Shown here piece after piece: positions 1-64,000 of a stretch of 64,000 bases of DNA. Location of the stretch: positions 1,280,001 to 1,344,000 of the forward strand of contig CH464491.1 in the NCBI GenBank assembly GCA_000002445.1, read 5' to 3'. How positions within the stretch are numbered: position 1 is the stretch's first letter; each line of letters starts with the position of its first letter. The notes under the pieces were generated by a model. That model was not told the origin of the DNA. It did not search any database and saw only the letters and a program-made list of their open reading frames with translations. The position numbers were made by a program, and so were the translations under genes. The DNA is from Trypanosoma brucei. Its lineage: Eukaryota.

Positions 1-1
1 T

Positions 2-424
2 CATCACTTGCGTACGGTGTACAGGGCGTACCTCGTGTTTTTGGCCATCCTCGCCGAGCCTGTTGCTACCATAACAGCACCAAACGCAGCAAAGCAGCGC
101 TCCGCGGCGGAGCGTAGGGTCCTTGAGGGCGTTAGACCGAAACCTGGTGTCTTGGCGGCGTTGGATGGCCTTGAGACACTTTTCACATTGTCGACAGAGT
201 TCCTCTCCCAACGTATGGTGGAAGAGGTTCTTCCTGCGGTTCTCACCTGGTACGAACGTGGAGCACTATCTAGGATTCCCACCGGGACAGAAGAAAAGCT
301 GAAGCTAGCTGTGAAGAAGTTTGTTGAGTCTGTGTGTGATATTGAGCCCTCTATAACTCAAAATTTACATGAGGCATGTGCACAGCTGCTTCCCCACACG
401 CTTTTCTCCACACTCCTGGAATAA
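2..424 (+). CDS. 3' end of an upstream gene; C-terminal fragment of a hypothetical protein, open from the window edge
   Basis: Frame is open from position 2 to the stop at 424. The ORF-track start at 8 is TTG, not ATG. Codon usage matches the neighbouring genes. No recognisable motif. Confidence 0.5.
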   Translation, partial: HHLRTVYRAYLVFLAILAEPVATITAPNAAKQRSAAERRVLEGVRPKPGVLAALDGLETLFTLSTEFLSQRMVEEVLPAVLTWYERGALSRIPTGTEEKLKLAVKKFVESVCDIEPSITQNLHEACAQLLPHTLFSTLLE

Positions 425-620
425 GGAGATTGTGTTTCATTTCTGCACTGTCGGTCGTAGTCGACCGCTTTACACAGCATCTGTTATTTCCCATGTTGGA
501 AACGGCAAGATTTATAGTGGCGGTATCGACGAAGTTGTGGCGCAAATTTTGCTCAACTGTATCTGTGTTTTCGCTTATTTCAATCAACATAAGGGTTGTT
601 TGCTGGTTTATATCGTAATT

Positions 621-640
621 CATCATTATTTCTTTCTCTT
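621..640 (+). promoter_or_regulatory. Poly-pyrimidine tract; candidate trans-splicing signal upstream of the 715 ATG
   Basis: catcattatttctttctctt, followed by AG dinucleotides before the first ATG. Generic kinetoplastid processing-signal architecture; no mapped site. Confidence 0.35.
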
Positions 641-714
641 AATGGCTCGTGCCCCTTTTCTGCGGAAGTCATAACCTGGTAGGTTTGAAGAAGGCAGAGA
701 CTCGTGTTGAGAAC

Positions 715-3700
715 ATGGCCTCCATCCCAAACGGCGCTGCACCCATACCACCGGATGTGACTTGCACCATCAATCCACTTCTTGACTTACTAGCAGCGTT
801 TCCGGTGCCACAGTTGGCTGCTATACCACCAACACGATATTGTGAAAATGATGTAGCCCACTGCGAGCCTGACGCGGCGAGGGAAGAAGCGATCACAAAC
901 ACCATTGAGGAGTCGGCCCGTACCTTAATAGCATCTAGCAGCTATGAGTTGCTGCGTGAAGCCACTGTGTGCATTGACAGTAGTGTTGCAACCGTCCCAA
1001 AAGGGGGAAGCATCCGCCCGACGCTTTCTCCACTTGCGCAGCGTATTCATGAGCGCCTGTTGCAACTGGAGAAAAATGTACGGGTGGGTGGTATACGTAA
1101 TGTGCCAGGTGGGGGGTCACCGCACAAGGGGCGTGTGCCATGGGAGCGCCAACCAGCCCGACAAATGACTCTGCGGCCTCGCCGCGAGCCGTCGCAGGAT
1201 GCTGCAAGGACGGCAGAGCAGGAGGACGGTTCGGAGAGCCCCAGGATCGAGACGAAACAATCACCGATGGCGGTGCAAAAAAACGAACAAACATATGGTG
1301 AATTCAAGACGGAGGCGTACCGTTCCATGGAGGTCGCAGATATTTTTAATGAAAAACTTATGGATTCTAAATCGCTTGACGCCCTCCTTGGCATGCTCTC
1401 GAGTGCAACGCAACCGTTCAGGGATGTTGAAGGAGAAACAATCACAGCGTTTCTTACTGCTCTTGTGCAGCCTTCTGTTTCTCCACCATCTACCAAAAAG
1501 AAGTGCCTGGATGATGTGGAGACGGATATATCTGTCGAACTAATGGAACGGGTGATTGCATGTTGTTCGTGTGTTTCACATCCTTCATTTAACCCGTCTC
1601 ACATCCCAGAGGATCTGATAAACCACCTTATCACAAAATTAGCTGTTCTTCTCCGACAAGTGGCGAGAAGAGCCTCCGGGCGCTCGAAAAAAAGCAAGGG
1701 CACCAGTACTGAACTTCAGTGCTTGCGTGCGTTGCTAGGTTGCTTTTCGTTGCTGGTGTCGGATGAGCGTCTGGACGTTTGTTCACCCGGAGAGTTGATC
1801 CGGTTGGAGGAACTCTGCTACCAGAGTTTATTTGTCGCAACTAGCGGTTTCGGTCATCAAGAGGTCGTAACTTACGCTGCGTATGTCATGAGTCACGCTC
1901 TGCAACTCTACCGGTGCTTGTGGAATCATCTGAAAGTTGAGCGCGACATAACAACTGAGCGGTTCTTTTTACAGTTGCCGCTAGGGGGAAACTTGCTTTT
2001 GCGGCTACAACAGCTTCCGTCAGGGGAGAAGGTTATGCCTCTCACAGCGGCAGTTGTGAACGCCGCGCAGTCATTGGATATCGGGACAGAGACAATCGGA
2101 CTGCGTGATGCCGAATGTTTGGTTCAGCAATGCCGGTCATGGGCCGCGCGGTTTGTCCAACACTTTGTGTTGGGCAAGCGGGAACTACAAGACCGCGACA
2201 CGGTTTGGACGTTGGTGCTTCAGTTTGTAGACGATCTCGCTAACATGTTGGGCTTACCCGAGTACCCCGCCGCAGACGCAATCTTGCAGTCGCTGCTCGC
2301 GTCACTTGCTCATTATGCCTCCGTTACCGCTGTCACCCTCGGGGAAAGAAACGCAGCCAACTTCTCCCTGCTACCGCTTTTTGTCGAGGTAATTTACAGA
2401 GTTTCCCGCGTTGCGCTTGGGGGATCCCTCCAGAAAGCACTGTGTGTGAAAGTTCCTCCGGCATCCCGTTTGTTGTCCTCTGCTCAGATGAGGCAGTGGC
2501 GTTACCTTACGTACTACGACACCACGGCGACGAAAAAAAAAGGTAGCAACATCAGCGCTGACTACGAAAACAAAAATGAAGATGATAGTTTGCAAGTGGG
2601 CTTGGATGACTACCGGGCCATATTGTACACAGCCCTTTCACAGTCGTCTAATTTGCCTCCTTCCGACTTTGGGGACGTATCACTCCACTTGCGCGCCGCG
2701 CATGTGCTCACTTGGGCGGTGCATGACAAGTGCTTTCACGAGTTAACTCTCGACAAACTTGTGCGCAGCCGGCATATTGTTGAAGGTGGTGTTTCAGTTG
2801 ACTGGGGTATGCTTCGGGCATGCTCTTTACGGTTATCGGCCGAACGGGAAAGGTCATTGCTTAACAGAGCGGCAAAAGAGCGACTCCTGTCGCTGCTGTT
2901 GTCCGTATTTCAGGTTTGGGAGGAAGAACCTCAGGGAAGCTTGGGCAGCCTGGAAGTGGCGCGCAAGAAGGCGCTCACTTATATTGCAGAACTCACCGAG
3001 TTACACCCCCCTTTGCTGGATAAAATTTGGCCGATTGTTCAACGGTGCGCCCGATGCGATAATGCACGCGTAAGGGAGGCAACCGTTGCACTGCTACTAA
3101 CACTTATTTCCGGTATATGTCGTGATACTAAGCGGGAAAGTGGTTTGACGGAGTCCGCTGTGGCTGATATGCTCACGGATGTCGTGAGTATGTTGTTGCA
3201 TTTTCTGAGGGACCACAATGCAGCTGTGGTCGCACGATCCATTGCAGCACTGGACACACTTCTCACGGAGGAGCCATATACTAAATTATTTGAACAGATG
3301 AGTAAGGTAGAACATTTGGTGACTTTTACGCAATCAAAGCTCCTCACATTAATCACTCCGTCCGCCGCTGTACTGGAGGTGCCAGATTGCCAGCACCAGG
3401 CAGCACTGCACCGTCTATTCATACGGCGTTGGACAGCGCAGATGCCGGGTGATTTTGAGCAGTATCACGTTCACATACGTGTGGCGAAAGAACTACTTCG
3501 TCTCACGGGTAGTACCATTAAGTATCCCTATGATGCATCAGAATCGCTACACCTCGTCACATTATTGCGTGGAATGTGCAGTGAGTTGACGGCTGTCAAA
3601 CCTAAGCGTCGTGGTCCAAAGAAAGCTGAAGATGCGAGAAGGCAGGCGTTGTGTGGAGTTATGGTTGGAGCCGCGAAGGCATTATGGTCGGAGTGGCAAC

Positions 3701-6084
3701 GACTTTCACCAGGGTCAGGAGCTGCGGCAGCTCTAGCTACGATTCACATTCTTTCAATGGCATGCAACGATTGGGTAGATCCGCTACTCGATGCTCTAGC
3801 GCAGGTGCTTTTACAGCAACAACAACTGTTAGTGAAGACAGATATGGCAAATGGAGACTCTGAGGTAACAGGCATCACACTTTTGCATGTTTGCCGGATA
3901 ATGCATACCGTGCTTATGGGGTCCCGGAGACCCCCGCTTCCGCTTGATCCACTTGCACAGGTGTTGACATCGTTGATCTCGCGCTACGTAGGACCACATC
4001 AACAGAAAATTCTTCTTTCGGCTACGGGGGCCTTAGTGTCAACCATAACCTGTGGGCACGATAGGCTTTCCAAGCAAGTGAACACCAAGTATTTAACTTT
4101 GTGCTACTCATTGATGAATACCTACTATGTGCACGTAGCTTCGTTTGCCCCCACACTTCGTACCAACCAATGCAACGTCGGCTACACATTACGTTTTCTT
4201 TTCCTCCTCTCGGAGTTCCTACGACTCTACCCTGGATGGAAGCACCGCCACCCGGAACTGGCCGCCCTCACAACCACGACATCATGTGCTGGCTCCGCTG
4301 GAGCGACAACTGTTCCAAACCAGCTTGCATGCGGCGATGGCATATGCGCGAATATTTACTCGGCGGTGGAATTGGTGTTGCGCGAGTGCCCCGAAAGGGA
4401 ACGGGGAAGAACCACTGTAATCGCCCTGCGAGTAATGGGTTCGTTGTGCATGCTTCAACCTACTACTTATCTACGTCATTGCGAGCCATACATTCGTCGT
4501 GCAATTCACCCTGCGAGTGATGTGCAGCAACAACTTCAGGGTCTCACATTCATACGGGATTTTCTGCGCGACGAAGATTCCAGGGTGCACGAAGCAGCCA
4601 TGGCGGCCGGCGCAACTCTGCCAATTCAATGGCAGGATAACGGCAACTGCAGCACGCAACCCGCGAGCCCCAATAATGGGTGTCGCCTACTGAAGCTTCA
4701 AGCCTCTGCAGAAACGCAGGTGGAGGAACAGAACAGTGGTATGGCAACTTGGTTACTTCAGCAGTTCCATGAGCATGTGACCCTTCTCTGTGGGAGTTAC
4801 ATGTTACCTGTGAGGGAACTGGCCATGGAAATACTTCACCTGTGTGCAGCGGGTGGGCTGCTGCCGCCGCCGAGGTACACTAAAGCGTTAATTGTGCTGG
4901 GTGCCGATCCACAGAGCGGTGACGTTAGGAGGACCGCTGTTGCTTACGTCCTGGAACAATGTGAGCGCCACGGGGACCTTATGGTAGCAAGTTCAACTGC
5001 CGGGATTGTGAAGGCATTCGACCTCCATGCCGTCTGCGGGGTTGATGTTGTGAAGAGTGCCATTGGGGTGTACGACACACAGCACCATAACGGACAGGGG
5101 GAAGGTGAGTACTGTGTTCATGCGTACCTCTTTAAATCGCTGCACAAAAAATATCGCGATGCCATCGTCTCATCGCTGATGTGTTATTTTCATGAGGAAG
5201 CCCGCGTAGGCCAATGGATGCGGGAGCATAAGCTTACTTGTAGCGGCGGCGCGGCCAGTGGATCCAAGGGCTTGATGGAACTAACACCGAGTCCACTTCC
5301 ATTTCTTATCCACTTGACAGTTGTGCTGGCCCACATTCCTTTCCAGCTCGAAAGTGATGTCGTTCATCTGTTGGACAGTTGCCGCACGGTTGTTGATTTA
5401 AGTGGACCGAGTTGCATGGAGTTCGTGCAGCAGCAGCTCGCACTGCTTCAAGCGAGTACGGGAACGGGAGCCCGCGGCTCACGAGGTGTCGGTGACGTCG
5501 GCGTTACCAAAGTTACGGATAGTGCACTTGACGTGTGGAGGTGCTATGGCGTTTCGTGCGTTCTACACCTCAATACTTTCCTGCATTCAGCGTACGACCT
5601 GCGCGGATCGAAGCGGTATCGACAGTCCGGGGTTGGCCGCCCGGTGGGGAGGGCCGCACGCAGTGACTCGCGAAGGGTGGCGTCCACGGCCTTCCTCAAT
5701 AAGATGAATGAGCTTCTGCAGAGCATGAACGTACTGTGGGGTGGGAAATCGGATGCAGAGGGAAAGCTCAATAACTGCAAAATTCAGTCAATGAAAAGCC
5801 TGCTTACCTCCCTCGCAGGCGCAGCTGGGTTGGAGGATACGGACGCCGTGCTTGAGTGCCCGAGTGGTCCACGAATGAAAACGAAAGCATCCACGCGCCA
5901 TCATAAGAAGGCAAAGAAGCGGGGCCGACCCTGTTGTCGGCTGTCAAATGTTGTGAATGACTCTTCGAGCAGCAGCTCCGAGAGAGCCACATCCGCTGAG
6001 TCGTTTCAGCGTGGTATTGACCACGCAAGACACGGTGAATGCATAAGTGAGTGGGCCGATGATTTTTTTCACACGGAGCAGTGA
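715..6084 (+). CDS. Large hypothetical protein (~1789 aa), helical-repeat-rich, with a basic KKAKKRGRP patch near the C-terminus
   Basis: 5.4-kb uninterrupted ORF. The ORF-track start at 649 is GTG; the first in-frame ATG is at 715 (MASIPNG...). A poly-pyrimidine tract at 621-640 precedes it. No catalytic motif recognised. Confidence 0.85.
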   Translation: MASIPNGAAPIPPDVTCTINPLLDLLAAFPVPQLAAIPPTRYCENDVAHCEPDAAREEAITNTIEESARTLIASSSYELLREATVCIDSSVATVPKGGSIRPTLSPLAQRIHERLLQLEKNVRVGGIRNVPGGGSPHKGRVPWERQPARQMTLRPRREPSQDAARTAEQEDGSESPRIETKQSPMAVQKNEQTYGEFKTEAYRSMEVADIFNEKLMDSKSLDALLGMLSSATQPFRDVEGETITAFLTALVQPSVSPPSTKKKCLDDVETDISVELMERVIACCSCVSHPSFNPSHIPEDLINHLITKLAVLLRQVARRASGRSKKSKGTSTELQCLRALLGCFSLLVSDERLDVCSPGELIRLEELCYQSLFVATSGFGHQEVVTYAAYVMSHALQLYRCLWNHLKVERDITTERFFLQLPLGGNLLLRLQQLPSGEKVMPLTAAVVNAAQSLDIGTETIGLRDAECLVQQCRSWAARFVQHFVLGKRELQDRDTVWTLVLQFVDDLANMLGLPEYPAADAILQSLLASLAHYASVTAVTLGERNAANFSLLPLFVEVIYRVSRVALGGSLQKALCVKVPPASRLLSSAQMRQWRYLTYYDTTATKKKGSNISADYENKNEDDSLQVGLDDYRAILYTALSQSSNLPPSDFGDVSLHLRAAHVLTWAVHDKCFHELTLDKLVRSRHIVEGGVSVDWGMLRACSLRLSAERERSLLNRAAKERLLSLLLSVFQVWEEEPQGSLGSLEVARKKALTYIAELTELHPPLLDKIWPIVQRCARCDNARVREATVALLLTLISGICRDTKRESGLTESAVADMLTDVVSMLLHFLRDHNAAVVARSIAALDTLLTEEPYTKLFEQMSKVEHLVTFTQSKLLTLITPSAAVLEVPDCQHQAALHRLFIRRWTAQMPGDFEQYHVHIRVAKELLRLTGSTIKYPYDASESLHLVTLLRGMCSELTAVKPKRRGPKKAEDARRQALCGVMVGAAKALWSEWQRLSPGSGAAAALATIHILSMACNDWVDPLLDALAQVLLQQQQLLVKTDMANGDSEVTGITLLHVCRIMHTVLMGSRRPPLPLDPLAQVLTSLISRYVGPHQQKILLSATGALVSTITCGHDRLSKQVNTKYLTLCYSLMNTYYVHVASFAPTLRTNQCNVGYTLRFLFLLSEFLRLYPGWKHRHPELAALTTTTSCAGSAGATTVPNQLACGDGICANIYSAVELVLRECPERERGRTTVIALRVMGSLCMLQPTTYLRHCEPYIRRAIHPASDVQQQLQGLTFIRDFLRDEDSRVHEAAMAAGATLPIQWQDNGNCSTQPASPNNGCRLLKLQASAETQVEEQNSGMATWLLQQFHEHVTLLCGSYMLPVRELAMEILHLCAAGGLLPPPRYTKALIVLGADPQSGDVRRTAVAYVLEQCERHGDLMVASSTAGIVKAFDLHAVCGVDVVKSAIGVYDTQHHNGQGEGEYCVHAYLFKSLHKKYRDAIVSSLMCYFHEEARVGQWMREHKLTCSGGAASGSKGLMELTPSPLPFLIHLTVVLAHIPFQLESDVVHLLDSCRTVVDLSGPSCMEFVQQQLALLQASTGTGARGSRGVGDVGVTKVTDSALDVWRCYGVSCVLHLNTFLHSAYDLRGSKRYRQSGVGRPVGRAARSDSRRVASTAFLNKMNELLQSMNVLWGGKSDAEGKLNNCKIQSMKSLLTSLAGAAGLEDTDAVLECPSGPRMKTKASTRHHKKAKKRGRPCCRLSNVVNDSSSSSSERATSAESFQRGIDHARHGECISEWADDFFHTEQ

Positions 6085-6857
6085 TCATGGAGCCAAGGAA
6101 GTGCTGAGAGTTTCAAACCCCCATGTGGCCGACAGAGTTGTGGTCACTACCGCAGTTCTGCACACTTGTCCTCAAACCAACTCTTTAATCGTACATGTGC
6201 GGTGCCGAACGTTGTGTATATATATATATTTATATATTACACGGGTTATATTCCTCCCCCACGTCCAGTGTAACCCTTTTGACTTTCTTTTTTTTCGAGG
6301 GTGTAAATTTAATTTCAGTCCCCACACGCTATATTGCCTACTGAGCAGAAAATGAGTGGACACACGGTGGAAGCAGATGGGTGGGATGGGCCACACAACC
6401 TACAGAATAGATAGCCATAGAATTAGCTTGGGCGAAACGTCAACAGAAACCATCGGGTAAATGAGTGCCACATTGGTCGACACAAAGGTACCCAGTGAGT
6501 TCCATTGCTATGCTGTGTAGCCTTCATTTCTGAAAGGGACTAGCGGCAATGGGAAGCGAGGGTAATGGAGAGTCGCGTCCGTATGTTTGATTCACGATCA
6601 TATCAAGTACCCCAACATTTTTTATTGCTACGACCTTGCCTTGCTTATCATCCCCTCCTTCCCTGCTATTTTGATATTGTGGGTTGGGGTTGTTATTATT
6701 GCTGTCGTTTTTTTTGTTTCAAGTGTGGCGTAAACACACATATAGGTATCATTAGAAAAAGGTGCCCCGTAGGTGTACGGGGCAGCTGTGAAGGGAGGGG
6801 GGCAGTAAAACCCTGAGGTGGCGGTGCCCGTTCTTTCTATTTGCTGGCTTTAGGAAT

Positions 6858-9800
6858 ATGTTCCGCGAGGCACTTGAAAGCGTTTTGGAGTTCATTGGTT
6901 ATCATAGTGAACACCGAGGGTGCAAGGGTAGCGAGCTACTTTCGTTTATCTCCACGGATGTTTTACCGCATTATGGGCTTGGGCAGCACTCTACAATGCA
7001 ACAAACGGTAATGAACCTGCTCCTGAGTGAGACCGATAGTTTCACCGTTAAAAGCGGGGGAAAGACTCTCTCTTCCGGTGAGTTGACGAGCACTGTACTG
7101 CAGTATGATTCCTGTGCCTTCTGCCCGACACGGGCACTGCAAGAAAAAACTGTTGGTTACAGTCTTCGGACCGCGACAATTCGGGCTGCAGTGAATTATG
7201 CATGTGAAAACATGCTGTTCGGTTTTCTTCGCAACCAGCCTGGCAGGAGCGTTATAGCTGGCAGGGAGGATGATGCTGCGTCAAGGGGGATGAACGCTAG
7301 CGCGTCCGGACTGAGCGTAGGTGTGCGTACCCTCCTACGCGATAAGTGGTTGAAGTGCGTTTTTGTCTTTCACAGGGTCAGTAAAGTGTTAGAATTGTGT
7401 GTCTTGCCGTATTTCGCTATGCCCGTGCCTCCTCGGCAACAGCACTTACAGCCCCTCCAGTCGTATTTGAAACGGTGCCGCGCTCACATGAGAGATTCAC
7501 GAGTTGTGATAGACATAAATGTTGTGCGCCACATTGTGCTGTCCTCTCCTGAGCGCCGACTGGTCTACCAGGATGCTCTTCATGCGGTATTCGAAGCTTA
7601 CGGTGAAACCGTGCCAGGCGGAAACGGGCGTGCATTTGGTAGATGCATCGGTCGTTTGCTTAGAGCAGCGGACTTACGTGTTGTGAGGGCCTCCATAACT
7701 ACCGGTTACCGGACTCACAGGGTCTCGGTAGTTGTGGATGCACGGGCCAGATTGAACGGAGACGGTGGACACACGGAGTGTACAGCCCGCGAGGGGGGAG
7801 AAGATGGCGAGGAAGGCAACACTGATGTTAGTTCGGACTCCGGTGGAAGCGAAGATTCAGGCTCAGCAGATGATAACCCCGGGAACGACTTTATTGAATG
7901 GAAATCAGAGGTTGAATCTGCGCAAGCGCCACTTGCTCGTATTCCCAATGGGGGCACTGGTGGCTTCCATGTGGATCCCGCGTTTCCTTTACCACTGCAG
8001 GTGGTAAAGCAAGCTGAGAGGAATCCGATTGCCCTGGAGCTAGTGCTGCCGCGTGTTGTTTTTTACGATTCGAAGAACATAACTAAGGAGCTGTACAGAT
8101 ACACGACCACCTATGAAGAGCGTTACGGGACCATCGAGAGTACAAATGCTCTGTGTGCATACGGCAAGTCTTTTACTCGTGTATTGCAGCCCAAGGGGTG
8201 GTCGGGTAAGCACAAGAGTGGTTACAACGAACAGCTTGATGGGTCATTACCAAAGGGAGTAACAGTGTGGGCTGTTAGCGCGGTGCTGGATGCTCTAAAT
8301 GCCTCGCCCCTACGGGCGATGACACTTGTGGACCTCGTGAGCGTTGTTGACCGCAGGACATTAGGTCGCGTTTTACCAGTCCTTCAACGCGAGAATCGTG
8401 TGACAACAACGGGTGTAACACTCCCCCAGGGTAGACGTCTTGGGGTTTTAGTCGTTGCCGGCGTGAAGTTAACAGATGCCGATCGTGAGGAGTTGATAAA
8501 GCGCCACAATAGCCGGTGGGGTGCCCATTCACAAGGTGGGAAGCCCCTCGTGCGACTCAATCATATACCCTCCCCAGGAGGAGGAGGAGAAAGTGGACAA
8601 GCGAATTCAGTGATCAGGCTTCCCGAGGGTTCTTCCCGAACCGCGCGCATTGTTACGAAGATCACGATGATTCGCAATGGCTACAGTCGAGTCGGTCTGT
8701 TTCGGCACTCGCGACTGCACTTGGAACTGTGTCGTGTGTGGTGCCTCCACAACCTAAATCCAACGAAGTCGCTAACGCTAGGGCAGTTGCTTCAAGAAAT
8801 GAGTCTGAGTTCCTTCTGTATAGTTGTGGGTGTGGGTGATGTGGATCTCACTTCGTACATAAGCGAACGTAGATGCAGTTGGGGCACTTCCATGCGGCAC
8901 CTTCCACCTACCCTGCAGGAACACTGTAGTCGTTCAGGTCTGCAGCCACTCATACACTCACTCTCTGTACTGCAAGCGAGGGGGCTTGTGATGTGTGACA
9001 GAGTACTGAGAGCCACTGAAGACGTAGATCCCGATGAATTATTCATTACGCTCGCCAAAAGCACTGGTCGTGTGTGTGAGATTGGTATTGACACGGGCTT
9101 TGATGATCAGCCGGATGAGTCGTGGGAATACGTATTTTTCCCCACCGGTGGTCCCGACAAGCCTCAGGAAACCTGCCGTGCAGTAATGCAATACTGGGGT
9201 GATTGTTGGAAAAAAGTTTCGAATACAAAGAGTGCCCATGACCGATTGGGTGCTTTTATCTGCGAAGCTGTCACAGTGGAGCCAAACATAACTGATGTGC
9301 AGATCTTTGCACTTTCATGGTTACTCCGCGTTGATTGCAGCATTATGGCCGAGCACCTTCTGCAGAGGTTGGGGTACATACGGACCGAAAGGTGCGCACG
9401 TCAACGGCGCGGCAGGGGACGTGGGCACATGTTATCCAAGTGCGCAACTGCTGGTTATGGACATGCTAGTTTTACCCGTCTCGGTGCGCGTCCCCGAGGT
9501 GACCTGACCGCCAAGAGTGTGGCTGACGTGATTGTGGATGGGTTACAATCTGACGAGTTAGAGGGCAACCTTGCTCGACTGGAAGCAAAATTGCTAGGTA
9601 AGAGGAGGGAAACACTTGAAGGTTACTATAGTCCTTATTGCAACCGAGTCCATGGTAGCATGCTTACCATCGTACAAGGTATGTTGAGGGTTGTACAGCG
9701 AGAAGGGGGTACACATGCAAGGAGGGAAGCATCCGCACAACCAAAGAACACAGTGGTTTCTTTTGCTTCACCTCACTTAGCTGCCGCAGAGGGGCTGAGT

Positions 9801-11069
9801 TGCGATGATAAGCGCACGTCGGTAAGGAATGCGGAGCCGGACGATCTGCGCTCCGTGTCGAGGCGCCTTTCTTCCAGTATCCCGCCTAGTTCAAGGACAG
9901 CCAATCGACCCCGAAAGGAACCACCTGAAGTGCTGCAGGATATCGTACGCATGATACTTTTGAGTGATGAGGCGCATTACGATGCGGTGGCGGCAAAGGC
10001 CCTGCTCGCGCAATTTAAAGTAGTAGAGCTGGATAATTGTATCGATTGGCTTCTGACCTTTCCGTCTTTCCGAAACCGCTCGAGTGCTTGCGGGAGGTTG
10101 CCGCGCGTTGAGCTTGCACCCCGCTGCAAACTTCTCCACCTGAAGCACGCTGAGCGGGTTACGCACCCCCAATGCGTAAGTGCAAGTTACGCGCACACCG
10201 CTACCGTTTCCATGCTCTTCTTGCCGCAGTCTAACTGCCGCCGTTGGTGCATACCACCTATCCTTCAGCCGGACAGCCTGCTCCTGCAGACTGCGCCGCG
10301 TCTCATCGAGCAACCCTTTCCTGACATACGGTTTTTGTTGAGTAATACACAAGAGGGTACTGAATTAAGTGCACTGCGAGTGCCGCGTTTTGCACCTCCG
10401 CCGCGCACCGACGAAAAGAAAATGTTTGTGACGACACGGACGGGGGTGGAGACTACTTGCGTCGCCAGCAATATAGCGACTAGTGCTACAACCGTAGGTT
10501 GCATCTCCACCTCTGCTGCAAAGGTGCCTACTGAACCTTATCCGGCGCGCTTCCTGCTACGGCCGTGGAAACGATTGCGTTATTTAGACCTTCTCGACAT
10601 TCCAGTTGATCCACCGCCCACCTCAGACCAGTGCAAGAGGGCACGCAGCGCGACAGTCACTTCAACTGAAGAAGGGAGAGATGACACGCCTACGCTGCCG
10701 CAGTATCCCAGTGTCTTTCATCACGTGGACGGTTCCTTTCATGTGTTCTTTTGGAGGTCGTTTCTATTTGCTGTGTACGCGCTAATACATAACTCACCGG
10801 GTATCACCGAAGAACGGGTTATGCAGGAACTTGTGCCAAGCGGCCTCGTGAGCCATGCAGCATGTAAAATGGCCATTAATTTTCTTAAAGCATCGTTGGT
10901 GATTACAGTGCGGAGCATCGTTCAAGCATGTGGTGAAGTGGACAGCCCGTTCCGGAGTGAGGCGTCAACCATGGCGGGTGGAGACGCGGCAAAAGCTACC
11001 ATGAAACACGTTGACTGTTACTTCTGCACGATATCACAGGATGGGCCGTGGAATGTGGTAAACTTGTAG
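6858..11069 (+). CDS. Large hypothetical protein (1403 aa) with an acidic Ser/Asp/Gly-rich patch (SSDSGGSEDSGSADD)
   Basis: 4.2-kb ORF with ATG at 6858 (checked). It lies in the same orientation as its neighbours, with a ~770-bp T-rich intergenic spacer upstream. Confidence 0.85.
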   Translation: MFREALESVLEFIGYHSEHRGCKGSELLSFISTDVLPHYGLGQHSTMQQTVMNLLLSETDSFTVKSGGKTLSSGELTSTVLQYDSCAFCPTRALQEKTVGYSLRTATIRAAVNYACENMLFGFLRNQPGRSVIAGREDDAASRGMNASASGLSVGVRTLLRDKWLKCVFVFHRVSKVLELCVLPYFAMPVPPRQQHLQPLQSYLKRCRAHMRDSRVVIDINVVRHIVLSSPERRLVYQDALHAVFEAYGETVPGGNGRAFGRCIGRLLRAADLRVVRASITTGYRTHRVSVVVDARARLNGDGGHTECTAREGGEDGEEGNTDVSSDSGGSEDSGSADDNPGNDFIEWKSEVESAQAPLARIPNGGTGGFHVDPAFPLPLQVVKQAERNPIALELVLPRVVFYDSKNITKELYRYTTTYEERYGTIESTNALCAYGKSFTRVLQPKGWSGKHKSGYNEQLDGSLPKGVTVWAVSAVLDALNASPLRAMTLVDLVSVVDRRTLGRVLPVLQRENRVTTTGVTLPQGRRLGVLVVAGVKLTDADREELIKRHNSRWGAHSQGGKPLVRLNHIPSPGGGGESGQANSVIRLPEGSSRTARIVTKITMIRNGYSRVGLFRHSRLHLELCRVWCLHNLNPTKSLTLGQLLQEMSLSSFCIVVGVGDVDLTSYISERRCSWGTSMRHLPPTLQEHCSRSGLQPLIHSLSVLQARGLVMCDRVLRATEDVDPDELFITLAKSTGRVCEIGIDTGFDDQPDESWEYVFFPTGGPDKPQETCRAVMQYWGDCWKKVSNTKSAHDRLGAFICEAVTVEPNITDVQIFALSWLLRVDCSIMAEHLLQRLGYIRTERCARQRRGRGRGHMLSKCATAGYGHASFTRLGARPRGDLTAKSVADVIVDGLQSDELEGNLARLEAKLLGKRRETLEGYYSPYCNRVHGSMLTIVQGMLRVVQREGGTHARREASAQPKNTVVSFASPHLAAAEGLSCDDKRTSVRNAEPDDLRSVSRRLSSSIPPSSRTANRPRKEPPEVLQDIVRMILLSDEAHYDAVAAKALLAQFKVVELDNCIDWLLTFPSFRNRSSACGRLPRVELAPRCKLLHLKHAERVTHPQCVSASYAHTATVSMLFLPQSNCRRWCIPPILQPDSLLLQTAPRLIEQPFPDIRFLLSNTQEGTELSALRVPRFAPPPRTDEKKMFVTTRTGVETTCVASNIATSATTVGCISTSAAKVPTEPYPARFLLRPWKRLRYLDLLDIPVDPPPTSDQCKRARSATVTSTEEGRDDTPTLPQYPSVFHHVDGSFHVFFWRSFLFAVYALIHNSPGITEERVMQELVPSGLVSHAACKMAINFLKASLVITVRSIVQACGEVDSPFRSEASTMAGGDAAKATMKHVDCYFCTISQDGPWNVVNL

Positions 11070-11464
11070 CTCTGATAAGCTGTACTCTCTGCGTATATGT
11101 AACGAACTGTTCACCTGTTTAAGGCGGAGAGTTGTTGTATTTGAACATAGTGTGCCTTCCATCCGTAAATTTGCTGTTGAAGCACCTTTGAAGTCGTGCA
11201 AGTCCGCGCGTTTGCCCTCGTTCAAGCGTGCTGAAACCAGCTGCAACGCCACGCGACTCCGTTGCTGGTCCAGATGTCAACTTCCTCATGTGTTATGTTG
11301 TAGCAATTCCCGGTGTGTTTAGCTGTGTGTATATATATACAAACTTCTCGTTTTTTTGTTTTTACCCTATTTATGTGTGAATGTATGTGTGGGTGCGCAA
11401 CTGTCCGCGGAGCTCGGCAAGCACCGCGAATAAAGTAGGAAAAACGAAAGGCAGTTTTGACGCA

Positions 11465-12184
11465 ATGCAGGTGCGTCGCGCCACGATGGAAGATATGTAC
11501 CAAATGCAGCACTGCAACCTACGCTGCCTGCCCGAGAACTATAACCTGCGGTATTACCTTTACCACATTCTTTCGTGGCCACAGCTGCTGTACGTTCAGG
11601 AGGATAACAACGGCAATGTTGTAGGTTATGTTCTCGCCAAGATGGAAGAAGAGGAGCACGCAGAGAAGGTGTTTGGACACATCACAAGTATTGCCGTCCT
11701 ACGAACGCACCGGCGCCTAGGTATTGCGTCGCGGGTGATGAATGCCGCGCTGCATGAAATGGAGCACGAATACGACGCCAACTTCTGCTCTCTCCACGTT
11801 CGTAAGACAAATGATGCCGCTCTTCATCTGTACCAGAATACCCTCAACTTTCGCTGTGCTAATGTAGAAAGTAAGTACTACGTTGATGAGGAAGATGCCT
11901 ATCATATGAAGCGTTTCTTTAAGGGAACAAACCCAGGCTTCTATGTGACAGAAAGTAGGCAACTCGTACGCCAACCAAACACAGGGGCTGGTGCGGCAGC
12001 CGGGTCCGCCGCAGAAGCTAGTGGTCAACGGCCAGACAAAAAGAACTCCGTAGACAAGCAGAAGGAGCAGTTGGAACTGGCGGCAGAACTCCTTGAAGAG
12101 GATCTTAAGAGCTCCGGAAAGGGGCGGCGACAGCCGCATCAGCAACACCAAAAGGGCGGTAAGCACGGAAAAGGTAAAAAGTAA
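11465..12184 (+). CDS. ARD1: N-alpha-acetyltransferase catalytic subunit (NatA Naa10/ARD1-like)
   Basis: N-terminus [34 protein letters not shown] matches the Naa10 signature (MQHCNL.CLPENY). The acetyl-CoA motif [11 protein letters not shown] (R-x-x-G-x-A) and a Lys-rich C-tail are present. The ORF track starts 84 nt upstream at another ATG (11381); the conserved N-terminus argues for 11465. Confidence 0.85.
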
Positions 12185-12292
12185 CGCTTAATGGGTGGGA
12201 ATAGTAACACCAAGGGGAAGGAGTCATGGGAACAAGTGGAAACAAAATTGTTCGACACGCACCGCTGAGGAGTGCCGGGGGTGAATGTTGGC

Positions 12293-12318
12293 TGTGTGCG
12301 TGTGTGTGTGTGTGTGTG
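12293..12318. repeat. (TG)n microsatellite
   Basis: tgtgtgcgtgtgtgtgtgtgtgtgtg. Confidence 0.9.
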
Positions 12319-12506
12319 AGCCAGGTTGTTGCATCCTCAATTTTGTGATATATTCACTCTTGGCTCACATTCACTTGACCATTCGCCAGTCCTTGTGTGG
12401 GTGAAGCGCTGACGCTCTCGAAGTGCATCATATGAGGTGTGCATTCCTCTGCTTTTCAATGGCCTGGGAATCCCTATTCTTTTCGGGTTCTTGTCTTTCC
12501 ACTTGC

Positions 12507-12507
<1 letters not shown>

Positions 12508-12537
<30 letters not shown>
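12508..12537. repeat. (TTA)10 microsatellite; the source of the poly-Tyr, poly-Ile and poly-Leu pseudo-ORFs at 12423-12636
   Basis: ttattattattattattattattattatta. Confidence 0.9.
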
Positions 12538-12538
<1 letters not shown>

Positions 12539-12635
12539 CATTGCTGCCGTCACTGCCTGTACTGTCAAAACTTCAAGCAACTGCTGCGATTTACTCTTTT
12601 TCATTTGTTGTTGTGGTTAATTTAAGCAACCTCTA

Positions 12636-13997
12636 ATGTACCAGCCACTCCTTGAGGCACCTGCGGGGTCGCCTAGCGCTGTTGTGGGCGACAGGCTTAT
12701 TGGTGAAGCTGCGGGGTCCCTCTTTGGTGGTAGCGACCGTGCGGCCTTCGAGGCTCAAGGCGGTGCTTACTACCCACCGTGGCGTCCGGCGAACGCAAAT
12801 GTGATATCTGGCGGCCGGTACCGAGCAGCGGGGTCCGGCATAATGGCGACGTGGCAGCGATGGCCCTTGTATAGACTGCAAACGGTGCTACGGCCTCTTA
12901 CATCATTGTTTCCTCTCCTGCGGGTGGTGTTTCCCTTCGCTGTGCCGGGTCAAGATAGGTGCCCGCAGCTGTGCGCAGCGGCGTTCGCTGAGCGTGTTAC
13001 TGCTATCTCGTTTCATCCGGTACGCATGATATTGGCTGCTGCTGTGAATGAGGGTAACGACTGCTCGCGCGTCGTTGTGTATGATGTGGCAGAGGGGCGG
13101 GAGGAGTGTGTTCTCACTCACGCTTTTCAGCGCCAAACTTGCTGCCTTGCGTGGAAGCCCTTGTCGCGTGATGTGCTTGCGGTCGGGTGTAACGGCGGTG
13201 TGCTGTTGTGGAGCCTCACCTTTAACATGTCACCAGCTGGGCAGGCTGTGCTTGGCAATGGCAATCTCACTCATAGATCTGTTGTCAATGGTACAGAGAG
13301 TAGTGCACCGTATTGTCTTTTCTATCGCTGTGCGAAGAATGTAGTTGTTACATGCATACGGTTCTCGTGCCGTGATGGGCGTTACCTTGCCTGCGGTAGT
13401 GCGAAGCATGCCGCACTACACTTCCATGACATTCGGCTGCAACCGTCAAAGTCGCTGCTGTTGCGGAACGTATCAGTTGAAGGCGCAACGCAGGACGTGT
13501 TGTTTGCCGACGACGATTCTTTCGCAATTCGCTTGGTTTGTGGCACGAGTGTGTTGGTGCTGCTGCAATTTCCGAGTTGTGCTGCCAATGTTGTGCCCAC
13601 AGCAGCACCAGTGTTGGGTGTGACGAAGGCTCGAGGGCTTGGGCCCAATTATTTCTTTCTCCACTGTCATCACGTGGAGGGTGTGTTTGTGGCGCACATT
13701 AATCCATTCGTCGGTGTGCATGTTATTGGTCTTATTTCAACAGGCATTCACCGTGGTGTCGGTGGTGCTGTACGGTGTGTTGCAAGCAGTGACAGGCGAC
13801 TGTTCGTTGCGCTAGAGACTGGCCATCTTCTAGTCATGCATTACGGACGGCGAGGTGTTTTCACCCTAATACCAGTAGGCACGGCAGAAATAGGCACTGA
13901 GTGCATGGCAGTGTTTGATGGCTGCACGTATGGGTCGTTGCTTGCTGTTGTGGAAGCGGACCAGTCTGTGTCATTTGTTCCTGCGTATCATGCATAA
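12636..13997 (+). CDS. Hypothetical protein, possible WD40/beta-propeller repeat protein (453 aa)
   Basis: ATG at 12636 (checked). Repeated hydrophobic-strand motifs are present (VVVYDV, CLAWKP..LAVGCNGGVLLWSL, VTCIRFSCRDGRYLACGS). Fold assignment is tentative. Confidence 0.7.
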   Translation: MYQPLLEAPAGSPSAVVGDRLIGEAAGSLFGGSDRAAFEAQGGAYYPPWRPANANVISGGRYRAAGSGIMATWQRWPLYRLQTVLRPLTSLFPLLRVVFPFAVPGQDRCPQLCAAAFAERVTAISFHPVRMILAAAVNEGNDCSRVVVYDVAEGREECVLTHAFQRQTCCLAWKPLSRDVLAVGCNGGVLLWSLTFNMSPAGQAVLGNGNLTHRSVVNGTESSAPYCLFYRCAKNVVVTCIRFSCRDGRYLACGSAKHAALHFHDIRLQPSKSLLLRNVSVEGATQDVLFADDDSFAIRLVCGTSVLVLLQFPSCAANVVPTAAPVLGVTKARGLGPNYFFLHCHHVEGVFVAHINPFVGVHVIGLISTGIHRGVGGAVRCVASSDRRLFVALETGHLLVMHYGRRGVFTLIPVGTAEIGTECMAVFDGCTYGSLLAVVEADQSVSFVPAYHA

Positions 13998-14919
13998 GAG
14001 GCCACGATGATATTCGGGCGGAAGGATGGGGGAAGATTGAACGATGCCCACACCCCTTTTTTGCACAGAAAGACATGGTGGTTGGGGAAGGCGAATCACA
14101 GCATAAGGTCTGAGGGGAACTAGGGACCAGGGTGTAAGGAGTTGAAGGAAGGTACTAGAGGCGGCTGCGTGTCTGCAAGTGCATGGGGACGTCTGGAATA
14201 TGAGCAATAAGGGTTGATGTCGAGGCCGAATGGCGTGCAGGATGAGCAAGAAGTGTCTCTTCGATAAAAACACTGTATGAGATGATGTTTGTGATCATGA
14301 GCTCACAAGTAAAGCATTTCAACACTACACATCCCCACTTTTTACTTTTTATTAACAAGCATCTCTGTTTCGTACACATACATGCGCTTTTGAGAGTACA
14401 AATGCATCCCCTATGGGGGTGCATTGTTGTGTCTGCACGCTCCATGACTCTTCCTCTGATTGTTTGATGGCTTTGGTGTCACCCGTCCTTCCCTTTTTAT
14501 GCGTGTTAGCCCTTGTTTGTTACTTTACGGCTTTCGTCATAAGAGAAGTACATCCTGCCGTTATTGATCTCTCTGTATCTATGCCTGGTTGCGTTCAAGC
14601 ACGTGCAAGCCATTTGTGTGCATCCCAGCACCCATTCCCCCCCATATTGATGACTATGCATATTATCATCGGCATTCTTCTTTTTGGGTTTTCTAGGGGT
14701 GCACTTAAAGAAAGAGTTGCGAACCACAGAGGTGGGTAGTGTCCACTGTGCTGTCGGGAACTCGCAACCGCATTTGTACTCGCGTGTTAAGGCGCCGCTA
14801 CCACCAAACGGCGGCCACCGCTTTCGAGCCAACAACGGAAGGAGAAACTAGAGGAGAGAATACAAAGTGAAAGGCCCGGTTGTAACGGGGTGCCGTGGAC
14901 AATATATTACCACTAGAAA

Positions 14920-15819
14920 ATGTCGAATGCACTTGAGAGCATCACTGCGGCGACGCAGCTTCGGCGCGCGGTGATGGAGGCCCAGCGGGAGTTAGACGCC
15001 AAACGCGAGCTGTATTTGACCCGCATGGCCCGTGCGCATGAGATAGAGGAGACCATTGCGCAGGGCCGCGCGAAGCTGCAAGACAAACTTGTGCGATACT
15101 ACAAGTTTATTCAGGACAACGAGGTGAAACGTTCTCGTGCCATGCGTAAGGCAGTTACGGAGGAGCGCATTCGCAAGGAACGTGAGGCGCAGGTAGAGGA
15201 ACTTACTAAAAAGCTTCAGAATCTGCACGATCGCAGCGAAGAGCTTCGAGGGTTATACGATGTATATTCGAGGTACCAACGTTACCTTGAGGAGGTGCTG
15301 CAGCGCAATGATAGTGACGAATATCAGGGGCCGCGCGACATCATACAGCGGTGGAACACACTGCATGAAAACACAAAGGTGTTGCAGCGGCGTAAAACGC
15401 AGCTAGAGGAAGAGCTTCTGAGGAACAAGAATGCTCTAAACGTGAAACGACAGCGAAAGAACAATGAGAGTGTACAACTGCAGAACCAACTTAATGAGTT
15501 GCAGGCGAGATTTGGACAGCTCCAGAAGAATATTAAAATTAAACAGGACGAGCTTGAGCGGTGCATCAGTCAAAGAAGTACCACCTCACGTACCATTAGC
15601 CATGTGCGAATGGCTTGTAAGAACCTTTACGATCGCTGCATCACGTGGACAGCGCCGTACTCAGGCCGCGGTAAGTTTGAGTCCAGGGAGGCGGACGTGC
15701 TTTTTCAACTTCATGTTATTGGCGACTGCTTGCGTGACTTCCAGGACGTGATTGAGGCACACCATCAACGACAGCAGCAACTGGCCTTGGCACGCGCCTC
15801 CAGAGATGATGACGCGTGA
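14920..15819 (+). CDS. Coiled-coil protein of the DUF4200 family (CCDC42/CFAP73/MNS1-like; likely axonemal)
   Basis: ATG at 14920. Heptad-rich throughout. KFIQDNEVKRSRAMRKAVTEERIRKEREAQVEEL fits the DUF4200 N-terminal block (F..eN..KR.RA.kka..E). ISHVRMACKNLYDRC fits the C-terminal 'I.mAI.NLY.RC' block. Confidence 0.65.
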   Translation: MSNALESITAATQLRRAVMEAQRELDAKRELYLTRMARAHEIEETIAQGRAKLQDKLVRYYKFIQDNEVKRSRAMRKAVTEERIRKEREAQVEELTKKLQNLHDRSEELRGLYDVYSRYQRYLEEVLQRNDSDEYQGPRDIIQRWNTLHENTKVLQRRKTQLEEELLRNKNALNVKRQRKNNESVQLQNQLNELQARFGQLQKNIKIKQDELERCISQRSTTSRTISHVRMACKNLYDRCITWTAPYSGRGKFESREADVLFQLHVIGDCLRDFQDVIEAHHQRQQQLALARASRDDDA

Positions 15820-16474
15820 GACTGAAGGTGCACAGAGACATACGCGTTAATGGATATGACGCTCCTGAATATATGATTACTGTTGAGTCCGTGGCATAAG
15901 CATGGCGAAAGCGTCAGGCACGAGGCTATTTCCGAGCGACGACCGCCTTTCCTCTGTACCATGCCTGGTGAAGAGGGCCGAAGGAAGAGAAGAGATAGGC
16001 ACTGGTGGGCTTGTATATATATATATATATTTATTTATTTATCTATTTAGTCGTTGCTGCAGCTTTTGTTACCGCACGTGGGGATGTATGGATGAATACT
16101 GTGTTTGGCAATGATACCTACACTGAACTCTGTATCAATACTGGAGAAAGTTTTATTTTTCTGCGTCTGTGGTCGTTGGTGGGATTGTGCGTTTGGGGCC
16201 TTTCTACACTTTTTGTTGATGTTTTCTCTCTATATATACCTTGTTCTTTTCGCCTCTTATCCTCTGAAATGGCGTATTCACTTCGGAAAAGAAAAGTGTG
16301 GGGAAAGGAAGTAAAGCAGTCAGAGAAGAGGAAGGGGTCCGCACCCAACCCAAATCGCAGCGGGGCAGTGGCCGACGTGCGTTTTGCAGTGTCGCCGTTA
16401 TTACCTCCACAGGGGCACTGGCAGTTGAACAAAAGGGGTAACAGTTGATCACATTCAGCTTTGGTGTGCAGTGA

Positions 16475-17344
16475 ATGATGACGTACCGGCCGTGCTGTAT
16501 TGTTTGCTGCTCAGACTGCGATACGGATGGTATCTTCACAAGTTGTCAACACTTCATATGTCCCCGCTGTGCTGGGCGTTATCCTCCGGGTCAATGTCCA
16601 CGTTGCCGGAAACCCTGTAAGGCCGTGAAGGCAGGTCCTGCCCTGCCGAAGGAAGTTGCCGACCGCGTTTCACATAACCCGCAGCATCTGTTGCAGCTGG
16701 CAGCACAGGCCCTTGACTTTCAGCGGCGACAGGAGCAGCAGTCCCTACAGCGGTTGCGGGAGCTAGTGACAACGCTGAATCAGAGCAACCGAAGCATGGC
16801 GTCACAGATTAGTGCCGCAAAGGCAGAGCGAGAGGAATTACTTACCACTATCAAACAATTGCAAAGACAATTGTATACCCAGCAACAGCAACAGAGCCAG
16901 CAGCAACTTCAGCTTCACACTTCTCAACGAACGTCGGATGTTCCGGCGATCAGTAATGACGGAAGAAGCTGTGGCGTGACAACATATAATGGAGGTGTGG
17001 CGGCCGCCGTGAAGCGGTCCACGCCCGTTCATGCCAGTGGCCCGCCCGGTTTCACAAATGGTGCACCGGCTGCCCGGGGTTGGCTTTCGTCTCCAGCCCC
17101 ATCCAATGGTGCCGCCGATGCCTTCACACCACTTGGCTGGGGTCAGTCAAAGCGGTCACGCGAGGAAGGTCCGCAGACACCAACAAACACTGAGCAGACG
17201 CGCTTCCGCCTCGCAACACCGGCGATTACATTGCGCAATGTACTTACGGGATCACGGGAGACCACCCCGCGGAATCGTATGGATTGCGTTGGTACTATGG
17301 CACCTCCCAGGCCCCTGCAGAGTCTTTTGTGCCGTGGCCCGTAA
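16475..17344 (+). CDS. RING-type zinc-finger protein with a Gln-rich coiled-coil and a Pro/Gly/Ala-rich tail
   Basis: ATG at 16475. N-terminus CIVCCSDCDTDGIFTSCQHFICPRCAGRYPPGQCPRC has C-x2-C...C-x-H-x2-C-x2-C...C-x2-C spacing (C3HC4-like). QQQQQSQQQLQL block mid-protein. Confidence 0.65.
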   Translation: MMTYRPCCIVCCSDCDTDGIFTSCQHFICPRCAGRYPPGQCPRCRKPCKAVKAGPALPKEVADRVSHNPQHLLQLAAQALDFQRRQEQQSLQRLRELVTTLNQSNRSMASQISAAKAEREELLTTIKQLQRQLYTQQQQQSQQQLQLHTSQRTSDVPAISNDGRSCGVTTYNGGVAAAVKRSTPVHASGPPGFTNGAPAARGWLSSPAPSNGAADAFTPLGWGQSKRSREEGPQTPTNTEQTRFRLATPAITLRNVLTGSRETTPRNRMDCVGTMAPPRPLQSLLCRGP

Positions 17345-18353
17345 GGGTGTGTGTGTGTGTGTGTGGAGGGAAAAGACGTTTATTCGCCATTTCAGGGGGG
17401 GGGGCATTGATGCCTTCTCACAAAATCAAGGTTGGTGAATGCACACCTGATCAAAGGCCATCAACTTTTCCACTTTTGAAATAATACTATCTTATTGATG
17501 TTGTTACTCCTTTGTTTTGTTTTCATGATGTATTCTCTCTTGTGGAACATTTATGTTTATTTTCACTCCTCGTCACTACCATAACATCAGTGCAAACCCA
17601 CATGGACGCCGCATTTGCCCAACAGTGTGGCGAGGTCCGCTCTACAGTGCCTGTGGGATGTCAACTGTTTTACTTGTTAGTCATCGTTTCCGTGATTTGC
17701 TATATTATTCTGTCATTATCACTCTGCTCCTTTTTCTTGCCAACGACATGAAACTTCTATTTGTCCCCTTCACAATCCAGCTTGTCCCCTGACCCCGATA
17801 ATGAGAAGGGAGAGGTCATAAAGTTCATATCATTGCACATTGTCGCGCTCTCCCTTAATTATCCCTTATGGCCTCTTTCTTCTTTCCCCCGTGCTGTCGT
17901 GCTCTCAATCTCTCATTGCAACCGAACTTCGCTTCCTTCCGTTCATTCCTTACTTCTATCGGGGATTAAGCAATAAACCAGAAAACAAATATATTGCAAG
18001 ACTTGGTTGCTCTTATCGGCAGGGGCTGCTACTTTTTGGGATTGCAGCTGTCACAAGGTTCCTTCACCGGTTGTTGTTCATATTACTCCGTAGCATTGTC
18101 GAGAGCTTGTGCTTACGGTGTAGCTTAATTGACGGCCGCGCGCATTAGCAGTTGAAGTAAGAAATTTCTGCCCTTCCCCTTCCCTGCTCACCCCCTTTTT
18201 TTTCTTTCTTGACATTCCACTCACCTTTCCTCGGGTGCACACATTTAAGGAGGAACGTAGGGGAAAAGGTGTGAGCTAGAGTGGACAAACGTCCCCCCCT
18301 TTTTGGCGTGCATCAATCTATTACATAGTGAGCTGGATAACTTTCTCTTGTCC

Positions 18354-18965
18354 ATGTCTGTGAAGACGCTTGCCGCCCCAACAAAGAAGTACAAAATTGT
18401 CCTTTTGGGCGATAGCGGTGTTGGTAAATCATCCCTCGTACAGCGGCTCGCGAAGAATGAGTGGTGCGACAACCAAAACTCAACGGTAGGCGCGTCTTTC
18501 CTCCGGTACGTGTGTACTGTAGGGGATACAGCTGTAAACTTCGATATTTGGGACACTGCCGGTCAGGAACGCTACAAAAGTCTGGCATCCATGTATTACC
18601 GGGGCGCTGCTGCTGCACTTGTGGTGTATGAAATCCCGTCATGGGAAACATTTGAGCGGGCGAAACATTGGGTGCGGGAACTCGCAACTAACTCACCCGA
18701 GACAATTGTCATACTTGTGGGAAATAAAAGCGACCTAAGGGGGACTAGCGGTTGTGTGAGTAGTGAAGAGGCGGCAACATATGCCCGGGAACTCAATTTG
18801 CTGTTCAGTGAAGCGAGTGCAAAAGACGGTAGTGGTGTAAGTGAAGTATTCATGCAGATTGCGCAGCGGCTTGTAGCGTCGAATAATAATAACACTGTTC
18901 ATAGCGGTGGTGTGTTGGGAGGTCAGCCGAATTCCACTAGGCGAAGTTCCGGTTGCTGTGGTTGA
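18354..18965 (+). CDS. RAB5: Rab5-family small GTPase, 203 aa. The Rab5B paralogue is suggested by size and neighbourhood, but I cannot confirm it without a search
   Basis: G1 GDSGVGKSS, switch I STVGASF, G3 WDTAGQERY, Rab5-like YYRGAAAALVVYEI, G4 GNKSD, G5 SAK, C-terminal CC prenylation motif. The ORF-track start at 18303 is TTG; the first ATG is 18354 (MSVKTLAAPTKKYKIVLLGDSGVGKSS). Confidence 0.85.
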   Translation: MSVKTLAAPTKKYKIVLLGDSGVGKSSLVQRLAKNEWCDNQNSTVGASFLRYVCTVGDTAVNFDIWDTAGQERYKSLASMYYRGAAAALVVYEIPSWETFERAKHWVRELATNSPETIVILVGNKSDLRGTSGCVSSEEAATYARELNLLFSEASAKDGSGVSEVFMQIAQRLVASNNNNTVHSGGVLGGQPNSTRRSSGCCG

Positions 18966-21090
18966 AGCACTGCATGTTGTTGATTTCCGTTAGAGTGTTT
19001 TCGAACTCACTCACTCATGAGCGAGTTGAGTGGGTGTGTGAGTTCTTTTTTTTTTCTTTTCATCTGATTTGTTTTCTTTCATGGGAGAGGTGGTTTTCAA
19101 AGAGTGGAAGAAGAAGAAAGGATCGAGGAGGGTGAGGAAATTTCGTTAAGGGTTTTAGCTGTCCGCGTTTGGACCTTACTTTTTTGTTCTCACTCTCTTT
19201 CTTGTTTCACTTTGTTTTTTTCCTTCGTTTTACTGTTAGTTGGTGGTGTATTGTTTGTCGTGAACCTCACCTCTAAGACGCGCGGCATCCTTCTCTTTAC
19301 CTCTCACCACCGCTCGCGGGCTTATCTTTTTCTTGTTTTTTTTGTTTCGAGCCTTCTTGTTCCGCCATCATCATTATTATTGTTGTTATTATTCCCACTT
19401 CTTCCACTAGTGCTTTTACCACTTTCATTGGTTTTTTTTGCGGTGCCGCTAATGCGTTTGGTTCATTACCGTTTCATAACTCATGCCCACATAACACCAA
19501 TGAACTTTTGCCGTTTTGTTGTTGTAAAGAGAGGAAAACAGAAGAAGAAGAAAATGAAAACGTGATGAAGGCTGAAACAAAACAGTGAGAGGCGATGTAC
19601 CACCAGAGGTTGAGAAGGAACAGGAGGAATAGAAACGATAATGTGATGTTGAGGGTAACCGCCACAAGTAGTTATAACTTTTGAGAAGGTAAACATAAAG
19701 AGAAGGGAAGGGATAACAAGAGCTGATTTTCAAGAAAATAAATGCGCTTGTGTGCATGTGTATGTACTGGTGTCCCTCACTCCCTCTCCCTTTCTCTCTC
19801 TTTGTGGAGGTACTTAAGGAATTGGAGTTATAGATACAAATATGAGAGAAGAGGGAGGTAAAAAAAAAAAGAAAGAAACGGCTTTGAATTACCCACGATA
19901 CATGCATTCGTGTTCTGCCGAACTTCGCCTTCTCTTATGTGTTCAATTTCCCCTCGCTTCATTTCCATCCGTTTTGGTTCACTTTGCTTTTTTTTTTCTT
20001 TGTTATGTATAGGTACCGCCTTTAAGTGTTTTTGTGTTTGGGTGCACGGCCATCCTGTGCGATCTGCGAGTTGTTTCTGTTGCATCCGGAGGATGACCGC
20101 GCATTTCAGATTGTTATATTCATCTTTGCTTGTATCTCTCTCTCCCTCTCAAACACGTAAATACATGTATGCCTCCCCCTTTATTAAGATTGTTTTATTC
20201 GTTTCACTGTTACTCTTCCTGTCCGAATACGGTAACTTTAAACTTCTCTTTTTTTTTTCTCAAGAAAGTTCATTTTATGACGCGACAGTGAGACGGGTAC
20301 TCAAACTCTCACAGGTGTGTGCATTTAACATAGGGTTATTTTATATTGTTATGGCGTTTATGTGGTAATTTGTTACAAGTCAGCCGACAACCACTTAGTT
20401 TTAATTGCACGTGTTTGTGTGGGTCCCGGGTTTCAAAAAAGGAATTGCGAATTTTTGCTCCTCCAACATGTGGTTTCCACCAAATGTGTAGCGATACCCA
20501 CATGTTTCGGACGCCAGAGTACTCGGGGGTGTGGGAGTGGTTTCGACCAAAAAAGTGCGACGAGCGGGGGCCAAAGGACGTGCATGTCAGTATGTTTGAA
20601 CTGATGCAACTGATTTCATATTTTCTACCTCAGTGAATATCTTGACTTACGTATTTTCACTCACACTTCTGTCGCCCTCACCAATACATCGTTGCCTTGT
20701 CTTTCGATGATTGAAAGTGTTGGATGGGTTTACTGAAAGGGGCGGCTGATACTTGTCCTTGTGTTGATACTTTTGTGCGATTCAAGAATTCGACCATGTG
20801 GTAGATTCCGGAGGGCACCGCATGAATTTCCCACACCAGTACAAAAATCGGCATCGTTGATGTTTAAATTGTTTGTCTAACGGATTGGCGTTGCGCCTGC
20901 TCACCACCTCCCCTCCCACGTCTGCAAGTAACTCATTTGTGTTTCTGCTCCTGTCTATCCGTTGCTATTTCTCTCCCTTTTTTTTTTCTGTTTCGCTTGC
21001 CTTTGTTACCACCCACTTGGCTTTCCATCTTTCTTTGGATCCTCTTCAAAATGGTCGAACGAAAAGAAAGGAAGTGGGAACCCGCGACTG

Positions 21091-21924
21091 ATGCCATCAG
21101 TGTTGGTCTTCCTGCGGGATGCACTCGCTCACTACGAGTCGGGTGAGTTATGTACCGCCCGACAGGCGGCAGAAGAGGCTCTTCATGCCGCACAGCCGCA
21201 CGAACACGAAGCGTTCGCGGATTCATTGCTTCTTTTGGGGAACATTAGTGCTGCGGAGGGCGACTTCATTACGGCAGAGCGGTACGCTGCAACGTGTAGT
21301 TGCTACGTTGAGGAACATTTGGGCCCGCAACACAATGGAGCCGCAGTGGTGAGGCTTAACCGGGCTATATTTTTGTTAGAGAGCCTTCGTGTGCAATCCG
21401 TTACCACCGTGGCAGTTGTGGAGGAGGCGCATGCGCTTCTGCTGGAGGCGGAGCAGCTCCTTGTGAATGTTTGTCATGTGGGGCGACTGGTGTTAGCGGA
21501 GGTGCTTCATAACATCGGGGTGTGTTGCGCACTTCTTGGGCGTTATGTTGCAGCCTTAACGGCGTACATGCGGTCCATGCAAATACGCGTAAGGTTTAAG
21601 GATGCTGCGAGGGTTACGGATCTTAAACTCGCCTTGACAATGGAGCAGGTAGCACTGCTTTACCGTTTAATGGATGAGCCAAAGCGGCAGGAAGCCGCGC
21701 TGCTGATGGAAGTCGTAGCCTCAACCCGCAGGCAACTTCTCGGCCCACATCATCCACTTTTAGCCGCAGCCGTTCTTGCGCAGGGTGTCATTGCTGCTGA
21801 ACTCGGCCAGCGGTGTCGGGCGCAATCATTTCTTCGCAACGCCCTTGAAATGTTTTTGAGCCTTTACGGCAAGGAATCGTTCCAACTCCAATGCGCGGAG
21901 CGGCTGCTCGCTGAAGTATCGTGA
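21091..21924 (+). CDS. Hypothetical TPR-like helical repeat protein (277 aa)
   Basis: The ORF-track start at 20962 is TTG, inside a poly-pyrimidine tract; the first ATG is 21091 (MPSVLVFLRDALAHYESGEL). Repeated ~34-aa amphipathic helix pairs (LLLGNISAAEGDF..AERYA; LHNIGVCCALLGRYVAALTAYMRSM). Confidence 0.65.
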   Translation: MPSVLVFLRDALAHYESGELCTARQAAEEALHAAQPHEHEAFADSLLLLGNISAAEGDFITAERYAATCSCYVEEHLGPQHNGAAVVRLNRAIFLLESLRVQSVTTVAVVEEAHALLLEAEQLLVNVCHVGRLVLAEVLHNIGVCCALLGRYVAALTAYMRSMQIRVRFKDAARVTDLKLALTMEQVALLYRLMDEPKRQEAALLMEVVASTRRQLLGPHHPLLAAAVLAQGVIAAELGQRCRAQSFLRNALEMFLSLYGKESFQLQCAERLLAEVS

Positions 21925-22232
21925 GGGCCTGCCATACGTTGCGGAGTCATAAGCATAGAACAAACACAATTATATAAATCCATACATGCGTACATTGGTT
22001 TAAATGCCTTTCCTTTGATCCCCTGCATATGCATGTATATATATATATATACGTATTTTATTTATTTACATCTTCACTTCCTGTTCAAATACGTACTAAG
22101 GGGAGGATGCTGGGAACAGGAACAACGGTGGAACAATTCCTTTGCCCTTTTTGTTACTTATCTTTGCGTTTCGCCCTCATTGTGTGTTGGTGCTGCGTGT
22201 CCCATCCATTTGTTTGTCACCTCCTTCTCTCG

Positions 22233-22234
<2 letters not shown>

Positions 22235-22270
<36 letters not shown>

Positions 22271-22283
22271 TTATTTATTTATG
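22235..22283. repeat. (AT)16 followed by (TTTA)4
   Basis: atatatat...atatatttatttatttatttat. Confidence 0.9.
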
Positions 22284-22873
22284 TATGCTTGTGTTCAGTT
22301 CTTTACCTTCTCCCTTTTTTTTTCTCTTGTATTTTGTGCTCTTCCTTTTTTTTTTACACTTGCTCTGTATATCATTCAACGAGGTGGTAAAAACGAAAAC
22401 ACACAACAGAGAAAGAAAAGAAAGGAAAGGTGAAAACAATTTCAAGGGAAATCAAGTACAACACACCCTATTACCATCGTTATCATTATTGTTGCTTAAC
22501 ACCGCAAAAAAACAAGAAAAGTGAAAAAAAAAAGACTCTGGCACCTAGGCGGATTTGAAACACCAACAGGAAGATAAGGAAAAGTAAAACAAATACAAAG
22601 GTGGACTACATATTTTTGATTGTGCACGACCGAAAGGATACTGAATCAAACGCCTTTAGGGGAAAAGAAATATAGGGAGACTCAGTGATTTTTAATATAT
22701 ATATATATATATATATTCAAGGAAAAAGGCATAGGTTGAAAGGGGAAAGAAAAAGAAAAGGGTTGGGGACGAAAAAGTTTTTTAAAAAAAAACTAAGACA
22801 AAACAACGAAATAAAACCAGAAGGGTAGTTTTTCCTTTGTTTTCTTTTCTTTTTGTTTTTTTTTCTGGTTTCC

Positions 22874-24373
22874 ATGTCTGAAAAGGGAACATCGTTAAAC
22901 CTATTCCTCGCCGCCTGCCAAAAGGAGGGTGTGAAGCAACCCAACACATTTCTTGTCGAGTTCTTTACGAAAAAACCTGAACTGTCGGAAGTGGAGGAAA
23001 TAGACTTGAGCAAGAACTACATTGGGAACCGTGGTATTCTTGCCTTACTCGATGTAATTAGCGAGCTGCCATGCTTTCGCTTCCTCAACTGCTCAAACCA
23101 AAAACTGTATAACACGGACTTGAATGAGGATAGCGTTAGAGGTAACGCCACAATAGATCGCATCGTCGACGTTTTCAAATCACATCCAACAGCCAACGCA
23201 TTAGATCTCAGCCACAATCCTATTTCAAACTATGCTGGCCGTAGATTATTGTTGCTTACCCAAAATAACAAGCGCATCTGCCGTGTGGAATTGGTGGACA
23301 CTCGCATTGACTTTGAACTCCGCTCTCGCATTACGCAACAATGTGAAAAGAATACCATCGCTATTTGGGAGTCACAAGCACAAGAAAAGGAGGAGGAACG
23401 CGCCTTTGGTGAAAGTGTCACGTGGGTCCCAACACAAACGTCTGCGGACTTGACGGCAATCGGTGGCGGCCGGAAGCGACGTACTACAGTGCGAGGTGAG
23501 GGAATTGATCCTGAGAAGGCTAAATCATATGTTGCACCATATTTCGAGAAGAGTGAAGACGAAACGGCACTCATCTTGAAGTTGTTGACGTATAACGTAC
23601 TCTTCTCCTTTCTGGACTCACGCGATCTTATGACTGTGGCGGGTGCCATGTGGCGTGTGGAGTTCAAGCAGGATGATTGCATTATGGAGGCGGGGCAGAC
23701 AACATGTGACAAACTGTATATAATTCAAGATGGTAAAGCAGATATCATTAAAGAAGGACAGAAGGTATATCTCAAGGTAGAAGGTACGGCGGTAGGAGAG
23801 CTTGAACTTATGTATCAGACACCAACTGTTGCCACGGTGAAAGTTTGCACACCGGAGCTCATCGCATGGGCACTCGATCGCGACACGTATCGTCACCTCG
23901 TGATGGGTAGTGCCATCCGCCGCCGTGAGACATATATTCAATTCCTAACAAATATTCCGTTCCTCAGTGGCCTTGACAATTATGAGAAGCTGCAACTTGC
24001 GGATGCCCTCAGCAGCGACGAGTTTGAACCGGGTGATTACATCATTCGCTACGGAGAGGAGGGCGAATGGCTGTACATCATTTTGGAAGGTTCTGTTGAT
24101 GTGGTTGGGCGGGATGACGATGGAAATGAAAAGCATGTTTGGGAATTCGGGAAGGGGGATCATGTGGGTGAGCTGGAATTCCTTAACAATCACGCCAATG
24201 TAGCAGATGTTGTGGCAAAAACGCATGTTGTCACGGCGAAGCTTAACCGTAGGCACTTTGAAATGTGCCTTGGACCTGTCATTGATGTACTGAAACGAAC
24301 CTCGCAGCAGCCAAACTATGAGTACTACCAGTCGAAACTGAAAACTACTTTAAGGGCAGAGGGGAGGAAGTAG
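22874..24373 (+). CDS. PKAR: cAMP-dependent protein kinase regulatory subunit (PKA-R), kinetoplastid type: N-terminal leucine-rich repeats plus two cyclic-nucleotide-binding domains
   Basis: The ORF-track start is TTG; the ATG at 22874 gives 499 aa (MSEKGTSLNLF...). LRR-like N-terminus (IDLSKNYIGNRGILALL...LDLSHNPISNYAG). Inhibitor-like RRTTV site. Two CNB domains with phosphate-binding cassettes GELELMYQTPTVATV and GELEFLNNHANVADV; both lack the canonical Arg of 'PRAAT'. Confidence 0.9.
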   Translation: MSEKGTSLNLFLAACQKEGVKQPNTFLVEFFTKKPELSEVEEIDLSKNYIGNRGILALLDVISELPCFRFLNCSNQKLYNTDLNEDSVRGNATIDRIVDVFKSHPTANALDLSHNPISNYAGRRLLLLTQNNKRICRVELVDTRIDFELRSRITQQCEKNTIAIWESQAQEKEEERAFGESVTWVPTQTSADLTAIGGGRKRRTTVRGEGIDPEKAKSYVAPYFEKSEDETALILKLLTYNVLFSFLDSRDLMTVAGAMWRVEFKQDDCIMEAGQTTCDKLYIIQDGKADIIKEGQKVYLKVEGTAVGELELMYQTPTVATVKVCTPELIAWALDRDTYRHLVMGSAIRRRETYIQFLTNIPFLSGLDNYEKLQLADALSSDEFEPGDYIIRYGEEGEWLYIILEGSVDVVGRDDDGNEKHVWEFGKGDHVGELEFLNNHANVADVVAKTHVVTAKLNRRHFEMCLGPVIDVLKRTSQQPNYEYYQSKLKTTLRAEGRK

Positions 24374-25940
24374 GTGGCTCGTAAAATATGCATTGGATTG
24401 CTTTTCGTGTTTTTTTTGTTTGTTTTCTTGTTTTTGTTTTCTTTTGGGGAGTATTCGATTGGATTTTTTTTTGGGAGGTGGAGGCTACTGTAGAGAGGAA
24501 GAGTCGTGTAAACAAGAGGAGGAAGCAGGAAGAAATAATAATAATAATAATAGAAGAAGGGAAGGAGAGTGGCTGCAACGGAAGGTAAAGTAAAAAAAAA
24601 AAAGAAGAGAGGGAGGAGAAGAGAGGAGAACAAACAACTTATCCCGTCATTTCTTCTTCTTCTTTTTTGATCTTGCGTTATTGTATGTATATGTATTCCT
24701 GACTTCTGTTGCTTCCTTCATCAATGCAGAAGTTGTCAGTTTCGCAAAGAATGAAGGAAGTAAAAAAAGAAAAGAAAAAAGTTTATTATTATTATTAAAG
24801 AAAAAAAAAGGAGAGATGAATAAAATAGAGGAAGGGAGTATGAATCCCATTTACTGGAGGAGAAAACAAAACGAAGGGGATTAAATGAGATGATGAAATT
24901 GAAAAGTGAGAGTGAGAGTATGAGTGAATGAACTGTTGCGAAGACGTGAGACAACTGGAAGGCGAGAAAGTTGTGTGGGATAATGTTAGAAAAAATAAGG
25001 AAACATATATAGAAAAAAGAAAAGAGAAGAGAAGAGGCAAGGGGTCATGGAGTAATAAAACGAGGGAAAATAGTAATGATAATAATAATAATAATAATAA
25101 AAACAAGATGGGAACATGAAAAACGGTGAAGGCAAATATGAGACTTGTAACTGTACCGAATATGACACCTATTGTTGTTATTATTACTATTGTTGTTATT
25201 TATTTATTTTTTTAAAAAAAAAGGGGGGAAAAAGAAAAAAAAATGAGGGAATAACATTTTGGATTTGCACCAGATCCAGTTTATATGGAAGAACCCCTGC
25301 TGATGGTGGCAAGGCGTATTGTGGACTTGACGCGGCAATTTTTTTTTTTTTACGCGCAACTGCTTCGGTAGAGTAGGACAAAAAGAAAAATTACGCAAAC
25401 AAAATATTTTGGTGATTTCTCTTTTTCCCCTTTTTGGTGTTTATATTTATGTTAAAAGTGTACAGTTATGTGTCTGTAAATTGTGGTATACCGTCACTTC
25501 AGCATTTCCTTCTTGTATAACACACCAACAAAGAAAAAAAAGAAAGGGAAAAAGATTTTTTTTCTAATTTATTCTATTTATATTTTGTTGTTGTTGGTGT
25601 TATTGCGTTAGTAACGGCAGCAATGTGTGGTATTTGAAGGTTTATGTTTCATTTCTGTATGATGATAACATGTGTAACTTTCATTCATTTAATGTTAGGT
25701 CTGCCATGTCGTCTCATTATTATTATTATTATTATCATCATCATCATGTTTTAAAGTTCTCTCGTCCCTCTCGTACTCAACTTTTCGTTTTTGTTTCTTT
25801 GTTATTTTGCCGAGAATAAAGAAAAAATATGTATGTATATATTTATTTATTTAAAAGCAACACCGACCGAACCTATCCTTCCCACAGCTACGCATAAGCA
25901 AAATTCGCAAACAGCACGAACTTTATTTATTTATTTATTT

Positions 25941-25970
25941 GTGTGTGTTTGTGTGTGTGTGTGTGTGTGT
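25941..25970. repeat. (GT)n microsatellite
   Basis: gtgtgtgtttgtgtgtgtgtgtgtgtgtgt. Confidence 0.9.
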
Positions 25971-26372
25971 TTTTTCTCCTCCCTCTTCTTTGTTTATGCC
26001 ATCTGATGTTGTAGTTGTTTTCTTTTCTTTTTTCCTTTTTTTTTTTTGTCAGCATGTGAAGGGAAAAGTTTCATCTCGTGTGTTTCCTTTCATTTGTTTT
26101 TTTTTCTCTCTTGCTTTTGTTCTTCGCTTCCTTCGCCCCATAATTCCGTTTGTTGACTCCTTTCGGCTCCTTCGCTTTTTGTTTTGTTTTATGTTTTATG
26201 TCTTTATATTTATTTGTTTAATGTTTCAATTGCCCTTGTGTTTGTATTTGTGTTTGTGTTTGTGCTCGGGAGGTTCTGTTTTTTTTTTTCCTTTTTGTTG
26301 TTTTTTTTTTTTCCCTCCCCCTTCCCCGCCGTTTGATGTTGTTTTTTCTTCACTCTTGATTTTATTCCTTTC

Positions 26373-26408
26373 CTCTCTCTCTCTCTCTCTCTCTCTCTGT
26401 CTGTCTCT
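26373..26408. repeat. (CT)n then (CTGT)n
   Basis: ctctctctctctctctctctctctctgtctgtctc. Confidence 0.9.
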
Positions 26409-26501
26409 TCACTTGAGCAATTTTTCTTACCTTACCGTTGGATGGACACTTCCTTTTTTTTCTTAAAAAATTACTGTTTGATTTCATTTAATTCTGCACG
26501 C

Positions 26502-26527
26502 GAGGAGGAGGAGGAGGAGGAGGAGGG
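26502..26527. repeat. (GAG)8 trinucleotide repeat
   Basis: gaggaggaggaggaggaggaggagg. Confidence 0.9.
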
Positions 26528-28187
26528 AAGGTGTGTTTTGTTTTATTTGAAAGAAAAAGAGAGGAGAAGAAAAAGAAATTAATTTATTTATTAATTAATT
26601 TATTTATTTACGTATGTGTGCGTTTTGTGTGAAATGGACGTCAAGAGGAGTAATATCCCAAAGCACTTTTCCTCTTCTTTTTTTTTTGTTCCCTCTCTCC
26701 CTCTCTCTCTCTTCTTTGTTTGTTTTTTTGTTTTGTTTGTTTTTTTACTTACTTAAAAAATGAAAATAATGTTTTGAATGAAAAATATCAATATTTTTAT
26801 TCGGGCGTGTCATGCATTGCTAAAACAAAAATAAATACGCCAATAGAGAAGAGGAGGAAGAAAGAAAATGGAATGGAATGGGTTGTGAAAGTCATGTAAT
26901 ATGAAGAAAGAAAAGAAAGAAAAAATAAATAAAAAAATAAAAAAGTGACAAAGGCCGAATATAAATAGAATTAAAAACAATACTGCCACCACCCACCCCA
27001 AAAAAAAAATATATATATATATAAGAAAGAGAAGTACGAGATGCGGATATTAACAAAAAGAAATTAAAGAGATGGGAAAGAGAGAAGGGGGGAAAAAAAA
27101 AAGACAGAGAACAACATGTAAAAATTTTAATTTTGGCGGGGGCGGGGGAAGGGGGGAGGGAAATGCAAAACTGTAATTTCTATTTTAAGAAATAAAATAA
27201 AATAAAATAAGAGAGAGAAAGAGAGAGATGGAAGTGTATTTATATGTGTACGTACCGGTATTAGGAGGAAAGGTGAAGAGCTGTGCGTTATAATGTATGA
27301 ATTTGTTGTTTGAGTGAAGGAATGAAAAAAAAAAAAGATAAATATATAAATAAATTACACATATGATTATAATTATAACAGAATAATAATCAAACAAAAC
27401 AATAATAACACAAAAAAAATAGGAGGAAGAGGAAGTAAAGGAAGGCGGAGGAATGTACAAAAAAAAAGCAGAGAGAAGAAGATAAGATTAAGTTATGCTA
27501 AGTTAAGTTAAGAGGCACATTTTAGAGGAGGAGGAGGAGGATGAGGAAGAAGAAGAAGAAAAACAAGAAACTAAATTGAAAAAAATGTGAGGGAGTAAAG
27601 ACATTGCAGGGGGAGGTGGGAGAAAAAATATATATATATATATATAAGAAAAGGGGGTGAAACAATTTTTTCTTTTAACCATATGAATATGAATATTTAT
27701 TTATATTTATATTTATATTTATATTCATATTTATATTTATATTGTGTATTTGTATTAGTGGTGCCCGGGGGTATCTCGCGGTTGGCGCTTTAAAATCTTG
27801 CATTTTGTTGTCGTGTTGTCTTCTTTTTTTTTTTTCTTTTTTCCTCCTCCCCCCCCTTGCGGTCGCATTATCTGTTCAAATTTTTTTTCATGTGTCTTTT
27901 TGTCGTGTTTGTTTGTTTGTTTGTTTTTTTCTTTACTTCGCTTTATCTTACCTTATCTTATCTTATCTTTTTCTCGTCATGTTTTTTTTTTACTTTGATT
28001 CTCTTCCGTTAATTTTTTTATACTTTTTATTTTCTTCATACTAATATTTGCTGCATGGTACTTCCAATGTCGTTACGCGTTTGATCCACTTTTTTTTTCT
28101 CCCCCCCCCCATCATTCCCCCCTTCTTTTTTTTTTTCATTCTTCTCATTTTCTACACGCACACACGCCTCTTCACTTTTTCTGGTGC

Positions 28188-28211
28188 ATATATATATATA
28201 TATATATATAT
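28188..28211. repeat. (AT)12 microsatellite
   Basis: atatatatatatatatatatatat. Confidence 0.9.
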
Positions 28212-29716
28212 TGTTATTTATTTATATACAAACACAATAAAAAAGCAAACGATGAAAGAATAAGACCGCAGAAGAGATAAACATTTTGTTGTTCAAGGAA
28301 GAAGGGGGTGACAGAAAAAAAAAAAGAAGGAAGCAAGAAGGAAGGAATGAATACAGTTTGTGTCTCTACGTGAAGCGATTATTTCATTTTGTTTTTTTTT
28401 TTAAATTATATTGTTATAACAATAATATAAAAAAAACTTATATCTTGTACCTCTATATTTACACGGACTGTGCACCGAAGTGTGTGGAAAGGAAAGCCCG
28501 CATGCTTAAGGAAGGAGAGGGGTTGTGTGTAGTGACTTTGTGAAGCCCTTTGAGGGAGTTTATTTCACGCCTTATTTTGTGTGTTGCGCTTCTCTGCTTT
28601 AAAAAAAAAAAAAAAAAAGTGGCCTCCCATCTTTTTTTTATTTATTTGTTGTTGTTGTTGTTGTTTTGGTTTTGCCTTCTCTCTCCTTGTTCTCCTTTCT
28701 CAAACAATAATTATTTTTTTTTGCTTTTGTTCTCTCTCCATTCACGTTGCAAATATATTGAAGAAAAGGGGGAATGGGGATGCACAAGTTGTTTTACTGG
28801 ATATCATTATTACAAATTTAAAGTGAAAAAACAAAGATGTCGAAAAAAAAAAAGGGGGACGGAAAAATATTATTATAATAACAATAATACTAATAATAAT
28901 AAATAGTGTACAGAAGTAATAAATAAGCAATCAAAAGGCAAGTTGTTTAAGTGATGCATTTGCTGAGGTGCATTGGCATCTGACTGACGTTTTGAACTTG
29001 TGGAGGATACGCATGCACATGTACACGTGTATGTGTGTGTAAATATATGTATATATGTTTATCAGCGCGTTCTTGTGCTTCCATTCCAAAAGAAAATAAA
29101 AAGGAGGAGGGGTTGCGGGACATCATATAACAATGTTACTGAAAAAAAAATGGAAGGGAAAAGAATATATGAGTGGATGAAAGGGTTATTATTAACAAAC
29201 CCCTGTTGCATTTACTCAGTAGGATACAAACACGTTCATCTGTAGCTGATGTCTGCTGGAAAGGTTTCGGGTGACAGGTCTCGGTGTCGGTATTGGTGCC
29301 ATTGTTTATTTTGTTTTATTGGAATCACGACACGACTGACTCACCACGGAAGTAGGCGTGCGGCGCAGAAATTATTACAGTCCCCCTTCTGACCGTTGGA
29401 TGCTATGAACGCACTCTATTTTACTCTCTCTCTTTCCCTCTTTCTCTCTTTTTCACGTCATCCCCTTTGGTATCGTTATCACTATTATTTATTTTATATT
29501 ATATGCAACTTCTACATTTTTTTTTTCATACCCTTTTTTTCATCTTTCACCCGCACTCAACTGTGATTTCTGTGGAACAACCACAATAACAACAAAATGA
29601 AGGAAACTTCGCATCTCTAAAGGGCAAAGCGGAGTATTTTGAAGAGTGTCAACCAATAAGTAAGTGCAGGCTTCCGTCGTGTCGGAAGCCTTATCTTTTA
29701 CTTATTGCTTGACTCG

Positions 29717-29739
29717 ATATATATATATATATATATATA
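29717..29739. repeat. (AT)n microsatellite ~35 bp upstream of the 29775 ATG
   Basis: atatatatatatatatatatata. Confidence 0.9.
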
Positions 29740-29774
29740 CATATACATATTCCTCAGCGCCGTAAGCACTTGTT

Positions 29775-31097
29775 ATGCAACGGCACCAGTTATATGTTGA
29801 TGGCCTTTCGGGGTTATTGTCACCCGCTGGAATCCGTACGTACCGGCAGGCGGGTCTTGTTGTAGCGCGTGGCCTCCTTCCTGAGAAACTCGTGGAGGCT
29901 CTCACCTCAACTTGTAGCAGCATCGCATTGACTAGAGGTAAATGTGTCTTTCCAGGTATTGACGAGGCTCACAGTGGAAAGGTTGAGTTTGATGGGCGCA
30001 CCGTTCCACAACCAACGGCTAATTTAGGTGCCCAAGAGCCTCCTCCAGAAATTCAGAAGCAGCTTCGTCAGCAGGACGAGGCGCGGTCGATCGAGCGGCG
30101 GTATGAAAAGGTGCTGCTCAAATGTCGGAACCAACGGCAAGTGGAACGGGTATACGCCCGACTGGCCGCACAACGCGAGCGCTACATGAAGTTCAAACAA
30201 GTAAGGAATGTTGTTTCACCTGAGGAGGAGCTCTCCGGACGGACGAGCAACCGACGCATGCGTGAGATCGGCGAGAGTTACGAGTATGAGGATTTGAAGA
30301 GCAGTTTCGAAACGTATCGTGACAGTGGGAAGATGGAGATGGAAGTGCGACGTGACTACCACGTTGACCGGGCGATGGAGCACCTACAGAACTGGTCAAA
30401 ATGTTGGTGCCGTGTGTGGCCGGAATCAAAGGAATTGCAGGAACTTTTGTTGCGTGGCGAACTCGGTTCCATTGTCGGGCAGGCCGCTGCTGCGCTGGCT
30501 GGCGAAATTGTGATCCGTCTATTTGACGACGCGATTCACGACTACCAGAGATTTCTGAATAGCACGCCATTTCACTTCACGGGAAACTCTACCAACTTTC
30601 GCAACGTGAATGGCATGACAGTGTCAGTTGGCCTAACAGCACACGACGACGTTCGCACTTTTGTCATTCCTGGTTCCCATCACGTGATGCGAGAGTTCAC
30701 CAATGATGGTAATGATTTTAGCCGTTTTTGTGCTACCGGTGTGTTTGACACAGGCCGTGCAATTCGAGGTATCGAACCACTGAGTGAGCTTCCAGTGTTT
30801 CAACTACAACCGTTGGAACCAGGTAGCGTACTTTTTATGAACCACTACACCATTAGCGGAGCGCAGCCGACAATGTGCGGCCCCGCAGCGGATTACGTTC
30901 CACCCGCGGCGGCTCCAGTGAACGGTGTTTACCAATATTCCCTCATTCTTATGCCCGGTCGTTGTTTGTTTGATGGGCTGAGAAATTCGTGGGCGTCGCG
31001 TGACAGCCACGGTCCATTGTACAACTATAAAGCGGGACAGCCGCTAATTGATGATGCCGTGTTTCCCGTACTTCACAGAGCGCTGGATGTGGAGTAA
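29775..31097 (+). CDS. Hypothetical protein (440 aa); weak resemblance to PhyH-like 2OG-Fe(II) dioxygenases
   Basis: ATG at 29775 (checked). The 'TAHDDVRTFVIPGSHHV' segment resembles the PhyH 'W.alDD...G.l.viPGSH' region. I could not verify a complete HxD...H triad, so the function is low-confidence. Confidence 0.7.
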   Translation: MQRHQLYVDGLSGLLSPAGIRTYRQAGLVVARGLLPEKLVEALTSTCSSIALTRGKCVFPGIDEAHSGKVEFDGRTVPQPTANLGAQEPPPEIQKQLRQQDEARSIERRYEKVLLKCRNQRQVERVYARLAAQRERYMKFKQVRNVVSPEEELSGRTSNRRMREIGESYEYEDLKSSFETYRDSGKMEMEVRRDYHVDRAMEHLQNWSKCWCRVWPESKELQELLLRGELGSIVGQAAAALAGEIVIRLFDDAIHDYQRFLNSTPFHFTGNSTNFRNVNGMTVSVGLTAHDDVRTFVIPGSHHVMREFTNDGNDFSRFCATGVFDTGRAIRGIEPLSELPVFQLQPLEPGSVLFMNHYTISGAQPTMCGPAADYVPPAAAPVNGVYQYSLILMPGRCLFDGLRNSWASRDSHGPLYNYKAGQPLIDDAVFPVLHRALDVE

Positions 31098-31481
31098 TGT
31101 GCGTCTGTTAGGGTGAAGTGTACCGCCACTGCCCACGGGAGTGTGTCTTGTGGGTAAGGTAGGGGTTGAGTAATGTTCACAGAATAATATATATATATAT
31201 ATATAGAAGTGTTTATCCATGTGCAATCAATTGAGTAGCATTTTCTCTATCTACTCTGCACGTAACTTGAACCGCGTTGTTTAACTTGTCTGCCTCCCTA
31301 TCCCTCCACATTCCGTATTCAATTCATAAAATATGTAGCGGGTGGGCAAGGTGTCGGAAGCCCACCAGGGAGATAAAACAAAAAGAAAAACGCACTCCGT
31401 CTTTTTTTTAAAAAAAAAAAAGGAAACACACACACATAACACCGGGGTTCGGAAAAGTTGTGTGCCGGTTGCGGCCCTTAT

Positions 31482-34400
31482 ATGAATACGATCGATGCTG
31501 CTCTTGTAAGCATTCAGAATGGGCTAGCGCAGGAGAAAAAAGGTCAACTTTCCGAAGCACATGAGTTACTTATTAATGGCGTGAGGGGACTCCGCAAAGC
31601 TGTTAAGGAGTTGACACTCGATAGTTCACGGCGATTACTACTTATCGAATATGACAAAGATGCGATGAGGCACATTCAGCGAATTTCTGAGGTTTTAAAG
31701 GGGTCAAAAAAACACGTGGCTGACACCCTTCTCCCAGCACCGTCTTCAACTCACTCGTATGTGTCGTCCCGTCCGCAAACCTCGGAACACCGCTCCGGTG
31801 AGGATGACGACTACCTAAGTTTTCTCAACACTGATGTGGGAAGTCCCGTGCATACAAGTTTATTTGCCCAACCTCCCTTCCACCAAGTCTACAAGGCGCC
31901 GGCAAAACCAACTGGAACCACTGGTCTGTCGGCGTCACCGCCACGAGTTCATCGCTCCGGAGAGGAGCCCGGGAGTCCTGCCGCGCAATCCCCAACGCAG
32001 GGTACTTCCGATATTGTTCTCAAAGCCATCGATGTTGCAACAGCGTTGCTGCAAAGGAGAGAGTTAAAACGAGCAGTAGACGTGTTGCAGCACGCCTACG
32101 ACGTGGGTGTTCGGACCCGTATCAGACCTGGAAACTTTGAACGCGTGGAGGAACATCTGGTTCTCTTGAGGAGAGAATACTACAAGCACTTCAAACCCCG
32201 CTTTCTTCAGGACAATCCCGTACTGCCGGAAGAGATGGATGTTTTGCGAAAGTCCGGAATCACCACGACAATTGCACTCCCGATTTGGGATGACTTGAAA
32301 GAAGGATATGGGAGAGAGAACGTATTTATGCCGTGTGAGGGTCACTGGAATGACACCTTCACACCAGAACTTTCCTCTGTGCAGAAGTCCGCTGGTGCCA
32401 GGTATGTGTGTATCGGTGAAGCAAGGCGAGGTGTGGAGTTCTGCATCATACGCGCGGCGGATCCGTTGAACATCAAGCAGACAGTGGTGGGGGATTGCTC
32501 CATGGTCTGCAGTCTTATCATATGCGCCCTATATCAGCAGCGGTTCCCCAAGGCGAAGATAATTAGCAACGTCATCTTCCCACAGGATTCGGATGGTGTT
32601 CCGGTAGTGAACCCGAAGGGGAAGTATTGCGTCAAGATGCTTGTGAATGGTATCACTCGACTCATTACTGTGGACGACCGGTTCCCAGCAAACCCGCAAA
32701 CGGGAGAAATGCTTTGCACGTATAGTCGCGACAAATCAGAGCTGTGGGTGTCAATTATGGAGAAAGCGTTCGTAAAAGTTTGCGGCGGAAGTTATGATTT
32801 TCCTGGCAGTAGCAGCAGTAGCGACCTCTACAAGCTCTCTGGTTGGCTTCCAGATAGTGTTGACTTCACTGTAAAGGACTTTGATAGGAATTTGCAGTGG
32901 TCAAGATTCTTCAACCGGTATGCAGATGGTTCTCTTCTCATTACGGTGAGTACACCCCCACTCTCCGAAGCTGAGGAAAGGAGACTTTTGCTCGCATCAG
33001 AACATGCGTACGCCGTTTTGGATATGAGAGAGATGTCAGGCGTGCGACTCGTACAATTAATGAACCCATGGAGCCGCCGTGCGTGGAGTGGTAAATTTTC
33101 CCTCAACGACAAGAGACCGGAAGTTGTCAAGGTTCTCACGCAGCTACAGTACGGCTCACCACAGGCTGATCAAGGCATTTTCTGGATTACGTGGGATGAT
33201 CTTTGCACAAACTTTTCCCGGTGCTCGTTGAGCTGGAACCCGTATATGTTGTTCAAAACGCCGGATGGTATGTCGCAGCGGCCCACGCGACTTTCCTGTC
33301 ACAGTCGTTTTCCCTACACAACAAGCATGGGTCAGTCCCCACAGTTCCATATTGGCGTAATCGACGCACCGAAGCCTTCCCGCATGCATCTTGTGTTTTC
33401 ACGTCACATGACGGATCCGACGGCGTTTGGTCAACAGTTTGATAGGGACCACCCGAATGTACCGTACGTTTCTCTCAAGGTATATGATGTCACTCGGTTC
33501 CCTTCCATCGCACAGCATCTGGGAGCTCGTTGTAGTTTTGGCATGTGTTACTGTCGCCGGCTCGCCCACGGAACAGAGTTGGGCGTAAAAATAGCCCCCT
33601 TGAGCAATCCCACATACCGAAACATGGCTGCGTATACACTGAGCTTCAACTGCCCAGCTGGTACAAGTGATCTTCTAGTTGTTGTTAGTCGGTTGGAATC
33701 TGCTATCAAGTCAGAGTTCAGCTTTTCCCTCACACTTCACACAGAATGGCCTCAAGTACTGCTGCAGGAGTCGGCTCAGCGCTGCTGGGGTGTGTATATA
33801 CATGCCATTCCCCGCAGTAGTCTCAGGCATTGCACTGTGACGCACGGCAAATGGGTAAAAGGCGTGAGTTGCGGGGGTAGGAGCTTTCTGCAAACCTTTG
33901 TGTACAATCCCCAGTACCTACTAACACTTGCACGTGCATCGATGGTATCCGTACGTTTATGTGTATCAGATCAAAATAATGACGATAGTGACAAAAGTGT
34001 TCAGGTGCACCTCCTGCAAAAAAGGCAGGACCCAGGAGTGGGGCAGGTCAAGTGGGCTGCACGGGTGGGTTCTACCAATGAATGTAGCTTGCACCTGTGT
34101 GCACCGTTGTTTGCTCATGGTGGTGTTGTCGTAGATACAAGCCTTCGAAGCTGTTTTGCGCCAGAGTCCGTGCACTACCCTGTTCCACAATCGCATCAAC
34201 TACAATCTGAACAACAGCTACAGCAAAGCCAATGGACGAAGAAGGCCCTATCAACGTCGGATGGACCACTACCTCCCCTTCCTGCCGGTGACTATACAAT
34301 TGTAGTTGCACAGTGGGAGAAGGGTATACCCGCAGCGTTTGAACTTACCGTTGAAACGACGGAGCCACATCAACTACGGGAAATTGTGCCAGAGGGTGTT

Positions 34401-34820
34401 GGTTGGGTGGAGACAGCTGTTCGGGGAAAGCTTCAGGGCGGAATCACTGGTGTAACAAGGTCTATCATGCTCAGAACAGATTCATATATTACAAGCAACA
34501 GTAAAGTTTCCATTGTTACAACCTCGGCAGGGGTTTTGACCGCCCGCTTGCTCTTGCTGATGGCACCAGCCGAGGAAAAGGAGGAAAATGAAGCGAGTTG
34601 CATTTCAACCAACTTGACGGTGTTCCGCTCGGTGGACGCCACATCTCTGCAGCGTGTTGCTACTTCCGGTCCGTATAGGCGATGTGGCGTCTCATTGGAA
34701 CCTCTCAAGGTGGACATGAATGCTACATACATCATTGTTGTTTCGTCATACACTCCCTCTCGCGAGGAGTACGTCTTGCGAATCTACTCCAACACTCCAC
34801 TGAAGGCGGAGGTGTTGTAA
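31482..34820 (+). CDS. Calpain-like cysteine peptidase (calpain-7/PalB-like; ~1112 aa) with an MIT-like helical N-terminus and C-terminal beta-sandwich-type extensions
   Basis: The ORF-track start at 31458 is TTG; the first ATG is 31482. Catalytic-domain motifs: VVGDCSMVCSL (Cys codon at 32496-32498), EHAYAVLD (His), LMNPWSRRAWSG (Asn). All three triad residues are present. Confidence 0.85.
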   Translation: MNTIDAALVSIQNGLAQEKKGQLSEAHELLINGVRGLRKAVKELTLDSSRRLLLIEYDKDAMRHIQRISEVLKGSKKHVADTLLPAPSSTHSYVSSRPQTSEHRSGEDDDYLSFLNTDVGSPVHTSLFAQPPFHQVYKAPAKPTGTTGLSASPPRVHRSGEEPGSPAAQSPTQGTSDIVLKAIDVATALLQRRELKRAVDVLQHAYDVGVRTRIRPGNFERVEEHLVLLRREYYKHFKPRFLQDNPVLPEEMDVLRKSGITTTIALPIWDDLKEGYGRENVFMPCEGHWNDTFTPELSSVQKSAGARYVCIGEARRGVEFCIIRAADPLNIKQTVVGDCSMVCSLIICALYQQRFPKAKIISNVIFPQDSDGVPVVNPKGKYCVKMLVNGITRLITVDDRFPANPQTGEMLCTYSRDKSELWVSIMEKAFVKVCGGSYDFPGSSSSSDLYKLSGWLPDSVDFTVKDFDRNLQWSRFFNRYADGSLLITVSTPPLSEAEERRLLLASEHAYAVLDMREMSGVRLVQLMNPWSRRAWSGKFSLNDKRPEVVKVLTQLQYGSPQADQGIFWITWDDLCTNFSRCSLSWNPYMLFKTPDGMSQRPTRLSCHSRFPYTTSMGQSPQFHIGVIDAPKPSRMHLVFSRHMTDPTAFGQQFDRDHPNVPYVSLKVYDVTRFPSIAQHLGARCSFGMCYCRRLAHGTELGVKIAPLSNPTYRNMAAYTLSFNCPAGTSDLLVVVSRLESAIKSEFSFSLTLHTEWPQVLLQESAQRCWGVYIHAIPRSSLRHCTVTHGKWVKGVSCGGRSFLQTFVYNPQYLLTLARASMVSVRLCVSDQNNDDSDKSVQVHLLQKRQDPGVGQVKWAARVGSTNECSLHLCAPLFAHGGVVVDTSLRSCFAPESVHYPVPQSHQLQSEQQLQQSQWTKKALSTSDGPLPPLPAGDYTIVVAQWEKGIPAAFELTVETTEPHQLREIVPEGVGWVETAVRGKLQGGITGVTRSIMLRTDSYITSNSKVSIVTTSAGVLTARLLLLMAPAEEKEENEASCISTNLTVFRSVDATSLQRVATSGPYRRCGVSLEPLKVDMNATYIIVVSSYTPSREEYVLRIYSNTPLKAEVL

Positions 34821-35295
34821 GTTAAGACATTGGGGGGGGAATTGTGTTTTTTCGTATTTGTCGGTACGTAACGCGAATGTGTCTGAAGTCAAGCTTCCCG
34901 CACTATGGTGGCCGCACCGTTGTGCCGTGGGTTGTTCTCACTTTTCCTGCGTTTTATTTTATTTCTTTAATAACGGCGCCAGTACGCTACGAATGCTGCG
35001 CGCGTGTGTGTCTGTATCTGTGAAGGGTCGGAGGTTGCAACGTGTTACTTCAGAAGTGTGCGCTGCCAATTTGTACAGTAAAAGTGATGGTGTTGAAGAG
35101 GTGTAGCGGTGCGCTAAAAGGTGGTTGAAGAAAATTGGCTGAGTAGCAGTGCGCACACGTTTTTGAATATGATCTGCCCACATGTTAACGACTCGCTGAC
35201 CTCACTTACTGTTTTCGCTCCTCCCTTATTTCTTCAACTATTTTAAACTTCATGAAGCCACTTGGGCCCACCCGTCTGAGTGCTTGCCGCTGTGC

Positions 35296-38200
35296 ATGCA
35301 CATCTGGCGGACCGCTGCAAGCAACTGGGTAAAGAGACACGCCCGTTCTAATGCGGCACGGTGGAGGCGCCCAGAACCCGCTTCATCAAGTGCGGCAGCC
35401 AAAACAATAGCAAGATTGCTCGCAGTTGGTGGCCACGGCTGCTGGTCAGAAGCAACCGCGCTTTATGCAGAAGCACTCGCAACAAAGTCTGTGCAGAGGT
35501 ACGGTGTTGTGACACCCGCGCACCGCCATGATTGTATTGCACTAATTCTCGGAGCTATGTCATCTTCTGTCGACGCCAGCGGCTCTGATATTAACAGGGG
35601 CGAGGAGTCACTCACACCCCATTATGGGATGTTGGCAGAACGCTTGTCGTTAGACATAATTGTGCCGCATAGTGATGTAGGACAGGAAGAGAAGGAGGCC
35701 GCCTCTGTCGCATGCATAGCGGTTTTCAGGGCGCTGTTAACCTCCGGTCGCACGCATGCTGTCCAGCGTTTTGCTCAGCAGTTGCTGCGAAGCAGAAACT
35801 CACGTGAACATGGATTGTGGGCGCTTCGCACAATTATGTTGGCAGTAACGGCAAGGGAAGAGGGAATGTACCGTCAGCTTTTTCTGCATAGTGGGCTGCT
35901 AAAAGATCTTGAACATCTCACGGGCCTTGACGCGTTCACGGTCGTGATGTCGTCGTGCGATGGCCACGAGAAAAATATTGGACCGTGTGGAGGGAGGACG
36001 GAAGGGAACCTTGGAAGAGATGAGGTACACCGTGTTGCGGCAAGGTGGTGCGTGGACGTGGCCCTGCACATGCACACGTGTCCTTGGAGATTCTGCTTGA
36101 CAAACGAGAAGGAGCCACGACGAGAAACGGCGTTTAACAGTGAAGTCACAAGCTATTGCTGTGCCAAAGAGCTTCCAATGCCGGCATTTGCGGTGACGAT
36201 GCTGCCATTTGAGGTGCTACGCAGCAACGCGGTCGGTGTGTTGCGCTGTTGTACTGCTGCTGGGAACGGCTCACATGGCAACGAGGTTGTTACCTTTGAT
36301 GGTACTGCAAGTAATGTTAGTGGCGGTCGTTCTGGTGATTCTACCAGTTGTAGCACAACCGCTCCATCGCTGGGACTTCCTGCACTTAAGCGTTTACAAG
36401 ATGTTGTTTCTGCTGCTATTGAGGTTCCTCTCTCCACATATGAGCCTGTTGAGTGCTTATACTTGCTACTTCAAATATCTCGTGACAGCACCGCCCCTGA
36501 CCCCAGGCGTGTGATGCCATCCACGATGAATATTTTGTGGTGGCGACGGCATCTGCAGAGTTGCGTCCTTGAATCTGTTAAATCGGCTGTTAGGTGGAAG
36601 TCGGTGTGCGACTTTGTTGGTTTGAGCCGCTTAGTCACAGAACGTGTGCCGCATTGTTTTCCCCTTCTGGTCGCTCACGCGGCCGAGTCCCCGGATGCCT
36701 TGAGGACACTGTTCAACGAGGTGTCGCGGCAGGAAGGCGCTGCAGCACATCCTGTGGACGACATCCCACGCTCGTGTGTGATGGGGCTCCTGCAGATGTG
36801 TGGAGATGAAAGATCCGCTGCCGTTATTGATTGGGTGGTAGAGCATTGTAAGGATCATGAGAGTATCGCACAATTCGTTTTGGACAGCCTTGGGCAGCAC
36901 CAGAAGCTTGCGTCGGTCGTCGTGCGGCGGCTCTTTCAGCGAAGTGAGCAAAGCTCGGACGTTATTAATGCGCTTTCGAGACTGCTTGAAAAGGGCACTT
37001 GCAGGACGCTATTGGCTGATGTTTGCTCACTTGTTCCCCAAGCCCAGCAGTGGACGGTAGCGCTGCGGTTTGTAAGCGGCATGTCGGCCCCAGAAGTTGG
37101 GCACGTCCACACCGCCTTCATGGCGTTTGTAGGGAATTGTGATGAGCAGTTTGCTATTAACATGGCACTCCTTTGGTCCGATGAGACCTTCACGTGGTTG
37201 AAGGCTGATGTGAACCCACCGCCCCGGCGGGTGTACATGGACGACAGATGGAGCGATGCGCTTCGTCTTGTAGCGCTGGGTGCGGAGCGGTTAACGCAGC
37301 GGCCGGAGTTGTTGGGAAAGTACATCCGTTATTTTTCTAAAAGGGTTGCGGTAAATTCTCGCCTGTACATGGAGTTGGAGGCGCTCTTAGCGTGCTCGAA
37401 GGTGGGCGGTGGTAGCGCACGTAACTGCGGCCGTTCTTCTAACTGGAATCCCATTGCCAGTACAGTCACTGGCGGTCCTCCCTTAGAAACTTCATTGGTA
37501 GGAGTACGAACCGGGGTGCTTCCGAAGGGTCAGCAGTGGATGGAGGCATGCGCACATGCATCTGAGGTGGGTGTCACGCGTGGAGTACTCGAGATCCTCG
37601 CGAAGCGTGGGAGATGGGAAGAGGCTACCATAGTGCTGGCGAGAGCGGAGGCGAAACGAAGAGTGGAGTGGGCCCCGCTAGTAATACGTGCCGCACGTCT
37701 TTCCAGTCAGTGGCGGGCTGCACTTTCCGTGGCAGAGAAAATTGCAGCCAACGGAATGAAACTGCATTACAGTGTAGTAGCGGAGTTACTTGCGTGCTGC
37801 TTTTCTGCCGATGTACCCCTTGAGGTGGTTCAATTGTGGCTGCACAGGCGTTCAGTTGGGGAAAGTACGTCCTCGCATGTACTTTTCGGTCTGGGCCCTG
37901 GTTCGAGCTTGAGGACCGAGCAGCGTGACGCCAACGACAAACACAACGTTTTCGGTGATGCATCGAGATGGCTGGGCTCGGCGCAGGCGGAGCTCTTTTT
38001 TGTCCTCCTTGAATCGTCTTCCAGTCGATCGTCGGATCATCAGTGGCGTTACGCCCTGCAATTGCTGAAAGAGCATGTGCTATTAAGTGGTGGTGTTCCG
38101 TCTGCACGGGTGTTCCGTTCTACATATTCCATATTACACCGGGCAGAGCGGTGGCGGGAGTCGCTGCAACTTTTGGGTCTGCAGCGATCTGTTTGCGGTT

Positions 38201-39864
38201 CCCCCACGGTTAAATGTGTGCACCTTGTACTGAGCACCTTGCCGAGCACAGCTTGGCAGTATGCTCTAGGAGCTCTCCAATGTATTCCGCCTGGAGATTC
38301 GGGTTCCATTCATCGTGTATTGCCCTTATTGTTACCGGTGTCGTGGGAGTCTGCATTAGGTTTAATGATTGATCATCGTGTCATGACAAATACAGCGATG
38401 GAGTGTGTTGTTGGTTGCGAGGACGTGCCCTTGGTCCTACGTCTGCAGGCATGGAGGCGTTTGTTGCCGTCGCTGCCCGTGTCCATGAAGCACCGTGCGG
38501 CACCGATTTATTTACGGCTGGCAGCTGGTGTTGCTGATGGTGATGTTGGTGTTGAAGGGACGAATGGTCTGGACGCGATGTGCGTCATTGAACGCTCGAT
38601 CCGGGGCCTACGGGGTGATTATATTAATTACGCATCGTTTGTATACCATCGTGCTTTGCTGCATCGCCACTGGTGTAATGACAGCCTTCACCCGAGTGGC
38701 GGTGTGGCGGCCTTCCGGGCACTTAGCGGCATTGCTGAGGTAGACCAACAGTGTGAAGTTAGTGCCGCTGCGTTGGAGCAGTTAAGCAACATTGTTGAAA
38801 GGTTGGAACAGGTGTGTGGAACGGTTAGTGCATCGACAGCAACACATGGTTCCCAACACCTGGAGCGCACGGTGCCGGTTGTAAACTCCGGTGAGATACT
38901 TCAGGGCTCAGCTCCCACGAATGCTAGGCGTGACCCTGAAACCCACTGTTTTTCCTTTGTTTCATCCTACTGGTTGTCCTTGTTTTATTTGTTTCGTTAC
39001 TGCCGTTGTGTAATCTCCAGTTCTTTATTCCCTTTTTTTTTAAAAAAAAAAGATCAGGGCAGTGGACTACCGATATTTGACGTCATGCGCCTACATACGG
39101 TCCGCGCGCCAATCATCACGCGAGCCGCTATGCGTGGCTACTCGGAGGCACGGAGCAACTATGACGGCACCTCTCTCCCTGCGTGGCCGGCACCAGGGAA
39201 GAAACCAACTTATCCCGCAGCACTGTCGGAGTTGAGACTGCCGCAGCCGCGCATGCGCAAGACTCGTACCGAATGGATGTATTACCACGGCCACGGCGGT
39301 TGCCCTGGAAAGTATGGGCCGTCACGAGAAATAGCTGACTTCGAATATGCGGATGGGACTCCGGCGAGCATTAGTGGACGCCGGTTCGCGTTTAAGCACC
39401 ACCAAGACCACTTGCTCGTACAGCTAATACGCGCTGCAGCCACTGTGGAGCGCTACGACGCGAGTGGGTTACTACCACGTATCCCTGGTACGGCTGAGCA
39501 ACGCAACTGGGACCCGGCCATTCCGCTTTTTCTTGATGATGTGGATGAGCAAGGCAGACCTGCACCGTTGCGCACTGCGGGCGACGCCCCGGGGACGATG
39601 GTTAGTCATGTGTGTTCCCGTGTTGTGGATGAACGGATGGGAACTCCCACGCATACGCCAAATGAACTCGCCAACCGTCACGAGGGAGAAACACTCGAGG
39701 CAAATACAATGTTTGCAACCAATGATCCGAGTGCCTTTGTGTCTGATACGGTGAAGTTGCGTGACGACAAGCGGCCTTACTGGTCGCGGCGCCGCTGGGC
39801 CCTAACAGATAAATTTTTGGTGCCTAAGAGCCCCAAACCAAAGAACACCATCAAGGACGAGTAG
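35296..39864 (+). CDS. Large hypothetical protein (~1522 aa), PPR/TPR-like helical repeats with an Arg-rich presequence-like N-terminus; possibly mitochondrial and RNA-binding
   Basis: The ORF-track start at 35284 is TTG; the first ATG is 35296 (MHIWRTAASNWVKRHARSNAARWRR). Repeated ~35-aa helix-pair segments resembling PPR motifs (TALYAEALATKSVQRYGVVTPAHRHDCIALILGAMSSS; WRAALSVAEKIAANGMKLHYSVVAELLACCF; WRESLQLLGLQRS...). Confidence 0.8.
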   Translation: MHIWRTAASNWVKRHARSNAARWRRPEPASSSAAAKTIARLLAVGGHGCWSEATALYAEALATKSVQRYGVVTPAHRHDCIALILGAMSSSVDASGSDINRGEESLTPHYGMLAERLSLDIIVPHSDVGQEEKEAASVACIAVFRALLTSGRTHAVQRFAQQLLRSRNSREHGLWALRTIMLAVTAREEGMYRQLFLHSGLLKDLEHLTGLDAFTVVMSSCDGHEKNIGPCGGRTEGNLGRDEVHRVAARWCVDVALHMHTCPWRFCLTNEKEPRRETAFNSEVTSYCCAKELPMPAFAVTMLPFEVLRSNAVGVLRCCTAAGNGSHGNEVVTFDGTASNVSGGRSGDSTSCSTTAPSLGLPALKRLQDVVSAAIEVPLSTYEPVECLYLLLQISRDSTAPDPRRVMPSTMNILWWRRHLQSCVLESVKSAVRWKSVCDFVGLSRLVTERVPHCFPLLVAHAAESPDALRTLFNEVSRQEGAAAHPVDDIPRSCVMGLLQMCGDERSAAVIDWVVEHCKDHESIAQFVLDSLGQHQKLASVVVRRLFQRSEQSSDVINALSRLLEKGTCRTLLADVCSLVPQAQQWTVALRFVSGMSAPEVGHVHTAFMAFVGNCDEQFAINMALLWSDETFTWLKADVNPPPRRVYMDDRWSDALRLVALGAERLTQRPELLGKYIRYFSKRVAVNSRLYMELEALLACSKVGGGSARNCGRSSNWNPIASTVTGGPPLETSLVGVRTGVLPKGQQWMEACAHASEVGVTRGVLEILAKRGRWEEATIVLARAEAKRRVEWAPLVIRAARLSSQWRAALSVAEKIAANGMKLHYSVVAELLACCFSADVPLEVVQLWLHRRSVGESTSSHVLFGLGPGSSLRTEQRDANDKHNVFGDASRWLGSAQAELFFVLLESSSSRSSDHQWRYALQLLKEHVLLSGGVPSARVFRSTYSILHRAERWRESLQLLGLQRSVCGSPTVKCVHLVLSTLPSTAWQYALGALQCIPPGDSGSIHRVLPLLLPVSWESALGLMIDHRVMTNTAMECVVGCEDVPLVLRLQAWRRLLPSLPVSMKHRAAPIYLRLAAGVADGDVGVEGTNGLDAMCVIERSIRGLRGDYINYASFVYHRALLHRHWCNDSLHPSGGVAAFRALSGIAEVDQQCEVSAAALEQLSNIVERLEQVCGTVSASTATHGSQHLERTVPVVNSGEILQGSAPTNARRDPETHCFSFVSSYWLSLFYLFRYCRCVISSSLFPFFLKKKDQGSGLPIFDVMRLHTVRAPIITRAAMRGYSEARSNYDGTSLPAWPAPGKKPTYPAALSELRLPQPRMRKTRTEWMYYHGHGGCPGKYGPSREIADFEYADGTPASISGRRFAFKHHQDHLLVQLIRAAATVERYDASGLLPRIPGTAEQRNWDPAIPLFLDDVDEQGRPAPLRTAGDAPGTMVSHVCSRVVDERMGTPTHTPNELANRHEGETLEANTMFATNDPSAFVSDTVKLRDDKRPYWSRRRWALTDKFLVPKSPKPKNTIKDE

Positions 39865-40398
39865 GGGTGTAAAAGTTGTTGACGCACAAACGAACATCTC
39901 AGTACAAACGTGATGTTTGTTTGCTCGTTTGTGCCCAGTGGTTTTGTACACACCATTTCTTAGATTCGTTGTCTTACGTCGAGGTGTAGTGTTGCGAGGC
40001 GCTTCAATCGCAGTCAGGGATGGAATGAGTTGCGTAACGCCTTGACAATGTGATGAGGAATACCGGTGCTACCGCATGGGGAGGGCAGTTGTGTGCCGGT
40101 GGTTGAGGCTTCGTTATTACCGTCGTGACTCTCTTTACGGGCAAGCTGTGTTTTTTTCCTCTCTTTCTCTCGTAGTGGTAGTGGTGGTTTATGTCAATAC
40201 AACTATAGTTTCTGATATGTTTCTCACTTTATCGTGTTTATTGCGTGTCCTTGTTGTTGGTCTCAATATTGTTGCTCCCACTGCATTGTCCTTCATAACC
40301 ACTTGTCAGTAATAAATAGATTACACATAAATTGGTACGACAGCTGGTGGCTGTGGCGCTAGGGGGAAACTTTACCCATATCAATTAGAGACCAGGGC

Positions 40399-42471
40399 AT
40401 GACCTCACTCTGTCCAATTACGAGTTCAATCACCGTAGCTATACGCAAGAGGCCAATCGCAAATAATGGAAACTCGGGAGACAAGGACATTGTTACATGT
40501 GAGGACTGTCGCACCATATCAGTGCACGAACCGAAGACACGCGTTGACCTTAAGGCAGTGGTGGAGACCTCAGCTTTTGCATTTGATTATGTATTTGATG
40601 AGTCTGTGGCAAACGATGTGGTATACAAGGTGTGCTGTCAACCGTTGCTGTCGGATGTACAGAACGGGGGAAGCGTTGTGGTTATTGCCTTTGGCCAGAC
40701 GGGCAGTGGGAAAACACACACCATGTTGGGTCACGGCAGCAAGACCATAGGGTTGTATGGATACGCCATTAGGGAGCTGATTGGCGAAGAAACCACTCGC
40801 AAGCTTGCGGTTAGCTTCTATGAGGTTTACGGTTCTAAGCTCTTTGACTTGTTGAATGGACGGACACAGTTGAAAATGATGCAGGATGAGGCTGACAATC
40901 TTCGGATTGTCGGGTTGTCGGAGAAAGTTGTCACATGTGACAAGGAGGTATATAAACTCATTTCAAAAGGAGAGTCGCTGCGTTCATCTGGGTCAACGCT
41001 CGCAAACGACACGAGCTCCCGATCGCACGCAGTGCTGGAAATCAAGGTTCTCAATTATCAGGGTGAGCCGCATGGTGGCCGAGTCACTCTTATAGATTTA
41101 GCCGGTAGTGAGCGGGCTGCGGATACGACAAGTAGTGATACAAGGGGACGACATGAAGGAGCTGAGATAAACAAGTCTCTGTTGGCCCTCAAGGAATGTA
41201 TTCGGGCCATGTCAAGGAACAGACGGCATATTCCTTTTCGTGCCTCCAAGTTGACGCAGGTGCTGCGTGAAAGTTTTATTGGTAATTGTAAGACATGTTT
41301 CATAGCGACAGTTTCACCCTTGCAGCGGCACTGTGAGGATACGCTGAACACGTTGCGGTATGCTAACCGCATAAGGGACCTTAAAGCCCCCTCCGATGAC
41401 GGCTTCAGCCGTAAGATATCGATGACATGCCCCAACTGCAATGGCCCCGTACGCCCTGATGCATCCCACACATGCGTGCGTTTGTCCACACGATGTCCGC
41501 ACTGTAGACAAGTGGTAGAAAAACATAACCTCGAAGGGCACATCGAGGAGTGTAGCGAGTTTCCCGTACGATGTCCTCGCTGTAATGAACTGTTAGTGCG
41601 CGGTGATATTCCACGGCACAATCGTCGTTGTTCCCGATCTCTAGTGCGCTGTCCGTTGTGCACATGCCACGTGATGCGCTGTGGTTTGGAGAAACACACT
41701 CTGATGGATTGCGGGGCCAAACTAGAGAAGTGTCGTTATTGTGGACAGGGGTTTCCACGTCACTCATTGAAGAGGCACGAAGACGTGTGCACGATGATGA
41801 AGATCGCCTGTCCTTATTGTCTGCAATATTTTAGAAAAGTTTGCGTAGATGCTCATGCCTCGGTGTGTGTAAGGAACCCAAACTGCAGGCGAGTGTCACC
41901 GTCAAGGATTAGGGATTCGGGTGAAGAGGTGTGGAAGATAACAAACGGAAAGGAATGGCGGCAACGGCCTCGGATGTTAAGGAACCAGTCGTTGAAGCAG
42001 CTTGAGGCAATCTCTCGAACAAAATCAAGTGTGCAGCTTCGGGAAGGGCGAAAACCCTTAGGGCCACTTGAAGACAATTTTTCACTTCCCGCTTTGCACG
42101 CACCCTCCTCAGCCCCCGACAGGAAACACCCACCGGTTACCAGCGCTTTCACCGAAAGCCTACAAAGTCACCCCAACAGCGAGGACGATGATGCCGACAA
42201 GGAAGTTTGCAGAACCGCCCCAACTATCAGTGGAGAAAATAGCAGCCGAGTTGGAGGTGAAGGTTGTGTTTGCCCTTACGCTGCCTATGGTTGCTTGCAC
42301 ACTGTGTGTGACTCTTCTCTAGAGAAGCATATGAAAGACTCGGTAGAAATGCATCTGCAATTGGTTCGTGACTACGCAGAGCGGGTTTCAGAAGAAAATA
42401 ACATTCTTCGGGAGCGTGTGAATGAGGGCACCACTAAGGCTTCAAAGCTTCATGAACTTGAAAGCGTGTGA
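40399..42471 (+). CDS. Kinesin-13-family motor protein fused to a C-terminal array of TRAF-type (C-x2-C-x9-12-H-x3-5-C) zinc fingers and a short terminal coiled coil
   Basis: ATG at 40399. P-loop GQTGSGKTHTM. Switch I SSRSHAVL. Kinesin-13-diagnostic switch II and neck region VTLIDLAGSERAADT...EGAEINKSLLALKECIRAM...HIPFRASKLTQVLRESF. Five to six zinc-finger units lie between ~41425 and 41880 (CPHCRQVVEKHNLEGHIEEC, CPRCNELLVRGDIPRHNRRC, CRYCGQGFPRHSLKRHEDVC, CPYCLQYFRKVCVDAHASVC). Confidence 0.85.
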   Translation: MTSLCPITSSITVAIRKRPIANNGNSGDKDIVTCEDCRTISVHEPKTRVDLKAVVETSAFAFDYVFDESVANDVVYKVCCQPLLSDVQNGGSVVVIAFGQTGSGKTHTMLGHGSKTIGLYGYAIRELIGEETTRKLAVSFYEVYGSKLFDLLNGRTQLKMMQDEADNLRIVGLSEKVVTCDKEVYKLISKGESLRSSGSTLANDTSSRSHAVLEIKVLNYQGEPHGGRVTLIDLAGSERAADTTSSDTRGRHEGAEINKSLLALKECIRAMSRNRRHIPFRASKLTQVLRESFIGNCKTCFIATVSPLQRHCEDTLNTLRYANRIRDLKAPSDDGFSRKISMTCPNCNGPVRPDASHTCVRLSTRCPHCRQVVEKHNLEGHIEECSEFPVRCPRCNELLVRGDIPRHNRRCSRSLVRCPLCTCHVMRCGLEKHTLMDCGAKLEKCRYCGQGFPRHSLKRHEDVCTMMKIACPYCLQYFRKVCVDAHASVCVRNPNCRRVSPSRIRDSGEEVWKITNGKEWRQRPRMLRNQSLKQLEAISRTKSSVQLREGRKPLGPLEDNFSLPALHAPSSAPDRKHPPVTSAFTESLQSHPNSEDDDADKEVCRTAPTISGENSSRVGGEGCVCPYAAYGCLHTVCDSSLEKHMKDSVEMHLQLVRDYAERVSEENNILRERVNEGTTKASKLHELESV

Positions 42472-43628
42472 ACCTGCAAATTAAATCACATGCCTCAGTG
42501 CGCACAAGCATATATCCACATATATTTGTTTATTTCTTTATATATCCGGCACGTATTTAGTTAATTGACAGAGCGGATTGCAGTTAATAGAGGACTTTTT
42601 TTTCCTGCAATCGAGTATATATATATTTTTTCGCTTTCTTTTTTCTTCGTTCCACTATGCCCGTGCTGCAGAGCCCCTGTTTTTAGTTTTTTTTACTATC
42701 CACTAGCGTAGGGTAACGCTTATGCTTACTAACTACCAGTTGCCTTTCCGGTATCGGCGAGGAAGGGAACGGAAGAGGTTTTTTTTAAAAAAAGATTAAA
42801 GGAAGAAGCGGTGACAGGTGTTGACGTACCGCAGTATTCTCATTCGGTTCAGTTCACGTTTCCTTCAATTGGTTTCTACTTTTTTTTTTGTTTAATCTTT
42901 CACTTTCTGCTTTCTCCCTTTTCCCTTTTCCCCTCCCCGCTTCCGTACCCCTATTTTCCTCTGGCCTCCGCCCTGTGGGCGAAAAAGGTGAGTAAATGTG
43001 TTACGAGTATGCAACTGTGCATAAATATATGAATAAATATATATATATATAACTAGAACAGTAAATAAGAGCATTGAATTGCGGTAACCCGTGGTGGTGA
43101 AAGGAGCTGCAACAAACTTGGAGGAAAGAAAAAAAAAGGAAATGAAAATGTGATTTCGCTCCCCTCCTTCCTTTCTTCCTTACACACATACTCGCTTCCC
43201 CTCCCCCCTCCCCACAATTTCTCTCTCATTTTCTCATTGGGAATTATGCTCCCGGCGACCGATGCATGTGAAGACGTGCCGTGTTGTTGTCGTCCCCCCC
43301 CGTGTGGTGTTATTACCATTGTGCTTTTGCATTATTGTTCTTTTTTGTTTGTTTGTTTGTTTTCATTTCAACAAATTGTTGGGTCCCCCTCCCTCCGCAC
43401 ACCCCTGATTGGGTATTCTGTTTTGCTTTGACGCGCACCCGTATTTTCTACCGTCGTTATTGTTGATTCCTGCTTACATCTCTGCTGTCGTTATCAGTAC
43501 ACTTATATTATGGTCAAGATGTTCGTCACTTAACTGACTAAATTAACCCAACATTGTTATTATTGTGAATATTAATGCTTTTATTTGTTGCTGGCGCTTT
43601 TTTTTTTCGAATTTATGCTTTTTCCTCC

Positions 43629-43670
43629 TATATATATATATATATATATATTTATTTATTTATTTATATA
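43629..43670. repeat. (TA)11 + (TTTA)4
   Basis: tatatatatatatatatatatatttatttatttattta. Confidence 0.9.
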
Positions 43671-44279
43671 TAGTTTCATCGGTATAGGGCAGTGTGTATA
43701 TGTGTGAAGGAATGAGAGAAAAAGGAATTAGGGGGAGAGAGTAGAAGGAACCGAAGAAATGGAAAAGAAAGCGAGGGAAATGTGCCATCGGGTTGTGGTA
43801 TTTTTGGCCGCTAAATCAAGTATGTATGAAGAAATGCATTTAACAAATGAGCAAGTCATCAAGTGGGGTTGCAACTGCGGCCTCATTGGGTAACTACTTG
43901 CCGCATATGTGCGATGAATGGCATTCGTGTATATATATATATACGCATTTTATATTTCACCTTCATATATATTTGTGGTTCCATTTCATCAACTCATGTC
44001 TCAGTTGTATTACGTCTGACGTTATTCCCGCACGCTTGTTTTATTATTATTTTTTTCCTCCCCCTTTTCGTTTTTCCTCATTCCAATCCTTTTTAATAGG
44101 TAACAAGGTGTAGCTCCTCTCCTGTCCCTTTAGGTAATAGGGAGGGATTTTCCACCCGCGAAAGTGCGGTGTGTGTGCGTGTGGAAAAAACAAACCAAAT
44201 AATTAGTTCTTTAAAAAAAAAACAAAAAGAAGGAAGGGGGTAAGACGAGTTATTTTTGACTCGTGTCTTGGAGGGAAAT

Positions 44280-44609
44280 ATGCCGGGCATTGAGCGTCTT
44301 CGAGAAGAGGTGGAGCAACTGAGAAGTGAAACCAATAGACTAAAGGAAAATTTGAAATTGCAGAATCCACAAAGTGTCAGGGAGAGGAGCGGCTCGGACC
44401 GTCAGCATATGGAAGTGGAGTCATTTAGAGCTCAAATACGAAAGCATCACGCGGATGCCCCGATTTTGAAACTCCATGACGAATTATTAAGAGCGGAGCA
44501 GCGATGTACCCAATACGCCGATGCCTTGGCAGAAAGCAAAGGAAACTTCGTAAACATGAAGAGGCTCTACCAGGAACTCAGCGATATTCTTGACGGATGT
44601 TCAGCGTAA
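44280..44609 (+). CDS. Small coiled-coil hypothetical protein (109 aa)
   Basis: The ORF-track start at 44256 is TTG; the first ATG is 44280 (MPGIERLREEVEQLRSETNRLKENLK...). Heptad pattern. It is the only sizeable ORF in an otherwise 1.8-kb gap. Its short length limits confidence. Confidence 0.45.
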   Translation: MPGIERLREEVEQLRSETNRLKENLKLQNPQSVRERSGSDRQHMEVESFRAQIRKHHADAPILKLHDELLRAEQRCTQYADALAESKGNFVNMKRLYQELSDILDGCSA

Positions 44610-45454
44610 TGAAATGTTGTGTTTTTTTTTATATATTGTGGGGAAGTTTGGCTCCGCCCTTATTTGTGTCTTTTCCTCCCGTTTCCTACGGGGGAGGAGG
44701 GGGGAAAAAAACATCTAGTGGGGGGATTTCTTTTTTACCGCCCTTCAGTGCCGCCTCCTCGAGTTTCTGCGGCTTCGCTCGCTTAATTATTTGCTGTTTC
44801 GACTACTGTGAGGATGAGGGATCCATGAGATGTATTAGCTGTGGTGTTTCAATACAGCGATGAGTGAGGTGTTGTGTTCTCTTTTGTCTCATATTTTTCT
44901 GCTCCCCCTCTTTTTTTACATCTCCCTTTTCGCTTCACCGTGTGAGGCATACGAATTATCTGGCGGTTGTATTGTACATATTTGTATCTAAAGAGGAAAC
45001 GGCTGAAGTGCGAAGGGAAACATACAAATTGTGAGTTGCTGTCGTGTCTCATTTGCTTCAGTACAGGTGTAGTGCAGTGAAGTGTGACCATAATTTACTT
45101 CACAACTTCCCTTTTCGCTTCTTTTTACCACGGCTTGGTGAGTTTTTTTTCCTTTCTTTTTTTCCCCCTTAAATCTCGGATTCCCCGTAAGCGTCTGCTT
45201 TCAACATTGTGTTGGCGTCTGCTCACATAGCATCCACGTTTTTTTTTTTAAGGGGCAGTTACAAGGGCTTCTCACATCACGTGAAACTACAGGGGGGGGG
45301 GAAGTGCGGAAAGGGCTCTTCCGCAACACCGACTTCGTACGGTTTGTGTGTGGTAACGAAAGAAAAAAGTGGAAGTGAAGGCAGGGAAAGAACACCTTCC
45401 ACCTTCGGGTTAGGTAAATAAGTATAAGCATTACGTAAATAAAAGGCAGACAAC

Positions 45455-46495
45455 ATGAGGCCAGATTACATGGGTTTCATGTTCCTTACGAGCGGTGTAA
45501 TGTCGTTCAACGCGGGAATCTGGCAACTGCATCGCCGGCGGCAGAAGCGCCGTTTGATGGAAAACCACAAGAATATCCGCAAACCTCCAGTATATGAACT
45601 TCCACCAGGAGATGCCACCATCGACGAGTTTGAATTCCTCCCAGCCGCCTTCGAGGGCACATTTGATAACGAAGGCTCCATGCTTGTGGGCCCGCGTGCT
45701 CTTCCGACTTATAAGGGAGCCTCTTCAAACGAAGAGAGTAACGGGGGATTTCTGGTGGTGACGCCTTTTGAGATTGCCCACACCGGTCAGTTCATAATGG
45801 TGAACCGTGGCTGGGTTCCCATAGACGCCGGAAAGCACAGGACTCTCCTCATGCAGTACGTTGGCGAGGGTTTCACACCGGGTTCAGTGCGTGGCATATT
45901 CCGGCGTGAGGAATACATGTCTGCTTCACTAATTTGGGGACCGAATAAAGACAATGAGGGCCCCGTTGCCGCGGATTTATCGTGGCTGGTCATGCGCCCA
46001 TGGAACATGGCGGTCCACTACTACAAGCGCAGGTGGGGACCTGATCGTGCAGAGGAGTCGGTAGAAAAGCACGGTGCGCGGCATTACTACTTGGAAATGA
46101 TTGAGGACTATTCGGGAGATGACCAGCGAATGGTGCGCGGCCACCCGTGGCCATGGCGACGCAGCGTAGATGAAATAACTTACGTCCACTTACCCCCTTC
46201 TGTGCATACCATGTACATTTTCTTCTGGTTCTCTGTTACTCTGGGGTCTCTCTACGGTATGGGTAAATGCTACAAACGACAGAAGGAACTCTTTGCGCTG
46301 CGCAGGCAAATGACTGCACAGACAACACTGCTGGAACGGAAACGACAAGAGGAAGCGAAAATGTACATGGAGGCAATGAAGGAGGTGGAGCGGTTGAAGA
46401 AGTTGGGAACTGTCGCGGCACCGCGAATTGGGTCACAACCAACTGAACAACAGAAGTCAGATGAAAAGTCTCCCGCCTCAGGGGAGAAGTCGTAA
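45455..46495 (+). CDS. SURF1: SURF1-family cytochrome c oxidase assembly protein
   Basis: ATG at 45455. N-terminal TM helix followed by GIWQLHRRRQK (the SURF1 'GtWQl.R...K' start). FLVVTPFE...IMVNRGWVP block. Second TM helix near the C-terminus (MYIFFWFSVTLGSLYGMG). Confidence 0.8.
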   Translation: MRPDYMGFMFLTSGVMSFNAGIWQLHRRRQKRRLMENHKNIRKPPVYELPPGDATIDEFEFLPAAFEGTFDNEGSMLVGPRALPTYKGASSNEESNGGFLVVTPFEIAHTGQFIMVNRGWVPIDAGKHRTLLMQYVGEGFTPGSVRGIFRREEYMSASLIWGPNKDNEGPVAADLSWLVMRPWNMAVHYYKRRWGPDRAEESVEKHGARHYYLEMIEDYSGDDQRMVRGHPWPWRRSVDEITYVHLPPSVHTMYIFFWFSVTLGSLYGMGKCYKRQKELFALRRQMTAQTTLLERKRQEEAKMYMEAMKEVERLKKLGTVAAPRIGSQPTEQQKSDEKSPASGEKS

Positions 46496-48146
46496 TGGCG
46501 AGATGTGAAGGTCATTCCGGGACGGATTGGACACCCCACGTTGTCATGATGTATGGGTGTTTCAAAAAAAAAAAAAAAGTTGCACCGTGTAACCGCCCAC
46601 TATTGGGAAGTTTGCGTTGGGAACCTTTCTCGTTAATTTATCGTTGTTACTTCACATACATGTATAAGTTGTTTTTTTTAAATTTTCCCCTATCATTTTT
46701 GTTTTTTTTTCTTTGGTCGTTTCGAAGTGAGCACAGATGGTAACTATATAACTCTTAAGATACTGTTTGATGCTCCCTTATTTTGTTGGTATATATATTT
46801 TTTTATTTTTTTTTGCGTGTGTGTGTAATGACATTATTCGCCTGCTAAACTGTGCAGTATTTGCGCCGCGGCACACTGTTCCTCACGTCTCGTGTATCAC
46901 ATGTATCCTCCTTTTTCGTTTTATTGTTGCAGTTCCTTCATGCTCTTTGGTCGCTAAGCGTTTGATAATTAAAAAGTTTCTGGTGTTAGTGCCGTTCTGC
47001 GTACGTGTTGAAAGCCAGAAAATGGCTCCAGCTTCTATCTTTCAGCGCGGTGTGGAGGAGGGGAAAGGAGGAAAGGGGTTGAGTGCTTTTTTTTATTTTT
47101 ATTTTTGCCATATATACCGCACAAGAATAAATGAAACTGTTCCTGGATTCCGTTCCGATGTGCGTTTACTTAAAGTTTACTGTGGAGATTAAAGAGATGA
47201 AAATGTAGTATCTTCCGTTGACTCCGGTGTGAAGCCACAAATACCATAGCGTGGGGCGTGGAAGAATTATGTTGTGGTCAATTAATGTAATTACCCATGT
47301 CGTGGCATGTTTTGGGGATGGACCATTTCACTTTGATTTATATGTAGTCACTTAGTACGTGGAATGTGTGCAATTTTTTGTTGTTGTTTGCCCACCGTTC
47401 GTGTGTCCGCACGACTGAGTTTACAACAAATCCGGGTATCGGGAGAAAACGGAACGGGTGGGTCGCCACCAAAAAGATGGATTTTTTTAAAACAGCTTTT
47501 TCCCCCCCCCCTCGCATATTAAGTGGCAGGAAGTCCGTAATTCAGCTGACATGGTGCAGAGTAGAGATTGTTCCCACTTGTGCCATTTTTCTGTCTTTTT
47601 TTTCCTCGCGTCGGATGAGCGGTGCTCGCCGGTGTCCCAGCGGGTGCTAACCGAGGCATGACCGGAATTAAGTTTTGGCAGTGCTCTTCCGTCTACTCAC
47701 GTAGTGGTCTTTAATCGATGGTGGCGTTGAAGGCGTAACCTCCTCAGGGAAACTCAGCGCCGATGGAAAATTGAAATGTGGCGGCATTCTTCTCATTTTA
47801 CTTGTTAAGGTGGCACGCAAGACAATATGGAATTATATCCATGAGGCAAAGGTTACCGCTGGTGTCGAGTGTATATTCTGGTGGTCCGCATAGTGATAAA
47901 AGTGTGCATATTGGCGTGCATGTACGATATCGTGCACGCGTACGAGACAGGGGGGGGGGGAGAACCGTTATTCACAGCTGTGGACTGTACATTTCTTGTA
48001 TTTCCTCTCCGCCTTCCTCCGCCCCCTCCCCTACATTGGTTTTATATTTTAAAAAAGGGCTATCACGTGTAGCACAAGGGCATATAGAAAGAGAGGTATA
48101 CGTGCCTATTTGTATAGATATAGACTTTCATATAGAGTGAGTGTGC

Positions 48147-51100
48147 ATGCGGCTAAATAGCTGCTGGATACGGAGGGTACACAGGGGAATTGCACAGTCG
48201 AACTTAAGATGTGTCTCTACCTTCGCCGCTCTTGTAAAGGTGCAAGAAGCCCTGAAAAGTTCGAAACCATTTGCTGATGATGCCAAGGGTTTTGCAGAGT
48301 TCTTTCGAGTTCCATGTCTTCCCGGCGTTGGGGCGCAGGAGAGCGTTCGCCGCCACTACGACCGAGTGCTCCGAGACCTCAAGCAACAAAAAGATAGCTA
48401 CGTCATGCGACAACAAGGACAAGATGAGCGTGTCAACGAGGAACTTCCAATCTTTTTGGTCTCATATGATACTGGATCGAAAAACTTTTACCTCTTTTCG
48501 GTCGAGAAAGATTGCAATGCAGTCCGCTCTCCAGCTGATGGTGAGTCAGACGTATCAGGTTTGGCGGACGAACTAATGCAATACACACGCGGCATGACAC
48601 AAGCGATTATGATTCCCATTGTGGCCGACGAAGAGGAGCGGGGAGCTCTGGCCCCTCACCTGACGCGACTCAGCGGTGAACTGAAACGGTGTGGCATCAT
48701 TCCTGTTCTCAGTGTTGATAGCTTAGAAATCATAAAGACACTAGATCCCCAGCAGTCGCCTGTTCGTATCGTGACAAAAGGTCGCGGCAAGCATGCGTCG
48801 GAGCCACTCACCGAAGAGTGGTTTCGCGCCCATTGGGTACACCTGCGCACGCTCGTCTTCAAATCCAGCGAGGAGGACCCCATTATTACTTTGAACCGCC
48901 TCGTCGCGCCACGGTTTACCATATATGTTATTCACCTGGTGCGCGCAGGTTCCCGCGGACTTAACGTGGCCCTTTATGAGCCGCTTCAGAAAAAACGATA
49001 TGGAGCAAAGGGGATGCTTTCCGACGTTTTGGGCTGCCTCTTAGAGAGGCAAGCAAAGCAGGTGATATTTCTCCCAACGAACCGTACAGATCGTCCCACA
49101 TTACTGCGATGTCGTACCGCGCTCACAAAAATGGGACGCACTTGTTACCTTGTCTTCCCATCAGAGATTGGGGAAAAGTATCGTGGGGTATATCAGTCGG
49201 ATCCGGCCCGGTACTGGTCATCGCTATGTGAGGTAAAAGGTTCTCTCGACGCAGATTTCAGCTTTGAAGTGTACGCAACTGTAGGAAATAATATTCGCAC
49301 CCAGCAGTACAAGCGAACGAGAGAAAATTTACTAGAGAAGCAGGCTTCCTTAAGCAGCGAAAATAACATGCCGGCAGTAACAAACTCTGAGGTGGAGAAG
49401 TGGCTTCGTGTTCTTTCACTCGATAAGCGTGTGTCATGTGAAAAGGCACAAATGCGCAAGTACAAAAAGTACCTTGTGATTGCATTCATGGCGACGGAAT
49501 TTGCTGCATACACTCGACCGGCAAACCCCCACGCACCTGCGAATTATGTGGTAGCTACTAGCATTATGGACTATCAGCAACAGGTTGTGGAGCCATGGAC
49601 CAAGTACTCTTCCCGCGGGGAGTTCAAGCTACCCTCATTGGAAGGGTTCGATGTTATTGTGTGTCACGATGTTAAACACTTCGTGTTATTGATATGGGAC
49701 GATCCCGAACTCCGACGTTTCTTAAAGCGTGGGGGAAGGGTGTGGTGCACGATGTTCGCAGAATACCTCCTCGACGCCCAGAGGTGTCAGTCTGGCAGCA
49801 ATAGCCTTCACGACGTGGCAATGAAATACGGCATCCTCACACCACAGTCGTCGGTTTTGGGGCTCAGTACGCCAGACCTCCCCATTGCATTTATTCAACA
49901 CTACCTGGTAGCCGCAGTGGATGCTATATCCCGTGTTTTTCAAGAACAACTCAAAAAGGCCTGTGGGAATAGCCAATTGATTTGTGTCGCCCATCGGATG
50001 GATTCGTTGCTAGCGATGGCTTCCATAGAGAAGGCTGGAATTCACATCGATTCCAAGGAGGCAACTCTGCAGGCACAGGCGATCCGTAATCGGTTATTGG
50101 CTATCGACAAGTCTCTCTCTCTTTATGCACCCGATGAAATACCACTTGACATGCAACGGTTCTTCGACTGGACTTCCTTACAACACCTTCAGGCCTACTT
50201 CTTCGGTGGAAGCATTACGTTGGGCTACACAGACATTTCGCGTGATTCCTCCACATGGACCGCCCATCTCATTCATCTCTGCCATAAATACGGCAACCTC
50301 GGGCTCATGTCGGCAGATGTGCACCTACAGCGGTTCGCTTCTGAAAGAGGGTTGCGGGGAGCTGGGCGTTTACCACAGCGTGTGGCACGATTCTTTGATG
50401 CGGACGGAAGCTCCCGGAGGCGCAAGTACAGACTAGTTGTATTTGATATTGAATCCACGGGATTGAATACAGCGACTGACGCCATAATTGAGGTTGCTGC
50501 ATTTGATCCCGTGGAGGGGACGTCTTTTAGCTCATTGGTAAATCCGCAACGCCCCATCCCGCCACAGTCTACCGCTATCCATCACATAACCGACAGTATG
50601 GTGCAGGGAGCTCCGCGTTTGTCAGAGGTTACACAAGCCTTTGCACGGTACTTGCGGCTGAGTGAAGGGCAGCGCGATGAGGATGAAGTTACAATCCTCA
50701 TAGGTCACAATGTTTTCGCCCTTGATGAACCGCTCCTTCGCCGCGCTTTTCGGTCTGAAAGTGTGGATACAGAGAACCTTCTCTTTTGTGATTCGCTCAC
50801 TATACTTAAGGGTCTCAAGCAGGAACTGCAGGGGTCAAAGAAAGATTCGAAGTTTGACAGAGGGGTGCTGGATATATTGACCAACTCACTTCGTCTCTCT
50901 TCCCTCGTAGAAGGCTTGCGTGTAGAGGCCGACGGAGAACTTCACCGTGCCGACACGGATGCGAAAATGCTGTGGTTTGTTCTCGTTAACGCTTTCGGTA
51001 TCGGGGGAAAGGATGCCGTCAAGCAGCGCGATGAGGTGCTTAGCCATGCTGTACGCACGCTGGTATTGTACCCAGGTGTTGGGTGTTTTCTTCCGCAGGA

Positions 51101-52361
51101 GCGACGAAAGGATTGCGTCACAGTTCAGTTACCTGGCGTATGCTTCAAGGCGATAAAAGAAAAACGAACCATTGAACAGCTTCGCAAGCGCCACCTCGAT
51201 GAGGCAACATTTGTCGTGTTACAGCGGCACAAGCTGGAGGTAGCGGGGCTTCTACTACAAAAGTTGCAATTAGAGCGTGGCTCCGCAAATTTTCTCCACT
51301 CGGGAACTGATGGCCGGCTGTCCATCCTTCATAGTGACAATAAGGTAAGACAGTATATTGATCTTACCGCTACCACAACTTCACGCACAACGAGCTCCTA
51401 CCCAAGCTGCCAAAATATCCCGAAGGACGACAAATCTTCGCTACGCCACCTTTTTGTATCAAGGTTTGGTGAGAAGGGCCGTTGCGTGGAAATTGACTAC
51501 TCGCAGCTGGAGATTGTTGTTATGGCTGTTCTCTGTGAGGACGAAAGGCTCGTTTCAGACCTAAACCAGGGGGTCGACTTCCACGTGAAACGCGCTTCGT
51601 TTTTCAGTGGAATATCCTATGATGAAATCTATAACGGATACAAGCGTGGAGAGGCCAAATTTCTCAAGCTACGTAAAGTGGCCAAGACTTTCTCGTTTCA
51701 GCGTTTGTATGGTGCAGGCGTGCCGCTGCTTCACAAAACGACTGGTATCCCCGTTCAGGATCTTCAGGAATGTATACGCAGGGAAGAGGAAGAATATCCA
51801 GGTATATCGCGCTTCCACCGTCTCGCTCGGACGGTTGCTCTGCGGGCAAATAATCCCGGTCTGCCAACACACTTCATTGTTGAGCTCCCTACAGGCCTAC
51901 GCGTATGTTACAAAACCCGAGATGTAGTGCTCAACCTTCCTCCAGTGAAAAATTACCCCATTCAAAGCTTTGGTGCGGAACTTGCCCAAATGATGATTGG
52001 GCGCGTATTTCGTCAATTCGTGCGCAAAAGTTTTTACGGCCAAAAAGCCTTTATGATAAACTTCGTACACGATTCGCTTTGGCTCGACTGCCACATGAGT
52101 GTCCTTGAGGAATGTGTACACGAGACGCGCACCATCATGGAAGAAGTAGACACGTACGTGGCAAAGACATTCCCAGGTGTTAAGTTGAAAGTTCCGCTGA
52201 AGGTTTCAGTGGACTGTGGCGTGGATATGTGTGCCATGGAATCCGTCAAGGATGATTTCAGCGCGCTCGCGTCACAGCAGCGAAGCAAATCGTCAGAGTT
52301 AGATGCACTTATACCCGAACTTAGTAAGGAAGTTACTGACAGTGTAGAAATTACGGTGTAA
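48147..52361 (+). CDS. POLIB: Family-A DNA polymerase, mitochondrial (kinetoplast) DNA polymerase I-like; POLIB-like on length (1404 aa) and domain order
   Basis: The ORF-track start at 48141 is GTG; the ATG is 48147 (MRLNSCWIRRVHRGIA..., Arg-rich presequence). 3'-5' exonuclease Exo I VVFDIESTGL (~50444). Pol motif A DYSQLEIVV (~51495). Motif B RASFFSGISYDEIYNG...KVAKTFSFQRLYGAG. Motif C VHDSLWLDC (~52065). Confidence 0.8.
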   Translation: MRLNSCWIRRVHRGIAQSNLRCVSTFAALVKVQEALKSSKPFADDAKGFAEFFRVPCLPGVGAQESVRRHYDRVLRDLKQQKDSYVMRQQGQDERVNEELPIFLVSYDTGSKNFYLFSVEKDCNAVRSPADGESDVSGLADELMQYTRGMTQAIMIPIVADEEERGALAPHLTRLSGELKRCGIIPVLSVDSLEIIKTLDPQQSPVRIVTKGRGKHASEPLTEEWFRAHWVHLRTLVFKSSEEDPIITLNRLVAPRFTIYVIHLVRAGSRGLNVALYEPLQKKRYGAKGMLSDVLGCLLERQAKQVIFLPTNRTDRPTLLRCRTALTKMGRTCYLVFPSEIGEKYRGVYQSDPARYWSSLCEVKGSLDADFSFEVYATVGNNIRTQQYKRTRENLLEKQASLSSENNMPAVTNSEVEKWLRVLSLDKRVSCEKAQMRKYKKYLVIAFMATEFAAYTRPANPHAPANYVVATSIMDYQQQVVEPWTKYSSRGEFKLPSLEGFDVIVCHDVKHFVLLIWDDPELRRFLKRGGRVWCTMFAEYLLDAQRCQSGSNSLHDVAMKYGILTPQSSVLGLSTPDLPIAFIQHYLVAAVDAISRVFQEQLKKACGNSQLICVAHRMDSLLAMASIEKAGIHIDSKEATLQAQAIRNRLLAIDKSLSLYAPDEIPLDMQRFFDWTSLQHLQAYFFGGSITLGYTDISRDSSTWTAHLIHLCHKYGNLGLMSADVHLQRFASERGLRGAGRLPQRVARFFDADGSSRRRKYRLVVFDIESTGLNTATDAIIEVAAFDPVEGTSFSSLVNPQRPIPPQSTAIHHITDSMVQGAPRLSEVTQAFARYLRLSEGQRDEDEVTILIGHNVFALDEPLLRRAFRSESVDTENLLFCDSLTILKGLKQELQGSKKDSKFDRGVLDILTNSLRLSSLVEGLRVEADGELHRADTDAKMLWFVLVNAFGIGGKDAVKQRDEVLSHAVRTLVLYPGVGCFLPQERRKDCVTVQLPGVCFKAIKEKRTIEQLRKRHLDEATFVVLQRHKLEVAGLLLQKLQLERGSANFLHSGTDGRLSILHSDNKVRQYIDLTATTTSRTTSSYPSCQNIPKDDKSSLRHLFVSRFGEKGRCVEIDYSQLEIVVMAVLCEDERLVSDLNQGVDFHVKRASFFSGISYDEIYNGYKRGEAKFLKLRKVAKTFSFQRLYGAGVPLLHKTTGIPVQDLQECIRREEEEYPGISRFHRLARTVALRANNPGLPTHFIVELPTGLRVCYKTRDVVLNLPPVKNYPIQSFGAELAQMMIGRVFRQFVRKSFYGQKAFMINFVHDSLWLDCHMSVLEECVHETRTIMEEVDTYVAKTFPGVKLKVPLKVSVDCGVDMCAMESVKDDFSALASQQRSKSSELDALIPELSKEVTDSVEITV

Positions 52362-52643
52362 AAGGTGGACCGCACCTGTTTCTTTGCATTACGCGAACAT
52401 TGCACAGTTTCAATACCCTCTGTTAAAAGAAGAAAGGACCACATTCTGCCGAAATAACTTTAGGGCGAGGGCAGAAGTGCCTTAAGCCCTTTTTTCTTTT
52501 CTATACAGAATGTTTCACCGTACTTTTCTTCCCCAAAACAAGAAATTTTATCCTCTAACAAACTTACAAAGTAAAAAATTCAAAAGAAATAAAGGAAAAA
52601 CATCACAGTTAACGGTATATAAGTACACCCCCATTTCTTCAAC

Positions 52644-53474
52644 ATGGCTCTCACTCAATCCCTAAAACTCTCGAATGGAGTGATGATGCCAGTTCTTGGT
52701 TTCGGTATGTGGAAGTTACAGGATGGCAATGAAGCCGAGACGGCGACGATGTGGGCCATAAAAAGCGGCTATCGTCACATCGATACTGCAGCCATCTATA
52801 AAAATGAAGAAAGCGCTGGCAGGGCCATTGCCTCATGTGGTGTACCGCGGGAAGAGCTATTCGTCACGACGAAGCTTTGGAACTCCGACCAGGGATATGA
52901 GAGCACGCTGAGCGCATTTGAGAAGAGCATTAAGAAGCTCGGCCTGGAATATGTTGACCTATACCTCATCCACTGGCCGGGGAAGGACAAGTTTATCGAC
53001 ACATGGAAGGCGTTTGAGAAACTGTACGCCGATAAGAAGGTGCGCGCCATTGGCGTTTCCAACTTTCACGAGCACCACATCGAGGAACTGCTAAAGCACT
53101 GTAAGGTTGCACCGATGGTTAACCAGATCGAGCTCCATCCGCTGCTCAATCAGAAGGCACTCTGCGAGTACTGCAAGTCGAAGAACATCGCCGTCACTGC
53201 CTGGTCGCCGCTTGGTCAAGGACATCTCGTCGAAGACGCCCGTCTGAAAGCTATCGGAGGAAAGTATGGTAAGACAGCTGCGCAGGTGATGCTCCGCTGG
53301 GAAATACAAGCAGGGGTCATCACGATTCCCAAATCGGGCAACGAGGCCCGCATCAAGGAAAATGGCAATATATTTGACTTCGAACTAACTGCGGAGGACA
53401 TTCAAGTCATCGATGGTATGAATGCCGGCCACCGCTACGGCCCCGATCCGGAGGTCTTCATGAACGACTTTTGA
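52644..53474 (+). CDS. PGFS: Aldo-keto reductase (AKR5A-type), prostaglandin F2-alpha synthase-like, 276 aa
   Basis: AKR catalytic tetrad context: IDTAAIY (Asp and Tyr), TTKLW (Lys), LYLIHWP (His). Full-length (alpha/beta)8 AKR signature blocks. Length matches the trypanosome PGFS. Confidence 0.85.
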
Positions 53475-53886
53475 TGCCCAAGGGTGCGGTGTTCGAGTAG
53501 TAACACTGGACGGATTGCCATCTCACCTTTGAGTGGGCTTTCAACCTATACTTTGATCTCTCATTTAACTATTTTTTTTTCCTAGCATCGCGGCTACTAT
53601 TCATCTCACTGCTCTTTTGTCCTGCGAACGAGGACGGTATTTATGTTTTCCGTAGTGAATAAATGTGTGACACTGCGTAGGACGGGGGAGTGGGCGGCAA
53701 GGATATGGACCTTGCGCCTGGGCGTGCCATGTTAGTGCCTTTTCTTTGCTTGCTCAACCGGTTGCTTGTTCTTCTTCAATCTCACTGCCGCATGCAAACG
53801 CACGTGCGTGAATACAACTGAAGCGTAGGAACGAACGTTACGGTAACACTATTGCTGCGGCGTGCGCTCCCGAATCTTTGGGGGCC

Positions 53887-55215
53887 ATGCCACGTCAGAC
53901 TACTTTGTCCGTCGTCTGCCTGAGCACCGGCAGAGGGGCTTCGATGGTGTATGAGGGGAACTGTAGCACAGCCTATGTGCTCTGCGTGGGTGACGCCCCG
54001 GTTGTTCTCTTTGGTATTGGATACGGAGTGACTCGCCAGTGTCTCCGCTACTTCGGTACCATCCCCACTAATATTGCAGTGTTTTCTAACCGTTCCCATA
54101 TGTCAGCAGAACTCCCCGTGGTGATTGCTGTTGAAGGTCGCAAGGGGAGGCACCCCCGGATCGTCGCTAGCGAAACGGTGATGATGCGCCTCATGCAGCA
54201 CAGGTTGGCGGAAATGCACTCCCGAGCAGCGTTTGGTGTACCCGGGGAGGGCGGTGTTTGCGACTTTGTCAATCTCCAAACCGATGAATCATCTCCAACA
54301 GTACCGTACCGTCTGCCCGACTTTCCATCTGTCTCCCTTGTGGCGTTCGACGCGGTTTCTTCACTGGAGAGTTCCTGTGGATTCGTTGTGCTGCATCATG
54401 GCAGTCCTGTACTTGCGCTGACAGGAGACTGTGCGTACGACGCGCAACGATACCAAGAGGTGCTCCGTATGGCACCCGTGGTCATTGTCGACGGACGGAA
54501 GAAAGGTTCGCCGGACCATGCGTCGTTTGCTGATATTACCCGCGCGGTGGATGACTGCAGGAGCAATGGCGGAGGACCACGTAGAGTATTCATTGGGCAG
54601 TATGGGGCCCCGGCTGATGCACCACCAGTTGTTTCTGGTGCAACAGTGCTTCCGATCGTGGAGGGTGCTGTGGTGGAACTAAGCGAGGGAGTATGCATTG
54701 GGGATGCAGAGGAGCTGCTTGTTCCACCAGCACCATCGGCGATAGACATGTGCGAAAGCACCAAAACCGTATGTTGTGATAGATCCGAGGGAGAGGAAGC
54801 ACCGAGCTCTTTTGTCATGCGCATGGCCCACACTGGAGGTGGCGGAGGACAAGATGCACTGCATGAAGGGAGCTCATGCAGGAGGGGACGGGGTGCCGGC
54901 ATTGGGGACTGGCAGTGTGGAGGAAAGGAAGCTGTGATTGTACCCGAAGCGAATTTGGGGAGCATAGGTGTATCTGCAGCGTTCGAGGAGTACATGCAAC
55001 GGGCTTATTGCGCCCTCCAGAGGTATCCCACGCAGGAGGGGGGTGTGAGTGGGGTTGTCCAGATGCGCAGCAACAACACAAACGCCCCGCGAGGCCCCAA
55101 CGAAGCGCCACCCAGTAGGGCACAGTCTGCAGAGGTTCCTAATAGGCCTCGTGGTGAGGAGTCGACGAAGCACACCACAGGGTACACATGCAGATTCACG
55201 GCTCTGAAGACATGA
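53887..55215 (+). CDS. Hypothetical protein (~442 aa), Gly/Ala/Pro-rich C-terminus
   Basis: The ORF-track start at 53878 is TTG; the first ATG is 53887. A 1.3-kb ORF co-oriented with its neighbours; no motif recognised. Confidence 0.65.
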   Translation: MPRQTTLSVVCLSTGRGASMVYEGNCSTAYVLCVGDAPVVLFGIGYGVTRQCLRYFGTIPTNIAVFSNRSHMSAELPVVIAVEGRKGRHPRIVASETVMMRLMQHRLAEMHSRAAFGVPGEGGVCDFVNLQTDESSPTVPYRLPDFPSVSLVAFDAVSSLESSCGFVVLHHGSPVLALTGDCAYDAQRYQEVLRMAPVVIVDGRKKGSPDHASFADITRAVDDCRSNGGGPRRVFIGQYGAPADAPPVVSGATVLPIVEGAVVELSEGVCIGDAEELLVPPAPSAIDMCESTKTVCCDRSEGEEAPSSFVMRMAHTGGGGGQDALHEGSSCRRGRGAGIGDWQCGGKEAVIVPEANLGSIGVSAAFEEYMQRAYCALQRYPTQEGGVSGVVQMRSNNTNAPRGPNEAPPSRAQSAEVPNRPRGEESTKHTTGYTCRFTALKT

Positions 55216-55504
55216 CGAGGAACGGTAGTGACACCGTTCTGCCCGTTCATTTCTTCTTTTGCGTCTACATCCACATTTGTGCTGCAGCCCTACGCCTCCC
55301 CTTGGCATGCGCGTTCAGAGGATGTGGCGAAAGGTGGTACGGTAGGCGTCGGGAAGTTGCTTGCTGCTACCACATGGGTAATTTACTGTATTCTGTCATA
55401 TCCCTTTGTTTGTGTAGTTTCTTCTCTGCTCAGTGGATTTCAACTTCTCTTTCCGTCACTTCACAATACCACCCAACTAGGTACACTACATCCTGACTAA
55501 CCGG

Positions 55505-56053
55505 ATGCCCGACTCGCCGACATCCCAGCGTTGCGCAGGCTCTAACAATCGGAAACCCAAGCGTGTTGCAACGAGGAAAGCGGATGGCGGAGATCAGCCT
55601 CTCGCTGTGAACGGCCCATCATCGCCGGAGTGTATCCGTACGAGGACACAAAAGTTAGAAAAGGAACTGCGTGAGCTTGTTCTCCGCAACAGGTCCAGGC
55701 ACGAGCGGCTGCAGAACATGAGGAATCGTGCCACATTGTCAAGCCCTCCACCGTCAGGCCCTCAGTCGTTCGAGCGTGCAGCAAGGCCGTCAGATGAATC
55801 AAAGCCGAGGAGCGAAACGGAGGGGAGGAATAAGCTTCCTAATCTGTACAAGTGTTTTGACGAGGCGCGAACGAAGTCGCTCTTGGAGTACGAAAAAAAT
55901 AAAGGGAGCAAAGAGTCTTGTATGTACTCTTCGTACATACCGCGCGACGCAGACCTCACGCCGAGGGGGAAACAGCGAGACGCGATGAAAGATCCCGACT
56001 CTTTCAGCCTTCGATTCTGTAGCAAGTTGCACCCAAGAGACGACTCTAGATAA
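55505..56053 (+). CDS. Hypothetical basic/low-complexity protein (182 aa)
   Basis: ATG at 55505. Lys/Arg/Ser/Pro-rich, no motif. Moderate confidence because of its size and composition. Confidence 0.45.
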   Translation: MPDSPTSQRCAGSNNRKPKRVATRKADGGDQPLAVNGPSSPECIRTRTQKLEKELRELVLRNRSRHERLQNMRNRATLSSPPPSGPQSFERAARPSDESKPRSETEGRNKLPNLYKCFDEARTKSLLEYEKNKGSKESCMYSSYIPRDADLTPRGKQRDAMKDPDSFSLRFCSKLHPRDDSR

Positions 56054-56355
56054 GATTTTTGGAATCGTTAGGAGAGAGAGGTGCGTGTGGGTGGGGGGAA
56101 GGGGGCGGTGAATAGCTATGGGGGACCACCGTGTTCTCTTTCCTCACTTTGTGTGTGCTCTCTGGTTGAACTCCTACACCACGAGATGTCCGTTTGCGAA
56201 AATGTGTATGTATTGCAGTAACCTGACTACGCTGGAACTGTTATTTGTGCTCTCCTTTCAATGTATCATGCATCGTGCTTGTTTTCCTTTGGGCCGACGT
56301 GCGCGCTGTTGTGTCACTTGTCACACTGTGTTTGATTTTTTTGCATAATCTTAGG

Positions 56356-57354
56356 ATGGCAGGATTGCAGAGTGCTTTAGCGTATCGACTTGCTTTAGTT
56401 GACCAAGAAAGGCAACAGCAACAACGAGGGTATGATTTCCTGCGGCGGTCCCTGCTCCATAAGGTTGTTGCTGCATGTGCTCAGGGAGGCTCAGCAGCCA
56501 AACTCGATCGCCACGGAGGTCGGGTCTCGTCGAGTGACGAACTGGTTATTAGGGATGAACGTGGGATTGCCAGTATTGGTGATAGCGATGTAGTGTCTAA
56601 TGCGGGGGATGACATGACGGGTGTCAGTGTTTCGTCACAATGGCCCAGTCCAGATGAGGAAACGGAGGAGCCTCCTTCACGGAAGTTGTTGGGCTTCCAA
56701 AGTACCCCTATGGAGTCCGTCGGTGCGAAAGGCAAGAAGCGCGAGGAGGGAACTTTTGGTGCAGGGGTGTTGGAGACCACCGGAGGGCGCTTGCAGGGCT
56801 TGGACGATTCCGATGTAGTTCCGAGTTTCCGTCCCACTATTTCGCTAGTCTCAGCCAGACTGGCGCGACAACGGCGGTTGAAAGATCGTGCGGAGGGTTT
56901 ACCCATTTCAGAGTACCTTTTTCAGCGAGGTAAGGCCACTAACAGGGTCGGCAAGCAAGAGCAAGGTGAGACTGTCCGTGCACATGCGGATCCCACAGTA
57001 GCAACGAGGGTGAGAAAGGTGACCTTCACAGCTTCTACCGTGGAAAGACTGTACTCAAACCCAAAGGGGAAGCAAGGGAACGACACTCAACATAGAAAGC
57101 AGCAGTTACAGGATATCTCCCCGACCGATATAGATCTTCGCTTTCATCCGTTGATATCGGAGAGGGCAGCGAAGCTACAGAGGGGAACGAGCAGAAAGGT
57201 GCATGATGACCTATACGAACATGGAGTCCGAAGGCAACTACAGAAGAATTGCGCTCAGCCGCGGAACGAACCCTCGTTTCACCCTACCATTAACCAGGTG
57301 AGCGAGATGATTGTTAGGGGGTTGTCCAACCCTGCCGTAGCGGGGCTGACGTAA
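56356..57354 (+). CDS. Hypothetical protein (~332 aa)
   Basis: The ORF-track start at 56245 is TTG; the first ATG is 56356 (MAGLQSALAYRL...). No motif recognised. Confidence 0.55.
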   Translation: MAGLQSALAYRLALVDQERQQQQRGYDFLRRSLLHKVVAACAQGGSAAKLDRHGGRVSSSDELVIRDERGIASIGDSDVVSNAGDDMTGVSVSSQWPSPDEETEEPPSRKLLGFQSTPMESVGAKGKKREEGTFGAGVLETTGGRLQGLDDSDVVPSFRPTISLVSARLARQRRLKDRAEGLPISEYLFQRGKATNRVGKQEQGETVRAHADPTVATRVRKVTFTASTVERLYSNPKGKQGNDTQHRKQQLQDISPTDIDLRFHPLISERAAKLQRGTSRKVHDDLYEHGVRRQLQKNCAQPRNEPSFHPTINQVSEMIVRGLSNPAVAGLT

Positions 57355-57854
57355 CCTGGGAAATGTTCTCTTCGGATAGCATGCACACAAGTATAGATAT
57401 AGCGGTGAATGGACCCATCACAGGGCACTCGGTTCGCCCCGGTCGGCGTACATGAGTTGGTGGGAAATGCCGCGAGTGTATCACGTTTTATGAAAGCCTT
57501 TTACATATATATATATGTACAGTGCTTACTGACTGCACCGGGCGATTGCTTGCCTCTGTTTGTGCCCCTTGTGTGGATGTGAATTGTTAGGACCGAATCA
57601 CGCCACAGCAGCTATCAGGCTGCACCATCGGAAGCCACTGGTTGCATCCCGGGGCGCACCACAATACACATCGTTTGCAGGTGTGGTATCCACCATGGGC
57701 AAAGGGGTTCGTTGGTCTGCCGGTTCGCTGCACGAAGCGTGTAGCTAACATCGTATTTCATACTTTATCTGTGGTTTTGCGCACAAACTTCCTGACCGTC
57801 GTACCTTCCTTCTATTTGTCAATTGCTGATACCCAAATCTATTTGGCGTGTGTT

Positions 57855-57870
57855 ACGCACCTTTTTTTTT
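57855..57870 (+). promoter_or_regulatory. Poly-T tract followed by AG; candidate splice-acceptor region for the 57909 gene
   Basis: accttttttttttcacc ... caaagagcag, then ATG at 57909. Confidence 0.3.
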
Positions 57871-57908
57871 CACCTTCATTTGTTGCTAACCCTTCAAAGA
57901 GCAGTTGG

Positions 57909-59453
57909 ATGGCGAAAAAGGGTAAAAAGAATTCGGCGCCGCAGTTGGTGGCACCGGAGCCGGTGGCAGACGAGCTCGAGGTGGATATCCTGTGGGACGC
58001 CGTCAAAGAAGTAGATGATAAACCTCCTTTCATGGATGGGACACACCTGGACGCCACACGTGCGTTGTTCAAACTGGAGAAAACAGGACGCGGCGCACCG
58101 GATGTTCCGCACAATTTTTTCCAACTTCGGGAAAGAAACCTCAGCGTCGTGCGTGCCCGGGACCGTTTTGTGTTGGCTGAGCAGCGGCTGAAAGAGAGAA
58201 TGGAGGTGGACGAAGGCCTGCAGGACGATGATCAGTGTTTTCTATCACTGAAGCAAAGTGAGGGCGAAGAGTACCTGCGGGAGAGGAGAGCTGCCATGGA
58301 AAACATTGCTGGTGTTAAGTCAGCACTGGTGGAGGACCAACTCGGCTTGATTACACGTATGGAGGAGGCGGCCGAAGACTTCTTCCGAGGCTGGAATGAC
58401 TTATTAGAGGAGGTAACCGCACTCGCCACTGGGGACAGCAAAGTGAGCGCCGCGTTCGAAGAGAAACGAACTCTCACCAAAACGTTTAGGGAAGCGGAGG
58501 AACAGTATTTTCACGACCACGGGGAGCACGTTGTGGGCATCCGAGAAATGCGAAGGGAGACCAAGCGGCAGCAGGATGAAATGCTTCAGTCGATGGTAAC
58601 GCGTCTCGGGGCAGGTGTAGTGGAAATGGCAAGGTTGTCTGTGGAAGAACTAGAGGACAAGGCAGCCCAGCAAGAAGAAACAACGCGGCTTATTTCAGAA
58701 CTCATGAAGGTTCAAGGGAAGTCTACCGTGTTGGAAAAGCAGACAATTGCCATTAATGAGCACCGTGCCACGCTACAACGGTTGATAGATCTGGAGGTGC
58801 AAAAGCAGGAGTTCTGTATCCTGCGTCAGAAACAGATCGAGTCCGATTTGAAAACTCTTTCTGAAACTGTAAAGCACAACAACGAGCAGTTACTTCTCTT
58901 GTCAAGTAACGCCACTCCTTGCCAGGAATACAAAAAGCTGCTGCCGATGATCCCCACTTCTCCCAACACCATTTCCAACCTAACGAATGTGCAGGACAAG
59001 AGCCTGCTGTTGCTGACGGTGGAGGCTAAGCGGCAGCTTGAAGGGCTAGACGCTGAGCTGAAAACTCTGAAAGATGAGCTCGCTACACTTAGGAGGCGCC
59101 ACATTGTGCATCTAAGCGGCAAGTATAAACCAACAGCTACGGATGGGCCCCTAAGTGCCATGAAGAAAACTGCGGAGTTAGGTATCGAGACAACGAGCGC
59201 TATTCGGTCCGCAGTTCTAAACTCTTTGGAGCAGGTGTGCCGTTGCCTTGGATGTACGGAAGATGCAGAAGCACCTGGAGATTCTCTGGAGCGTCTTTTT
59301 TCCATAACAGATGTGGAAGAACGGAAAGCTGTACAATTGTACGTGTCGAGATGTATCAGTAAACTGTTTAGTTCGGAATGCCCTACGGCTTTGCCAGTTC
59401 CATTCCCCAGGAGTTCGAAGGGTATACAATGGGATATGTTGCCTTCACACTGA
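57909..59453 (+). CDS. Coiled-coil hypothetical protein (~514 aa)
   Basis: The ORF-track start at 57642 is TTG; the first in-frame ATG is 57909 (MAKKGKKNSAPQ...), preceded by a poly-T tract and an AG. Extensive heptad and charged-residue periodicity. Confidence 0.7.
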   Translation: MAKKGKKNSAPQLVAPEPVADELEVDILWDAVKEVDDKPPFMDGTHLDATRALFKLEKTGRGAPDVPHNFFQLRERNLSVVRARDRFVLAEQRLKERMEVDEGLQDDDQCFLSLKQSEGEEYLRERRAAMENIAGVKSALVEDQLGLITRMEEAAEDFFRGWNDLLEEVTALATGDSKVSAAFEEKRTLTKTFREAEEQYFHDHGEHVVGIREMRRETKRQQDEMLQSMVTRLGAGVVEMARLSVEELEDKAAQQEETTRLISELMKVQGKSTVLEKQTIAINEHRATLQRLIDLEVQKQEFCILRQKQIESDLKTLSETVKHNNEQLLLLSSNATPCQEYKKLLPMIPTSPNTISNLTNVQDKSLLLLTVEAKRQLEGLDAELKTLKDELATLRRRHIVHLSGKYKPTATDGPLSAMKKTAELGIETTSAIRSAVLNSLEQVCRCLGCTEDAEAPGDSLERLFSITDVEERKAVQLYVSRCISKLFSSECPTALPVPFPRSSKGIQWDMLPSH

Positions 59454-60277
59454 TACTTTGGTTGATGATACAAAAGCAAGAGTTAGCCCCGGAGTTTCCG
59501 CTATGGTGTTGTCTTTACCTTCCCATCTCCCTAGGGGGGGGGAATTTATGCTCCTTGTACACCTTCTCCTACCCCCAGTTTAGTAGAGTTCGATGGCATC
59601 AATATGACATATTAAACCGTGGGTGTAGTTAAGTGAATACCATCATTAATTGTACTATCAGATGTTAGTGTAGTGTCGGGTGTCAGTGGCAAGTGCAAGA
59701 GGAGAAGAAGGTAAATTTCTCCCGATTCGTCAAAGTCACGTTACGGCCTGTTACCGATTGGCAGAACCCTTTCGTGTTGGAAACCACACTCAACCGCTCC
59801 ATTTTAGGTGTGCTTATGTGTTTTGTCTCTTCTCTCTTTCCCATCCACACACACACGAACACAAAGGCCTAAAATAAAATCCCACTAAAAACGTTACTGC
59901 GACACTATCACTCACAAAATTCACTACTTTTAACCTTGTTTATTATTGTAATAATAATAATAAATGAATGGATTAACCCTCTACTTAGACACAAGGAGAA
60001 GTTACACATTAAAGCACAGTTAAGTTGAGGGGAAAGCGCAAGCAAAGGGATTGAAGGCGAAAGTGACTTTCCACTACGTTTTTTCAGCAGTTCATCGAAA
60101 ATCGGCAAAAAAAAGTGGGTGTATTTAAAAAAGGAAATATATACGGACGTGAATATAAGAAACATCGAAGAAATAGGAAAACAACATATTGAAAAATAAC
60201 ACAAACACATTTTGTAAAAAAAAAAAAAAGACAAACAGTAGTAGTATAGATTTACAGGGGTCTACAACGGTACTGAA

Positions 60278-61591
60278 ATGAATCGCATACTGTTTGCACT
60301 TGCCATCATCTTTTATTTACCGATTCCCCTCAGCGTCATCAAGGGGAGCTGTAAAGAAATTCCGACCCACCAGCAGCCACAGGCCCCTTACATACCAAAT
60401 ATTCAAAAGCAAACAAAAGAGGTATTGACACCATCGCAACAAGAAGATAAACAGAATTTTTCTCCAACGCTCCACAAAATAGAAAGTGCGCGGCAGTTCC
60501 ACTACGACGACTCAACAAATATCGACGGAAACAAAAGCATTCAGCATCAAACCGCAGTAACAGACGTCAATGACAATAACAGTGCCAACACTTCCAATGA
60601 GGATGAAGAGGAAGATGAAGATGAAGATGATACCGCAGTAACAGACGTCAATGACAATAACAGTGCCAACACTTCCAATGAGGATGAAGAGGAAGATGAA
60701 GATGAAGATGATACCGCAGTAACAGACGTCAATGACAATAACAGTGCCAACACTTCCAATGAGGATGAAGGGGAAGATGAAGATGAAGATGATACCGCAG
60801 TAACAGACGTCAATGACAATAACAGTGCCAACACTTCCAATGAGGATGAAGAGGAAGATGAAGATGAAGATGATACCGCAGTAACAGACGTCAATGACAA
60901 TAACAGTGCCAACACTTCCAATGAGGATGAAGAGGAAGATGAAGATGAAGATGATACCGCAGTAACAGACGTCAATGACAATAACAGTGCCAACACTTCC
61001 AATGAGGATGAAGAGGAAGATGAAGATGAAGATGATACCGCAGTAACAGACGTCAATGACAATAACAGTGCCAACACTTCCAATGAGGATGAAGGGGAAG
61101 ATGAAGATGAAGATGATACCGCAGTAACAGACGTCAATGACAATAACAGTGCCAACACTTCCAATGAGGATGAAGAGGAAGATGAGGATGAAGATGATAC
61201 CGCAGTAACAGACGTCAATGACAATAACAGTGCCAACACTTCCAATGAGGATGAAGAGGAAGATGAGGATGAAGATGATACCGCAGTAACAGACGTCAAT
61301 GACAATAACAGTGCCAACACTTCCAATGAGGATGAAGAGGAAGATGAGGATGAAGATGATACCGCAGTAACAGACGTCAATGACAATAACAGTGCCAACA
61401 CTTCCAATGAGGATGAAGGGAAAGAGGAACTGGAGTTTACCATTGCTCCTTCTCCTGTTTTTTTACCTCCTCCACCGGTAAGTGATGAAAATTCCACTCT
61501 TCTGGATGGGAATGATCTCTCCGTTGACAGGGGTAATTATTGTTCATTGCTATTTTCCTTCGTGTTTGTGTTTCTTACCTTTGTCGTCTAA
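60278..61591 (+). CDS. Predicted secreted/GPI-anchored acidic repeat protein. It has a signal peptide, then ~10.7 x 27-aa repeats (AVTDVNDNNSANTSNEDEEEDEDEDDT), then a hydrophobic C-terminal tail
   Basis: ATG at 60278. N-terminal hydrophobic h-region (MNRILFALAIIFYLPIPLSVIKGSC). 81-bp tandem units from ~60554 to ~61418. C-terminus ...GNYCSLLFSFVFVFLTFVV is typical of a GPI-addition signal. Confidence 0.8.
   Translation: MNRILFALAIIFYLPIPLSVIKGSCKEIPTHQQPQAPYIPNIQKQTKEVLTPSQQEDKQNFSPTLHKIESARQFHYDDSTNIDGNKSIQHQTAVTDVNDNNSANTSNEDEEEDEDEDDTAVTDVNDNNSANTSNEDEEEDEDEDDTAVTDVNDNNSANTSNEDEGEDEDEDDTAVTDVNDNNSANTSNEDEEEDEDEDDTAVTDVNDNNSANTSNEDEEEDEDEDDTAVTDVNDNNSANTSNEDEEEDEDEDDTAVTDVNDNNSANTSNEDEGEDEDEDDTAVTDVNDNNSANTSNEDEEEDEDEDDTAVTDVNDNNSANTSNEDEEEDEDEDDTAVTDVNDNNSANTSNEDEEEDEDEDDTAVTDVNDNNSANTSNEDEGKEELEFTIAPSPVFLPPPPVSDENSTLLDGNDLSVDRGNYCSLLFSFVFVFLTFVV
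60554..61418 (+). repeat. Coding tandem repeat of 81 bp x ~10.7 with a 4-unit higher-order pattern. Units 3, 7 and 11 carry GGG (Gly) instead of GAG. Units 8-10 share a synonymous GAA>GAG
   Basis: Seen directly in the sequence and in the ORF translation. The perfect-repeat mirror ORF on the minus strand (60547..61497, Ser-rich) is an artifact of this array. Confidence 0.9.
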
Positions 61592-61677
61592 CGTTTTATT
61601 TTGCTTTCTTAAACCTTAAATATACTTTTCGATTGTAGTTTTAGTGTTGTTTGGTTATATTCTTTTACATAAAAGAT

Positions 61678-62023
61678 TTTGTTCATTTTATTTTTCACCT
61701 TAGCAGTGAATCTACGAAGTCCTCTTTCGCACATTCCACTGATGTGAACCACACCCTCTCGCACATAATTAGTTATTGATTTAATACTGCATATAAATCT
61801 ATTTTATATTTTTTAAATATTTACTGATGCTTTCTACCAGCCTTGAGGCGCATGCAGTCGCCCAAAAATAAGTGGACATCGCAGTAGATTTATTGTGGAG
61901 TGATATCAATAAGCTTGCGCGTGTGTATATGAGACCCGTTTCCTCTCTTCTTTTTAGTGGTGCTCCTATTTTCCTTGTTTTGGTGTTTGTTTTTTCGTGT
62001 GTGTGTGTGTGATGCTGTTGCAT
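61678..62023 (+). repeat. Direct repeat copy 1 (~346 bp) downstream of the acidic-repeat gene, ending in (GT)n + GATGCTGTTGCAT. Candidate shared 3' UTR or intergenic regulatory element
   Basis: Near-identical to 63426..63784. The only differences are a small (TA) indel near 61806/63553 and the (GT)n length. Confidence 0.85.
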
Positions 62024-62240
62024 GTACGACGCCGCATATTATCCGTATTTTTTAGTTCGGTTTTTGCTCCTGTAGTTTTAATGGTATCGTAACGCTCTGT
62101 ATACATATTCCAAGTTATTCATGCTTATTAATTAAATTGTGTATCGTTTCTTTTTTTTAAAAAAAACCCTTTGTTCTTCTTGACGTTAGGCATATTATTG
62201 TTATAGTAGGGTATAGCCTTTACATTTTCGTCGTGTTAAA

Positions 62241-63059
62241 ATGTTTATCAGTGGGCTGTTCGTGTTGGCCGTGGCTCTGTGCTGCACGAACCCCACAGAT
62301 GGTTGCGACAGCAACTTCACATTGGCTCAAGTGCTGACGCTGTGTCAAATAACAGAACAGCTGAGGGGACTGAAGGAAGTTGTTATGAAAATTGGACCGC
62401 GAGCTGTTGAGGAAGCATTGTTTACTTTGAAGGCGAAGAAACGTAGTGAAGTATCTTTGAGGCGGGCAGAGGAGGCGGCGGAACGGGACCGCAACGCAGG
62501 TTTTGCGGCGGAACGGGCAAGGCTGGCGTATGATAGCGTTTGTGAGGCCGTTGAGTTTGCTGAGTATGCGGCGACAAGCATCGAGGGACGAGCGAGTTCC
62601 CTCCTAGTTATTCAGGAATATTATGTGCCATTCCTGGAAGATGTGATGCTCAGGGTTGGGACGGATGCGGAAGCTGCGGAAGCCCAAGAAGCCGCCATGT
62701 CATGTCTACAAACAAAAAGAAGTGTTTCACCAACGTCACTAAGTGAAGCGGCCTTGGAACTCCGGGTGAGATTAGGGGTCAGAAACTTTAGAGCGTTGAG
62801 GCGCGATCTCCACCGAGCGGCGTTTTGTCTCTATTCGTTGAAAAAGACGGCCGCGAAGATTGCGCTGGCCAGAAGTTCAGTAGAGGAAATAGAGTACCTC
62901 ATAAACGAAGCAGCAAATGAAGCAGAGTGCGTGTCTCCCCCCAAGGGAGGCATACAGGGACAGTTGCCATCGGATGAAAGTGATTCTTCAAATTTGGTCA
63001 CTGTGATTTCGGCCGTCCCGATATGTTGGTTATTGGCCACCATTACGCGTGTTTTGTAA
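62241..63059 (+). CDS. Predicted GPI-anchored, Ala/Glu-rich alpha-helical surface protein (272 aa); possibly BARP/GARP-like. The family assignment is inference
   Basis: ATG at 62241. Signal peptide MFISGLFVLAVALCCTNPTDG. Ala/Glu/Arg-rich helical core. C-terminus DESDSSNLVTVISAVPICWLLATITRVL resembles a GPI-addition signal. The same ~350-bp element lies downstream of both this gene and the preceding surface-protein gene. Confidence 0.75.
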   Translation: MFISGLFVLAVALCCTNPTDGCDSNFTLAQVLTLCQITEQLRGLKEVVMKIGPRAVEEALFTLKAKKRSEVSLRRAEEAAERDRNAGFAAERARLAYDSVCEAVEFAEYAATSIEGRASSLLVIQEYYVPFLEDVMLRVGTDAEAAEAQEAAMSCLQTKRSVSPTSLSEAALELRVRLGVRNFRALRRDLHRAAFCLYSLKKTAAKIALARSSVEEIEYLINEAANEAECVSPPKGGIQGQLPSDESDSSNLVTVISAVPICWLLATITRVL

Positions 63060-63425
63060 CGATATGCCCTCACACGCATGCAGAGGGAATAAATCTGCAG
63101 GCGTAGCACCGTCCATGGTGCAGCGACTTGAGTATAAATGAAGTATGAGCGTGTTGTTTTACGTGCGTAACTTTATGTGAAAAATGTGCACGTGGGGCTG
63201 AGGCATGAATGCACGCATGTTTGCCTCGCGTTCACGCAGTAATGATAGTTTTCGACGTGTGTTGACGACACATTGCCCCTTACCTCCTTTTTTATTTTTT
63301 ATTTCACTTGTTAGCGTCATTACATTCGCAAAAACAGATGTGCAAAGTGTTTTTCATGTAAAATCTGTCTGCCTCCCCTTTACTGCCGTAGATACTGCAC
63401 GCTGTGCAATCGTGTTAACACGTGT

Positions 63426-63784
63426 ATGTTCATTTAATTGCTCCCCTTAGCAGTGAATCTACGAAGTCCTCTTTCGCACATTCCACTGATGTGAACCACA
63501 CCCTCTCGCACATAATTAGTTATTGATTTAATACTGCATATAAATCTATTTTATATATATTTTAAATATTTACTGATGCTTTCTACCAGCCTTGAGGCGC
63601 ATGCAGTCGCCCAAAAATAAGTGGACATCGCAGTAGATTTATTGTGGAGTGATATCAATAAGCTTGCGCGTGTGTATATGAGACCCGTTTCCTCTCTTCT
63701 TTTTAGTGGTGCTCCTATTTTCCTTGTTTTGGTGTTTGTTTCTTCGTGTGTGTGTGTGTGTGTGTGTGTGTGATGCTGTTGCAT
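63426..63784 (+). repeat. Direct repeat copy 2 (~359 bp) of the element at 61678..62023
   Basis: Sequence identity is readable by eye across the whole element, with a longer (GT)n run. Confidence 0.85.
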
Positions 63785-64000
63785 TTACTTGTGCCACCAC
63801 AAACTCCCCAGGCTTTTTTAACACTTATTTATTATAACTGTACCGTAAGGAAGGGGATATGGGCCCGCTGTGAAGCTGGTGCAAATGAGTTGGTTGGAAT
63901 GTAACAACGGATGGTCGGGGGAGGGGGCATATTGGATCCCTTCCTGGTCATCGCCAGCACAAACATCCGCCGAAACACCGCGGAAGAGCCATTGCTGAGG

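What the first reader, a model, noticed from the sequence alone, without database searches (positions are those of the whole stretch)
22874..24373. PKA regulatory subunit with LRR N-terminus and arginine-less phosphate-binding cassettes in both cNMP pockets
In both cyclic-nucleotide-binding domains the conserved Arg of the PBC (G-E-L-A-L-x-x-x-x-P-R-A-A-T) is replaced: site A is ...QTPTVATV and site B is ...NNHANVADV. Kinetoplastid PKA is reported to be unresponsive to cAMP and instead to bind nucleoside-type ligands. The sequence here displays exactly the substitutions that would abolish cyclic-phosphate coordination. The N-terminal leucine-rich-repeat region replaces the dimerisation/docking domain of metazoan R subunits.
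Basis: partly seen in the sequence, partly recalled or inferred. Interest (0 to 1): 0.5.

Follow-up and report, generated by a model that had tools for sequence, protein, structure and literature searches.

The report
Trypanosome nucleoside-regulated PKA regulatory subunit

Summary
Window 22874..24373 (+) is an intact 499-aa ORF. Residues 199-499 are 100% identical to PDB 6FLO, which is T. brucei PKAR(199-499) bound to inosine. The whole protein is 100% identical to the annotated T. brucei gambiense PKAR; the gene is Tb927.11.4610.

Aligned to mammalian RI-alpha:
- R209 corresponds to T318 and R333 to N442.
- A202 and A326 correspond to E311 and E435.
- A210 and A334 correspond to V319 and V443.

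Among 78 euglenozoan-type homologues, none has Arg at position 442, and E435 and V443 are invariant. All 15 canonical R subunits have Arg at both sites.

Published biochemistry (Bachmaier 2019; Ober 2024) shows that cAMP does not activate this kinase. [quoted passage not shown] The glutamates, more than the loss of arginine, set ligand specificity. A C-terminal alpha-D helix forms a lid over site B.

The N-terminus has no DD domain. Its Pfam LRR_6 match is sub-threshold, but an AlphaFold model (pLDDT 85.5) gives an alpha/beta LRR fold that matches tropomodulin, RNase-inhibitor and axonemal LRR proteins.

Verdict: real, correctly interpreted and already known. Interest is low.

The parts
22874..24373 (+). 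Complete CDS of the PKA regulatory subunit (TbPKAR/PKAR1, Tb927.11.4610). It encodes 499 aa and the range includes the stop codon.
   Evidence: ORF and translation are. It is 100% identical over 100% coverage to T. brucei gambiense PKAR (P0001). Residues 199-499 are 100% identical to PDB 6FLO.
22874..23386 (+). N-terminal leucine-rich-repeat domain, about aa 1-171. It has capping helices, four beta-strand/helix repeats and a long closing helix. It occupies the place of the DD domain.
   Evidence: The AlphaFold2 model has pLDDT 85.5, with strands at 42-44, 70-72, 109-111 and 137-139 alternating with helices. Foldseek hits to tropomodulin, RNase-inhibitor, NLRP and axonemal LRR proteins have E as low as 4.6e-07. 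Pfam LRR_6 is sub-threshold here but reaches E = 3.7e-07 in orthologues. No RIIa/DD hit was found.
23387..23467 (+). Flexible linker, about aa 172-198, between the LRR domain and the inhibitor site.
   Evidence: pLDDT falls to 63, 56 and 51 over residues 171-199 of the model. The orthologue consensus is poorly conserved here.
23477..23491 (+). Inhibitor (substrate-type) site RRTTV, aa 202-206. It docks into the active-site cleft of the catalytic subunit.
   Evidence: It aligns with the RI-alpha inhibitor sequence RRRRGAIS. It is conserved as R-R-x-T-V in most orthologues. PMC6440977 describes it as the PKA substrate motif that inhibits PKAC.
23579..23938 (+). CNB-A domain. The boundaries (aa 236-355) are approximate.
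   Evidence: Pfam cNMP_binding reports two stretches. The region aligns with RI-alpha CNB-A.
23795..23839 (+). Site A cassette GELELMYQTPTVATV, aa 308-322, called 'ribose-binding cassette A' in the literature. E311 is at nt 23804-23806. T318, in place of RI-alpha R209, is at 23825-23827. V319 is at 23828-23830.
   Evidence: Supported, PDB 6FLO and the engineered mutant 6H4G (E311A/T318R/V319A), and PMC10959531.
23939..24310 (+). CNB-B domain. The boundaries (aa 356-479) are approximate.
   Evidence: The best Pfam cNMP_binding stretch is aa 383-465. The region aligns with RI-alpha CNB-B.
24167..24211 (+). Site B cassette GELEFLNNHANVADV, aa 432-446, called 'ribose-binding cassette B'. E435 is at nt 24176-24178. 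N442, in place of RI-alpha R333, is at 24197-24199. V443 is at 24200-24202.
   Evidence: Supported. E435 and V443 are invariant in 78 of 78 euglenozoan-type homologues, and none has Arg at column 442. See also PMC10959531.
24311..24349 (+). C-terminal alpha-D helix (lid), PNYEYYQSKLKTT, aa 480-492. Y482 caps the purine in site B. Y484, Y485 and K488 contact the ligand and V443.
   Evidence: The sequence is. The Y-x-Y-Y motif is conserved in 71-78 of 78 homologues and absent from canonical R subunits. Its function was shown in PMC10959531.

Best explanation
The gene encodes the regulatory subunit of Trypanosoma brucei protein kinase A.

Its RRTTV inhibitor site and two tandem CNB domains hold one catalytic subunit (PKAC1, 2 or 3) inactive in an R-C heterodimer.

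The two pockets are not cyclic-nucleotide sites. The cassette Ala is replaced by Glu (E311, E435). These Glu residues hydrogen-bond the ribose 3'/5' OH groups and would clash with a cyclic phosphate. The phosphate-neutralising Arg is replaced by small neutral residues (T318, N442), and the following Ala by Val. A lineage-specific C-terminal alpha-D helix (Y482, Y484, Y485, K488) closes over site B.

Purine nucleosides occupy the pockets at nanomolar affinity. Guanosine prefers site B, adenosine prefers site A, and inosine binds both. Binding triggers the usual CNB conformational change and releases active kinase.

The N-terminal domain is a short RNase-inhibitor/tropomodulin-type LRR instead of the DD domain. 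This explains why there is no R2C2 tetramer and no AKAP-type docking. It probably serves for targeting to the flagellum.

What is shown here: identity, the substitutions, their conservation and the LRR fold prediction. What is shown in the literature: ligand identity, cAMP insensitivity, the mutational conversion and the heterodimer. What is inferred: the LRR acts as a localisation or docking module.
For: - Identity: aa 199-499 are 100% identical to 6FLO, and 6H4G differs only by E311A/T318R/V319A. The full length is 100% identical to T. b. gambiense PKAR.
- Substitutions: the alignment to RI-alpha and the codons.
- Conservation: E435 78/78, V443 78/78, E311 71/78, and no Arg at column 442 in 0/78. 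All 15 canonical sequences have Ala at the E311 column and Arg at both Arg columns.
- Function from papers: cAMP does not activate; 7-deaza-nucleosides have EC50 >= 6.5 nM; the complex is an R-C heterodimer; the RRTTV site and LRR N-terminus are described (PMC6440977). Natural nucleosides are nanomolar ligands; two to three substitutions convert the pockets to cyclic-nucleotide specificity; the alpha-D helix is a lid; guanosine is the predominant in vivo ligand in bloodstream forms (PMC10959531).
- LRR: model with pLDDT 85.5, Foldseek hits and Pfam LRR families in orthologues.
- Localisation: N-terminal tagging of Leishmania PKAR1 disturbs its flagellar localisation (bioRxiv 10.1101/2023.11.08.566240).
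Against: Nothing found here contradicts it.

Three caveats apply:
- The LRR is not supported at Pfam's curated threshold for this sequence (15.6-18 bits against a cut-off of 23.4). It rests on a predicted structure.
- The function of the LRR domain has not been demonstrated.
- Ober et al. themselves leave open whether nucleosides act as true second messengers or as nutrient or metabolic cues. The incompatibility with cyclic nucleotides is not absolute, because the Arg-restored mutant responds at high concentration.
Confidence: 0.96

Rival explanations
1. It is a canonical cyclic-nucleotide (cAMP or cGMP) dependent R subunit whose pockets coordinate the cyclic phosphate through other residues.
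For: Overall similarity to RI-alpha is strong (E = 1.4e-53) and includes the invariant cassette Gly-Glu (G308/E309 and G432/E433). An RI-alpha R333 mutant keeps its cAMP response, with only a 5-fold shift. From my own recollection, not retrieved here, older work reported activation of T. brucei PKA by high concentrations of cGMP.
Against: cAMP does not activate TbPKA in vitro or in vivo (PMC6440977). The crystal structures predict that E311 and E435 clash with the cyclic phosphate. Cyclic-nucleotide binding appears only after engineered E-to-A, T/N-to-R and V-to-A changes (PMC10959531; PDB 6H4G).
Confidence: 0.01
2. It is a ligand-less pseudo-receptor. On this view the degenerate pockets are vestigial, and the subunit is only a constitutive inhibitor or scaffold released by other means such as phosphorylation or temperature.
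For: Loss of the key Arg in both pockets is what a decaying site would look like. Site A is visibly degenerate in some distant homologues (P0068-P0075).
Against: The substituted positions are under strong purifying selection: E435 and V443 are 78/78, A444 is 77/78 and D445 is 76/78. A decaying site would not show this. Inosine is seen in both pockets of 6FLO, and nucleosides activate the holoenzyme at nanomolar concentration.
Confidence: 0.01
3. The mechanism is the same, but the physiological ligand is a still unidentified nucleoside-derived signalling molecule rather than free guanosine, adenosine or inosine.
For: The 2019 paper proposed 'nucleoside-related endogenous activators'. The 2024 paper discusses whether nucleosides are second messengers as an open question (section 19 heading). 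A hydrophobic sub-pocket accommodates C7 substituents.
Against: Pull-down of PKAR after rapid lysis found guanosine as the predominant bound ligand in bloodstream forms, and guanosine plus adenosine in procyclic forms (abstract of PMC10959531).
Confidence: 0.1

Closest known systems
Trypanosoma brucei PKAR / PKAR1 (Tb927.11.4610; PDB 6FLO, mutant 6H4G)
   Same: It is this protein. The full length is 100% identical to the T. b. gambiense entry, and aa 199-499 are 100% identical to the crystallised T. brucei construct.
   Different: Nothing differs.
Trypanosoma cruzi PKAR1 (PDB 6FTF, 6HYI, 6HYQ) and Leishmania PKAR1
   Same: They share the same architecture: LRR, RRxTV inhibitor site, two CNB domains and the alpha-D helix. 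They also share the cassette Glu and Val residues and the Y-x-Y-Y tail. Identity is 76% to the T. cruzi marinkellei orthologue (P0004) and 63-66% to Leishmania.
   Different: The residue that replaces the cassette Arg varies. Position 318 is T in T. brucei, V in T. cruzi and A in Leishmania. Position 442 is N in T. brucei and T in most others. The literature calls these positions non-conserved and functionally tolerant.
Mammalian PKA RI-alpha (for example PDB 1RGS, 4MX3, 2QCS)
   Same: The inhibitor site followed by tandem CNB-A and CNB-B is shared (E = 1.4e-53). The cassette Gly-Glu, the overall fold and the allosteric release of the catalytic subunit are also shared.
   Different: RI-alpha has a DD domain, forms R2C2 and docks to AKAPs. 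Its cassettes are GELAL...PRAAT with R209 and R333, and it binds cAMP. It has no alpha-D lid. The trypanosome protein has an LRR N-terminus, forms an R-C heterodimer, carries Glu/Thr/Val and Glu/Asn/Val in the cassettes, and binds nucleosides.
RNase-inhibitor / tropomodulin-type LRR domains (for example 1IO0, 4PEQ, and axonemal LRR subunits in 7SQC, 9E5C, 9Y6S)
   Same: The predicted alpha/beta solenoid of aa 1-171 superposes on these with Foldseek E from 4.6e-07 to about 1e-03 and TM (normalised to the query) of 0.45-0.59. LxLSxNxI motifs are present at aa 43-50 and 108-117.
   Different: Sequence identity is only 10-22%. There are only about four repeats. No binding partner is known. The Pfam LRR_6 score is below the curated cut-off.

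Membership tests
PKA regulatory subunit (PKAR) | Two tandem cyclic-nucleotide-binding (CNB, PF00027) domains in the C-terminal half. | tested here: met
   Pfam cNMP_binding matches with E = 7.6e-31 in 2 stretches. The region aligns end to end with RI-alpha CNB-A and CNB-B.
PKA regulatory subunit (PKAR) | An inhibitor (pseudo)substrate site, RRxS/T or RRxA/G, just N-terminal of CNB-A. | tested here: met
   RRTTV at aa 202-206 aligns with RI-alpha RRRRGAIS.
PKA regulatory subunit (PKAR) | Binds and inhibits PKA catalytic subunits; a ligand releases them. | not testable with these tools
   Shown experimentally for this protein in PMC6440977 (pull-downs with PKAC1/2/3) and in PMC10959531 (holoenzyme kinase assays).
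Canonical cAMP-dependent PKAR (RI/RII type) | The consensus F-G-E-[LIV]-A-L-x(4)-[PV]-R-[ANQV]-A, with Arg contacting the cyclic phosphate, in both CNB domains. | tested here: not met
   Site A reads GELELMYQTPTVA and site B reads GELEFLNNHANVA. Both have Glu for Ala and Thr or Asn for Arg.
Canonical cAMP-dependent PKAR (RI/RII type) | An N-terminal dimerisation/docking domain (PF02197, RIIa). | tested here: not met
   No PF02197 hit at E <= 0.1. Canonical hits P0079, P0084 and P0087 do carry PF02197.
Kinetoplastid nucleoside-regulated PKAR1 | Glu replaces the cassette Ala in both sites (E311 and E435). | tested here: met
   Codons GAA at 23804-23806 and 24176-24178. Conserved in 71/78 and 78/78 homologues.
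Kinetoplastid nucleoside-regulated PKAR1 | The cassette Arg is replaced by a small neutral residue, and the next residue is Val. | tested here: met
   T318/V319 and N442/V443.
Kinetoplastid nucleoside-regulated PKAR1 | A C-terminal alpha-D helix with the aromatic Y-x-Y-Y motif that lids site B. | tested here: met
   Y482-E-Y484-Y485 is present and conserved in 71-78 of 78 homologues. This stretch is identical in the 6FLO chain.
Kinetoplastid nucleoside-regulated PKAR1 | Nanomolar binding of purine nucleosides and no activation by cAMP. | not testable with these tools
   Published for this exact sequence (PMC6440977, PMC10959531).
Leucine-rich-repeat domain (RNase-inhibitor-like, LRR_6) | A sequence match to an LRR profile at the curated threshold. 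| tested here: inconclusive
   LRR_6 scores 15.6-18 bits against a cut-off of 23.4. Of the 49 aligned sequences scanned, 10 reach LRR_6 at E <= 0.01, with a best E of 3.7e-07.
Leucine-rich-repeat domain (RNase-inhibitor-like, LRR_6) | An alpha/beta solenoid of repeated beta-strand-loop-helix units. | tested here: met
   The AF2 model (pLDDT 85.5) has four strand/helix repeats. Foldseek gives 20 PDB hits at E <= 1e-3. Those I recognise (tropomodulin, leiomodin; just above that cut-off also RNase inhibitor and NLRP/NOD2) are LRR domains; the axonemal-complex chains I take to be LRR subunits without having checked each. This is a prediction, not an experimental structure.

The most novel reading that the evidence does not exclude
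Two modest points are not excluded.

(a) The nucleoside-type pockets may not be a trypanosomatid or parasite invention. The features concerned are E311/E435, no Arg at position 442, V443 and the Y-x-Y-Y lid. They also occur in free-living diplonemids (Diplonema papillatum P0060, and transcriptome sequences P0061-P0063) and in bodonid-like metagenome sequences. Site B is far more conserved than site A. On this reading the switch from cAMP to nucleoside ligands predates the kinetoplastid-diplonemid split.

(b) The N-terminal LRR may be an axoneme-docking module that functionally replaces DD-AKAP anchoring. Its best structural neighbours are LRR subunits of axonemal complexes.
Probability: 0.45. 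Interest if true: 0.3.

Novelty: already known. Interest (0 to 1): 0.08.

Why it matters
Trypanosomatid PKA is the first documented case of a CNB domain repurposed from cyclic nucleotides to nucleosides. It is also a potential parasite-selective drug and tool target. All of this has been published for exactly this protein, including structures, mutagenesis and in vivo ligands. Re-finding it in a genome scan adds no new biology. Its value here is as a positive control: reading the cassette residues (Ala-to-Glu, then Arg-to-neutral) from raw sequence does flag a real ligand switch.

Tried and rejected
- I tried to see the cassettes of the Euglena gracilis R subunit (PDB 6RSX) by querying the PDB with the distant homologue P0059. 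The top hits were again 6FTF, 6H4G and 6FLO, so the 6RSX alignment was never displayed. The state of euglenid PKA therefore remains unchecked.
- A literature search for diplonemid PKA found nothing. A search on Euglena PKA and nucleosides gave only a passing remark that Euglenozoa lack a cAMP-dependent PKA.
- I looked for hidden features in the 5.4-kb gene-free stretch 3' of the gene. There are no tRNAs and no Rfam family. ORFs there are only low-complexity ones. Repeats are only simple-sequence, low-complexity ones. I rejected it as anything beyond a long UTR or intergenic region.
A crystal structure of the identical sequence exists (6FLO) and supersedes any model.
- The upstream TTG at 22853 from the mechanical ORF list was rejected as the start codon. 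ATG 22874 gives exactly the 499-aa database protein.
Full report
**1. The observation**

The + strand between 22874 (ATG) and 24373 (end of the stop codon) is an uninterrupted ORF of 499 codons. The mechanical ORF list extends it to a TTG at 22853. The ATG start gives a protein that is 100% identical over 100% of its length to a 499-aa database entry named 'protein kinase A regulatory subunit, putative [Trypanosoma brucei gambiense DAL972]' (P0001).

Pfam finds two cNMP_binding stretches (E = 7.6e-31). Apart from these, there is only a sub-threshold LRR_6 match at aa 41-58, and no RIIa/DD domain.

- GELELMYQTPTVATV, aa 308-322, nt 23795-23839.
- GELEFLNNHANVADV, aa 432-446, nt 24167-24211.
- Neither contains an arginine.

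**2.

The phmmer alignment with mammalian RI-alpha (chains 4mx3_A and 6no7_B, E = 1.4e-53) is gap-free through both cassettes:

| RI-alpha | This protein |
|---|---|
| GELALIYGTPRAATV | GELELMYQTPTVATV |
| GEIALLMNRPRAATV | GELEFLNNHANVADV |

- RI-alpha R209 and R333 therefore correspond to T318 and N442.
- A202 and A326 correspond to E311 and E435.
- A210 and A334 correspond to V319 and V443.

I aligned the 92 homologues together with the RI-alpha fragment.
- All 15 canonical sequences (fungal, metazoan and other R subunits, a PKG, and RI-alpha) have Ala at the 311 column and Arg at both Arg columns.
- Among the 78 euglenozoan-type sequences, E435 and V443 are invariant (78/78) and E311 is present in 71/78.
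- In that group, Arg occurs at column 442 in 0/78 and at column 318 in 3/78.
- The residue that replaces Arg is variable. Column 318 is C, A, V, T and others; column 442 is T, C, N or A.

The pattern is therefore a lineage-wide, selected state. It is neither chance nor decay.

**3. Identity**

Residues 199-499 are 100% identical to PDB 6FLO chain A. The next hit, 6H4G, differs only at E311A, T318R and V319A. Next comes the T. cruzi orthologue (6FTF, 6HYI, 6HYQ).

Ober et al. 2024 (PMC10959531) identify these entries as follows:
- 6FLO is T. brucei PKAR(199-499) bound to inosine.
- 6FTF and 6HYI are T. cruzi PKAR(200-503) bound to 7-CN-7-C-inosine and inosine respectively.
- The triple mutant is the engineered cAMP-binding 'mutant 6'.

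Both papers give the gene as Tb927.11.4610.

The genomic setting fits a trypanosome polycistronic unit. Every long non-overlapping ORF of the window is on the + strand. The window also carries a Trypanosoma-specific GARP-family gene.

**4. How it works**

Shown in the literature for this very sequence:

- *Holoenzyme.* TbPKAR pulls down PKAC1, 2 and 3 as R-C heterodimers, with no sign of R2C2. cAMP does not activate the kinase. 7-deaza-nucleosides activate at EC50 >= 6.5 nM (PMC6440977).
[quoted passage not shown] Guanosine prefers site B and adenosine prefers site A, so together they act synergistically. Guanosine is the main ligand recovered from bloodstream forms (PMC10959531).
- *Structural basis.* E311 and E435 hydrogen-bond the ribose 3'/5' OH groups. 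They occupy the space of the RI-alpha arginines and would clash with a cyclic phosphate.
- *Mutagenesis.*
  - E311A/E435A lowers inosine potency 1556-fold.
  - Restoring Arg alone (mutant 4) gives only a weak cIMP response (EC50 24 uM) and leaves the inosine response unchanged.
  - Glu-to-Ala plus Arg gives upper-nanomolar activation by cyclic nucleotides.
  - V319/V443 contribute about 17-fold.
  - The RI-alpha R333 mutant still responds to cAMP, with only a 5-fold shift.
[quoted passage not shown] I confirmed that it is present (PNYEYYQSK) and conserved.

The decisive change is Ala to Glu. Loss of Arg is permissive rather than sufficient.

**5. The N-terminus**

For this sequence the sequence profiles alone are inconclusive. 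LRR_6 scores 15.6-18 bits against a cut-off of 23.4.

Among the 49 aligned sequences scanned (the window's N-terminal fragment plus 48 homologues), the numbers reaching Pfam LRR families at E <= 0.01 are:
- LRR_6: 10, best E = 3.7e-07.
- LRR_NXF1-5: 5.
- LRR_4: 4.

I predicted aa 1-199 with that alignment.
- Mean pLDDT is 85.5 and pTM is 0.77.
- N-terminal helices are followed by four strand/helix units: E42-44/H52-62, E70-72/H90-103, E109-111/H119-131 and E137-139/H147-171.
- A low-confidence linker follows (pLDDT 63 falling to 51 over 171-199).

Foldseek against the PDB returns 20 hits at E <= 1e-3. Those I recognise are LRR domains:
- tropomodulin and leiomodin C-terminal LRRs;
- RNase inhibitor and NLRP/NOD2 LRRs, which sit just above that cut-off (E about 1.4e-03 to 1e-02).
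- The top-ranked hits are chains of axonemal complexes: the Chlamydomonas C1 central pair (7sqc_5A, E = 4.6e-07) and the T. brucei and L. tarentolae 96-nm doublet repeats (9e5c, 9y6s). I take these to be LRR subunits but did not check each chain.

So 'an LRR region in place of the DD domain' is supported. It agrees with the domain cartoons in PMC6440977 and with the Leishmania preprint. That preprint also reports axonemal PKAR1 and mislocalisation on N-terminal tagging.

That the LRR is a docking module is an inference. TbPKAR itself is not among the modelled chains of 9E5C or 9Y6S, because no chain from those entries appeared among the top sequence matches.

**6. Comparison and novelty**

The protein works like a PKA R subunit: inhibitor site, tandem CNB domains and ligand-induced release. 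It is a member of that family.

It fails two defining features of the canonical cAMP-dependent subfamily, namely the cassette Arg/Ala consensus and the DD domain. It meets every testable feature of the kinetoplastid nucleoside-regulated PKAR1 group, and it is in fact that group's type example.

Everything in the finding is already published, so the novelty class is 'already known' and interest is low.

**7. Side observations**

- The nucleoside-type cassettes and the Y-x-Y-Y tail extend to Diplonema papillatum. P0060 has GELELMYDTPCVATV and GELEFLNNHTCVADV with tail PKYEYYKKQ, but a long N-terminus of about 530 aa that contains TPR repeats. They also extend to several diplonemid or bodonid-like transcriptome and metagenome sequences.
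- Site B is much better conserved than site A.
- I found no paper in the library on diplonemid PKA.
- A 5.4-kb AT-rich, simple-sequence, gene-free stretch follows the stop codon. It has no tRNA or Rfam hit.

Noticed in passing
window 24374-29774: This is a 5.4-kb stretch directly 3' of the PKAR stop codon. Its only ORFs are low-complexity ones. GC is 0.30-0.35, against about 0.50 in the neighbouring genes, with strong local purine/pyrimidine strand asymmetry. It is full of simple repeats (TG, CT, AT and TATTTA arrays). It is the longest gene-free gap of the window. It is probably a very long 3' UTR or intergenic region. No tRNA or Rfam match was found.
   Followed up: partly
window 1-64000: All long non-overlapping ORFs lie on the + strand, forming one polycistronic unit. 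Pfam identifies these neighbours: Nipped-B/SCC2-like (649-6084), GNAT acetyltransferase (11381-12184), Aladin-like WD40 (12636-13997), DUF4200 coiled-coil (14920-15819), Ras/Rab GTPase (18303-18965), TPR protein (20962-21924), calpain-like protease (31458-34820), kinesin (40399-42471), SURF1 (45455-46495), family-A DNA polymerase with 3'-5' exonuclease (48141-52361) and aldo-keto reductase (52644-53474). Several ORFs have no Pfam hit: 29775-31097, 35284-39864, 53878-55215, 55505-56053, 56245-57354, 57642-59453 and 60278-61591.
   Followed up: partly
window 62241-63059: This 272-aa ORF matches Pfam GARP (glutamic acid/alanine-rich protein of Trypanosoma, E = 1.6e-56). It is a GARP/BARP-family surface-coat-type gene and sits in a lower-GC segment at the end of the window.
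   Followed up: no
P0060, P0061-P0063, P0070 (homologues); alignment columns of aa 308-322, 432-446 and 480-488: Nucleoside-type cassettes (Glu for Ala, no Arg in site B, V443, Y-x-Y-Y tail) are also present in diplonemids (Diplonema papillatum and others), not only in trypanosomatids. Site B is nearly invariant (E435 and V443 in 78/78), whereas site A degenerates in distant members. The Diplonema P0060 orthologue has a 530-aa N-terminus containing TPR repeats instead of the short LRR. No paper on this was found in the library.
   Followed up: partly
window 22874-23386 (aa 1-171); model m65962a750ae8: The best structural neighbours of the predicted LRR domain are chains of axonemal complexes (Chlamydomonas C1 central pair; T. 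brucei and L. tarentolae 96-nm doublet repeats), which I take to be LRR subunits. They rank ahead of tropomodulin and RNase-inhibitor LRRs. This is suggestive given the reported flagellar/axonemal localisation of PKAR1, but it may simply reflect how common LRR folds are in those large entries.
   Followed up: no
window 22829-22873: A 45-nt polypyrimidine tract ends immediately at the ATG, with no AG dinucleotide between the tract and the start codon. The trans-splice acceptor used for this mRNA is therefore not obvious from the sequence and may lie further upstream.
   Followed up: no

What the first reader, a model, noticed from the sequence alone, without database searches (positions are those of the whole stretch)
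40399..42471. Kinesin-13 motor fused to a tandem TRAF-type zinc-finger array
The motor domain carries kinesin-13-specific motifs (DLAGSERAADT, KSLLALKECIRAM, HIPFRASKLTQVLRESF). These are microtubule-depolymerising kinesins. The C-terminal half has five to six C-x2-C-x(9-12)-H-x(3-5)-C units, typical of TRAF/SIAH-type zinc fingers. That domain class is normally found in ubiquitin-ligase and signalling adaptors, not in kinesins. This could target the depolymerase to a specific cytoskeletal or flagellar site, or couple it to ubiquitin signalling.
Basis: partly seen in the sequence, partly recalled or inferred. Interest (0 to 1): 0.6.

Follow-up and report, generated by a model that had tools for sequence, protein, structure and literature searches.

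The report
Flagellar-tip kinesin-13 with TRAF-type zinc fingers
This gene is the already described Trypanosoma brucei flagellar-tip microtubule-depolymerising kinesin TbKIN13-2, and its tail really does carry a conserved row of TRAF-type zinc fingers, which databases already annotate but whose function has not been tested.

Summary
Window 40399-42471(+) is one 690-aa ORF, identical to T. brucei TREU927 XP_828542.1/Q385V1. This is TbKif13-2/TbKIN13-2 (Tb11.02.2260), a published flagellar-tip kinesin-13.

The motor (aa 16-327) is clearly kinesin-13. Its best sequence and fold matches are KIF2A, KIF2C and KLP10A, and the catalytic motifs are intact.

The tail has six tandem C2HC fingers (aa 344-490) separated by constant 6-residue linkers. 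A disordered linker follows, then a seventh finger (C-x6-C-x11-H-x7-H) that runs into a C-terminal helix.

The T. brucei protein scores below the Pfam zf-TRAF cut-off as a full-length sequence (20.1 against 27 bits). However, 47 of 48 orthologues match zf-TRAF, the zinc ligands are invariant, an orthologue profile hits TRAF4, TRAFD1 and TRAF6 best, and the AlphaFold model's top fold match is TRAF6. CEP104's finger array is a weaker second match.

There is no RING, MATH or SIAH substrate-binding domain, so a ubiquitin-ligase role is unsupported.

The fusion is found in kinetoplastids, diplonemids and euglenids, and only in the KIN13-2 lineage. Public annotation already describes it.

My best reading is that the fingers are a rigid, basic docking module that holds the depolymerase at the axoneme tip. 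That step is inferred.

Verdict: real, correctly read, already known, of moderate-to-low interest.

The parts
40399..42471 (+). Complete CDS of TbKIN13-2 / TbKif13-2 (690 aa plus stop codon)
   Evidence: ORF list. Exact match to XP_828542.1/Q385V1, which is named 'Kinesin-13 2' in T. equiperdum. Gene Tb11.02.2260 in PMC2984613.
40444..41379 (+). Kinesin-13 motor domain (aa 16-327)
   Evidence: Pfam Kinesin, E 8e-86. Best PDB matches are KIF2A/KIF2C at 1e-93. AF2 pLDDT is mostly above 87, and the top Foldseek hits are all kinesin-13.
40540..40548 (+). Loop-2 'KVD finger' position; reads RVD in T. brucei (aa 48-50)
   Evidence: Across the 48 orthologues the tripeptide is RVD in 16, KLD in 14 and KVD in 8. 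T. congolense has RPD.
40693..40716 (+). P-loop GQTGSGKT (aa 99-106)
   Evidence: Seven of its eight residues are invariant and T101 is at least 90% conserved in the 48-sequence alignment.
41014..41028 (+). Switch I SSRSH (aa 206-210)
   Evidence: Invariant in the alignment.
41095..41112 (+). Switch II DLAGSE (aa 233-238)
   Evidence: Five of its six residues are invariant and S237 is at least 90% conserved in the alignment.
41191..41199 (+). Kinesin-13-specific KEC motif (aa 265-267)
   Evidence: K265, E266 and C267 are invariant. PMC2990766 describes this motif as specific to the class.
41428..41475 (+). Finger 1, short variant C-x2-C-x9-H-x1-C (aa 344-359)
   Evidence: Its ligands are invariant in the 21-sequence alignment of kinetoplastid-type arrays. 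It is absent from the euglenid and diplonemid homologues. AF2 confidence is lower here, pLDDT about 76-84.
41494..41553 (+). Finger 2, C-x2-C-x11-H-x3-C (aa 366-385)
   Evidence: C366, C369, H381 and C385 are invariant in 48 sequences. Beta-beta-alpha fold with pLDDT above 93.
41572..41631 (+). Finger 3 (aa 392-411)
   Evidence: C392, C395, H407 and C411 are invariant.
41650..41712 (+). Finger 4, C-x2-C-x11-H-x4-C (aa 418-438)
   Evidence: C418, C421, H433 and C438 are invariant.
41731..41790 (+). Finger 5 (aa 445-464)
   Evidence: C445, C448, H460 and C464 are invariant.
41809..41868 (+). Finger 6 (aa 471-490)
   Evidence: C474 is invariant. C471, H486 and C490 are at least 90% conserved.
41893..42255 (+). 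Disordered, poorly conserved linker (aa 499-619), rich in Ser/Thr/Pro
   Evidence: AF2 pLDDT below 50. No consensus in the alignment. 28% S+T+P.
42271..42354 (+). Distal TRAF/Sina-like finger, C-x6-C-x11-H-x7-H (aa 625-652)
   Evidence: C, G, C, H and H are invariant in 24 orthologues. zf-TRAF matches 21/24, zf-TRAF_2 14/24 and Sina_ZnF 8/24 orthologues, but none matches the T. brucei copy itself. The profile hits the FBXO30 zinc-finger domain (PDB 2yre) at E 0.007. pLDDT above 90.
42343..42465 (+). C-terminal long helix, a putative coiled-coil oligomerisation element (aa 649-689)
   Evidence: AF2 gives a continuous helix at aa 649-689 with pLDDT 84-97. It carries the conserved motif HLxLVxxYA...EN..LR. 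The oligomeric state was not tested.

Best explanation

The N-terminal motor is a catalytically intact kinesin-13 head. By homology, and from published work on the Leishmania orthologue, it depolymerises microtubule ends.

Directly after the motor comes a row of six zinc-binding C2HC beta-beta-alpha fingers with fixed 6-residue linkers. These are TRAF-type fingers arranged as in the TRAF6 finger rod, and the array is strongly basic. A disordered linker of about 120 residues follows. It leads to a seventh TRAF/Sina-like finger fused to a C-terminal helix that probably oligomerises the protein.

I propose, as an inference, that the finger rod is a protein-protein docking module, and that the distal finger with its helix also contributes. 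It would recruit or retain the depolymerase at the plus ends of the axonemal doublets and set its access to them. It is not a ubiquitin-ligase element, because the RING and MATH parts of TRAF proteins are absent.

The motor-finger fusion is found in all three euglenozoan classes and marks the KIN13-2 lineage only.
For: SHOWN
- Identity: exact match to XP_828542.1/Q385V1, 'Kinesin-13 2'.
- Published localisation at the flagellar tip, and the marginal knockout phenotype (PMC2984613; PMC2990766). In Leishmania, Kin13-2 and CEP104 both sit at the tips of 9+2 and 9+0 axonemes (PMC4682162).
- Motor: Pfam 8e-86, KIF2A/KIF2C at 1e-93, Foldseek top 18 all kinesin-13. The P-loop, switch I/II and KEC motifs are at least 90% conserved at every position and mostly invariant.
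- Fingers: six units with constant 6-residue linkers. Ligands of fingers 2-5 are invariant, and those of finger 6 and the distal finger are at least 90% conserved, across 48 sequences.
- zf-TRAF matches 47 of 48 orthologues, best E 3e-18. Eight of the nine orthologues scored individually reach 41-59 bits against a cut-off of 27; T. congolense scores 25.5.
- The orthologue profile against the PDB gives TRAF4 2e-8, TRAFD1/FLN29 5e-8 and TRAF6 3-5e-6 over four collinear fingers, but CEP104 only 6e-4.
- The AF2 array model has pLDDT 94 with beta-beta-alpha in every unit. The best Foldseek hit is TRAF6 3HCS (E 4e-7, TM 0.46), against CEP104 at TM 0.21-0.27.
- The distal finger matches zf-TRAF, zf-TRAF_2 and Sina_ZnF in orthologues.
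- Lineage restriction: other trypanosomatid kinesin-13 paralogues have no fingers.
- The fusion occurs in Euglena gracilis, E. longa, Rhabdomonas, Hemistasia and many kinetoplastids.
- Array net charge is +7 to +15 in 21 orthologues.

INFERRED
- The targeting role. It rests on the correlation that only the finger-bearing paralogue is at the tip.
- It also rests on the documented protein-binding role of the related C2HC array in the tip protein CEP104 (PMC5222566).
Against: - No experiment links the fingers to localisation. The Blaineau 2007 paper on the Leishmania orthologue, which may contain deletion mutants, could not be read.
- The T. brucei copy scores below the Pfam cut-off when scanned full-length (20.1 bits). 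Its distal finger matches no Pfam family on its own.
- The Foldseek superposition on TRAF6 has a large rmsd (18.6 A), so the inter-finger geometry is not closely matched or is not reliably predicted.
- The T. brucei knockout has almost no phenotype, so the functional importance of any part in this species is uncertain.
- The motor phylogeny does not resolve a single origin of the fusion. Bootstrap support for monophyly of all finger-bearing motors is 11%.
- No partner is known, and the oligomeric state of the C-terminal helix is untested.
Confidence: 0.6

Rival explanations
1. The basic finger rod is an electrostatic tether to tubulin itself. It would bind the acidic, polyglutamylated C-terminal tails or curved protofilament ends. 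In doing so it would replace the positively charged neck that kinesin-13B (MCAK/KIF2) uses and that kinesin-13A proteins lack.
For: - The array carries a net charge of +7 to +15 (pI 8.6-9.3) in all 21 orthologues examined.
- It starts only about 15 residues after the motor.
- Kinesin-13A proteins lack the charged neck (PMC2990766).
Against: - No TRAF-type finger matched here (TRAF4, TRAFD1, TRAF6) was described as tubulin-binding in anything I read, and no microtubule-binding model beyond the motor hits this region.
- A positive charge is equally compatible with binding any acidic partner.
- Generic microtubule affinity would not by itself explain why the protein is restricted to the flagellar tip, given that the cell body is full of microtubules.
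Confidence: 0.2
2. The fingers couple the depolymerase to ubiquitin signalling. They would act either as part of an E3 ligase, as in TRAF6 or SIAH, or as ubiquitin-binding zinc fingers that recognise ubiquitinated axonemal or IFT proteins.
For: - zf-TRAF and Sina-type fingers occur in E3 ligases such as TRAF6 and SIAH1, both of which appear among the fold matches.
- Pfam zf_UBZ (ubiquitin-binding zinc finger) matches the arrays of 5 of 21 orthologues, best E 3.7e-7.
- There are weak PDB profile hits to the WRNIP1 and RAD18 zinc-finger chains (3vhs, 2mre), at E 0.06-0.23.
Against: - No RING, U-box, MATH or SIAH substrate-binding domain is found in the T. brucei protein or in any of 48 orthologues.
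- In TRAF6, ligase activity needs the RING. This rests on established knowledge of TRAF6 (the RING binds the E2; compare the TRAF6-Ubc13 complex 5VO0 listed), and the fingers alone are not catalytic.
- The zf_UBZ matches occur in a minority of orthologues and not in T. brucei.
Confidence: 0.1
3. The array is a CEP104-like finger domain. It would bind the same class of partners as CEP104's fingers (NEK-family kinase coiled coils or CP110-like capping factors) and so would compete or cooperate with TbCEP104/ACS3 at the axoneme cap.
For: - For the single T. brucei tail sequence, the best PDB match is the CEP104 finger array 5LPI, E 9.5e-6.
- Pfam CEP104_ZnF scores 27.9 bits against a cut-off of 27.4 on the isolated array, and matches 16 of 21 orthologue arrays.
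- CEP104 is a tip protein in trypanosomatids too (TbACS3, PMC6281473; PMC4682162).
Against: - With orthologue profiles, TRAF4, TRAFD1 and TRAF6 outrank CEP104 by 2-4 orders of magnitude.
- The CEP104 fingers have variable linkers (2-8 residues) and pack into a globule (PMC5222566). Here the linkers are always 6 residues, and the model matches TRAF6 (TM 0.46) better than CEP104 (TM 0.21-0.27).
- CEP104's partner segments are basic (pI 9.4-10.4). A basic array such as this one would not be expected to bind them.
Confidence: 0.08
4. The fingers are classical nucleic-acid-binding zinc fingers.
For: - The units have the beta-beta-alpha fold, and the profile and fold searches also hit C2H2 DNA-binding arrays: the consensus zinc finger at 1e-6, SNAI1, and CTCF.
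- The array is basic.
Against: - The protein is at the flagellar tip and is excluded from the nucleus (PMC2990766).
- The last ligand is Cys rather than His, and the 6-residue linkers lack the TGEKP-type C2H2 linker.
- TRAF-type models score better.
Confidence: 0.02

Closest known systems
TbKif13-2 / TbKIN13-2 (Tb11.02.2260) and its orthologue LmjKIN13-2
   Same: It is this protein. The sequence is identical to the deposited T. brucei TREU927 entry. Published work places it at the flagellar tip. The Leishmania orthologue shortens flagella when overexpressed (PMC2984613, PMC2990766).
   Different: Nothing differs in sequence. The open-access papers I could read do not mention the zinc-finger tail: a search for 'zinc' and 'TRAF' in PMC2990766 returned nothing, and the one occurrence of 'finger' refers to the KVD finger. 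The domain description is therefore in databases rather than in those papers.
Kinesin-13 motors KIF2A, KIF2C/MCAK, KLP10A (kinesin-13B) and KIF24 (kinesin-13A)
   Same: The motor fold and the class-specific KEC motif are shared, and the motor is 42-47% identical to KIF2A, KIF2C and KLP10A. The loop-2 finger is conserved as K/R-V/L-D.
   Different: - The motor is N-terminal, with no MCAK-type charged neck (PMC2990766).
- The tail is a zinc-finger array rather than the MCAK C-terminal region.
- KVD reads RVD.
TRAF-type zinc fingers (Pfam PF02176), as in TRAF6, TRAF4 and TRAFD1/FLN29
   Same: - The ligand pattern is C2HC with the same internal spacing.
- Each unit has a beta-beta-alpha fold.
- The sequence separation between successive fingers is fixed, a property PMC5222566 also reports for TRAF6.
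- These are the best profile and fold matches.
- A finger leads directly into a helix, as I recall for TRAF proteins; I did not test that comparison here.
   Different: - There is no RING before the fingers and no MATH/TRAF-C domain after them.
- The fingers are attached to a motor.
- There are six or seven fingers, and the first is a shortened variant.
CEP104 (FAP256 / TbACS3) C2HC finger array
   Same: It is also a tandem C2HC array in a protein of the ciliary tip. The sequence similarity is detectable.
   Different: - CEP104 has four fingers with variable linkers, packed into one globular domain that binds basic partner segments (PMC5222566).
- Here the linkers are constant, the model is TRAF6-like, and the array itself is basic.

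Membership tests
Kinesin-13 | Kinesin motor domain with intact P-loop, switch I and switch II | tested here: met
   Pfam PF00225 E 8e-86. GQTGSGKT, SSRSH and DLAGSE are present, each position at least 90% conserved and most invariant across 48 orthologues.
Kinesin-13 | Closer to kinesin-13 motors than to any other kinesin family | tested here: met
   KIF2A/KIF2C/KLP10A score 1e-93 to 1e-83 and PfKinI 3e-70, against 1e-55 for kinesin-8. The Foldseek top 18 are all kinesin-13. PMC2990766 places it in Kinesin-13A by Bayesian phylogeny.
Kinesin-13 | Class-specific KEC motif and loop-2 KVD finger | tested here: met
   KEC at aa 265-267 is invariant. The KVD position reads RVD in T. brucei, a conservative change; across orthologues it is RVD 16, KLD 14 and KVD 8.
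Kinesin-13 | ATP-dependent microtubule-end depolymerisation | not testable with these tools
   Reported for LmjKIN13-2 according to PMC2990766. Not measured for the T. brucei protein in the papers read.
TRAF-type zinc finger (Pfam PF02176) | Score at or above the Pfam gathering cut-off (27 bits) | tested here: inconclusive
   T. brucei full-length scores 20.1 bits, below the cut-off. The isolated array scores 28.3 bits, just above it. Eight of the nine orthologues scored individually reach 41-59 bits, and 47 of 48 match at E<=1e-3. T. congolense scores 25.5.
TRAF-type zinc finger (Pfam PF02176) | Conserved C2HC zinc ligands with TRAF-like spacing and fixed inter-finger separation | tested here: met
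   Five units are C-x2-C-x11-H-x3/4-C and all linkers are 6 residues. The ligands are invariant or at least 90% conserved.
TRAF-type zinc finger (Pfam PF02176) | Beta-beta-alpha finger fold closest to solved TRAF fingers | tested here: met
   AF2 pLDDT 94, with a beta hairpin plus helix in each unit. The top Foldseek hit is TRAF6 3HCS at E 4e-7, and TRAF4, TRAF5 and FLN29 are also hit. This rests on a predicted model, not a solved structure.
TRAF-type zinc finger (Pfam PF02176) | Zinc binding | not testable with these tools
   Needs metal analysis of recombinant protein.
TRAF adaptor / E3 ligase proteins | N-terminal RING domain | tested here: not met
   No RING family matches in the T. brucei protein or in 48 orthologues.
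TRAF adaptor / E3 ligase proteins | C-terminal MATH/TRAF-C domain | tested here: not met
   No MATH match. The protein ends in a single helix.
SIAH / Sina | Sina zinc fingers plus a substrate-binding domain | tested here: not met
   Sina_ZnF matches only the distal finger of 8 of 24 orthologues (best E 1e-3) and not the T. brucei copy. There is no Sina substrate-binding domain. SIAH1 is only a weak fold hit, E 0.05.
CEP104 zinc-finger array (Pfam PF21039) | Four C2HC fingers with variable linkers packed into one globular domain | tested here: not met
   The score is marginal (27.9 against 27.4 on the isolated array, 18 bits full-length). The linkers are a constant 6 residues, against 2-8 in CEP104. 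Foldseek TM to 5LPI is 0.21-0.27, against 0.46 to TRAF6.

The most novel reading that the evidence does not exclude
The TRAF-type finger rod would be an ancient, Euglenozoa-wide address label. It would dock a kinesin-13 depolymerase onto the axonemal capping structure at the flagellar tip, and its binding would be the regulated step in flagellum length control. The ciliary tip protein CEP104/ACS3 independently uses a related C2HC array, so tandem C2HC fingers would emerge as a recurrent module for targeting proteins to the ciliary tip. Higher conservation of the fingers than of the motor in salivarian trypanosomes (79% against 65% identity) would then mean that docking, not depolymerisation, is the function kept under selection there.
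Probability: 0.3. Interest if true: 0.5.

Novelty: already known. Interest (0 to 1): 0.27.

Why it matters
How flagella set their length is an open question, and kinesin-13 depolymerases at the tip are candidate regulators. What puts this particular kinesin-13 at the tip, alone among seven paralogues, is not explained in the papers I could read. The finger array is the obvious candidate.

The array is conserved from euglenids to Leishmania. It is easy to delete or mutate in a tractable organism. It is related to the partner-binding array of the ciliopathy protein CEP104. So the finding points to a cheap and specific experiment.

It does not reveal a new kind of protein. The gene, its localisation, its knockout phenotype and its domain annotation are all already public.

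Tried and rejected
- The word-indexed homologue search with the tail alone returned only T. grayi, and with the finger profile returned nothing. The index seems to handle Cys-rich repeats poorly. The exhaustive representative search and the full-length search replaced it.
- The AFDB50 fold library was unavailable, so I could not use named AlphaFold entries to look for the fusion outside Euglenozoa.
- Blaineau et al. 2007 (LmjKIN13-2) and Varga et al. 2017 (tip proteome) are not held. I therefore cannot say whether deletion mutants or tip-structure assignments already address the tail.
- The look-up of encoding contigs for two environmental homologues gave no organism names.
- The Biopython bootstrap timed out, and I replaced it with a numpy NJ bootstrap. 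That tree strongly supports the kinetoplastid, euglenid and diplonemid finger-bearing clades separately (100% each). It does not resolve whether they are one clade (11%), so a single origin of the fusion rests on the shared collinear architecture and not on the motor tree.
- I looked at four high-scoring JGI proteins without fingers (P0188, P0190-192). P0188, the one I aligned, carries two kinesin-13 motors in tandem, which explains its score.
- I rejected the reading that this is a TRAF or SIAH protein (no RING, MATH or substrate-binding domain), the nucleic-acid-binding reading (localisation), and the CEP104-type globular array (linkers and fold match).
- Rfam found nothing in the window.
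Full report
**What is there**

Window 40399-42471 on the + strand is a single ATG-initiated ORF of 690 aa. Its translation is identical over its full length to T. brucei brucei TREU927 XP_828542.1 / UniProt Q385V1. The same sequence is named 'Kinesin-13 2' in T. equiperdum. This is TbKif13-2 / TbKIN13-2 (Tb11.02.2260). It was localised to the distal flagellar tip and knocked out, with only marginal effects on flagellum length, by Chan and Ersfeld in 2010 (PMC2984613). Wickstead et al. 2010 localised it by endogenous tagging (PMC2990766). The window is therefore from T. brucei. The longest contig carrying this protein is 5.26 Mb. I have not confirmed which chromosome it is.

**Check of the observation**

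The Cys/His pattern occurs six times between aa 344 and 490. Five units are C-x2-C-x11-H-x3/4-C. The first is a shortened C-x2-C-x9-H-x1-C. Every inter-finger linker is exactly 6 residues. None of 20,000 shuffles of the protein reached six matches; the maximum was two.

**The motor**

Pfam Kinesin matches aa 16-327 at 8e-86. Against all PDB sequences, the ten best matches are KIF2A, KIF2C/MCAK and KLP10A (1e-93 to 1e-83), followed by the Plasmodium kinesin-13. The best kinesin from another family, a kinesin-8, scores 1e-55.

An AlphaFold2 model built on a 48-sequence orthologue alignment is confident over the motor. Its 18 best Foldseek matches in the PDB are all kinesin-13 structures.

In that alignment every position of the P-loop, switch I, switch II and the class-specific KEC motif is at least 90% conserved, and most are invariant. 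The loop-2 'KVD finger' reads RVD in T. brucei. Across orthologues the position is RVD, KLD or KVD in 38 of 48 sequences. The kinesin-13 assignment is secure and agrees with the published placement in subfamily 13A.

**The fingers**

Scanned full-length, the T. brucei protein falls below every zinc-finger cut-off: zf-TRAF 20.1 bits against 27, CEP104_ZnF 18, zf-C2HC_2 17.7. For the single tail sequence, the best solved-structure match is the CEP104 finger array (9.5e-6), ahead of TRAF4 (8.6e-4). Taken alone this would leave the TRAF assignment open. Orthologues settle it.

- An exhaustive search with the tail found 447 related proteins.
- A full-length search found orthologues in T. congolense, T. 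melophagium, T. rangeli, T. conorhini, T. grayi, T. cruzi marinkellei, Leptomonas, Leishmania, Porcisia, Novymonas, Angomonas and Strigomonas. It also found homologues in Euglena gracilis, Rhabdomonas costata and Hemistasia, all with precomputed Kinesin plus zf-TRAF domains. A Euglena longa homologue has the same architecture.
- In a 48-sequence alignment, the four ligands of fingers 2-5 are invariant. Those of finger 6 and the distal finger are at least 90% conserved. Finger 1 is invariant within the kinetoplastid-type sequences but absent from the euglenid and diplonemid proteins.
- Pfam zf-TRAF matches 47 of the 48 proteins, best E 3e-18. Eight of the nine orthologues scored individually reach 41-59 bits. 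Only the two salivarian trypanosomes fall short, T. brucei at 20.1 and T. congolense at 25.5.
- The isolated T. brucei array just clears both zf-TRAF (28.3 against 27) and CEP104_ZnF (27.9 against 27.4).
- A profile of the array searched against the PDB ranks TRAF4 (2e-8), TRAFD1/FLN29 (5e-8), a second TRAF4 fragment (1e-6) and TRAF6 (3-5e-6, aligned collinearly over four fingers). CEP104 scores 6e-4.
- A separate AlphaFold2 model of the array alone has mean pLDDT 94, with a beta hairpin and a helix in each of fingers 2-6.
- Its best PDB fold match is the TRAF6 N-terminal region 3HCS (E 4e-7, TM 0.46), then the TRAF6-Ubc13 complex. CEP104 scores E 2.5e-4 with TM 0.21-0.27.

The authors of the CEP104 structure give a structural discriminator. 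TRAF6 fingers have a fixed sequence separation and form a linear array. CEP104 fingers have variable separations of 2-8 residues and pack into a globule (PMC5222566). The constant 6-residue linkers here place this protein on the TRAF6 side.

The distal finger matches zf-TRAF in 21 of 24 orthologues, zf-TRAF_2 in 14 and Sina_ZnF in 8. The T. brucei copy on its own matches nothing. Its profile hits the zinc-finger domain of FBXO30 (PDB 2yre) at E 0.007.

Between the array and the distal finger lie about 120 poorly conserved residues with pLDDT below 50. After the distal finger comes a confident 40-residue helix.

**What it is not**

No RING, U-box, MATH/TRAF-C or SIAH substrate-binding domain is detected in the T. 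brucei protein or in any orthologue. So it contains TRAF-type fingers but is not a TRAF or SIAH protein, and there is no basis for ligase activity. A ubiquitin-binding role for individual fingers is not excluded: zf_UBZ matches 5 of 21 orthologue arrays. That support is weak and absent in T. brucei.

**Distribution**

Other trypanosomatid kinesin-13 paralogues, including KIN13-1, have no fingers. All named proteins with the motor-finger architecture are Euglenozoa.

A neighbour-joining tree of the motors gives 100% bootstrap support to the kinetoplastid KIN13-2 clade, to the euglenid clade and to the diplonemid-type clade. Support for all finger-bearing motors forming one clade is only 11%. 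A single ancient fusion is therefore the economical reading of the collinear architecture, but the motor tree does not prove it.

The nearest non-kinesin arrays belong to euglenid proteins with 12-13 fingers (Peranema, Entosiphon) and to arthropod TRAF6-like proteins.

**Mechanism**

The following is shown here or published:
- the motor is an intact kinesin-13 head;
- the protein is at the axoneme tip in T. brucei and Leishmania;
- overexpression shortens flagella strongly in Leishmania and slightly in T. brucei;
- the tail is a conserved array of zinc fingers of the TRAF type.

The rest is inferred. Only the finger-bearing paralogue is at the tip. Related C2HC arrays are protein-binding modules; the CEP104 array binds CP110 and Nek1. 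I therefore propose that the rod docks the motor at the axonemal doublet ends, and that the distal finger and helix provide oligomerisation. I put about 0.5 on this functional step. I put above 0.9 on the identity and the domain assignments.

The array is uniformly basic, with a net charge of +7 to +15 in 21 orthologues. This argues against it sharing CEP104's basic partners. It keeps open a rival in which the array tethers the motor to the acidic tubulin tails, standing in for the charged neck that kinesin-13A proteins lack.

**Novelty and verdict**

The gene, its family, its localisation and its loss-of-function phenotype were published in 2010. The domain architecture is in public annotation: one Leishmania record is literally named for the kinesin motor plus TRAF-type zinc finger, and T. 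melophagium calls its orthologue 'zinc finger protein'.

In the papers I could read, the finger tail is not discussed. PMC2990766 contains neither 'zinc' nor 'TRAF'. Its Figure 1 shows Pfam domains, but I could not view it. Full-text searches combining kinesin-13, trypanosomes and zinc finger, or 'TRAF-type zinc finger' and kinesin, gave nothing relevant.

The finding is real but already known. What remains is an untested, easily testable question about what the fingers do.

Noticed in passing
window 40399-42471, compared with orthologues P0159 and others: Between T. brucei and T. congolense the motor is only 65% identical, but the finger array is 79% identical. In every other species pair compared the motor is the more conserved part (for example 92 against 82, and 88 against 69). 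Stercorarian Trypanosoma motors are closer to Leishmaniinae (64-74%) than to T. brucei (59-62%). T. congolense has RPD in place of KVD. This suggests accelerated motor evolution in Salivaria while the fingers stay constrained, which would fit the marginal knockout phenotype in T. brucei.
   Followed up: partly
window 60551-61429, within ORF 60278-61591 (+): A near-perfect tandem repeat of 81 bp, 10.9 copies at 98% identity. Its consensus is rich in GAA/GAT/GAG codons, so it would encode a 27-residue Asp/Glu-rich repeat in a 437-aa ORF. The repeat was not translated and the protein was not identified.
   Followed up: no
window about 24400-29770: A stretch of about 5.4 kb that is AT-rich (GC 0.31-0.37, against about 0.50 elsewhere) and has no ORF longer than 175 aa. 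It lies between co-directional genes and contains a (TATTTA)n microsatellite at 27698-27756. All ORFs of 320 aa or more in the window are on the + strand, so this is not a strand-switch region. Its nature was not examined.
   Followed up: no
window 35284-39864 (+): The mechanical ORF of 1526 aa starting at a TTG, immediately upstream of the kinesin gene, looks like more than one coding region read through in one frame. The true gene boundaries were not determined.
   Followed up: no
P0188 (also P0190, P0191, P0192; JGI metagenome proteins): P0188 is a predicted protein of 863 aa that carries two complete kinesin-13 motor domains in tandem and no fingers. It could be a gene-model fusion of tandem paralogues or a real double-motor protein. 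P0190-192 have similar lengths (844-887 aa) and scores and also lack fingers, but I did not align them.
   Followed up: partly
P0011 (Peranema trichophorum), P0013 (Entosiphon sulcatum): The closest non-kinesin relatives of the finger array are euglenid proteins with 12-13 tandem C2HC fingers, mostly separated by the same 6-residue linkers. Many further proteins among the 150 best hits have such arrays, including arthropod TRAF6-like proteins. This is a possible donor pool for the fusion.
   Followed up: partly
L002 704-2812 (ENA contig ERZ21831265:ctg79923l): In one environmental kinetoplastid-like contig, the gene immediately upstream of the KIN13-2 homologue encodes a 702-aa zf-MYND protein. 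All called genes there are co-directional and called as single uninterrupted ORFs. Synteny with the T. brucei window was not compared.
   Followed up: no

What the first reader, a model, noticed from the sequence alone, without database searches (positions are those of the whole stretch)
60278..63784. Two adjacent predicted GPI-anchored surface-protein genes, each followed by the same ~350-bp element
Both gene 60278-61591 (acidic 27-aa repeat protein) and gene 62241-63059 (Ala/Glu-rich helical protein) have an N-terminal signal peptide and a hydrophobic C-terminal GPI-type signal. Each is followed by a near-identical direct repeat (61678-62023 and 63426-63784) that ends in (GT)n-GATGCTGTTGCAT. 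In trypanosomes, shared 3' flanking sequence between adjacent surface-protein genes (for example the procyclin 3' UTR elements) typically means co-regulated, stage-specific mRNA stability and translation control. The second gene has the size and composition of the BARP/GARP family of insect-stage coat proteins. So this may be a small, stage-regulated surface-coat locus embedded in a housekeeping polycistron.
Basis: partly seen in the sequence, partly recalled or inferred. Interest (0 to 1): 0.78.

Follow-up and report, generated by a model that had tools for sequence, protein, structure and literature searches.

The report
Shared 3'UTR repeat, two trypanosome genes
Two already-annotated Trypanosoma brucei surface-protein genes at the end of a transcription unit do share a near-identical 350-base 3' segment, kept alike by gene conversion, but published tsetse-stage RNA data show the two genes are regulated in opposite directions, so it is not a co-regulated coat locus.

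Summary
The window is T. b. brucei TREU927 chromosome 11 (1,280,001-1,344,000).

- **Gene 1** (60278-61591) is Tb11.02.2360, taken here as Tb927.11.4750. It has a signal peptide, 10.9 acidic 27-aa repeats and a GPI-type tail.
- **Gene 2** (62241-63059) is Tb11.02.2370/Tb927.11.4760. It is the published single-copy Fam50 clade 'i' gene, sister to BARP/GARP. Pfam GARP scores 1.6e-56, and the model matches factor H receptor, MISP and GARP.
- **The repeat:** each gene is followed by one copy of a ~350-nt element (61678-62027, 63425-63788), about 98% identical. No other copy occurs in the window or in 10 kb downstream in relatives.
- **In the 3' UTR:** copy 2 lies inside gene 2's mapped 3' UTR, whose poly(A) site is at 63718. 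For copy 1 this is inferred.
- **Concerted evolution:** comparing three Trypanozoon genomes shows the cores of the two copies evolve together, which indicates gene conversion.

Between proventriculus and salivary gland, gene 1 mRNA rises 5-6 fold and gene 2 falls 3-4 fold, in two independent datasets. Expression is modest. The pair ends a polycistron next to an RHS pseudogene and ingi, and no array follows.

Verdict: known genes, plus a small new note on a gene-converted shared 3' UTR. Low interest.

The parts
60278..61591 (+). Gene 1 = Tb11.02.2360 (taken as Tb927.11.4750). A 437-aa acidic protein (D+E+N = 48%) with an N-terminal hydrophobic signal, 25 N-glycosylation sequons and a C-terminal hydrophobic GPI-type tail (aa 421-437).
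   Evidence: Published as a predicted GPI repeat protein, '11 x TAVTDVNDNNSANTSNEDE' (PMC2254594). An orthologue with fewer repeats exists in T. b. equiperdum (P0038, 248 aa). No Pfam hit. The new-style ID is inferred from annotation order and descriptions.
60551..61429 (+). 10.9 tandem copies of an 81-bp (27-aa) unit inside gene 1. Copy number differs between Trypanozoon genomes.
   Evidence: TRF score 1702, 98% matches; for the other genomes.
61678..62027 (+). Repeat copy 1 (R1). It starts 86 nt after the gene 1 stop codon and is inferred to form most of the gene 1 3' UTR.
   Evidence: It contains UA(U)6 at 61807-61814, a 17-nt polypyrimidine tract plus AG at 61939-61957, and (GT)7 at 61997-62011.
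62147..62190 (+). Polypyrimidine tract (62147-62158), AG (62188-62189) and the mapped spliced-leader acceptor site of gene 2 (62190).
   Evidence: Kolev 2010 Table S3 gives the transcript 5' end at chr11 1,342,190.
62241..63059 (+). Gene 2 = Tb11.02.2370/Tb927.11.4760. A 272-aa member of Fam50 clade 'i' (GARP/BARP family): a three-helix-bundle protein with a signal peptide and a GPI-type tail.
   Evidence: Exact match to XP_828552. Pfam GARP 1.6e-56. PMC3605285. AF2 model with pLDDT 79. Foldseek hits 6XZ6, 5VTL and 2Y44.
63060..63424 (+). Gene-specific proximal part of the gene 2 3' UTR. It carries the only UA(U)6 motif of the annotated TREU927 3' UTR (63293-63300) and two short polypyrimidine+AG sites, which are possible internal processing sites.
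   Evidence: Mugo & Clayton 2017: S2 Table gives a 3' UTR of 657 nt with 1 motif and shows the mRNA bound by RBP10; S1 Text lists the 3' UTR at 658 nt. Kolev 'alt 3UTR'.
63425..63788 (+). Repeat copy 2 (R2). Its first 293-294 nt lie inside the mapped gene 2 3' UTR (poly(A) site at 63718). Polypyrimidine tract plus AG at 63688-63706; (GT)13.5 at 63746-63772.

Best explanation
The locus holds the last two protein-coding genes of a Pol II polycistron on T. brucei chromosome 11. The first is a Trypanozoon-restricted acidic-repeat GPI protein (Tb11.02.2360, taken as Tb927.11.4750). The second is the conserved Fam50 clade-'i' three-helix-bundle protein (Tb927.11.4760). The ~350-nt element is a local duplication of 3' UTR/intergenic sequence. 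It forms the distal 3' UTR and poly(A)-site region of gene 2 (shown) and of gene 1 (inferred). Its near-identity is maintained mechanically, by gene conversion between two direct copies 1.75 kb apart. It is not a switch that gives both mRNAs one stage profile, because the two mRNAs change in opposite directions between proventricular and salivary-gland trypanosomes. The element most likely supplies generic 3'-end-formation context (a polypyrimidine tract with AG, and U-rich sequence) and generic AU/U-rich turnover elements. One of these is a UA(U)6 RBP10-type motif present in 5 of the 6 copies examined. Stage specificity is probably set by gene-specific sequence, such as the 365-nt unique proximal 3' UTR of gene 2, which has its own UA(U)6; that mRNA is bound by RBP10. 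Shown: identities, structure, position, concerted evolution and discordant expression. Inferred: that R1 lies in the gene 1 3' UTR, the generic processing/turnover role, and the origin by duplication.
For: Identity and position: exact protein matches to TREU927 chr 11. Kolev 2010 Table S3 maps the gene 2 transcript to 1,342,190-1,343,718, and Table S14 ends the transcription unit at Tb11.02.2370. The Clayton-lab annotation reads 'last ORF at convergence region', with a 657/658-nt 3' UTR. An RHS P-loop pseudogene on the minus strand and ingi RT/RNase H ORFs lie downstream in T. b. equiperdum.
Repeat: two copies only, in the window and in each of L001, L003 and L004. There is no homology in the flanks or between the two proteins.
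Gene conversion: in the six-copy alignment, three substitutions (cols 77, 170, 342) and a TC indel are shared by both copies within a genome but differ between TREU927 and gambiense/equiperdum. Copy-specific sites shared by TREU927 and the other two genomes occur only at the edges (cols 30-38 and 385). Paralogue distance (2-3 of 300) is no greater than orthologue distance (4-5 of 300).
Discordant expression: Savage 2016 and Naguleswaran 2021 supplements. Naguleswaran 2018 lists gene 1 as stumpy-enriched. Gene 2 is marked 'UP PC/BS polys' and is RBP10-bound 4.4-4.6 fold.
Precedent: MISP paralogues whose UTRs and intergenic sequence are >99.7% conserved are still expressed differently (PMC10089363).
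Against: - No poly(A) site for gene 1 could be retrieved, so the claim that R1 lies inside the gene 1 mRNA rests on geometry. R1 begins 86 nt after the stop codon, and the next splice acceptor is at 62190.
- RNA levels say nothing about translation, so a shared translational or localisation role is not excluded.
- The two tsetse datasets disagree on gene 1 in midgut versus proventriculus, and the gene 1 changes in Savage 2016 are not formally significant (q 0.08-0.12).
- Genome-wide copy number of the element could not be checked, because no T. brucei genome search is available here.
- Gene conversion explains the identity but does not rule out selection for it.
Confidence: 0.55

Rival explanations
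1. The shared element is a procyclin-like 3' UTR control module that co-regulates two stage-specific coat proteins, making this a small stage-regulated surface-coat locus.
For: Both products are predicted signal-peptide/GPI surface proteins. Gene 2 belongs to the insect-stage Fam50 family. The element lies in the mapped gene 2 3' UTR. A UA(U)6 motif sits at the same position in 5 of 6 copies. Both mRNAs appear among changed transcripts in the bloodstream and procyclic data (gene 1 is stumpy-enriched; for gene 2 the stage pair was not checked).
Against: The mRNA changes from PV to SG are reciprocal in two independent datasets (gene 1 x4.9 and x6.1; gene 2 x0.35 and x0.27). Abundance is far below coat genes: EP procyclin reaches up to 49,682 RPKM in the same dataset, and BARP is up 87-fold in SG over MG. 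The RBP10 pull-down lists gene 2 only, in the stored parts of the tables. There is no array.
Confidence: 0.08
2. The element is itself a small transcription product: a spliced-leader-capped, polyadenylated 'UTR-derived' RNA, non-coding or encoding a micropeptide, present in two gene-converted copies.
For: Kolev 2010 lists Tb11.02.2370 as 'alt 3UTR'. [quoted passage not shown] Polypyrimidine+AG sites at 63283-63314 and 63372-63391 lie just upstream of R2, and the poly(A) site at 63718 lies inside it. The core is homogenised while the edges have diverged.
Against: The position of the internal processing site was not retrievable. The predicted RNA fold is no better than shuffles (z = -0.44). There is no Rfam match. 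Only tiny ORFs lie on the + strand (read). Gene 1 is absent from Kolev's Table S3, so R1 has no evidence of this kind.
Confidence: 0.1
3. The element is a copy of a dispersed or mobile repeat, related for example to the RHS/ingi/RIME neighbourhood, rather than a local duplication.
For: The locus directly abuts an RHS pseudogene and an ingi element. These regions are recombination- and insertion-prone in T. brucei (established knowledge).
Against: There are no further copies in the 64-kb window or in about 150 kb of fetched trypanosome loci, including the ingi 5' 4.8 kb in L001. The element has no terminal poly(A), target-site duplication or inverted repeats. Both copies are in the same orientation, at equivalent positions after a CDS.
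Confidence: 0.07
4. The direct repeats matter mainly as recombination substrates. Unequal crossing-over or single-strand annealing between R1 and R2 would delete or amplify the Fam50 gene, giving copy-number plasticity typical of trypanosome surface-gene families.
For: The two copies are direct, 1.75 kb apart, and exactly bracket gene 2. Gene conversion between them demonstrably occurs. Other Fam50 subfamilies are tandem arrays (PMC3605285).
Against: Gene 2 is single-copy and intact in all three Trypanozoon genomes examined, and single-copy according to Jackson 2013. Nothing indicates that such events are selected.
Confidence: 0.1

Closest known systems
Fam50 (BARP/GARP/CESP/MISP/FHR) three-helix-bundle GPI surface proteins of African trypanosomes, specifically clade 'i' of Jackson et al. 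2013
   Same: Gene 2 is the very gene named in that paper (Tb11.02.2370). Pfam GARP covers 2-190 of 193 model positions. The predicted fold superposes on FHR (6XZ6, TM 0.85, rmsd 2.1 A), MISP360 (5VTL) and GARP (2Y44). It has a signal peptide and a GPI-type tail.
   Different: It is single-copy, not an array. mRNA is highest in midgut/proventriculus and falls in salivary glands, unlike BARP and MISP. No ligand or function is known. Only five detectable relatives were found in 1.84 billion representative proteins.
Procyclin (EP/GPEET) genes and their 3' UTR control elements
   Same: Gene 1 has the same architecture as a procyclin: signal peptide, acidic tandem repeats and a GPI signal.
   Different: There is no sequence homology to procyclins. 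The genes are Pol II-transcribed at the end of a polycistron, not in a Pol I unit. Expression is 100-1000 times lower. The two genes sharing the element are not co-expressed. The element was not compared with the procyclin 16-mer and 26-mer here.
RBP10 regulon (UA(U)6-containing 3' UTRs repressed in bloodstream and metacyclic forms; Mugo & Clayton 2017)
   Same: Gene 2 mRNA was pulled down with RBP10 4.4-4.6 fold. It has a UA(U)6 motif, is higher on procyclic polysomes, and falls in salivary glands where metacyclics express RBP10. The repeat also carries UA(U)6 in 5 of 6 copies.
   Different: In TREU927 the motif counted for gene 2 lies in the unique part of the 3' UTR, not in the repeat. Gene 1 has the motif in R1 but rises in salivary glands, and it was not found in the stored parts of the RBP10 tables.
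Concerted evolution of UTR/intergenic sequence in trypanosome tandem gene arrays (for example the MISP array, >99.7% UTR/intergenic sequence conservation)
   Same: Flanking non-coding sequence is homogenised between neighbouring transcription-unit members, and identical UTRs do not guarantee identical expression.
   Different: Here the two genes flanked by the homogenised segment are not homologous to each other, and only a sharply bounded 350-nt block is shared.

Membership tests
Fam50 / Pfam GARP (PF16731) - gene 2 | Sequence match to the GARP family profile above the curated threshold | tested here: met
   E = 1.6e-56, 191 bits against a cutoff of 27.4, covering profile positions 2-190 of 193. 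Named as Fam50 clade 'i' in PMC3605285.
Fam50 / Pfam GARP (PF16731) - gene 2 | Elongated three-helix-bundle fold | tested here: met
   AF2 with a 5-sequence alignment: pLDDT 79, pTM 0.70, long helices at 28-82, 84-142 and 184-231. Foldseek: 6XZ6 E 5e-9 TM 0.85; 5VTL TM 0.78; 2Y44 TM 0.81; HpHbR structures also match. A single-sequence model was unreliable.
Fam50 / Pfam GARP (PF16731) - gene 2 | N-terminal signal peptide and C-terminal GPI-addition signal | tested here: inconclusive
   Hydrophobic N- and C-termini and no internal TM segment. SignalP values reproduced in PMC5176191 are positive. No GPI predictor was available. The tail DSSNLVTVISAVPICWLLATITRVL carries the VTxxS-like motif noted by Jackson 2013.
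Fam50 / Pfam GARP (PF16731) - gene 2 | Insect-stage-biased expression | tested here: met
   From literature supplements: MG 153, PV 99, SG 35 RPKM; PV 79, SG 21; 'UP PC/BS polys'. It is not salivary-gland-specific, unlike BARP and MISP.
Fam50 / Pfam GARP - gene 1 | Any sequence similarity to the family | tested here: not met
   No Pfam hit. BLASTP of gene 1 against gene 2 gives E = 8.8. The only homologue found is the T. b. equiperdum orthologue.
Procyclin-type co-regulated 3' UTR module (both genes) | Genes sharing the element show the same stage-specific mRNA profile | tested here: not met
   Changes from PV to SG are opposite in two datasets.
Procyclin-type co-regulated 3' UTR module (both genes) | The element lies within the mature 3' UTR of both mRNAs | tested here: inconclusive
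   Met for gene 2 (poly(A) site at 63718; 658-nt annotated UTR). For gene 1 there is only positional inference.
Procyclin-type co-regulated 3' UTR module (both genes) | The element confers regulation on a reporter | not testable with these tools
   This needs transfection experiments.
RBP10 target mRNAs | Physical association with RBP10 and a UA(U)6 motif in the 3' UTR | tested here: met
   For gene 2 only: eluate/unbound ratios of 4.39 and 4.58, with 1 motif. Gene 1 was not found in the stored (truncated) tables.

The most novel reading that the evidence does not exclude
The 350-nt block is not just a duplicated UTR. It would be a functional unit that selection keeps identical through gene conversion, in one of two forms. 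Either it is a discrete SL-capped, polyadenylated UTR-derived RNA made from both copies, or it is a shared translational or 3'-end-processing module for surface-protein mRNAs at the terminus of a transcription unit. Such a unit would act independently of steady-state mRNA level.
Probability: 0.12. Interest if true: 0.5.

Novelty: new member of a known kind. Interest (0 to 1): 0.22.

Why it matters
Mostly it does not. Both genes are annotated, and both have been flagged in the literature as candidate surface proteins, gene 1 in 2007 and gene 2 in 2013. Their stage expression is in public datasets.

Two small points may be useful to trypanosome biologists:
1. A sharply bounded 3' UTR block shared by two non-homologous neighbouring genes evolves in concert yet goes with opposite expression profiles. 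This is a clean natural example that shared 3' UTR sequence does not by itself predict co-regulation. It also suggests the gene-specific proximal UTR (RBP10-bound for gene 2) carries the information.
2. Gene 1 is a heavily N-glycosylatable acidic repeat protein. It ranks among the 200 most abundant salivary-gland transcripts in one dataset, varies in repeat number, and shows only non-synonymous differences between subspecies. It may merit testing as a tsetse-stage surface antigen.

Tried and rejected
- **Exact-sequence look-up of ORFs inside the repeat**, used as a proxy for counting copies in other assemblies: none are in the collection.
- **T. congolense syntenic locus:** the orthologue of the 514-aa neighbour has no contig on record. 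Whether gene 1 or the duplication exists there is therefore unknown.
- **Look-up of gene 2 in TREU927:** not on record. T. b. equiperdum and T. b. gambiense loci were used instead.
- **T. vivax, T. cruzi and T. theileri loci downstream of the conserved 514-aa gene:** no gene 1, gene 2 or repeat. Synteny breaks exactly here.
- **Homology between gene 1 and gene 2:** none.
- **Homology between their 5' flanks, or beyond the repeat edges:** none above shuffles.
- **RNA structure of the element:** z = -0.44.
- **Rfam:** only sub-threshold noise.
- **Single-sequence AF2 of gene 2:** pLDDT 49, discarded.
- **Word-indexed homologue search:** found only Trypanozoon orthologues for both genes.
- **Single-cell supplement of Howick 2022:** lists neither gene.
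- **Siegel 2010:** no stored supplements.
- **Stage pair for the 2.9-fold change of Tb927.11.4760 in Naguleswaran 2018** was not resolved, because supplement look-ups were exhausted.


Full report
**1. What is in the sequence**

The region holds two + strand ORFs, 60278-61591 (437 aa) and 62241-63059 (272 aa). Gene 1 contains 10.9 tandem copies of an 81-bp unit at 60551-61429, with 98% matches.

A direct repeat follows each gene, at 61678-62027 and 63425-63788. Aligned, the two copies differ by a 2-bp indel, two substitutions in the core, a few at the left edge, and six extra GT units. Both end in (GT)n-GATGCTGTTGCAT.

Probes from the element match exactly twice in the window, against zero expected. 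It is the only dispersed repeat of 60 nt or more in 64 kb.

**2. Identity of the window and genes**

Eight proteins of the window match Trypanosoma brucei brucei TREU927 chromosome 11 entries exactly. They include prostaglandin F synthase (Tb927.11.4700), kinesin-13 and SURF1.

Kolev 2010 Table S3 gives the Tb11.02.2370 CDS at 1,342,241-1,343,059. The window is therefore chr11 1,280,001-1,344,000.

- **Gene 2** is Tb11.02.2370, XP_828552. The ID Tb927.11.4760 is confirmed by its 3' UTR sequence as printed in Mugo & Clayton S1 Text.
- **Gene 1** is Tb11.02.2360. It was listed in 2007 as a predicted GPI-anchored protein with '11 x TAVTDVNDNNSANTSNEDE' (PMC2254594). I take it to be Tb927.11.4750, from annotation order and description. 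That mapping is inferred.

**3. The proteins**

Gene 2:
- It hits Pfam GARP at E = 1.6e-56.
- Jackson et al. 2013 name it as the single-copy chromosome-11 clade 'i' of Fam50, sister to BARP/GARP.
- With a five-sequence alignment, AlphaFold gives pLDDT 79 and pTM 0.70, with three long helices.
- Foldseek's best PDB matches are all trypanosome three-helix-bundle surface proteins:
  - the T. brucei factor H receptor (6XZ6, TM 0.85, rmsd 2.1 A);
  - MISP360 (5VTL);
  - T. congolense GARP (2Y44);
  - the haptoglobin-haemoglobin receptors.
- An exhaustive profile-free search finds only five relatives. One is a 267-aa protein at 42% identity, probably the T. congolense orthologue. Another is a 470-aa protein with two GARP domains.

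Gene 1:
- It has no Pfam hit, no similarity to gene 2, and only a Trypanozoon orthologue.
- It is 48% D+E+N and has 25 N-glycosylation sequons.

Both proteins have a hydrophobic N-terminus and a hydrophobic stretch ending at the C-terminus. The SignalP values reproduced in Savage 2016 are positive for gene 2.

**4. Genomic context**

All large ORFs in the window are on the + strand, but the pair is not embedded in the polycistron.

- Kolev's Table S14 ends the transcription unit at Tb11.02.2370 and starts the next one at Tb11.02.2390.
- The Clayton-lab table annotates Tb927.11.4760 as 'last ORF at convergence region'.
- Tb927.11.4770 is an RHS pseudogene.
- In T. b. equiperdum, RHS P-loop fragments lie on the minus strand 2.6 kb downstream of gene 2, followed by ingi RT/RNase H ORFs.

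The arrangement gene1-R-gene2-R is conserved in T. b. gambiense and T. b. equiperdum. Exactly two R copies are present, and there is no further gene 1-like or gene 2-like sequence within 10 kb downstream. The locus therefore does not continue as an array.

In T. vivax, T. cruzi and T. theileri, the conserved block (DNA polymerase, aldo-keto reductase, and so on, up to the 514-aa gene) is followed by unrelated genes. None of them has gene 1, gene 2 or R. The pair sits at a synteny break.

**5. Is the repeat in the mRNAs?**

- **Gene 2:** the transcript is mapped from 62190 to 63718. TriTrypDB's 3' UTR is 658 nt and starts at 63060. The first 293-294 nt of R2 are therefore in the 3' UTR.
- **Internal processing:** Kolev classes the gene as 'alt 3UTR'. 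By the table's own criteria, that means SL and poly(A) reads mark a UTR-derived transcript. The internal site could not be retrieved.
- **Gene 1:** no mapping was retrievable. R1 starts 86 nt after the stop codon and ends 163 nt before the gene 2 splice acceptor, so it is very probably 3' UTR. This is an inference.

Each copy contains a 17-nt polypyrimidine tract followed by AG. Five of the six copies across three genomes carry a UA(U)6 motif at the same position, and TREU927 R2 has lost it.

The element has no unusual RNA structure (z = -0.44) and no Rfam match.

**6. How the copies stay alike**

I aligned the six copies from TREU927, gambiense and equiperdum.

- Three substitutions and one TC indel are shared by both copies within a genome but differ between TREU927 and the other two genomes.
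- Sites that are copy-specific across genomes occur only at the edges of the block.
- Paralogues differ at 2-3 of 300 core positions, and orthologues at 4-5.

This is the signature of gene conversion over a tract of about 345 nt. No residual homology extends beyond the block.

**7. Are the genes co-regulated?**

No, at the RNA level. Values below are from the paper supplements.

| Dataset | Gene 1 (MG / PV / SG) | Gene 2 (MG / PV / SG) |
|---|---|---|
| Savage 2016 (RPKM) | 37.8 / 126.2 / 616.8 | 153.1 / 99.0 / 34.8 |
| Naguleswaran 2021 (RPM) | 169.5 / 22.4 / 136 | not retrieved / 79.5 / 21.4 |

- In Savage 2016, gene 1 is in the top-200 list for salivary gland. The SG/PV ratio for gene 2 is 0.35 (q = 0.017).
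- In Naguleswaran 2021, the PV to SG changes have padj 0.0013 for gene 1 and 0.004 for gene 2.
- In culture forms, gene 1 is listed as stumpy-enriched: 55, 139, 48 and 50 RPM in slender, stumpy, early and late procyclic forms.
- Gene 2 is higher on procyclic than bloodstream polysomes, and its mRNA is bound by RBP10 4.4-4.6 fold.

Both tsetse datasets therefore agree on opposite PV to SG changes.

Abundances are far below procyclin (up to 49,682 RPKM). The MISP array offers a published precedent: its UTR and intergenic sequence is >99.7% conserved, yet its paralogues differ in expression.

**8. Interpretation**

- **Best explanation:** R is a local 3' UTR/intergenic duplication homogenised by gene conversion. 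It provides distal UTR and 3'-end-formation context, while gene-specific sequence sets the stage profile.
- **Rivals** (the four alternatives scored separately in this report), all judged unlikely on present evidence:
  - an independent UTR-derived RNA;
  - a dispersed or mobile repeat;
  - a recombination substrate.
- **Limits:** none of the rivals is fully excluded. The T. brucei genome could not be searched for further copies, and there are no protein-level data.

**9. Side observations on selection**

Between TREU927 and gambiense/equiperdum, the unique parts of gene 1 show 0 synonymous and 6 non-synonymous differences in 148 codons. Gene 2 shows 5 synonymous and 2 non-synonymous in 272 codons. 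The numbers are small, but they suggest gene 1 is fast-evolving or under relaxed constraint, while gene 2 is under purifying selection.

**10. Verdict**

The genes and their family assignment are already known. The co-regulated-coat interpretation is not supported. The only new element is the gene-converted shared 3' UTR block between two non-homologous genes, which is of modest interest.

Noticed in passing
window 22853-29440: The ORF at 22853-24373 has two cNMP-binding domains and corresponds to Tb11.02.2210, the PKA regulatory subunit. Kolev 2010 maps its transcript to chr11 1,302,384-1,309,440, which implies a ~5-kb 3' UTR with alternative processing. That coincides with the AT-rich (GC 0.31-0.37), microsatellite-dense stretch at 24-30 kb.
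   Followed up: partly
window 60551-61429; L001 8590-9336; L003 12374-14583: The repeat array of gene 1 varies in length between genomes: 437 aa in TREU927, 248 aa in T. b. equiperdum, and more than 20 units including shortened variants in T. b. gambiense DAL972. In DAL972 the reading frame is broken in the assembly, and only the 3' 354 aa are called as a gene.
   Followed up: partly
window 60278-60550 and 61418-61588 versus L001/L003: The unique parts of gene 1 differ from gambiense/equiperdum by 6 non-synonymous and 0 synonymous changes in 148 codons. Gene 2 shows 2 non-synonymous and 5 synonymous in 272 codons. This may reflect diversifying or relaxed selection on gene 1.
   Followed up: partly
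window 63562-63569 (R2) versus 61807-61814 (R1): The UA(U)6 (RBP10-type) motif is present in R1 and in both copies of gambiense and equiperdum. In TREU927 R2 it is destroyed by a T-to-A change. Only 10 TATTTTTT occurrences exist on the + strand of the whole window.
   Followed up: yes
L001 13435-14234 (minus strand) and 15981-19916: Downstream of gene 2 in T. b. equiperdum lie RHS P-loop pseudogene fragments on the opposite strand and an ingi-type retroelement (endonuclease/RT and RNase H ORFs). This marks the end of the transcription unit. Tb927.11.4770 RNA rises 9-fold from PV to SG in Naguleswaran 2021.
   Followed up: partly
L005 12553-13866: In T. vivax, the position after the conserved 514-aa gene holds an uncalled 437-aa multi-pass membrane ORF. 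About 5 kb further on there is a convergent strand switch. There is no Fam50 gene here, so the T. vivax Fam50 clade-'i' candidate named by Jackson 2013 is not syntenic with this site.
   Followed up: no
P0040: A 470-aa relative of gene 2 carries two tandem GARP domains plus signal and GPI-type ends, which makes it a duplicated-domain Fam50 protein. Its species of origin is not shown by the tool.
   Followed up: no
window 57909-59453; L008: The conserved 514-aa upstream neighbour is labelled 'paraflagellar rod ...' in one source. Its T. theileri orthologue is labelled 'putative glutamic acid/alanine-rich protein'. It has no GARP Pfam match, so that name appears to reflect composition, not homology.
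   Followed up: partly
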